Assembly (NCBI RefSeq): GCF_001194135.2
Contig: NC_068987.1
Coordinates: 3,148,531 to 3,184,116 of the forward strand
Length of the DNA stretch: 35,586 nt
Reading direction: 5' to 3'
Source of the DNA: Octopus bimaculoides
Taxonomy: Eukaryota
The translations under genes and the position numbers were made by a program. Within the stretch, counting starts at the first letter, position 1. Each line of letters begins with the position of its first letter. This document shows positions 1 through 35,586 of the stretch, one piece after another. The notes beneath the pieces were generated by a model that saw nothing but the letters and a program-made list of their open reading frames with translations, had not been told where the DNA came from and ran no database searches.

Positions 1-516
1 TAATAATGAAATTGGTCTAAATTGTCCTAGTGTTTTTGCATCTTTCTCTTTAGGTAAATAGACACCTTCAGCTATACACCATCGCTCCGCTACGTGTTTC
101 TTCTTCCACATTTCTCTTATCAATGCAAATAACTGTAAACGCAATTTCGAGCAATACTTGTAAACCTTGTAGCTCACACCGTCGTTCCCTGGTGAACTTT
201 TTGCTCTTGCTTTTTTTATGAACTCCTCTATTTCTTTCCGTTTGATGTCACTCAAATCAAAAAATACCCTTGGTTCAGGTGGTTTCTTCAGTCCGTGCAT
301 TTCTGGGAGTACTTTATTTCTGTCAGAGTTGCTGTATGTCTCTTTAAGATGTTGTTCAAGCTCTTCTTTCGTGCAATCCAATTTTCTGCTTTTACTTTCA
401 GTAAATAAATGTTTTGCGTATTGATAGGGATTGTTCACAAAGCTACGATAGTTCTTTTCTCTCTCCTTTCTTCGCCTATTGGAATATTCCATTTTGTTCT
501 GAGATTTTTTATCCAT
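1..516 (-). mobile_element. RLE-type non-LTR retrotransposon (HERO/NeSL-like), N-terminal part of the RT ORF; 5'-truncated and continuing off the left edge
   Basis: Manual translation of the minus strand is stop-free from 516 to 1: ...NRRRKEREKNYRSFVNNPYQYAKHLFTESKSRKLDCTKEELEQHLKETYS...KARAKSSPGNDGVSYKVYKYC...W..AEGVYLPKEKDAKTLGQFRPISLL. SPGxDG and PKE..FRPISLL are RT region 0/1 motifs. It is absent from the ORF track, probably because it has no stop inside the window. Confidence 0.85.
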
Positions 517-730
517 ACTACTATGACAGAGAAATAATTTAAGCTTAAAGATTTGTATATAAGAGTTTGTTGGATCTAATCCAGGTTGTATTTAAAAAAT
601 TTTATTTATTTTAAATTTCTATGTTTAAACATTTTAAGGTTTGGAAAATTTTAAACTTGCTAAATATTTATGCTTACAACATACTAAAACGTCTGTAATT
701 TTATTTAATATGTTTTTATTTCTATTACTA

Positions 731-795
731 GCGTATAGTATACTATACTATAGTATAGCGTATAGTATACTATACTATAGTATAGCGTATAGTAT
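731..795. repeat. 27-bp tandem repeat (gcgtatagtatactatactatagtata, about 2.4 copies) with an internal palindrome
   Basis: Read directly. TATAGTATACTATA is its own reverse complement. Confidence 0.85.
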
Positions 796-1154
796 TCTGC
801 TCAATTCCTTTATGCAAAGCCTACAAGATTTAGTGTGTGTGCTATATGGTGCTGATTCAGTAACTATCGACCACCTTAAATTATATTCAATGTTAGACTC
901 TTTGAGATGGTTAATTTATGATGCTAATGTCATGGAATTTTTTGCATCAGGGTGAATAAATGAATTCTTGTATCCCCTATATCTATTTTAAAAATCTATA
1001 GTACTCCCTATATAAATTTTCCTCTGTTATATATAACGATGAAGGAAATTGTTGCATACAGTGTTCAGGTGCACTACAATTACAAAAAAAAATAAAATAA
1101 CCTTAGAAAACATTGAGTTGACTCATCGGGGTTACAATTAATCAACATTAAAAA

Positions 1155-1390
1155 TAAACAAGAGCACTCAGAAAGCACAGACCTCTGCCAGGGCAACACC
1201 AACGTCCTCTCAACATTTAGCCAGAGATGATTTATAAAATTAGAATACCTTAAATAATCTCGACTGCTCTCACAAACTAAAAATGAACCTGACCGCTCTC
1301 AAAAATTAAGTAAAAAAAAACAGGAAAAATATTCCAGAATCCTTGTCCAGTACTAGATCGATCCCAAAATCTAATCAGTTCATGCCAGTG
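1155..1390. repeat. Interspersed repeat of unresolved class beginning aacaagagcactcag
   Basis: Recalled resemblance to an abundant mollusc non-autonomous element starting AACAAGAG. There is only one copy in the window. Confidence 0.3.
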
Positions 1391-1720
1391 ACTGGCACCA
1401 GTGCTGGTGGCACATAAAAAGCATCATTCAAGTGTAATCATTGCTAGTACCGCCTGACTGGCTTTTGTGCCGGTGTCATGTAAAAAGCACCATTCAAGCA
1501 TGGTCGATGCCAGTACTGTCTGATTGGCCCTCGTGCAAGTGGCATGTAAAAAGCACCCACTACACTCTCGGAGTGGTTGGCATTAGGAAGGGCATCCGGC
1601 TGTAGAAACCTTGCCAGATCAGATTGGGGCCTGGTACAGCTTTCTGGGTTGCCAGCCCTCAGTCAAACCGTCCAACCCATGGAAGGCAGACGTTAAATAA
1701 TGAAGATGATGATGATGATC
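1388..1720 (+). mobile_element. SINE family A (RTE-like 3' end, (GAT)n tail) with tandem ~50-60-bp internal subunits
   Basis: Core gagtggttggc.ttaggaagggcatcc.gc.gtagaaacc...ccgtccaacccat...gacgttaaa..(gat)n recurs at 4585-4800 (-), 15549-15625 (-) and 30255-30560 (+). The subunit gtggca..taaaaagcacc is repeated about three times at 1390-1560. Confidence 0.75.
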
Positions 1721-2204
1721 TCAAAGTTTTAGCAAACATAAATCAAAGCAAAAAAATTGTGCCTAGCCTTCATTTCTTGCCTCAGGCATTGGTAATCCAT
1801 TCTGCAGCACCAGATCTCTGTAAAAGAGAGAGAGAGAATAGATGAGACTATGTAACCTGAGGTTGAGAATAAGACATGGTGGTCATGGCTGTATTGATTT
1901 TGATCCTAGGTCCATTCAATCATGAACACGTTGAGGGCTGACCAGCAACATGGCATGTTGACTTGGTCCTGATTTCTCCTAAGATTCAATTTTGTAAGAT
2001 CAATAAAATAACTAATCTATAATAATGATATTTATAATGGAAAGAAAAGGTTGCTTTGGTGCAATGTGCTGTTGACTTTCAACAGAGAATGCATATGCAA
2101 CTGACACGCTAATTGCACATTATCTTCACATCCTGCATGGGCATGCAATACACAGCATCACAATGAATTACTTGGCAAACATCAATATTTGTAAAATAGG
2201 ACGG

Positions 2205-2420
2205 CACTGAACTGGCAGGACCGTTTCTATGCTGGGAATAATCCTTAGCGGCATTTCATATCACTAGGTTCTGAGTTCAAATTCTGCTGAGGTTGATTTT
2301 GCCTTTCATCCTTTCAGGGTCAATGAAATAAGTACCAGTTGAGTACTGGGGGTCAGTGTAATTGACTTAGTCAGTCTCCTGAAATTGCTGGCCTTGTGCC
2401 AGAATTTGAGACTAATATTA
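2205..2420 (+). mobile_element. tRNA-derived SINE family B
   Basis: ctggcag...ctgagttcaaattc (B-box-like)...ttgcctttcatcctttc.gggtc.ataaa.taagtaccagt. The same sequence recurs at 2805-2945, 22650-22828 (-), 24715-24855 (-), 31392-31695, 33195-33520 and 33955-34135. Confidence 0.75.
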
Positions 2421-2599
2421 TTATCATTATTAGTAGAGAAATGTTGCCTTGTAGCAAGTTTGTTGAAAGGTGGGTGAATGTTGGAAGAATGGCCAGTGTG
2501 AAAGGACCAATTCTGAGCTTGCACCTGTAAAAAGGGAATTAAAGGAGAAGGGCACTTGCCCTGTTGTTCAGGCACCCATGGCTTTTGTGGGTTTACCCA

Positions 2600-2805
2600 T
2601 GAGGACCTTAAAGCACCTCCCCTATTGGGAATTATAATTTGTTCAATTTTTATTGTTATTACACTGTGTACATGCAAAAACCCTTTGTATCGTCCTGTTT
2701 TTGTCTTTTATATTGTTGTATGTCCTTTAATGTTTTGTACTTGAGCCCTTGTGGCTAATAAAAGAATAAATTATTATTATTATTATTGTTATTATTATTA
2801 TTAAG
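2600..2805 (+). mobile_element. Probable LINE 3' end with AATAAA-like signal and (ATT)n tail
   Basis: T-rich 3'-UTR-like sequence ending ...gtggctaataaaagaataaattattattattattatt. Confidence 0.35.
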
Positions 2806-3079
2806 GCAATGTGCTGGCAGAATCATTAACATGCCGGGCGAAATGCTTAGCGGTATTTCATCTGCTGCTATATTCTGAGTTCAAATTCCACCAAGGTTGA
2901 CTGCTTTTCATCCTTTTGGTTGGGGTCGATAAATTAAGAATCAGTTGCATAGAATTGACACAAAGCACAGCCTCTCTTTGACATAAGACCATTACATCAC
3001 ATCACACTTTGAAGGCTATGCGTTTGCAATCCAGGAACAGGAGATTGTATTTGTCAATGCATTAACAGACAAGAGAAAA

Positions 3080-3570
3080 AAAATCAATTGGTAAGGAAGG
3101 AGGAGGAAGAGAAAATGTGAGGTGGAGTAAGGATAGAAGAGGAGGAGGAGAAGAGCTGAATGAAGATGTGGTGGGAGGGCTCTGAAAAGGAAATAAGAAA
3201 TGAAGAGAAGGGAGAAGAGGAGGAGGGGATGTTACAAATAGAGTAAGAGGGAGAGAAGGAAGAGAAATAAACAATTGAACAAAGTTGGAAGGAATGAGTT
3301 GTGAGAGAGGAGGGGTGATAAGATGGGAGGTGGTTGGAGGTAGATAGGAGAGGGCGAACAGTGAATAGAACACAGAGATTACCACTCACCCACCTGCTCC
3401 CTCACACACACACACATGCACAAACACACATATTTGTATGTAAATATATATATATGAATATGCATACATATACATATATATATATGTATAAATATGTGTG
3501 TGTGTATGTATATAAATATATGTATATATACGTATACATATATGATACATACAGAGATATATATTCCATC
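3080..3570. repeat. Polypurine (GA-rich) tract followed by compound (CA)/(TA)/(TG) microsatellite
   Basis: The tract at 3080-3370 is strongly purine-biased, and the microsatellite lies at 3400-3560. These explain five spurious ORFs. Confidence 0.85.
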
Positions 3571-4002
3571 TTTCACATGAGGACATATCACTACAAGTCT
3601 ATTGCCAATTGTTACATTCACTAAATTATGGGAAGAACCTACCCAGCACCTATTAAGAACTGTGACAACATATCTTCGTTCTGAATTTAATCACAAAACA
3701 TTTTACAGAACATCAAAATTTAAAGTAATCTCGTTACTTTATTAGCCATCCTTTTATGAATATAGCTACCCTCTCTCAAAAATAATCACAATTAACACTT
3801 TGAAATTCAAAACATCAATTATATAAAAGACAAACAAAGTTAAAACGTAATTGGAATAACAGAAAAAAAGAAGAAAAAGGAATCAGAAACTTTGGGATTG
3901 TTGGATGTTCTCAATTAAATACAAGTTTCTATCCCACATCGTTATTATTCTCCTAAATATAACAAAAATTTTCGTTAATAATTATTATTATTATTATTTG
4001 CA

Positions 4003-4386
4003 ATGCCGTCAAACAGAGTAAAGTTTTCATTGACCAAACCAGCATTATTGTATTCCATGACCAGCATCAAGCCCTGGCTACCAACATTTAAATCCTTGTT
4101 GCTTGGACCCCTCCAACCACTTTTGAACGGCCAATTGGTCAAAATTCTACTCCTGCTGGTTATTGTCCAAATTTCTACCTGTTTGCGTGTCTGTTTGACA
4201 CTCAAAGAAATCAGTGATTCACAGAACTGGGATACATTTTTTGAAACATATTCCTTGCCCAGAGAGGAGTGTGAAAATTTGTGTGTGAGACGTTCTGCAT
4301 GTCATTCATTCTCGTACGATTCTGAAGATAACCGCTGCAAATTATCGTCAAAGAACCCAACCGCAGATTATGAAAACATAACTATT
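4003..4386 (+). CDS. Gene 1 exon 1: hydrophobic leader plus PAN/Apple domain
   Basis: The ORF encodes LVKILLLLVIVQISTC, then ECENLC..RSACHSFSY..EDNRCKLS, which is the PAN Cys pattern CxxxC-x-CxSFxY-x-CxL. A perfect GTAAGT donor at 4387 is phase 0 and matches the next exon. The ORF otherwise runs to a stop at 4426-4428. The true start codon is uncertain. Confidence 0.75.
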
Positions 4387-4584
4387 GTAAGTGGTGATTT
4401 TGTTTATACATCTATTTCAAATTGTTAATTTCTTTCTAATTATTCAATTTCTTTGTTTTTATTGTTCTATTATTATTTTGATATTTTTTTTTATGTTACT
4501 ATTCTGTCTCGCAAATACAAATTAAGCAAAAATGCAAGCAGACTTAGTGAACAGAGATGTTTGTATACATACATCATTGTCATC

Positions 4585-4800
4585 ATTGTCGTCGTCATCG
4601 TCATCGTTTAGTGTTCTCTCACCATGCTGGCTCGGGTTTGGCAAAAGCTAGCAAAGCAGAAGAATGTCCCACTCGATACTGCTCTGCTTTGGCAGGGTTT
4701 CTATGGCTGGATGCCCTTCCTAACACCAAACACATTACAGAGTGCATGGGGTGAATTTTATGTGGCACCAGCACCAGTGAGGTCACCAAGCAATTCACAA
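4585..4800 (-). mobile_element. SINE family A copy
   Basis: Reverse complement of the 1388-1720 core (tttctatggctggatgcccttcctaac), with a (TCA/TCG)n tail on the left. Confidence 0.65.
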
Positions 4801-5224
4801 AACAACCCCACCACTCCAACCGAGGAGGAAGGTAACTTTATGCTTGGTGGGGCTAGATGTTAAAAAGATGAGATGTAGAGGAGGGCTTTGTTAGGGACAG
4901 AATGTGTGCAGTATCTTGGACATAAATGATACGTTTTCATGGCCTTAAGCGCAACAAATGGCCAATTGCTTCAGTTGTTTGTCATCTCTTTGGTGAGGCT
5001 CAACATTCAAAGATCATTTTTCAATATTCCATCTCACATCTTCCTTGGTCATCTTCTTCCACAGGTTCCATCCACATTTAGAGATCGGCACTTCTTTATA
5101 CAGCTGTCTTCATCCATTCACATCACATGATCATACAAGCAGTCTTCTCTCTTGCACACTACATCTGAGGTTTTCATTTCTTTTCAGCTCTCTCGTGTCT
5201 TCTGCATTCACAGTCCATGAAACA

Positions 5225-5295
5225 CTATACACACATGGGACTATATACACACATGGGACTATATACACACATGGGACTATATACACACACACTAT
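5225..5295. repeat. 18-bp minisatellite (acacacatgggactatat, about 3.5 copies)
   Basis: Read directly. Confidence 0.85.
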
Positions 5296-6691
5296 ATCTG
5301 ATGCTTCCTATAACCATATTATTTATAGTAATAATATTAGGGAATAAAAAATTATTCCAACCTTACAGGTAAAATTCAGAATAATATCAGACCGAATTTT
5401 GTAATATATAATATATATGTATATAACTTATTTAGAGATGAACCACCACTCTACAACTCAGTCAACGAAGAACCCGTCCAAAACCATGCTGTAAGACATA
5501 TACCATATAAATACTTATTTTAATCTAAAATTTTAATAATTTTAATAATATATAATATATCATACAAAGAAACATTCATCATAAAAATATTAATCTAAAA
5601 ATCAAATAAAGTATAAATTGGACAGTAAAAATTAATACAATAATATAATGTATAAAAGTATAAAAGTCAGTGCTTGTACATAGACTACGCGCATTTCATG
5701 GCTGAATTAGGACTATATAAAATCATAAAAAAATTCTATCCAAGTTCATTAGAACGGGAAAATGATTTTACTCCCAAAATCAGTTACTCTTCAGGTCAAA
5801 TTCCTAAAAAAGTACCTAAAAGTATTATAAGGAATAAAAATAAACATAAGAAATAAATAATATATAAAGAGACAAAACCTGTAAAGTAATCCCTAAGTTA
5901 ACGGCATTAATATTATTATTAAAAGTTACAAGCTAAAAATATTGAAATAGAGTATTATAGTGAACAAGGTTAAATCAATATGGAAGAAGTAAATTAGTTA
6001 TATATATTTATTTATTTATGTTTTTTTTTGTTCTTTGGTTTTGTTTTGAAATGAAATCTAACTTCAAGCATCTTGTAGAGATAATTTTTTAGAAACCATT
6101 TTCTGAAACTGGTAAAATTATGTTTAGTGTGTATATAGAATATACTTTGAGAGCTTGTCCTGTCATGCCTTGTAAGCTGGGAAGATTTTCTCAAGCTCTG
6201 CATATTGCTTGTCCTCTCAGTACTTTGTCCTTTACGTATGAGAGAGAGAGAGAGAGAGAGAGAGAGTGCGGGAGGTGAGAGGTTTGATTTGAAGATGAAT
6301 TTTTGCAAGTTGCTACTTGAAGTTTCACTTTTCCAATTTTTGCATGACAGACACGCACTGACACAGAGGTGTGTGTGTGTGTGTGTGTTGCATCTCGTTT
6401 TTGAAATATCACTCAAGTTTGGTCAATAAAAAGTAATCTAAAGAACGACCATCACAACATTAATGAATGCAATTACCTTAACTGAACAGAAGTATGACAA
6501 TAAAAAGTATGATCAAATGTAATTAACCAATGACCTATTGTTAACAACTGGAAGAAGAAACCTGACATAATACACAGAAATTGATCATCTGATCAAAGTC
6601 ACACGGTGTAACTGGTAATGCAACATGAATAACAACAAAATTTTTGTATTATTTCCATATTATTGATCTGGTCTACACTAAAATGAACTGT

Positions 6692-7176
6692 ATAACCCTT
6701 TCGTTGCTGCATTTATTTTGAGATGCTCTGTATTTCTTTCAATTACTTTAAATATTGGGTTGGTGCATAATTATTGCGGCTTTTTTTTTTTCAACAAATT
6801 TTATTCAACAAATGCAATAACAATATTTAATAAAACCATCTTTAAATGACGGTCTGACCATCTGCCAAGCAAATGGGAAGCAGTAATTGCAGTAGATGGT
6901 GAATATGCTCCAGAATAATCATTTAAAGATGTTTTTGTTACATGTTGTTATTGTTTTTGTTGAATATGAGTTATTGAAAAAAGCCACAATAATTATGCAC
7001 CAGCCCAATATAACAAAAAATTTAGTAAAATAACTTAGTTATCATTCAGCTAGTGTTAGGAACATAAATTGTGACTAAGGTTTGGCGGAAAATTTTAATT
7101 CAGAACTTAAGAAAACAAGACATTTGTACTACAAAGCCAGAGGCAGTTTCAGCCAGGCTGGTAATAAAAGGGTTAA
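6692..7176 (+). mobile_element. piggyBac-like MITE (CCCTTT...AAAGGG ends, TTAA-type target), interrupted by a mariner MITE
   Basis: Ends are ataa-CCCTTTCG ... AAAAGGG-ttaa. Uninterrupted homologues lie at 16853-17092 (+) and 33602-33822 (-). Confidence 0.8.
6755..7008 (+). mobile_element. Tc1/mariner-derived MITE with ~90-bp TIRs and TA target-site duplication
   Basis: TA|ttgggttggtgcataattattg ... caataattatgcaccagcccaa|TA. The centre encodes HLPSKWEAVIAVDGEY, resembling the mariner C-terminal WxxVIxxxGEY motif. An empty site is visible at 16915. Confidence 0.85.
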
Positions 7177-7599
7177 ATTGATTCGCTTCCATTTATTTGA
7201 TTCCTCTGACTGAAAGACATAGACATGGGCGCTTGTTGAAGTACAGGGGTGTAAGTCTGGCCGTGTGATTAACCACTTCTCTTCCGGCGACAGGGTTCTT
7301 TATCTTGCTGCCACACGGTTTCTTCTGCCATTGTCACTGGTCAAGTGATACATTGTGAACAAAGCTGTTTGTGTTGCTGATCCCTAGATTTAATCCATCA
7401 CTCTGCTTGCTGCCACTATCTTGACCTTGTATACTTTTTGCCATTACCACTTCTTTCCATGGATTTGAACCAGGTCTTCAATCTGAATGTTACTGACCAA
7501 TATCTACATTCAATGCTGTCTTGGTGATTGTATGCGTGTATGTATGTATGTATGTATGTATGTATGTATGTATGTATGTATGTATGTATGTATGCATGT

Positions 7600-7890
7600 T
7601 TGTTTGTAGTGTGTGTATGTGTATGCATGTCTCTTTTATATTTTAATTACTATAAATCTTCCACTGAGGAGGGAGCCGGTTTCGAACAAAGATACAAGGC
7701 TCTATCTTTGGGATGTAGTTAACGGGCAAATTCACATTTGGAACTTGAGAAAAGTCTTGCATATTCTTCCTGTTCCACTCACAGATTGCACTTGCAATGT
7801 ATGAATCATCCGATCGATTTCTCTTTCTGAAAATCCCAGTTTATCCAGATTCTCCTTTAAGCATTTACTAACAAAACCTAGTGCTCCAAT
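7600..7890 (-). mobile_element. R4/Dong-like RLE retrotransposon 3' fragment (subfamily B)
   Basis: The minus strand at 7890-7732 encodes IGALGFVSKCLKENLDKLGFSEREIDRMIHTLQVQSVSGTGRICKTFLKFQM*. A 3' UTR follows, then (TACA)n at about 7530-7600. Confidence 0.8.
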
Positions 7891-8430
7891 ATATGTATGT
7901 ATGTATGTGTGTATATATGTATGTATGTATGTGTGCAGATTTGTATGTTTTATGTATGTATTCTCATATATATAGTTACATATCTAGACATGCTCATATA
8001 TATTTAAATAAGATACTTCTGTAAAGTTTTACAGATTTTTACAGTTCAAATGATTGGTTGGATCTGTAGTCTTCAAATTAGCTTTCTCCTTTCTGGTTTT
8101 GAGAAGCCTAATTTCTCAAGACTGGTATTTAGGCAGTATGTTACATATCCTAGGGCCCCAATAATTACAGGTATAAACCTGAACTTGTAATCTGTGTAAA
8201 GTAAGTGTAGATTGCTCAATAGTTCAGCATAGGTGTTCTCTTTTTCACTGATCTTCAGTTTTATGCTAACATCCACTGGGCAACTAATTTCCACAACTGT
8301 GCACAGTTTCTCTTCTCTATCCCAAATCACTATGTCAGGTCTGTTGTGCTTACATTTTATTGAGGTCTTCACTGGGACATTCCACCAGGATTCCTTTTCA
8401 TTATGAGTAGCTATGGCTTCTACCATATTA
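7891..8430 (-). mobile_element. R4/Dong-like RLE retrotransposon 3' fragment (subfamily A) with restriction-like endonuclease motif
   Basis: ORF 8073-8426 encodes HNRPDIVIWDREEKLCTVVEISCP...KENTY...PVIIGALG, the PD-(D/E) and KxxxY RLE motifs. A 3' UTR and (CATA)n follow. Confidence 0.85.
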
Positions 8431-8544
8431 TAGGTTTTTATTTCTTTGTCCTTCGGATTAGCCTTCGGATAGATTTCATTATGTATGCATGCATGTATGT
8501 ATTTATGTATGTTTATGTGTATGAATGTTTGTATATAGTGAAAG

Positions 8545-8810
8545 CATGTGGCTAAGTCTTTAGAGCATTCGGCTCACAATTGTAAGATTGTGAGTTCAGT
8601 TCCTGGTGGTGCATTGTGTCCTTGAGCAAGACCCTTGGTGTCACGTTGCTCCAGTCCACTCAGCTGGCAAAAATGAGTTCTACCTTCGATTCAAAGGGCC
8701 ATCCTCACCACCTTCTGTGTCTTTCTGAATCTCTCTGAGAACTACATTAAGGGTACACATATCTGTGGAATACTCAGCCATTTGTATGTTAATTTCGTGA
8801 GCAGGCTGGA
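8545..8810 (+). mobile_element. tRNA-derived SINE (family D)
   Basis: A/B-box-like head (gtggctaagtc...gagttcagttcc), followed by tgtgtccttgagcaag...gctccagtccactcagctgg. Confidence 0.55.
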
Positions 8811-8874
8811 GAGTCAGGCCATACCTTTGTGTATATGTTTGCAAGGGTGTGTTTACGTAGCATATATTCTTTTT

Positions 8875-9260
8875 CTTTTATTTGTTTCAGTCATTTCACT
8901 GCGGCCATGCTGGAGCACCACCCTTAGTCAAACAAATCGATCCCAAGATTTATTCTTTGTAAGCCTAGTATTTAGTCTATCCGTCTCTTTTGCCAAACCG
9001 CTAAGTTATGGGGACGTAAAGACACCAACATCGGTTGTCAAGCGATGGCGGGGGGACAAACACAGACACAAAGACATATATATATATATATATAGATATA
9101 CGACGGGCTTCTTTCAGTTTCCATCTACCAAATCCACTCCCAAGGCTTTGGTTGGCTCAAGGCTATTGTAGAAGACACTTGCCCAAGGTGCTACACAGTG
9201 GGACTGAACCCGAGACCATGTGGTTGGTAAGCAAGTTATTTACCACACAGCCACTCCTGT
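8875..9260 (-). mobile_element. tRNA-derived SINE family C with internal microsatellite
   Basis: The head gagtggctgtgtggtaa...gggttcagtcccactg lies on the minus strand, with body gtccccataacttagcggtt...ctccagcatggccgcagt. Copies are at 11535-12045, 15275-15540, 17465-17700 and 24925-25245 (+), and at 22185-22545 and 28190-28355 (-). Confidence 0.8.
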
Positions 9261-9404
9261 ATACGAACATGAATGAGTGTGGTTTGTATGGAGATGTCCA
9301 TGCTTGGACATTTCATGACTGAACTTGATCCTTCTTTATTGACAAAGATCAATGTTCCTCACAGTAAATAACGCAAGCATGAGAAAGAAATCAATGACAA
9401 TGAT

Positions 9405-9530
9405 GGTGGCAGTGGTGGTAATGGCGGCAGTGGTGTAGGAGATTGTGGTTTTGGTGGTGGTGGTGGTGGTTGTGGCGGCAGTTGCGACGGTAGTGGCTGC
9501 GACAGCAACAGCAGCGGTGGTGGTGGCAGC
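9405..9530. repeat. Degenerate (GGT)/(GCA) trinucleotide repeat
   Basis: Read directly. It explains the poly-V, poly-T and poly-H ORFs. Confidence 0.8.
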
Positions 9531-9599
9531 TAAACCACTGATGTGGTTGCAGTTGTCCTTCTTTATGAGCCATGTTGTATCCTCCATCTCAACACTTCT

Positions 9600-10380
9600 C
9601 ATTTCTAGAACAATTCCTATCACTATACTACTCGTGTCATACTATACAATCCCTTTCTCTGATTTGGGTACATGCAAACTTCCCTTCACTGGGTGCTCTA
9701 TTCTCGTTCTCCCCAGAACGTCTCACAACCATCTTATCTCTTACTCACTCCTTTGGTGCACTCTTTGATAAAGCGGCAAGCCATCTGGAGTCATCCTGCA
9801 ATGGGCTAATGACTTACTAATTTCCCACTTACTGAGAATGGTTTTCACCTATTCATGGCTCCATTCAGGTCTGGAATCTTCTTTCTTCTCTGAAACTTTA
9901 ATCTACTTATTTTGTCTCTCTCTCAAGACGAAGCCCCAGGGCAGCTCCCCCTTCTGTAGCCTCCAATTATTTCATAGATATCTTGAATCTCCTAAGATGA
10001 CCTACGACCCCTTCTCTTACACTGACCTCAACCTTTGAATATAACCTATGTAAGAACTAGTGACCTGCTTCACCTTGGCCACTTTTCCCAAACCCACCCT
10101 CACAGCCTTTTCCATGATTTTGGATGCTGAGTTCAATGTGAGTCTCAGCCAGGTGAAACAGTACAACCTGTTCTTGTATTTCTCCAACTGATACCTTCAT
10201 AATTTCTCAGCCACCTGAAGCTGCAGATCTGCTGAATTTAGGTCAAATAATTGTAGACACCTCTATCACTTTCCCCCATTCTTGCAATGTCTTCACAGAC
10301 AACTGCAGTTCTTACTTGCATCTGACCACTGCCCGACAAACTTCATCCAGAATAAGACAACAATTTAGAAGAGTTACTGA
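9600..10380 (-). mobile_element. Highly decayed RTE-like LINE relic
   Basis: Higher GC than the surroundings. The minus strand carries an ELPW-like remnant near 9950, resembling the RTE PWELLYADD neighbourhood. There are many stops. Confidence 0.3.
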
Positions 10381-10849
10381 GAATCAAACTTCTTTGCTGG
10401 ATTTTTTCCAGTTCTCTGAGTTCTGAGTTCAAATCCCAGAGTATTTGGTTCTACTTTCCATTTATCTAGTGTCAATAAAATAAAAAACTACTTAAGTACC
10501 AAAGTTGATTCTTCTGTTTTGCAGACTTTATCACTATTGGAATCACCCACATTGCATATTGAGAAAGATCGTGGGAAGCCACTTATAGCATCCTTTTCTC
10601 CAAACTGGAAAAAGGCTGGGTGAGGAGCTAGCAACTTCTCATAGTAAAACTGGTGTATCCTTGGAACCTTCCAGCGATGGCTTAATCTATCAAAATACAG
10701 TGCAAATAATAAAGAAATGGTTGTATATTTACCATATTCAATGTGATTATCCTGTTTGCATTCTACTGTTTTTTTTTTTTTCATTATTATCTTGTCATGA
10801 TTATGAACTCTCAGAATCCATCCGTCCTTTCATTCACCCACTATTTCTT

Positions 10850-11130
10850 GGAGTATCATGAAGGTAAAGTCCTTGAGCACCTCATTTATAGGGTCCTATT
10901 TGAAGCAGCTGTCATTACATTTTCTGGTTGGATTCCCAACCTTGACCAACTGAGGCCATGGTTATTGTCCGACCATCTCGTTCTTGGTCTGCCCCTTGGT
11001 CTTCTGCTGGTTGGCTTGGCTTGGAGAATCCGTCTTGTGATTCTTTCCTGTGACATTCTAAACACTTGTCTGTAGTACAAGATCTGTGCCTGCCAATGCA
11101 GTGTCATGGCTTGACCTAGAGGGTCTCCTT
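10850..11130 (-). mobile_element. RTE-clade LINE 3' fragment
   Basis: RMSQERITRRILQAKPTSRRPRGRPRTRWSD..GLSWSRLGI matches the RTE C-terminal RPRGRPRxRW motif. Confidence 0.75.
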
Positions 11131-11236
11131 CATCTCTGAGCTACACATCCTATCAAATATTCTCAGAATCTTTGTGTTTAACTTTTATCTTATTATAAAT
11201 TTTATTATAATTCCTACTTTCTCCATATCTTCACAG

Positions 11237-11327
11237 ATAACAAGCTCACCTTGTATTTATCGCCCTTGTGCTGCAGACGAAATGTGTGTAAACGCAAACA
11301 GGTCCGGTCATTTTTGTTTCCCATTGG
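11237..11327 (+). CDS. Gene 1 exon 2: 4-Cys EGF-like linker
   Basis: The acceptor is ctactttctccatatcttcacag and the donor is G|gtaagt. The 91-nt exon goes from phase 0 to phase 1 and encodes ITSSPCIYRPCAADEMCVNANRSGHFCFPL. It bridges the phase-0 PAN donor to the phase-1 CCP acceptor. It is not in the ORF track. Confidence 0.85.
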
Positions 11328-11534
11328 GTAAGTAATGGTAAAGCTTAGTTTCCAACTCCTTCTCAAGAAATGGCTTGTTGAGCAATTAGAGCAGAGATAG
11401 TTCTGAAAGAAGCATGAAATGGTGTGAAGGAATTAATGTTTACCTTTCTCTTTGTATAAGTTGCTCTGTCGAAGATTTGGTATTTTGACTTACTTGTGAC
11501 ACATGTCTGAAGAAAGTTTACAGACTCAGACATG

Positions 11535-11700
11535 GCTGTGAGATTTAAAAGCTGACTTCCCAACCATAGTGTTTCAGATTCACTCCCAATGTGTAGGACA
11601 TTGGGCAAAGGACTTCTATAACACTGAGCTGACCAATGTGTTATGTATGAATTTTGTTGACAGAAATTGTGAGGAAGCCTATGTACATATATATATGTAT

Positions 11701-11750
<50 letters not shown>

Positions 11751-11775
11751 NNNNNNNNNNTATATATATATATAT

Positions 11776-11822
<47 letters not shown>

Positions 11823-12045
11823 TGTGTGTATTTGTCATACAGACATACACTATGACAGCCATCACTGCTTGACAACTGGTGTTTGTTGGTTTATATATCT
11901 TAGCAACTTGGCAAGAGAGCTTCGGTAAATACCAGACATACATAAAAAAGAAAAACATAAGTCCTGGTATCGATTTCTTTTCCTAAAACCCATCAATGTG
12001 GTGCCCCAGCATGGCCACAGTCCAATAACTGAAACAGTAAAAAAT
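11535..12045 (+). mobile_element. SINE family C copy containing (TA)n(CA)n microsatellite and a 10-N assembly gap (11751-11760)
   Basis: Homologous to 8875-9260 in the opposite orientation. Confidence 0.7.
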
Positions 12046-12497
12046 AAAAGGTAGCATTTTTATCCATGATCCTTTCTGTTGGCTCTAATCAGATCTTATC
12101 ATGTAAAGCAGTTGTGTTCTTTTGTTTTTTAATACATGTTAATTCATTCATCACTGATCCAGTATAACACAGTACATGCAATTGTGAACCATGTCAGGTT
12201 TATAGTAAAGGTTGTTTGCCAACATAACATCGCAGTCCTGGTTTAGGACTAATGTTGCTGTAATTTAGCCCCAGGAGACATCGTCTCCAGCTGGCTATAC
12301 AACACAATTTGTGTCTTTATATTTTCGAACAAAGGAAGATGTTGTTTTGAGCTGAGTGGGGGTGCCAGATTCCCTTGTTTGAAAATATAACTTAAAGTAA
12401 AAATTGTTTCAATGGGAATCAATCGAACTTGTATCACGATCTCAGTTAGCTTGAAAACTGCAACTAATCTTCCATATTTCATTTTGTTTTTTTTTAG

Positions 12498-12674
12498 ATA
12501 TTGACTGTGGATACCCTTTGCAATATAGAAATATGCTCCATGATGTTCCTAGCACAAAATACTCGAATGAAGTTCAGTATTTCTGCAAAGTAGGCTATAG
12601 ATTTACAGAGGGAGAAAATACTTCAACATGTCTTTTAAGTGGAAAATGGTCTGCTGTGCCTGCAGAATGCCAAC
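12498..12674 (+). CDS. Gene 1 exon 3: Sushi/CCP domain 1
   Basis: tttttag|AT...C|gtaagt, 177 nt, phase 1-1. It encodes IDCGYP...VQYFCKVGYRF.G..TSTCLLSGKWSAVPAEC, the C-x-C-GY-C-W-C Sushi consensus. Confidence 0.9.
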
Positions 12675-13061
12675 GTAAGTCATGTGTTTTATGTATTTAC
12701 ATGTGTATGCGGGTGTATAAAGCACAGTCTCTAATGGGTGACTCTGGTTGCATAACAAAGCTAGTTTTTTTAGGCATCTCTATCAGGGGTTCTCAACCCT
12801 TTTACATATGAGCTAGATCCAAAATCTGGATTTTTTTAGTGGTGGTGGTGGTGGGGGAGAGTAAAACGTAGACCAATTAAAGAAACATTTATTATATTTA
12901 TAGAGAGAAGATTGTTGGGAGCCACTGGAAGGACCCTTGAGGGCCGCGTGCTCTCTTGGGGCTGTGGTTGAGAACCGTTTGTCTATGTAGTCACCAGTAG
13001 ATATAGACACTTTCTCAGCTCCTTCATCCTTGATCCAGTAACATATCCATCATATGATAAC

Positions 13062-13106
<45 letters not shown>

Positions 13107-13499
13107 AGAGGCAAGGAGAAAGAGAAACAGAGAGAGAACGACAGACAGACAGATTATATCAACATCCAGTTGGCACTCATTTATGTCTCAGTAGGGCTGG
13201 AACAACAACAAATGAAGGGCCTTGCTCAAGAACATGATGCATCGCCTAATCCTGGAACTGAACAACCATATCTCAGCAGTTATTCACTGTGTGCCCTAAG
13301 TACACATATTCATTTACCCCCTCAGTTTCATTGCTTCCCACCTCTATTTCACCTTGTGTTGTGTTTTTGGACTGTGTGTATTTTGCTTTTAAGGTTGATT
13401 TATGGATGTTCAACACTATCAGCATTGTATGTAGCTGATCTGTTGTTTCAGCGATGAGTACAATGCCATCAGTGAATTGGACATGTCTTAGTAGTTCAC

Positions 13500-13860
13500 T
13501 GTTGATGTTGACATCAACATTTGGGCAGGATGGAAGTGTTTAGCTCAGTAATGGATGTGCTCAAAGGAAAACTGGACAAGCCCTTTCGTGCCAGTCTCTT
13601 TATTTGCACTGTTCTACCAGCGCACGTTTACACACGTGAGTTGTGGGATACTACGAAATAGGAAAGACCATGGAAAGAACCATGCTTGGAGTATTGTTTT
13701 GAGAGCAAATCTACAATGAGGTAAATCCGAGGAAGCAACGGAGTGAGGAACATAATCTCAGAATACAGAAAGCGCAAGTTCCACTGGGTCGGACATGCTG
13801 CAAGGTTTACAAACAACAAGTGGGTCTGTGCAATTTTTGATTCAAGAGATCGAAAAGGTC
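13500..13860 (+). mobile_element. RTE-clade LINE relic (RT C-terminal region)
   Basis: A frameshifted TVLPA...MERTMLG...NE region is followed by GVRNIISEYRKRKFHWVGHAARF.NNKW, the RTE W.GHxxR motif. Confidence 0.7.
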
Positions 13861-14011
13861 ATTTAGAAGGCCTCCACAACAACAACAAGAAGATTTTATT
13901 TAACAATTTGGGACAAAATGATAAAGAATGATGCAATAAAAAAACAACTGAAAGCACATTGTGATCACTGGTGTATGACAACGTCTTTTAGTTCTGTTGA
14001 GACACTGATAA

Positions 14012-14012
<1 letters not shown>

Positions 14013-14042
<30 letters not shown>

Positions 14043-14200
14043 TGTATGTATGTATGTATGCATGCATGCATGTATGTATGTATGTATGTATGTATGTATG
14101 TATGTATGTATGTATGAATGTATGTATGTATGTATGTATGCATGCATGCATGCATGTATGTATGTATGTATGTATGTATGTATGCATGTATGTATGTATT
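14013..14200. repeat. (TATG)n microsatellite with interspersed CATG units
   Basis: Read directly. It is the source of the MYVC and HTYI ORFs. Confidence 0.95.
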
Positions 14201-14801
14201 CAGCTATACTAATGCTCCATTAACAATACCCACCTTTTTCGTATTGTGTATTTACCCAAATGAAACTGAAAACGTTTATATCCTGTGTTTTTCGTGTGAT
14301 TACATGAGTGTGTCACGTATTCTGCTCATGACAATCAAACAGATCAATGTTGACACATTTCTAATGATTTTGCATCAAGTCTGTTCTGTTTCAACGTGTT
14401 TAAAATATTTTTGCTTATATAGTGGTTATGCTACTTCTATCTACTAAATTCCACTCATAAAATGTTGGTCAACCAACTGAACTGCTTCTACCAGCTGATA
14501 CTGTCTTCCATTTACTGCAATGTATTTAACTGAATATATCTTTGCAAAAATGTTCATCTTTCTCTAATCCTGGTAAGCTGCATGATCTGTTGATTACCTT
14601 TGGATTCCATAGTAATAATCTCATAAAAAAAAAGTTAATTTTTCCTTAAATATGGTGCAACTCATTTCTAGATAAATGTTTCATCCAGGGACATCTTATT
14701 TCATATTTTGTATTCTTTTTTACTCTTTTACTGGTTCCCAATAATGAAATGAAGTCCTGATTGATTTTATACCTGAAATTGTCATTGTCTTCTTAAATTA
14801 G

Positions 14802-15005
14802 AAATCGAATGTGGAACTCCTGCTGTTATACCAAATACTACTATGGTTGTTGATGGAGCGGCCATCGATCCAAGTGATGTACCTCACACTTACCTAAGTC
14901 AGGTGACATATCGCTGTCTTGAAGATTATGTCAAAATAAATGGATCTGTAACATCCACATGTCAGCTAGATTCTCATTGGGCAGCTGCCACTATCCAGTG
15001 TCTTT
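14802..15005 (+). CDS. Gene 1 exon 4: Sushi/CCP domain 2
   Basis: cttaaattag|AA...T|gtaagt, 204 nt, phase 1-1. It encodes IECGTP...VTYRCLEDY..NG..TSTCQLDSHW....QC. Confidence 0.9.
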
Positions 15006-15695
15006 GTAAGTACAACTATATTCTTTTTTTCACAGGTTTCGATCATTGAAGTTCGGCCATGCTGGGGCATGACCTGCAATAGTTACTTTCATGTAACTCC
15101 AGGGATTCCTTTATTGACCAGTTCATACTTGGAGCAAAAAGAAGCAATTGGCAAAGTTTATTTTTTTTGTAATTCAAAAAGTAAAGTTTTCATCCATGTT
15201 AATGCTTTAAAATTTAATTTTACATATTCAAAATTACTTAAAAGAAAGTTTACATTAAAGGAGTAATCAAGCATGGTTGTGTGGTAAGAAGCTTGCTTCC
15301 CAAGTATTTGGTCATGGGTTCAGTCTCACTGTGTGACACCTTGGGCAAATATCTTCTACTATAGCTTCAAGCTGACCAAAGCCTTGTCAGTGGATTTGGG
15401 AGATGGAAACTGAAAGAAGCCCATTTTAGATATATGTCTGTGTGTGTGCTAGTGTTTGTCCCTCACCATCACTCAACAAACAATGGTAGTGTATTTTCAT
15501 GCCCGTAACTTAGCAGTTGAATAAGGACCAATACTTGGAAAAAAGGTTCATCATCATCATCATCGTTTAACGTCCGCTTTCCATGCTAGTATGGGTTGGA
15601 CGATTTGACTGAGGACTGGTGAAACCGTTCATTCGACTGGAATTCTTCAAGGCTGTGCCCCAGCTTAGCTGCAGTCTAATGACTGACACAATTAA

Positions 15696-15746
15696 AAGAG
15701 AGCACCTAATTAAAAGAGAGCACCTAATTAAAAGAGAGCACCTAAA
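15696..15746. repeat. 18-bp tandem repeat (aattaaaagagagcacct, 3 copies)
   Basis: Read directly. Confidence 0.85.
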
Positions 15747-15939
15747 TTTTTTGTTAGAATAAAACATTGATTCATTTAAAAAATTAAAAGCCAGTAACAT
15801 TTTTCCTGCTTTCATTCACCTCCAGGATGGCAAAAGTGTCCATTAGCTCAGTTTTCTCTCTACTTTCTCAAACTTTGCAACAAGAAGCTTTTGTAGATAA
15901 GAAGAAAAGAGAAACCAAAGATTGAAATGCAAATCAAAA

Positions 15940-16800
15940 CAAAAATGGGCAACGAGGAATGTCATCATTATTTTGACTCCACGTCTTATGAACTGTAGGG
16001 GTGAATGACTGGATGTACCATTCTGAAGAAATTTTTCTGTTTCCCATGTCTGTTATTTTGTCAGCATAAGAATACGTGGTCAACTCCTGGCTACTGGGAT
16101 TTGCATAATTTGATTTTAGTTTTGACAAAGCAATAAAATCTTAGAACCATCTAAATTCTGTAATTGCTCTGAAAACCTGTAGGTGACAACAAATTGATAC
16201 AGCGATTGATCACTGGAAAGTAGCTTCAATTCAGTTCCATTTGAGATCAGTTGAGAAAAATCTTGATATATTGAAGAGGTTAATTCACTGTATTGAAATT
16301 TTGTGCTGTGAAGAATTATAATTTGGAGGACATGATGAAACTGAAGAATCAAACAATAAAAGTTATTTTCTGTTTATATGTGAAGTTGTAGTGGAAGATT
16401 ACTTTTAGATTTTGTGAAGAAAAATGCCAACAGACCATTTTCTGAACTTTCAAGTGATATTCAAAAAAACAGCATTTGTTGCTGTTATTTTTGATAAGAC
16501 TATGGCCCTTCTGAAGAAATCTCCATTGTCACATGTTTTGAAATTTGTTGATGAGAAAAAAATGGCCTCAAGAAAGGTTTTCGGATACGTCAATGTCAGT
16601 AAAGACAGAAAAACTGCATCACTAACAGAAGTTTGAAAATCTATTAATGAATTCAGTTATGGCCAAAAGTTCATCACACAAACTTATGATGAAACGAGCA
16701 TGATGGCTAGGTATTTGAAGAGAGCACAAGCAAAAATAAAGGAGATTTTTCATGTGAATACCATATTCGTACATTGCTAAGCACATTCACTTAATTTGGT
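15940..16800 (+). mobile_element. hAT transposase relic (ZMYM1-like, with TTF-type zinc finger)
   Basis: Disrupted + strand frames give DWM...FCFPCLLF...WSTPGYWDLHN, then AFVAVIFD.T...LSHVLKFV, then QTYDETSMMA...IFVHC*AHSLNLV, matching the hAT CxxHxLNL motif. Confidence 0.75.
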
Positions 16801-16852
16801 ACAAAGAGAAGAGAGATTAATTTGATCTTCATTTCCATCAATAAAGACCTTA

Positions 16853-17092
16853 TTAACTGTTTCGTTACTGTATTTATTTTGAGATGCTCTGGGTTTCTTT
16901 CAATTAATTATAAATATAACAAAGAATTTAGTAAAATAACTTAGTTATCATTCAGCTAGTGTTAGGAACATAAATTGTGACGAAGGTTTGGAGGAAGATT
17001 TTAATTCAGAACTTATGAAAACAAGACATTTGTACTACAGAGCCAGAGCCGGTTTCAGCCGGTTTCAGCCGGGTTGGTAACGAAAGGGTTAA
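16853..17092 (+). mobile_element. piggyBac-like MITE, uninterrupted copy with TTAA at both ends
   Basis: ttaa-ctgtttcgttac ... gtaacgaaaggg-ttaa, homologous to 6692-7176. Confidence 0.8.
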
Positions 17093-17743
17093 GAAGATGA
17101 AAGTAGAGCATGGTGCAGATATATTTTATAACAAAGTGTTTGATGGATTTGCCAAAAAGAAACAAAGAATTGAACTGATTCATAAATAAATTTTAAACAG
17201 CTCATTATTTGTAGGTTCTATTATTTTCTCAGATTTCTCTTGTAACCAATAATGGTCATCATGGCAGGCCAGTCACCAGGGTATTGTTAATGAAGGAACA
17301 TCAGATCCAGTGGAAAGGGGTATCAAGCCTGCCGCGTGGCCTCTTTGTAGAAGAGCACATTAAAATTAGTTCATATCACATTCACAGATAGAGGGGCAAC
17401 AAATAATTTTTGGTGAGTAGGAGAGTAAAGCTCTATTGGCCTGCATTATGGACCCTTTACCACTGATGTGTGCATGTGTGTTTCTGTCTATGTTCCCCAC
17501 CACTGCTTGACAACCAGTCTTGATGAATTTATGCCACCATAATTTAGCCTTTTGCCCAAAGAGACAAATAAAATAAATACCAGGTTTAAAAAAAAAAGAG
17601 GAAATAAGACCTGAGGTCAATTTGATTGATTAAAAGTTCTTCAAGATGATGCCCCAGCATGGCCACAGTCTAATGACTAAAGCAAGCAAACAATGAAAGA
17701 TAAATGGTAAAATTAATAGAGACATTTTTTCCCTTAAAATTAG

Positions 17744-17947
17744 ATGTCAAATGTGCCGATCCTCCCAGATTACCGGACACTACATTGTCCTTGAATGGAG
17801 AAAGCGTGGCACCATCAGAGGTACCTGGCAAGTTTAACACTAGGGTGACATACAACTGTAGTGAATATAATGTTTATAGAAGTGGATCTACTAGTTCTGT
17901 GTGTCAGTTAAATTCAACATGGTCAAATGTCTCCATACAGTGTCTCT
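17744..17947 (+). CDS. Gene 1 exon 5: Sushi/CCP domain 3
   Basis: aaaattag|AT...T|gtaagt, 204 nt, phase 1-1. It encodes VKCADPP...VTYNCSEY..Y.SG..SVCQLNSTWS....QC. Confidence 0.9.
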
Positions 17948-18150
17948 GTAAGTACAACATCATTTCTTTCTCATTTTGATCACTGAACTGTGACAATGAT
18001 GCTGCATCAAGTTCAGGTGTTATTCCATTCGCTTATAACAGTTCCAATACATACATCAGTCATTCTCGTTTGGACGATGCCTAATTCTCAAAGACATAAA
18101 CACAACTGAGACATAGATACACAAACGCACAAGCACCATACATTCATACG

Positions 18151-18510
18151 TCAGGTTTGTACCTGTAATTATTGGGGTCCTGGGATATGTAACACACTGC
18201 CTAAAACCAATCTGGAGAAATTAGTCTTCTCAAAACCAGAAAGGAGAAAGCTAATTCAAAGACTAAAGATCTAAAGCCATCACTGGAACTGTAAAAATAT
18301 GTAAAACTTTCCAGAAGTTTAACATTTAAATATATATGAGTATGTCTAGATATGTGACTATATGCATGAGAATACATACTTACAAAAATACCCAGTTGTT
18401 GGTGTTGAATTTCCAATGAAGGAGCCTTGGATCCAGGTTAGAAACCAGCTCTTTCACTATTGGCAAGAAATCTCGAAATGGAACTGAAGAATGACTACAC
18501 ATATATGAGA
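18151..18510 (+). mobile_element. R4/Dong-like RLE 3' fragment (subfamily A)
   Basis: Homologous to the reverse complement of 7940-8190 (RFVPVIIG.LGYVTHCL...), followed by 3' UTR. Confidence 0.8.
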
Positions 18511-18738
18511 ATGTACATACAAACAAATATGCACATATATTTTATATATGTGTATAGATGTGTGGTGAAGAAGTTCTCTTAGCATCCACTTGGTTTCATG
18601 TTCAGTTATTTTGCATGATACTTTGGGGAAGTATCTTCTGTTATCATTTTCGGCCAACCAATGCCTTGTAAGTGAATTTGAAAGACAGAAACTGCCTGGA
18701 ATTCCCTCATATATATACATACATACATATATATATAT

Positions 18739-18979
18739 AAAAATTTAAGGAATGGAGAAAACGCATACTTTATTCCTACATATGTTTCAAAGGATTACAA
18801 CCTGTGTGATCCATAGGGATCTGTGATATTAAAATTGTAACCTTCTCATCAGGGAAAGCATGGGAATCATCTCAAACGTAAGACATTATGACCAAGTATA
18901 CATAGGTTGTAATCCTTTGAAACATGTAGGAATAAAGTATGCAATTATAACATACGTTTTCTCCATTCCTTAAATTTTT
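18739..18979. mobile_element. Foldback-type MITE with ~65-bp terminal inverted repeats in a TA-rich site
   Basis: aaaaatttaaggaatggagaaaacg-catactttattcctacat-atgtttcaaaggattacaacct is mirrored on the right, with one short insertion. Confidence 0.8.
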
Positions 18980-19137
18980 AAATATACTCAAATACCCAAA
19001 ATTTCAAGGAGTTCCTGCCTTAAAAACAGGAACAACACCAAAGTTATTTTGTGTTCTTTGCTACATTGGTTTCTATTAACCCATTTATTCTATCCGAAGA
19101 ATTATTATTCATTAAGATAGAAGAAATACATATAATT

Positions 19138-19182
<45 letters not shown>

Positions 19183-19184
<2 letters not shown>

Positions 19185-19480
19185 CATGAGATGGTATCAA
19201 AGAGTTCTTTGACTAGTTATGCTTGACAAAATATAACTTATTTAACATCAACCCCTTCAAAATAGTCACTTTGTGCAGCAATACATTGGTCCCAGCATTC
19301 CTGTTGCTTTTTGAATCCAGCCTGGAAGTCATTTTCCATGAGTCAAGGATCTTCTGTGATTCGCTCTGGATCTCAACAACGGTGTTAAAACGGCAAGCTT
19401 TGAGCTGCATTTTCATGTTGGGGAGTGCTCCCCCACTGTGCCATATCCTTGCCAACCAGCAAACACACAAGGCCACATGC
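19183..19480 (-). mobile_element. Mariner transposase C-terminal relic with terminal repeat abutting (TA)n
   Basis: The minus strand gives LPNMKMQLKACRFNTVVEIQSESQKIL and, after a frameshift, DFQAGF..QECWDQCIAAQSDYFEG, the mariner WxxCIxxxGDYFEG motif. Confidence 0.8.
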
Positions 19481-19836
19481 ATTAAGTGTATCTAATCGAT
19501 GAAGAGGGTCATCTATATTGGAGAAGAAGGGAATTTAAAGGCAGGTGAGAATATTGTGACCTCCATTAGCTAGTCACATCATTCATGTAGACATGCTTCA
19601 TGTGACAGAGCATGCGGTCTGCTGGCGTTAGATAGTTGACTTTATAATCCAGCAATGACAGGAGCCTACATCAGTATGGTTAAGTGGATAAAATATCGAC
19701 CATTCCTTGAACATATCATGGGTCTTTTACTATAGAAATTAGCTTCCATATTTTTTATTGATATTTGCTTTTACTCATCCTGTTGGTATATTGAATTGTT
19801 ATGTGAAATTAATTGTTACTTTCTTCCTAAAATTAG

Positions 19837-20040
19837 ATGTCAAGTGTGGTCGTCCTCCCAAGATAACTGATGCTGAATTTCAAGTTAATGGAAAAAGCAC
19901 AAGTAGGACAGATGTACCTGACAAATATAACAGTAGAGTGACTTACAAGTGTAAAGATGGTTTTAACTATGCTGATGGACCTCAGACTTCTGAGTGTCGG
20001 TTAGATTCAAAATGGTCTAAAGTCATCATGGTGTGTTCCA
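19837..20040 (+). CDS. Gene 1 exon 6: Sushi/CCP domain 4
   Basis: aaaattag|AT...A|gtaagt, 204 nt, phase 1-1. It encodes VKCGRPP...VTYKCKDGFNY.DG..TSECRLDSKWS....VC. Confidence 0.9.
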
Positions 20041-20241
20041 GTAAGTACAACATCATTTCTTTCTCATTTTGATCACTGAACTGTGACAATGATGCTGCAT
20101 AAAGTTCAGGTGTTATTTCATTCGCTTATAACAGTTCCATTACATACATCAGTCATTCTCGTTTGGACGACACTTAATTATCAAAGATATAAACACAACA
20201 GATACATACATACATACACACACATACATACATACATAAAA

Positions 20242-20278
<37 letters not shown>

Positions 20279-20291
20279 TGCATACATACAT

Positions 20292-20760
20292 ACAGTTGTG
20301 GAAATTAGCGACCCAGCAGATGTTAACATAAAGCTGAAAAAGTAAAAAAGAGAACAGCTACACTGAACTATTGAGAAATCTGCAGTTATTCTATCCAGAT
20401 TATAAGCTCAGGTTTGTACCTGTAACTATTGGGACACTGGGATATGTAACACACTGCCTAAATACCAAGCTTGAGAAATTAGGCTTCTCAAAACCAGAAA
20501 AGAGAAAGCTGATTCGAAGACTACAGATTCAATCCATCACTGGAACTGTAAAAATCTGAGCATGTCTAGATATGTGACTATATGCATGAGGATACATACA
20601 TAAAACATACAAATCTGCACATACATACATACATACATACTTACAAAAATGCCCTGTTGTTGCTGTTAAAACTCCAATAAAGGAACCTTGAATCAAGGTT
20701 AGAAACCAGTTCTTTCTCTATTGGCAAAAAATCTTGAAATAAACATGAACAATGACATAA
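20292..20760 (+). mobile_element. R4/Dong-like RLE 3' fragment (subfamily A)
   Basis: VVEIS.P.DVN...LRNLQLFYPDYKLRFVPVTIGTLGYVTHCLNTKLEKLGFSKPE, followed by a 3' UTR containing (CATA)n. Confidence 0.8.
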
Positions 20761-20829
20761 ATACACACACACACAAACACAAACACACACACACACATGC
20801 CTGCATGTATGCATAGTGGAAATAAAACC

Positions 20830-22000
20830 ATTTAATTCTAAGCAACATCTCACGTTTGGCCTCCCCCATCACTGATGATGTCTCTTATGGCATCTAAGGC
20901 TTGCAAGGGACTTACAAATCATTCCACACTGACCACATGTCAGCCGTCCAGCAGCATCTGGATAGTGGGATCTACAATGCCAACTGAGTCAACTGACCAA
21001 CTCATACACTCTGCTATAGAAGTTGCATCACAGGTCATGCTGGACATCACATGGGTAGACAGGGGTACCTCTTTGACTTCTCTTGTGGCTGGGTTGGTCT
21101 GCCTTCGAGAAGCAGACACCACCACACGTGTCATACAAAAGAAACTTGTTCATGCCCTTCACAAGAAGAGGGTGCACACCCTCCATATATTTACCCGCAC
21201 ATTTCCACTCAGTGTATGCAACCCTGTTGTTTTGAGACTCTTTCACAACAGTATCAACCAGATTTCTCCACAGCTCCTTGTCCTATGCAAGATCTTCCCA
21301 GGTGTCTTGACAGTTTTAAATGTGTCTAAGACTGTCTTCAAAAAACTTGCATGGCTTGCACTAAGGACAATTTCCTTACTCCAGCCTGCCATAAGGTATC
21401 TGTTGTGACATGCAGGTATCCTCTAAACAAACAAGATGACCGAATTGTCTAAATTAATGCTTCATTATAAAGAACTCGTTACTCATCATCTCCACTGACA
21501 GCAGTACTCTCGTATCTGGTACATGCGGTCAGCATGAGATCTTCAGGACATTACACAGGTATCGCTGATGAAATTTCTCAACTCATTCAAAATGCCCTCA
21601 AGAGGTTTACAAGGTCTTGCATCCAAACAAAAGCACTGTTAAGACACATACTTCATAGACCACAAATTTCATTGTTACTTTCATGTCTAACTGCAACCAA
21701 AGCCTCGATTCAAGCTGTCCAAACACACCATAGACCTTAGAAATTCTATAACCAACCTCTTCGTCAGGTGTATTAAATATAGATAGTGTACAACCAAGGC
21801 AGACTAACATATCCATGACTTTTAGCTTTTCACCCTTGACGTATATCAATGGTTGGATAAATGGTTTCCTCTGGTATTGGTTGCAGCATAATTGCAATCT
21901 TCTCTAAAGTCCCAACTCATCACATGATGACTGACAAGCAGTCACAGGTTTTCTTCAGTGTGAGTTACGAGATCACAGTCATCAACATTCAGATCACAAA
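20830..22000 (-). mobile_element. RTE (BovB-like) LINE relic
   Basis: The minus strand gives VKGEKLKVMDMLVCLGCTLS...DEEVGYRISK...FGQLESRLW...VYEVCVLTVLLFGCKT, plus C-terminal CxxC/H remnants (CGGVCFSK..SHKR and CGMICKSLASL.CHKRH). Confidence 0.75.
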
Positions 22001-22993
22001 CGAATGTCACGGAGGATTTGGATACTTTCCTGTTGTATGGATGTAGATACCAGCATGTATGTGTTCACCACTGACCACTATTTGACTTGCTTGGACCAAA
22101 TGACAACAGCATGCAACATTGAGGAGAAAAATACAGGTTTTCCTTCAGAAGAAAAGTCACGAGTCAACTTCTACCATGTATGCTTTTATGCTTTTACTCG
22201 ATCCAGTCATTTCACTGTGGCCATGCTGGAGCAGTGCCTTTAGTTGAAAAAATCGACCCCAGGACTTATTCTTTGTAAGCCCAGTACTTGTTCTATCAGT
22301 CTCTTTTGCTGAACTGCTAAGTTACAGGGACATGAACACACCAACATTGGTTGTCAAGTGATGGTGGGGGGACAAACACAGACACGCAAATACATACATA
22401 CATGCATGTTTCCATCACCAAATCCACTCACAAGGCTTTGGTCAGTGCAAGGCTATAGTAGAAGACACTTGCTCAAGGTACCATGCAGTGGGACTGAACC
22501 TGGAATCATGTGGCTGGAAAGCAAGCTTCTTACTACACAGCCACTCCTGCATCTGTTGATTATTTGTTCGATATATTTAAGAAGCATTAGTACAGAACGT
22601 ATTGTTCATATGTTCTTTTCTACTCTAGGCACAACGCCCTAAATTTTGGGGGACAGGGCCAGTCGATTAGATGAACCTCAATATGCAACTGGTACTTATT
22701 TTACAAATCCTGAAAGGATGAAAGTCAAAGTCGACCTTGGTGGAATTTGAACTCAGAATGTAAAGACAGATGAAATACCGCTAAGCATTTCGCCCAACAT
22801 GCTAACGTTTCTGTTAGCTCGCCGCCTTGGTATTGATTATATAGTATATTGATTATATAATATATATAATCAATATATTATATTGATTATATATTAATAT
22901 ACTGTGTTTAAAATTTTATCTGTTTCTACAAGATAATAATAACATTGAAGTAATTTAGTGTGTTTAAATTTGTCTTATAAATTGTTTCCACAG

Positions 22994-23007
22994 GAACTGA
23001 TGGATAG
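22994..23007 (+). CDS. Gene 1 alternative candidate terminal exon (RTDG*)
   Basis: The acceptor is ttgtttccacag. Joining in phase 1 gives a 4-aa tail and TAG. Confidence 0.25.
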
Positions 23008-23588
23008 ATTTTGGAAATTTTTGGAAACATCACATTTGTCTGTGCTCACTGCTGATTATTATTTGACTTACAGGGCTCATAATGAATATTATTCCAAATT
23101 GACAACAGCATGCAGCATTGAGGGGGAAAATACAATTTCCCACCAGAAGAAAAGTCAAGGATGAAAACCAAGTACAACATGACTATTTTGACCGTTTATC
23201 TATTATTACCTATTGTTGATTCTGTTGACCATTATCACTTCCACTGCAATAAATGCTTATAAATTTAGTCACTTCTCTAAACCTTAAAAATATTCATTTA
23301 CTTGTTTCACTCATTGCGTTTATGCCATACTGGGGCACCACCATCAAGACGTCTTATCTATCCTGTCAATCCAAGTATATATTTCAGTTTGGCACTGATT
23401 TTATCATTTGCTGTTTACTGAATTGCTAAGTTTCACTTTCACATAAGGAGCATGACTCAAACACTGGTAATCATAAGCACAAAGATATAAGTGCACATAC
23501 GAGAAGAATAAAATGTACCAGCTCTGTTTTTGAGTATTTAGATCACAAAATGAAATATCGTCCTTGAACCAATCTATTTTATTTTCAG

Positions 23589-23602
23589 GCCGTTCAATCT
23601 AA
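23589..23602 (+). CDS. Gene 1 candidate terminal exon (SRSI*)
   Basis: The acceptor is ctattttattttcag. Joining in phase 1 gives SRSI-TAA. AATAAA occurs at 24010-24015. The full model is 1278 nt (425 aa). Confidence 0.4.
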
Positions 23603-25391
23603 AATTCTTTATACTCACATAATATCGGTGTATGACGAGAAGAATCAAATGTACCAGTTCTGTTTCTGAGTATTCTTCATACTTATCTTATGAACCTCAG
23701 TGTCACTTAAAGTGGACGTGCCAAGACGATTAAAATGACAGCTAGAAACAAAACATTAAAATCCATTTAGTCACACATTCTGCTGTTGCTACCAATGTAC
23801 CACTGCTGAGTGAGCCAACATGCTTACGTGCTTGCCTTCTCTATAATTTGGCTTTTTGCTTATTGTTTAAAACCCTATAACAATAATAGATTTTTAAAAC
23901 AATTAGATAAACCATAACTTTTCAATTTTATTTGTAAATGCTGAACAGCAGTTTGTTAATTCTTAACTGGTTATCTTGTTTTTATATGTATTTCACCAGA
24001 GCACCTTTCAATAAATAATAAATAATATCGTGTGAATTTTGCTGGTTTGTGTTTTCATTGTAAATTTTAATGTTAAGAGATTTTGTCAAAGTTCCCACAG
24101 GGCTACAATATGAAACTCCTTAATTTCAACAGAAGCACGAAGACTACAACAGCAATGATGACAATATCTCAGACCAAACACAGTAAGCATGTATGTATGT
24201 ATATATGTAGGTAGGTGGGTGGGTAGGTAGGTAGGTAAGATGGATAGATAGATAGAGAGAGAAAGAGGGATAGAGAGGGGGATTTGAATAATAAAGTCAA
24301 TTGATATTTCAAATGCATTTATGTATGTTTCTAAAGGTTACATAACATGTACAGGGGGTTCCATTAAAAGAACTGTATTGTATGTAGAGTTAGCCCATTA
24401 ACATACTGTAAAGCTAGGAATGTAGTCTATAGAATAAGATGTACAGAGGGACAGTGCAGAAACAAAACAATGACATGCATAGGAGAGACAGCATGTAGTA
24501 TAGAAGTGCGGGTTAATGAGCATTGGAGAGAACTCAAGGAAGAGAAGAGCTTGTCAGTACTATACCAACACACTGAGTGGGAACATAGGGGCTCACTCAA
24601 CAACAGCCATAAAGAGAAAGATTGCAGGCCCGAATATTGTAAACAGTACCTTATTCTTATTTCTTTACTGCCCACAAGGGGCTACACACAGAGGAGACAA
24701 AGAAGGACAGACAAACGGATTAAGTCGATTATATCAACCCCAGTGTATAACTGGTACTTATTTAATTGACCCCGAAAGGATGAAAGGCAAAGTCGATCTC
24801 GGCAGAATTTGAACTCAGAACAAAGCAGCAGATGAAATACTGCTAATACATGCCTACTACCAGAGGTAGAGTAAATATGCTTTATTTCAATAAAGTGTGT
24901 GTGTGTGTGTATTTTTTTTTTTCAGGCGTGGGTGTGTGGTAAGAAGTTTGCTTCTCAACCACATCGCTCCGGGTTCAGTCTCACTGTGTGGCACATTGAG
25001 CAAGTGTCTTCTTCCATAGCCTCGAGCCGACTAAAGCCTTGTGAATGTATTTGGTAGACGGAAACTGAAAGAATCTCCCACCGTGTCTCTGTGTTTGTCC
25101 CCTACTACCGCTTGACAACTGGTGTTGTTTTATTTACGTCCCCGTAATCTAGTAGTTCGGTAAAAGAAACTGACAAAATAAATACCAGGTTTTTAAAAAA
25201 AGAGGTATTGGAGTCGACTCATTCGAGAAAAAAATCCTCCAAGGCAAAAATGAATAACCCTGTAATGGCCAAACACCCCGTCCAATACGCTACAGAGGCC
25301 GATTTCCCAGTCTTATGACCCTTTGTGTGTGTGTGTGTGTGTGTGTGTGTATAATCAATAATGTGGGTAGCTTATTAGCAATTTAAAAACC

Positions 25392-25427
25392 TAAAGGCAA
25401 ATTTATAGATGTCACTAAAGTGACAGA

Positions 25428-25461
<34 letters not shown>

Positions 25462-25492
25462 TCTGTCACTTTAGTGACATCTATAAATTTGC

Positions 25493-25497
<5 letters not shown>
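25392..25497. repeat. Perfect 106-bp palindrome centred on (AT)15
   Basis: taaaggcaaatttatagatgtcactaaagtgacagagg-(at)15-cctctgtcactttagtgacatctataaatttgccttta. Confidence 0.95.
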
Positions 25498-25528
<31 letters not shown>

Positions 25529-25899
25529 TTGTGTGTGTGTGTTGTATATATTAACGTATTTTATAATACGATTTATGAATATATGTATTTTTAATAAAAT
25601 TGTTTAAATGGGCAGAGAAAGTAAAAATAAAAAGTTGCCTTCACAATTTTTCAGTGAGTCAAAATAGCCAAACTATATTTTATATAAAGTATCAGATACT
25701 CATTCAAAGAAAACATGGAAAGTCTGCGAGTCCATGAAGACTTGTAAAAAAATTTACAAGAAGGGAAACAACTTATTAACAACACTAACAAACAGAGAAG
25801 CAAACTTTTCCAAAATTCTTCGATACGATATGGCTCTATAGATAATATTTACTATTTACATGTGTGACTCTAAACATTGGAACGACTGAGTGAATTAAA

Positions 25900-26239
25900 A
25901 CGAAAGAAATAAATGTGCCAGGAACAAAAGCTGACCGATTCCGTTAGCGGTAACTAGTCGATCGAATATGGTTAGACAATGGTAATCGATTCTAAAGGGA
26001 TCCACTGTGAGAGAGAATTGTGCTAATTGTTTATTAATTTATTTTCTTAATTGTTTATTAATTAGTTGTCTTTATTGTGTCTTTGTGACACCACGGCACC
26101 AAATCTGAAGACAATGACGTCGACAAAGAAACGGAGACCAGAAAACATTGCCGTAATAGTTGATCTAACCAAATTCTGATGTTGTATTCTTGAGGAATTA
26201 CCATTATCCATTTCTAGTTTTCTTTTACCAACATCCAAG
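25900..26239 (+). promoter_or_regulatory. Candidate promoter and non-coding first exon of gene 2
   Basis: A repeat-free, locally CpG-rich segment with ATCGAT cores, ending at a possible donor CAAG|gtattt (26240). It lies upstream of the acceptor at about 29288. Confidence 0.3.
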
Positions 26240-26702
26240 GTATTTATTTAGTTTTGCATCGTTTTGTTTTTACATTTTCCGAAGATCAGACATTTTTTAT
26301 AAAAAAATATTTCCTTACTTAACGAAAAATATGAAATATGATTAATAATAATTCCTTAATTAATATTTTTATATTTTTATTTTTCAATTTAAACTATGAA
26401 AATATTTTTTAAATCTTTGTGTTCTTTTGTTTTTGGCACCGAATTTCTTTTTTACGCCAAAACATTTCACCGAAAATCCAGCCTAACAAAATATAAGAAA
26501 TAATGTCGCGATATTTGTCACCAAGTATCGTAATTCTTGAAGGTTTAGTGTCACCAATTTGCGGACAAAATACACTGATTTCATACCATAAAAAAACAAA
26601 TTTCAAAATATAGCTTTTTAAAGTTTAAAATGTATCCTTTATTAACTAACAATAAACTACTTTAAATAGGAATAGCTGTTCCAAAACTCCCCCAACTCCA
26701 CC

Positions 26703-26754
<52 letters not shown>

Positions 26755-29310
26755 CGGCAATCATGTTTCATGTATCGATTAAAATAGCCAAATCCGAAGA
26801 ACTAGTCATGGTGTGTCTCGATTTAAATTATTAAGCAAAGTTGGTAGATTCGGATAAGTTTGTTATGAAGAGATTCCTCGCTTTTCAGACATGGATTTTC
26901 CTTCGTCTGGGAGAAACAAAATGTTTTAGCTTTGGGATTTTTCTGATTAAATAGCGATTCTTCGATTCTTTACAAATTGATAAAAATCAGAAGAATCTAA
27001 TATGGTTAAATTAATAATAAAATGAGAGAATTTATTTAAGATTTATTTTGTCAAACGGATAAACAGAGGACCTCGTATTTATTTATTTATAAGTAAGAAT
27101 ATATTTAATCACATCGGGTTTGATATATTTATGGTTGTTAGCTTATCGACTTCAGACGAATGCCAAATAAAATCAGCTTTAATAATGTTTGGACTAAAAA
27201 AAACTCGCGAATTAAATGTAAATATTGCAAATCATTTCGTTCGATGTTTCGGTTATATTCGAAAATGTCACAAAAGTTCCATTGTCCGGGAAGTGGTAAA
27301 CAAAGATACGGACATTCACAAATATAGAGTCCTGTTGGTGGTGCTCAGACCTGATTGAGCAGGCTTGTGATCAAAGGCAATCAAGCCGTGACCATCTCAT
27401 CGTTTTAGAAACCTCATTAGTATCGATTACATTACTCTAATGTGTTCTTTCCCCATTTAAGACGGCAGGGTGAAATCGAAAGATATTTGGCTGCTATTTC
27501 CAGCAGGTCGAACGACAACGAGGAGACTACATTGTTTGTGCGTAGATATCAATAATGATCGAAATGCCTCTATGTACAGAACAACTATTCCAGCTTTGTG
27601 GAATTTCAACCGCCATTCTGTAAGCCAAATAACTTCTAAGCAGCACTCCCACAGACAAATACCTCACATGTGTTGTCTACTTCAACGCCATCTCCTCCAC
27701 ACCTAGATTACTTGTTCCTTGCCAAACTCCCTTGTTCAACCCTAGCTCAGCCCTGACATGCCGTTAGAACATTCCAGCTGTGATTATTCCGGTTTGTACT
27801 TTTGGTTTTTACTTTTTTTTCTGTCCCCCACCCCACCTGGACGGGTATATCTAAGATCACGCATTCCTGTGTCCTTTTGTTAAAAAAAACAAACAAAAAA
27901 GATGGTGAGCTGCTATTTCTAGAATATCAAGACGCCACACAGAGGCCTCGGTTTGTTTCCTCAGCTAGTAGGGAAATGAGATTTGTGTGCCGTTCACTTA
28001 CTTACTGACAGTCATTCCTTATCGTGATGTATTTGGTTACTAACTTGTACTAACACCAATTCTGTTCTTCCCACAAACGAAACGGTTCGACCAGAACAGC
28101 CACAGATAACTCTGCTCAGAGGGGAAAAAATGTACTTTTCCCAAATTAATTTGGGATAACTTTTGGAGGCACTCTTTTATTCTATTATTCCTTTCAGTCA
28201 TTTTACTGCAGCCATGCTGGAGCACCGCCTTTTAGTCGAAGAAATCAACTCCAGGACTTATTCTTTATAAGCCTGGTACTTATTCTGTAGATCGCTTTTG
28301 CCGAACCCCTAAGTTATGGGGACGTAAACAGACCAACATCGGTTGTCAAGCAATGGTGGAAGGACAAACTCAGGCATAAACATATACATATATGTGTGTG
28401 TGTATATGTATATATATGTGTGTGTGTGTGTGTGTGTATGTATATATGTATGTGTGTGTGTATGTATATATGTATATATATATATGTGTGTGTGTGTATG
28501 TGTACAAATGGTGCTTTTTCTGTGCCACCGGCACGGGACCAGTCAGGTGGCACTGGCATCATATATTTTTATAATTAAGATCTAAGCAGTTAATATACGA
28601 ATGCAAAAGAGATATTCGAATAACCGTAAACCTACTTTTGGGCCACCCTGTATAGTTTCTATTAGTGGCTGTGTGGTAAGAAGTTTGCGTCCCAACCACA
28701 TGGTTCTGGGTTCAGTCCCACTGCGTGGACCTTGGGCAAGTATTTCTACTAAAGCTTCAGTAAAAAGTAAAAGATATATGACAAAATCTTGCCAAACAAA
28801 TACCAAACCATAAACAGCCTTCTTATTTTCATCCTTGTTCTGTTGATTCTCATTCTTATGTAAAGCAAAACCAAATGCTTGACATCCTTGGAAGTCACTT
28901 TACCATTCTCTAGTAATGATGATGATTTCAACAGTCTGATGATCAGAGTATGGGGACATAGTTGACAATCTTTTGCAGGTTTTAAATTATAAAAATGCTT
29001 TAAAATTCCTGCTTAATGTAGGCATTCAACCTTCTAGAAACGGCAAACAAGATTTCCCTCAATGTCAAATCCTACCATAGTAAAAGATGGGAAACCAGCA
29101 CCTGATTTTCATACATTAGATCTGAAAAATAGACCAGATGGGCAAGGTTGGACCATCTTTGATTAGAGCTCTGCTTGATCAGGGCTGACATGAGGTGGTG
29201 TGGGCTAAACAACAATGACAAAAACAACAACCATTTCTAAACTATTCTGAATTTACCTGATTTTACCTTTTCTGTCTTTTTCTTCCAGAGGCACGTTTGA
29301 AACTAAACTT

Positions 29311-29434
29311 ATGGGCAATTTGATTAAGAAAATCTCCCCACCGTCTGCGAGTTACGAAGTTATATTACCTCCCTATCAGAAACCATGGCAACTTCTGTTT
29401 TCTGGAGATAACCATTCCTGGGACTCAGTAGCAA
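29311..29434 (+). CDS. Gene 2 first coding exon
   Basis: The acceptor ttttcttccag is at about 29288, the ATG is at 29311, and the donor A|gtaagt is phase 1. It encodes MGNLIKKISPPSASYEVILPPYQKPWQLLFSGDNHSWDSVA. Confidence 0.7.
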
Positions 29435-29731
29435 GTAAGTATTTGCATTCTTGAATTAACTCATCATTATCATCATCATCATCATCATCATCATATTAAT
29501 CAGCCCGAGACTATAGCTGAAGACACTTGCTCAAGGTGTCACACTATGGGACTGAACCCGGAGCCATATGGTTGGAAAGCAAGATTCTTCCCACACAGCC
29601 ACGCTTGTTAAAAACTGAAAATGCCAAGTCATTGAATATATTAACAATAAAAATATGCTTCATGATTATTTGTATATTTCGTATTCGTTATATAAATCTT
29701 GATACAGCCTCAGAAGTTAAGTTACTGAAAT

Positions 29732-29777
<46 letters not shown>

Positions 29778-30254
29778 AGGGAGTGGTAGTTAGTCATGGC
29801 GTCTTTACAAGGCAAGGGAAATAACTTTTCGTCATAAACTATAATAGAACATTGATAGATAATAAAATTATTTGTTTAAAAACTGACCTATATTGCAGTT
29901 CGTGGGTTAGTAAGAAAGAAAACGTAATTCCCCATCTTCCACCACAACTACACCTTAATGTATTAAGACACTCGTCGCTCTGCCTTCTACCTTCAAATCA
30001 TTACCCTAGCATCCTAACGAAATAAGGACAGGCATCCTTCAGTGTCCTCCAAGATATCCTGTGAATATATTCCACAGTGTACTCCTACATGTGGAACAAT
30101 ATGGACCCTTTGCCAGGCGTACCCTTAGATCAGTATGTCTCGACCATTTTTTAGCTATGGACCCTTTCGGTTCCCATTTTACTTGGATGGTTTCTCATAG
30201 CCATTTAATACTTAAAAATCCTTTTTATATTTTTTTTGCGTGTTGGGTCTCATG

Positions 30255-30560
30255 GAGGTAGTGACCAAGAAGACCTAAGACCCATCAAGCCGAACAAAAT
30301 TGCAGTCGTGGCAGATACCCGTGTCACGCAAATTGCGACCCGTGCCAGTGGCACGTGAACGCGCTCTGGTGTCATGTAAATGGCACGTAAAAGCACCCAT
30401 GACACTCTTGGAGTGGTTGGCGTTAGGAAGGGCATCCAGCCGTAGAAAACCATACCAAATCAGACTGGAGTCTGGTGCAGCCTTTCAGCATGCCAGCCCT
30501 GGTCAAACCGTCCAACCCATGCCAGCATGGACAACGGACGTTAAATGATGATGATGATGA
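30255..30560 (+). mobile_element. SINE family A copy
   Basis: Homologous to 1388-1720, with a (GAT)n tail. Confidence 0.75.
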
Positions 30561-30659
30561 AATATTGTTAGGAATAGTATAAAAAATTGTTAAAATATTT
30601 TGTGCAATTTTGTTTTTCTAAACTGTTATGTTACACATACAAATATATACATACATACA

Positions 30660-30709
<50 letters not shown>

Positions 30710-30883
30710 CACACTCTTACCTTAATCTGATGGGTTATTCTGTACTTTTGTAGAGTGCAAATTTATTAATCTTAGACAAGAATGTTGTTGACAGTGACTT
30801 CAAAGTTTTGGCCAGCTAAGCCATTATATTTATAACATCTTCACACTCACAGTAATTGCTTTCTTCTTTCTCTCCTCATCTAG

Positions 30884-31004
30884 GTTCTTATGGTTTCCAA
30901 AACTCTCGTCGCTACTGCTGTAGAGATGTCGACTGTGATGGATCAGTTTGTTCACGTTATGTACGCATTCTCTTTCAGAAAGGAACCAAAAATCTAGAGA
31001 TTAA
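30884..31004 (+). CDS. Gene 2 second coding exon (Cys-rich)
   Basis: There is a long pyrimidine tract plus tag at 30883 and a donor AA|gtaatt. The 121-nt exon goes from phase 1 to phase 2 and encodes SSYGFQNSRRYCCRDVDCDGSVCSRYVRILFQKGTKNLEIK. Confidence 0.65.
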
Positions 31005-31310
31005 GTAATTACATTTCTCCATATTTTCATTGAATTTTTCACACATTTTTGGTTTTCTTTTTTACCTTGTACCTGTGTGTGTGTGTGTGTGTGTGTGTGT
31101 ATGCATAGCACCATTTTATATTCTCAAACTTGTTTATTTCTCTCTCTTATTCAATATAACTCATTCACTCTTCACTTTTTGTGCATTATTCTATGCAATG
31201 CACAAGTGCTTTTGGCCACCTTTTCTGATGAGTAATTTACACACACAGATACATATATATATATAGTTATATATACATGATGTACAAGTTTACTTTGTAT
31301 TCTCTATTAG

Positions 31311-31361
31311 GATTCCTGAATCTTCATTTAGAATGATCTCCGATGCAAGGAAGCAAATAAA
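31311..31361 (+). CDS. Gene 2 possible frame-preserving 51-nt cassette exon
   Basis: The acceptor ctttgtattctctattag is good but the donor AA|gtttct is weak. It is phase 2-2 and encodes IPESSFRMISDARKQIK. Confidence 0.25.
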
Positions 31362-31391
31362 GTTTCTACATTGAATAATATTTTTCATCCT

Positions 31392-31695
31392 AAGGTGGCA
31401 AACTGGCAGAATCGTTAGCACGCCAGGCAAAATGCTTAGCAGTATTTCATTAGCATGCCAGGCAAAATGCTTAGCAGTATTTCATTAGCATGCTGGGCAA
31501 AATGCTTAGTGGCAGACGAAATACTGCTAAGCATTTTGCCCGCAACTACATTCTGAGTTAAAATTCCGCCAAGGTTAACTTTGCCTTTCATCCTTTCGGG
31601 GTCAATAAATTAAGTACCAGTTGAGTACTGGGGTCGATGTAATCAACTTGCCCCTTCCCCCCAAATTTCAGGCCTTGTGCCTATAGTAGCAAAGA
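31392..31695 (+). mobile_element. SINE family B copy with tandemly triplicated and inverted head segment
   Basis: A 35-bp unit (gccaggcaaaatgcttagcagtatttcattagcat) occurs about 2.5 times, followed by its reverse complement at about 31518-31542. Confidence 0.75.
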
Positions 31696-32076
31696 ATATT
31701 TTTCATACTGATCTCCATTTGGTTTGTAATCTTAAAGAATTTTACACCTGTATATAATGACCTTAGCAGACCTAATTACAATGATGCCTCATAACTTTAG
31801 AAGATCTCTAATTTGTCTAATCATATTTTTCAAAATTGTTTATTTTGATAATAGTGTTTAATGCACAAAATTAACAAATTAAAATTTTATCTCTTAGGCC
31901 ATTCGATTATTTAAAACAGTGGAAAAGTAGCAGATTGTTGCATGATTAAAATAAATGTACAAAATTGTAAGATTTATGAATTCAACAAGTAAATATTATT
32001 GTTTTGTATTTAACAAAGAAATACAAAATTCTCCAAAAATTTGATTGTTTTTCCTTTTACTTTATCTAATTAACAG

Positions 32077-33031
32077 GTACAAATCATTGAAAATTTTAAT
32101 TTCCTGCAGCAATAAAAGTGAACTCGCAGCTTTTGTGAATGATGACTACGAAATCAGTAGTGTTGCCCTTTCCTGCCGGGATCATCTCATCCTTCTCATA
32201 CTCCACAGACAACAAGGAATTGTAAACCAATTTGCATTTCCTATTGTAGACATACAACAAAAGAAGACTCTTGGCATCATGTTATCTCCAAAAGAAAATA
32301 TGACTATTGTTAATGGTGACATCACACCTGACTGCTCTCGTACGGCTATTCTTTTCTTCTCCTTTTCCGAAGTCAGTAAAACATCAAGCTATGATTTGTA
32401 TATATATTCTCATGAGACTTTCCAAGTCCTCAACATCATTACACTGAATCATGCTGTTCAACCATATGTTGCCTTTGACCCTCGTTTCAGGTGGTCTCGT
32501 ATTGCTGTAGCCAACTACGAGTGTCGAGCAACAGGCGTCTGTAACGAACTTGTCACTTATTCTTTATCTGAAATGGGAATTGTTGTACGCAGCAACTTGT
32601 GTCTCCCTGTTCTGTTTGGCAGCAGCCGTTTTCATCTCTCCTACAGCAAAGACGGAACTTTACTTATTGTTCAGAAACTCACTGACAACCGCTTTGGGGT
32701 CACAGCTTTCTCTGATATATATTTGTTTAACGCCGATACAATAACGTTACTTAAGTATTTAACATCATGTCTTCCTGGTTTAATAAGAATATGTCGTGTT
32801 AATTATCAACTCGCATTTTCCCGCTGTGGCAGCTACATGAGAGTGCTTGATCATAAACAGAGTTCCGATGAAGTTAGTATCCTTGTTTATCAGATGCCAC
32901 GAATCCTCAACTTACAAAGTCAGTGTCGAATAGTCATACTCCAACACCTTTCCAGAACTTGTGACATTGATATTCTACCCTTACCTTCTGTTCTCAGACA
33001 ATACCTTAAATTTCAGCCAATTTTTCGGTGA
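32077..33031 (+). CDS. Gene 2 terminal exon: beta-rich (propeller-like) body plus C-terminal SOCS box
   Basis: A 328-codon ORF with acceptor taacag|G (phase 2). The C-terminus LNLQSQCRIVILQHL..CDIDILPLPSVLRQYLKF contains a BC box (LxxxCxxxI) and a Cul5 box (LPLP..L..YL). The spliced model is 1200 nt (399 aa). Confidence 0.85.
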
Positions 33032-33097
33032 CACATTTTCATTCTACCCCTCGATGCCTTCAGTATTTATTTATATTCTCTGTCTCTCTCCATTCAA

Positions 33098-33178
33098 TCA
33101 TTCTTCTTCTTCATCTTCTTCTTCTTCTTCTTCTTCTTCTTATAATAATAATAATTATTATTATTATTATTATCATTA
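33098..33178. repeat. Compound (TCT)n(AAT)n(TAT)n microsatellite in the gene 2 3' UTR
   Basis: Read directly. Confidence 0.9.
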
Positions 33179-33601
33179 TCAAGCTAGCAAAATCATTAAC
33201 AAGACAGACAAGACACTTAGTGGTATTATCCCAACTCTTTACCTTCGGAGTTCTACTTCTAAGTTCTCGTCAAGTGCTGGAGTCGATGTAATCAATTTCC
33301 CTTTCCCCTCAGGATTGCTGGCCTTGTGCTGAAATTCGAAAGAATTATTAAGAATCATTCATGTGTTGGATAAAATGCTAAGTGGCATTTCTTCAAGTTC
33401 TTTACATTCTAGTTTCAAATCCTGCTGAGGTCAGCTTTGCTTTCTGTCCTTTTGGGGGTCAATGAAATAAGTACTTGTCAAGTACCGGGGATTAATGTAC
33501 GTGATCAGCCCCCCCCCCCACCACTGAGCTGGGGTAATTGTTGGCCCACCAGACAAAATGTTCAATGGCATTTCATCTACATTTTGAGGTCAACATTGCC
33601 T

Positions 33602-33822
33602 TTAACCCTTTCGATACCAACCTACCTGAAACTGCCTCTGGCTCTGTAGTACAAATGTCTTGTTTTCATAAGTTTTGAATTAAAATCTTCCACCAAACCC
33701 TAGTCACAATTTACGTTCTTAAAACACTAGCTGAATGATAACTAAGTTATTTTACTCAATTCTTTATTATATTTAAAATTAATTGAAAGAAACCCAGAGT
33801 ATCTCAAAAGAAATATGTTAAC
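33602..33822 (-). mobile_element. piggyBac-like MITE, inverted copy with one end eroded
   Basis: ttaa-CCCTTTCGATACC followed by the reverse complement of the 16853-17092 body. Confidence 0.75.
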
Positions 33823-35454
33823 AAAACAGTCTTTTGGGGTCAATGAAATTATTTCCAACTAAGACGGGTCAATATAATCGACTAAACCCCTTGCACAAAA
33901 TTTCAGGCCTTACACCTATAATAACAGAAAGGATTATTATTATTAAGTAAGGCTTGATAATAATGCTTAGCACCATTTCGTCCATCTCTACATTCTGAGT
34001 TGAAATTCAGCTGAGGTTGACTTTGTCTTTCATCCTTTCAGGGTTGATAAAAATAAGTACCAGTTGAATACTGGGGTTGATATAATCAAGTTATCACTGC
34101 CCCGAACTTACTAGCCTTATTGCCAAAATTTGAAATCATTATTATTATCATCATCATCATTATTATCATTAGTTTTGTCTTAACTTTCCTATCTCCAAGA
34201 CATGAAAAATTTCCCCTTATTTAAAATCTCACCTTTTCAAGATGGAACCTAGTCTTGACTTATTCATTTACAAACAACACTCAACTCTATTTTATTTATT
34301 GTTGATGGCCAGACTAAGCTGTTAGTTTTAAACACATTGAATTTAGCACATTGTATAAACTGGAGACTAAGAACATAACTGACATGAAATAGAATTTCAA
34401 AATTAGCTAAGTATCTTCGCTCATCTGCTAGATAGACTACTTTTTGGATTTAATCTCTTACATACTAAATGAATTGATAAAATGAAATCCAATCTTCATT
34501 ACTATGGAAAAGTAATAACGGGTGGGATTTGATCAACAAGAAGATGAAATCAAAAGAATGGCTGTATCTCTTTCCTGCTTCTAGTTTGTATCTTTCTCAT
34601 AATTCTTCCTTTAAGTATACGTTTCAGTCTAAACTTTATTGTACTTTATTTTATTTTATTCCAGTTGTTATTGTTTTTTGGTTCAATCTAGTCAAAAAGC
34701 TTTATTTTTGATTTCTTTCAATTTTTCCTGTTTTTTTTCTTTGTGCCAGAGAAAATATCACAGATAATAATATATTTTCAAGACTAAATAAAAAAAAAAA
34801 AAAAACACTTGTTATAAACGAAATAAATTTAATTCAAAACAAGACAAATTTTGAAATTTTGTTTACATCTTACAGGCAGCTTTCGACTGTTTCCACCCAA
34901 AGGACTATTTTTTTTAACAAAATATTTACATGTCATTATTTATAGCTTTATCTACTTGGAGTTCCACCGTTAAAAATTTTGAAATCTTTGTATTAATTGG
35001 TAAATTCTTGCTGATGTCTCAACGACCAGAATATTGGAAGATAGTGATGTAAGGAGAGATAACTCATCACATTTCTTACGTTTTATTATTTCAGCAAATG
35101 TTGCCATCTCAAGCGAACAAAATTTAAGGAGGGAGCGGGGAAATTTTCTTTATCCCTTTTTTTTGTTTTCTTGAAATGATTTCAGTTGTGTTGTTTTTGT
35201 TTCAAATTAGGAAACTGTAAAGATGACAGTGGATCTCCGTCGTTCGATGACGAAGATTCATTTCTTCAGCCAATTGAATTATCTCCTCCTCATTTAACGT
35301 GTTTGTAACCGAATACTGCTTGGACAAGTCCTACCCATAAAGCAATTAATTCTGAAACAGAATTAGCTCGTCACAGTGTGTTACAGGGTTCTACCCTTCG
35401 AATTAGGGATACAATTCACTCGACGAATATTTCACTAATTCCCTGAACCCGATT

Positions 35455-35586
35455 TCACTCGCAAGTCAAGCGGTAATCGGAAAATGGCATCAGCCCAAGA
35501 TGCCAGGCAGTGGGATCGAGCTTAATATCTCCTAGTTGTAAAGCATCCACACCTACATCAGCTGCAGCGTCTTCATTTACCGTTGA
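35455..35586 (-). CDS. Possible 3' end of a convergent gene entering from the right edge
   Basis: Only one minus frame is open from the edge: STVNEDAAADVGVDALQLGDIKLDPTAWHLGLMPFSDYRLTCE*. Local GC is elevated. No domain was recognised. Confidence 0.25.
   Translation of the reverse strand, partial: STVNEDAAADVGVDALQLGDIKLDPTAWHLGLMPFSDYRLTCE

Follow-up and report, generated by a model that had tools for sequence, protein, structure and literature searches.

Gene structure and domain organization

The window, a stretch of 35,586 nucleotides from Octopus bimaculoides, encodes at 100% identity an annotated protein with two isoforms (XP_014773591/590, 425/430 aa). The protein begins with a hydrophobic anchor or signal, followed by a PAN domain, a Cys-rich linker and four Sushi modules; Pfam identified four Sushi stretches (E=2.9e-24) and PAN_1 on the annotated protein. 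The coding part of exon 1 (4003..4386, + strand, residues 1-128), delimited by tblastn, its ORF and a GT donor, contains a conserved N-terminus, a hydrophobic stretch and the beginning of the PAN/Apple domain, in that order. Hydropathy is maximal at residues 48-66, which are predicted to form a signal anchor or a long signal peptide, and the Pfam PAN_1 match covers residues 87-121. Exon 2 (11237..11327, + strand, phase 0 to 1) encodes the Cys-rich linker (ITSSPCIYRPCAADEMCVNANRSGHFCFPL). The terminal coding region (22994..23102, + strand) has two alternative acceptors, giving isoform X2 (22994-23007, ending in ...RTDG and the stop) and isoform X1 (23074-23102, ending in ...RLIMNIIPN and the stop).

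The protein is named "SVEP1-like" by NCBI. It has Sushi modules in common with SVEP1, but Pfam found no vWA, EGF, HYR or pentraxin domain and its length is 425 aa as against ~3,500, so identity with SVEP1 was rejected and the name is regarded as a best-hit artefact. The molecule had been suggested to be undescribed in the preliminary description of this DNA; the gene is already present as an automatic NCBI model but is unstudied, and a literature search found no papers on XP_014773591/590.

Sushi exons CCP1-4

Each Sushi module is encoded by a single exon whose translation contains four Cys and one Trp. The CCP1 exon (12498..12674, + strand, 177 nt, phase 1-1) encodes a short module without the hairpin insert. 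The exons of CCP2 (14802..15005, residues 219-285), CCP3 (17744..17947, residues 287-353) and CCP4 (19837..20040, residues 355-421, the fastest module) are all 204 nt in length, on the + strand and of phase 1-1, with 'aaattag' at the 5' flank and 'gtaagtacaac' at the 3' flank; the exon boundaries thus confirm the common length, phase and splice context noted earlier. A segment of the form [VL]-[ND]-G-x7-V-P, present in CCP2-4 and missing from CCP1, appears in the alignment as ~9 extra residues that most canonical modules lack, which bears out the insert that had been proposed. The AF2 model of CCP4 (pLDDT 94.3) predicts that the insert adopts a strand (13-17), an N-G turn and a second strand (20-22). 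Foldseek matched this model best in the PDB mainly to CCP modules of CD55, IL-15Ra, CD46 and C4BP, with TM values of 0.6-0.75.

Orthologues and age of the duplications

Loci collinear with the O. bimaculoides gene are present in O. vulgaris and O. sinensis, with all of CCP1-4 and identical exon lengths and phases. All Cys (16/16) and Trp (4/4) residues of the modules are invariant in the three species, and the reading frames, 204-nt lengths and splice sites are unbroken. Among the sites of exon quartets, 32 follow orthology as against 2 that follow species in a concerted manner. Because the CCP1-4 exons are common to these species and their sites group by orthology, the duplications must have taken place before O. 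bimaculoides diverged from the other two. The exons are therefore not recent duplicates, as had been claimed, but their description as tandem duplicates coding for unusually fast-evolving Sushi modules is supported. CCP4 differs by 7 replacements even when O. vulgaris is compared with O. sinensis. Orthologues were found in Octopus only, a search of 5.8 billion clustered proteins gave no close paralogue, and the sole non-octopus word-index match was to a CCP protein from a frog, named 'ZP3 receptor-like'.

Comparison of CCP2, CCP3 and CCP4 with one another

CCP3 and CCP4 agree at 28 of 67 residues. Leaving aside Trp and Met, the codon is the same for 21 of the 27 conserved residues; both of the earlier hand counts are exact on recount. 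At synonymous saturation the codon usage of the gene itself predicts 11.8 identical codons (P=1e-4), and AT codon bias therefore does not account for the identity. The dN/dS of CCP3/CCP4 was 1.05 (NG86), 0.91 (LWL85) or 1.18 (ML), with dN of 0.49 and dS of 0.47, while the values were 0.54-0.67 for CCP2/CCP3 and 0.12-0.58 for CCP2/CCP4. The suggestion that dN approaches or exceeds dS between the exon copies thus holds for CCP3/CCP4 and fails for the pairs involving CCP2. Since these comparisons are near saturation, with dS between paralogues (0.45-0.8) being 2-4 times the orthologue dS, paralogue dN/dS alone is a weak test.

Substitution rates between orthologues

Rates were compared between O. 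bimaculoides and O. vulgaris, with one haplotype per species; of the three species sampled two are nearly identical, so there is effectively one contrast per module. For CCP2-4 together dN was 0.212, dS 0.169 and omega 1.26. Omega was 1.39 in CCP1, 1.51 in CCP2 (dN 0.135, dS 0.089), 0.75 in CCP3 (dN 0.209, dS 0.28) and 1.9-2.1 in CCP4 (dN 0.30, dS 0.15), and it was 0.62 for residues 1-60, 0.31 for residues 61-128 and 0.24-0.31 for the PAN part. With dS as the denominator, an omega above 1 was significant for no exon or exon set (Fisher p 0.10-0.34).

The introns of the same gene were used as a neutral yardstick (p 0.090 over 13,241 aligned sites, K 0.096); their columns are BLAST-aligned and may understate neutral divergence. 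Against this yardstick, the pN of CCP2-4 (0.185) is 2.06 times the intron rate (p=2e-10), and the excess is still 2.04-fold (p=6e-8) when each changed codon or cluster of intron mismatches is counted as one event. The excess is largest in CCP4 (pN 0.246, 2.7 times, p=8e-9) and CCP3 (pN 0.183, 2.0 times, p=4e-4); CCP2 is at 1.4 times, which is not significant, and CCP1 (pN 0.097) is about equal to the introns. Silent divergence also lies above that of the introns in CCP3 (dS 0.28; pS 0.23 vs 0.09, p=0.005) and in the PAN part (dS 0.5, pS 0.37, p=5e-7), and a mutational component is therefore possible. Codons with two or three changes are over-represented, a pattern that multi-nucleotide mutation can mimic; codons with a single hit, taken alone, give an omega of 1.4.

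Codon site models

Site models were run with our own GY94/F3x4 code rather than PAML, which was checked against NG86, Biopython ML and bootstraps; with shared classes, the models assume one selective class for aligned positions of different modules. On the 9-sequence tree, 2dlnL was 21.5 for M1a/M2a (p=2e-5), 21.4 for M7/M8 and 21.1 for M8a/M8 (p=2e-6), with 24% of sites at omega 4.4 and 18% at omega about 0, while M0 omega on the full tree was 0.92. Neutrality is thus rejected in the M7 versus M8 comparison that had been proposed as a check. An orthologue-only model, which leaves out the saturated deep branches, gave an M0 omega of 1.44 and an M1a/M2a statistic of 16.9 (p=2e-4), with 27% of sites at omega 5.3. 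Parametric bootstraps under M1a reached maxima of 5.97 (60 replicates) and 8.24 (40 replicates), as compared to the observed 16.9 and 21.5. The signal of positive selection put forward in the preliminary description therefore holds when tested with orthologue rates, against the introns and by likelihood ratio tests on site classes, bootstraps included.

Relaxed constraint and mutation

Near-neutral drift of the CCP modules in a dispensable, lineage-restricted gene, with omega of about 1 and values above 1 arising as sampling noise, would fit the overall omega of 1.25-1.3, which is not significantly above 1 relative to dS, as well as the M0 value on the full tree, the shortness of the genes and the small number of taxa. 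A population study of two-spot octopuses concluded that most genes with dN/dS >1 there reflect noise or relaxed constraint (PMC13174406), which would also favour such drift. We nevertheless consider it unlikely. Replacement divergence in CCP2-4 is twice that of the introns (p about 1e-10, and p=6e-8 by events), an excess that neutrality is unable to produce; moreover M1a, M7 and M8a are rejected in agreement with the bootstraps, and the Cys and Trp residues, frames, exon lengths and splice sites have all been preserved across the three species. It is less probable still that the exons simply mutate more than the introns, raising dN and dS together without selection for change, be it through multi-nucleotide mutations, ectopic conversion from diverged Sushi/PAN paralogues or an exon-targeted process. 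The raised dS of CCP3 and the PAN part, the surplus of codons with 2-3 differences and the adjacent mismatches in introns, at 1.5 times expectation (162 vs 106), are in its favour. However, dS in CCP4, CCP2 and CCP1 (0.075-0.15) stays near intron K while dN rises up to 0.30, the excess persists in single-hit codons and in the event-based test, the protein search offers no close paralogue as a donor, and conversion between the exons of the gene itself is excluded by the 32:2 distribution of sites.

Intron conversion tract and retroelement fragments

The introns directly 3' of CCP3 (17948..18072, + strand) and CCP4 (20041..20165, + strand) form the two arms of a common tract, in which they differ at 3 of 125 positions while the exons differ at 73 of 204 (Fisher p=2e-14). 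The orthologous tract of O. vulgaris shows 13-15 differences in 125; for the tract after CCP4, the interspecific difference is 13/125 as against 3/125 between the two O. bimaculoides tracts (binomial p=0.0065). After CCP3, most of the tract is deleted in both O. vulgaris and O. sinensis. The CCP3 tract of O. bimaculoides is nearer to its own CCP4 tract than the latter is to its orthologue, which requires a transfer after speciation: a recent gene conversion in O. bimaculoides, confined to the intron. The long common donor context, earlier taken as a sign of youth, thus reflects this intron-limited conversion. The tract has no Rfam match and no unusual fold (z=+1.39).

Further downstream, self-BLAST and alignment revealed a 5'-truncated retroelement 3' end in the intron after CCP3 (18151..18495, + strand) and the same fragment, ~116 nt longer at the 5' side, after CCP4 (20292..20756, + strand). 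The former aligns with 20408-20756 and 7910-8300(-), and the coding remnant of the element matches an ORF at 8073-8426(-). The fragment was duplicated along with the exon.

A very young CCP3/CCP4 duplication, whose true age is given by the introns and whose exons then diverged explosively, could be read from the contrast between 64% identity in the exon and 97% over the first 100 nt downstream, and from the retroelement part, where paralogues (18-25/178 mismatches) are about as close as orthologues (12-26/178) and informative sites are only 3:1. The chance of this is very slim: each of the two exons has an unambiguous orthologue in O. vulgaris and in O. sinensis, the tract comparison requires a transfer after speciation, and paralogue dS exceeds orthologue dS by 2-4 times. 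Scarcely credible, finally, is the idea that CCP2-4 are mutually exclusive alternative exons, as in Dscam, with the conserved intron start serving as a selector or docking RNA element. Their identical length and phase would allow any subset of CCP2-4 to be skipped in frame, and the 97%-identical segment lies 3' of two exons, but independent annotations in three species place CCP1-4 in series, and the Sushi domain typically occurs as tandem CCP modules of one exon each. The segment itself is largely deleted after CCP3 in the other two species, shows a divergence between species that is usual for introns (13/125) and lacks both an unusual fold and an Rfam match.

Comparison with known systems

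Among solved structures, the best sequence matches are vertebrate RCA proteins (CR1 at E=9e-37, CR2, DAF, MCP, Crry and factor H), and CD55, CD46 and C4BP are the best fold matches. RCA and all-CCP receptors (CR1, CR2, CD55/DAF, CD46/MCP, C4BP, factor H, ZP3R/sp56) resemble the octopus gene in having tandem modules, one per phase 1-1 exon, and several of their genes are textbook cases of positive selection driven by pathogens or sperm-egg recognition. Unlike them, the octopus protein has an N-terminal PAN domain, only four modules, an extra hairpin of ~9 residues in CCP2-4 and orthologues in Octopus only; identity is just 20-28%, the likeness is one of sequence and predicted fold, and a complement or gamete role is putative. 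Two Haliotis rufescens proteins (XP_048255530 and XP_046376518) give profile matches spanning PAN into the CCP array (query 82-366 and 85-225), so the PAN and Sushi layout is not exclusive to octopuses; these proteins differ in length (621-721 aa) and are distant relatives, not orthologues.

Exons that diverge faster than introns are known from snake-venom PLA2 isozymes and conotoxins, and MHC genes carry homogenised introns beside diverse exons. The octopus gene is similar to the former in that exon replacement divergence is 2-2.7 times that of the introns and to the latter in that conversion has homogenised an intron tract right to the edge of a still diverse exon; it differs from all of them in its protein family and in that the data comprise a single haplotype from each species. 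Diversified immune receptors of invertebrates include Biomphalaria FREPs, arthropod Dscam and sea-urchin 185/333. The octopus gene likewise encodes an extracellular multi-domain protein, in a mollusc, with variability concentrated in particular exons. In contrast to these systems, its variation is ordinary germline divergence between species, and no sign was seen of somatic diversification, of a choice between alternative exons or of a multigene family.

Probable diversifying selection on the Sushi modules

The gene is a promising candidate for diversifying selection, and we think it probable that positive selection acts on CCP2-4 as tandem, constitutive Sushi exons of a small Octopus-restricted protein. 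Exons coding for one CCP module each were duplicated in tandem before O. bimaculoides split from O. vulgaris and O. sinensis, and the fold-defining residues (four Cys, Trp, Pro after Cys1, the V-T-Y-x-C strand and the S-x-W-S motif) have stayed fixed since. About one quarter of the remaining positions, including some in and around the extra beta-hairpin of the Cys1-Cys2 region, have probably undergone repeated replacement at more than the neutral rate, with selection acting on module surfaces, most strongly in CCP4 and CCP3. As a separate event, a non-allelic gene conversion took place recently in O. bimaculoides or its immediate lineage and halted at the exon border, either because homology collapses there or because homogenised exons would be selected against. 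The selection may be driven by a binding partner that itself evolves, for instance a pathogen or complement-like component; a ligand in gamete or self-recognition would be an alternative.

Organisation of the Sushi gene and its product

Mapping of the protein onto the DNA places the whole Sushi gene inside the window, in AT-rich animal DNA with a GC content of 0.28-0.45. The coding part of exon 1 (4003-4386) and exon 2 (11237-11327) were located by mapping the protein back to the window. Four exons on the forward strand each encode one Sushi module in phase 1-1, namely CCP1 (12498-12674; 177 nt, 58 full codons), CCP2 (14802-15005), CCP3 (17744-17947) and CCP4 (19837-20040), the latter three being 204 nt in length with 67 full codons. 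Each of CCP2, CCP3 and CCP4 lies between an upstream 'aaattag' and a downstream 'gtaagtacaac'. Neither a regular-expression scan nor tblastn revealed additional Sushi exons in the window. Concatenated modules are 100% identical to the O. bimaculoides proteins XP_014773591 (isoform X2, 425 aa) and XP_014773590 (isoform X1, 430 aa), in which exon codon n corresponds to residue 218+n for CCP2, 286+n for CCP3 and 354+n for CCP4. The terminal exon has alternative 3' acceptors at 22994 and 23074, 80 nt apart, which lead to the C-termini …RTDG and …RLIMNIIPN, both of which are annotated. The proteins of O. vulgaris and O. sinensis end in …DDD.

The NCBI model is named 'sushi, von Willebrand factor type A, EGF and pentraxin domain-containing protein 1' (SVEP1). 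Pfam identifies PAN_1 and four Sushi stretches in the 425-aa protein and nothing else, and the name is therefore a best-hit artefact. SVEP1 contains vWA, EGF, HYR and pentraxin domains and around 30 CCPs, whereas the octopus protein consists of PAN_1 and Sushi only. It also differs from the regulators of complement activation, which bind C3b/C4b and act by decay acceleration or as cofactors and whose extracellular part is made of CCPs only, in that its CCPs come after PAN_1 and a Cys-rich linker. Residues 48-66 form the most hydrophobic stretch of the protein and may, judged from the sequence, serve as a signal anchor or as a long signal peptide. A use of the exons as Dscam-like mutually exclusive alternatives was rejected, since the annotated products of all three species carry CCP2, CCP3 and CCP4 in series. 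A literature search retrieved no paper naming the gene or its accessions.

CCP fold and the predicted extra hairpin

The Sushi profile PF00084 matches the protein at four stretches with an E-value of 2.9e-24 and 85.7 bits (cut-off 20.7). Four cysteines, and one tryptophan between Cys3 and Cys4, are present in 12 of the 12 modules of the three species; in this family the cysteines are expected to pair as Cys1-Cys3 and Cys2-Cys4 disulfides. The AF2 model of CCP4 as a single module, generated from an alignment of 17 modules, has a pLDDT of 94.3; a full-length model based on four aligned sequences had a pLDDT of 30. Almost all listed Foldseek neighbours of the CCP4 model are CCP modules (TM 0.6-0.75), including those of CD55, IL-15Ra, CD46, C4BP and MAC components, and the model and its neighbours agree with the beta-sandwich of the CCP fold. 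The solved proteins nearest by sequence are CR1, CR2, DAF, MCP, Crry, beta2-GPI and factor H.

The insert noted in the preliminary description is predicted in the CCP4 model to form a beta-hairpin, with strands at 13-17 and 20-22 joined by an N-G turn. The MAFFT module alignment shows it as around 9 additional residues compared with CCP1 and with the majority of canonical modules, while in pairwise HMMER alignments to CR1 and CR2 the additional residues fall directly ahead of N-G; the exact position of the insert is therefore uncertain. N-glycosylation sequons, read by eye, are NTT and NGS in CCP2 of O. bimaculoides as compared to NTS, NAS and NGS in O. vulgaris, and NCS, NST and NVS in CCP3 as compared to NIT and NVT, with none in CCP4 of either species.

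Orthologues and age of the exon duplications

Word-index searches of 5.8 billion clustered proteins and a full HMMER scan identified orthologues in O. vulgaris and O. sinensis only, with 69-73% identity. The remaining matches were very large proteins with many CCPs, or PAN+CCP proteins of molluscs that are only distantly related and occur in abalone. The O. vulgaris locus (L001) and the O. sinensis locus (L002) are collinear with the window across about 30 kb and contain the same four CCP exons with identical lengths, phases and splice contexts. Among the informative sites of the CCP3/CCP4 exon quartet, 32 group the exons by orthology, 2 by species and 1 is crossed. The duplications therefore took place before the species split, with no homogenisation of the exons afterwards, so that the earlier view of CCP2-4 as recent exon duplicates is wrong.

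The counts given in the preliminary description are exact: CCP3 and CCP4 share 28 of 67 residues, and 21 of the 27 conserved non-Trp/Met residues use the identical codon. The gene's own codon usage at saturated synonymous sites would give 11.8 identical codons (P=1e-4). AT codon bias, named beforehand as a possible refutation, thus does not account for the codon identity. Conversion from exon to exon within the gene was also rejected as its origin, given 2 concerted against 32 orthology sites. The paralogue dN/dS (omega) is 0.91-1.18 for CCP3/CCP4 (dN 0.49, dS 0.47), 0.54-0.67 for CCP2/CCP3 and 0.12-0.58 for CCP2/CCP4; within O. vulgaris and O. sinensis, CCP3/CCP4 gives 0.47-1.14. Taken alone, these values are compatible with neutrality and close to saturation. 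The comparison was dropped as the main test because it is near-saturated (dS 0.5 to >1) and its result depends on the method.

Replacements in the modules exceed the intron rate

Orthologue rates were obtained for O. bimaculoides against O. vulgaris by NG86. CCP2-4 together have dN 0.212 and dS 0.169 (omega 1.26). Among the single modules, CCP4 is the highest with dN 0.298, dS 0.154 and omega 1.93 (range 1.9-2.1), alongside CCP1 (0.104, 0.075 and 1.39), CCP2 (0.135, 0.089 and 1.51) and CCP3 (0.209, 0.280 and 0.75). The corresponding values are 0.066, 0.106 and 0.62 for the N-terminus (1-60), 0.154, 0.502 and 0.31 for the PAN-coding part of exon 1 (61-128), and 0.146, 0.054 and 2.7 for the 29-codon linker. 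Tested against dS, omega does not significantly exceed 1 in any region (Fisher p>=0.10; CCP2-4 and CCP4 p 0.10-0.20). Between O. vulgaris and O. sinensis, 7 of the 67 residues of CCP4 (L001 44653-44856, L002 64167-64370) are replaced (dN 0.069, dS 0.037) in an otherwise almost identical gene, in which CCP1-3 show 0-1 replacements.

The neutral yardstick was taken from the gene's own introns, in which 13,241 sites along the collinear chain give p=0.090 and K=0.096 (0.064-0.113 per intron). Replacements per nonsynonymous site reach 0.185 in CCP2-4, or 2.06 times the intron value (p=2e-10). The excess is largest in CCP4 (0.246, 2.7 times, p=8e-9), followed by CCP3 (0.183, 2.0 times, p=4e-4), and is not significant in CCP2 (0.124, 1.4 times) or CCP1 (0.097, 1.1 times). 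In 100-nt bins, the divergence peaks (0.22-0.24) coincide with the exons, with flanks at 0.04-0.13. Codons with 2-3 changes are over-represented and therefore the comparison was repeated with each changed codon or intron mismatch cluster counted as one event, which gave 2.04 times the intron value (p=6e-8) and 2.6 times for CCP4; single-hit codons alone give an omega of 1.40.

The PAN part (4183-4386) shows a different pattern, with dS of 0.50-0.60 against O. vulgaris and O. sinensis and an omega of only 0.24-0.31. Here 15.5 of 42 synonymous sites differ, compared to the intron p=0.09 (p=5e-7), and the 100-nt bins at 4200-4399 show 16-23% divergence as compared to 5-10% in the adjoining bins. 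The first 75 codons of exon 1 are almost unchanged. The synonymous excess may stem from a local conversion whose donor is an unseen paralogue, from a mutational hotspot or from selection acting at synonymous sites.

Codon site models

Site models were fitted for the three species with our own GY94/F3x4 likelihood program, whose M0 omega of 1.44 agrees with NG86 and Biopython ML (1.26-1.41). On the 9-sequence tree (CCP2-4 from three species, 67 gap-free codons), M0 gave an omega of 0.92 and M2a was favoured over M1a (lnL -1098.43 vs -1109.16, 2dlnL 21.46, p=2e-5), as was M8 over M7 (21.4) and M8a (21.1, p=2e-6), with 24% of sites at omega 4.4 and 18% at omega ~0. The orthologue-only set, made of three orthologue trios with shared site classes and free of the saturated deep branches, yielded the M0 omega of 1.44 and 2dlnL values of 16.86 (M1a/M2a, p=2e-4), 16.8 (M7/M8) and 16.9 (M8a/M8), with 27% of sites at omega 5.3. 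In parametric bootstraps under M1a the null maximum was 5.97 (60 replicates) against 16.9 observed, and 8.24 (40 replicates) against 21.5. A model with each module position independent converged on a degenerate solution, in which 13% of sites had an omega of 29, and was not relied on.

Exon codons 8, 15, 22, 31, 33, 45, 49 and 52 have a posterior >0.8. The orthologue-only analysis backs all of these except codon 52, which falls to 0.5-0.8, and adds codons 20, 54, 55 and 65. Codons 15, 20 and 22 lie within the predicted hairpin while the remaining selected codons are scattered over the module.

Probable conversion limited to the introns

The CCP3 and CCP4 units of O. bimaculoides are 64% identical in their exons, 97% in the first 100 intron bases downstream and 85% in the following 96; upstream, similarity stops after around 37 nt. 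Over intron positions +1 to +125 (17948-18072 after CCP3 and 20041-20165 after CCP4), the two tracts differ at 3 positions, as compared to 13 between the O. bimaculoides CCP4 tract and its O. vulgaris orthologue and 15 between the O. bimaculoides CCP3 tract and the O. vulgaris CCP4 tract. The exon-intron contrast gives a Fisher p=2e-14 and the relative-rate binomial p=0.0065. These differences are best explained by a recent non-allelic gene conversion that took place in the O. bimaculoides lineage and was confined to the intron. The tract is not a conserved element, nor is it a proof of young exons. It has no Rfam match and its fold is not unusual (z=+1.39); a functional RNA or a Dscam-type selector was rejected in view of this fold score, its intron-rate divergence and its being mostly deleted after CCP3 in the other species. 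About 95-100 nt of this intron are absent from O. vulgaris (L001 41692-41800) and O. sinensis (L002 60942-61045), where a retroelement fragment begins at +100 to +103 as compared to +204 in O. bimaculoides. This difference could go back to a deletion in the O. vulgaris/O. sinensis lineage or, alternatively, to a conversion with the CCP4 unit as donor that added the sequence in O. bimaculoides.

The 3' end of this retroelement is present as 5'-truncated copies after CCP3 (18151-18495) and after CCP4 (20292-20756), with a related copy at 7910-8300 on the reverse strand. It recurs from an element carrying a 117-aa ORF remnant (…IGALGYVTYCLNTSLEKLGFSKPERRKLI; 8073-8426, reverse strand) which has no Pfam match; from their sequence, this element and the intron copies resemble the tail of a non-LTR retroelement. 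In all three species, the copy following CCP3 is shorter than that following CCP4 by about 116 nt. Mismatches in the retroelement part are similar for paralogues (18-25/178) and orthologues (12-26/178), with informative sites at 3:1 only; therefore either the introns were homogenised more than once, or CCP3 and CCP4 were duplicated only modestly earlier than the species split. Exon dS points to a duplication that is 2-4 times older.

Other features of the window

An intronless ORF of 328 aa (32045-33031, forward strand) has a C-terminal Pfam SOCS box (E=2e-6, residues 289-322) and no Pfam match outside it, and probably represents a second gene, which lies downstream of the Sushi gene. Long microsatellites of the (ATGT)n/(CATA)n and (CA)n types (7525-7630, 7889-7961, 14010-14200, 20182-20300, 28380-28505 and 30632-30720) are found repeatedly in the introns and on either side of the duplicated units. 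An assembly gap of 10 N (11751-11760) lies within a (TA)n/(CA)n repeat. Dispersed short repeats of several families, 75-95% identical and in both orientations, fill the introns and flanks (7007-7177, 16856-17092 and 33601-33830; 8858-9262, 15274-15518, 22172-22552, 24923-25200 and 28174-28394), and look like SINE-type elements.

Proposed selection and its alternatives

The locus combines tandem one-module exons and a fixed scaffold with replacements that accumulate about twice as fast as neutral changes nearby, a class of sites at omega ~4-5 and conversion in the introns only. Positive selection, as proposed in the preliminary description, is reasonably well supported by the replacement excess over introns and by the site class with omega>1, although the analysis covers three species and uses home-made codon models. 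We infer that an evolving ligand imposes this diversifying selection. Of the two main alternatives, relaxed constraint cannot lift dN over the neutral level. An excess of mutation in the exons is suggested by the raised dS of CCP3 and the PAN part; however, it is contradicted by CCP1, CCP2 and CCP4, because their dS matches the intron rate.

It is also conceivable, but in our estimation very improbable, that the excess divergence is partly mutational and aimed at coding sequence, through a diversifying process directed at the exons of a mollusc surface-protein gene. The dS of ~0.5 in the PAN part and 0.28 in CCP3 against the K of 0.096, together with the many codons with 2-3 changes, point in this direction. 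Such a process might consist of templated conversion from unannotated donor fragments, or of a targeted mutator combined with intron-only homogenisation that keeps the repeats recombination-capable.

With diversifying selection as the preferred reading, the gene joins a known pattern of CCP-module proteins under positive selection, whose exons diverge faster than their introns. To our knowledge, cephalopods are without adaptive immunity; little is known of the molecules they use for recognition, and we know of few cephalopod genes in which site-level positive selection has been documented. The Sushi locus is a compact candidate, encoding a four-module protein found, among the proteins searched, in Octopus only, whose presumed module surfaces, especially those of CCP4 and the predicted extra beta-hairpin, outpace neutral DNA while the scaffold stays fixed. 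It also presents a tandem exon array in which conversion has homogenised the intron as far as the splice site while the exons next to it remain diverse. Should the binding partner prove to be a pathogen, a complement-like factor or a gamete ligand, its contacts may be sought at the selected codons (8, 15, 20, 22, 31, 33, 45, 49, 52, 54, 55 and 65).
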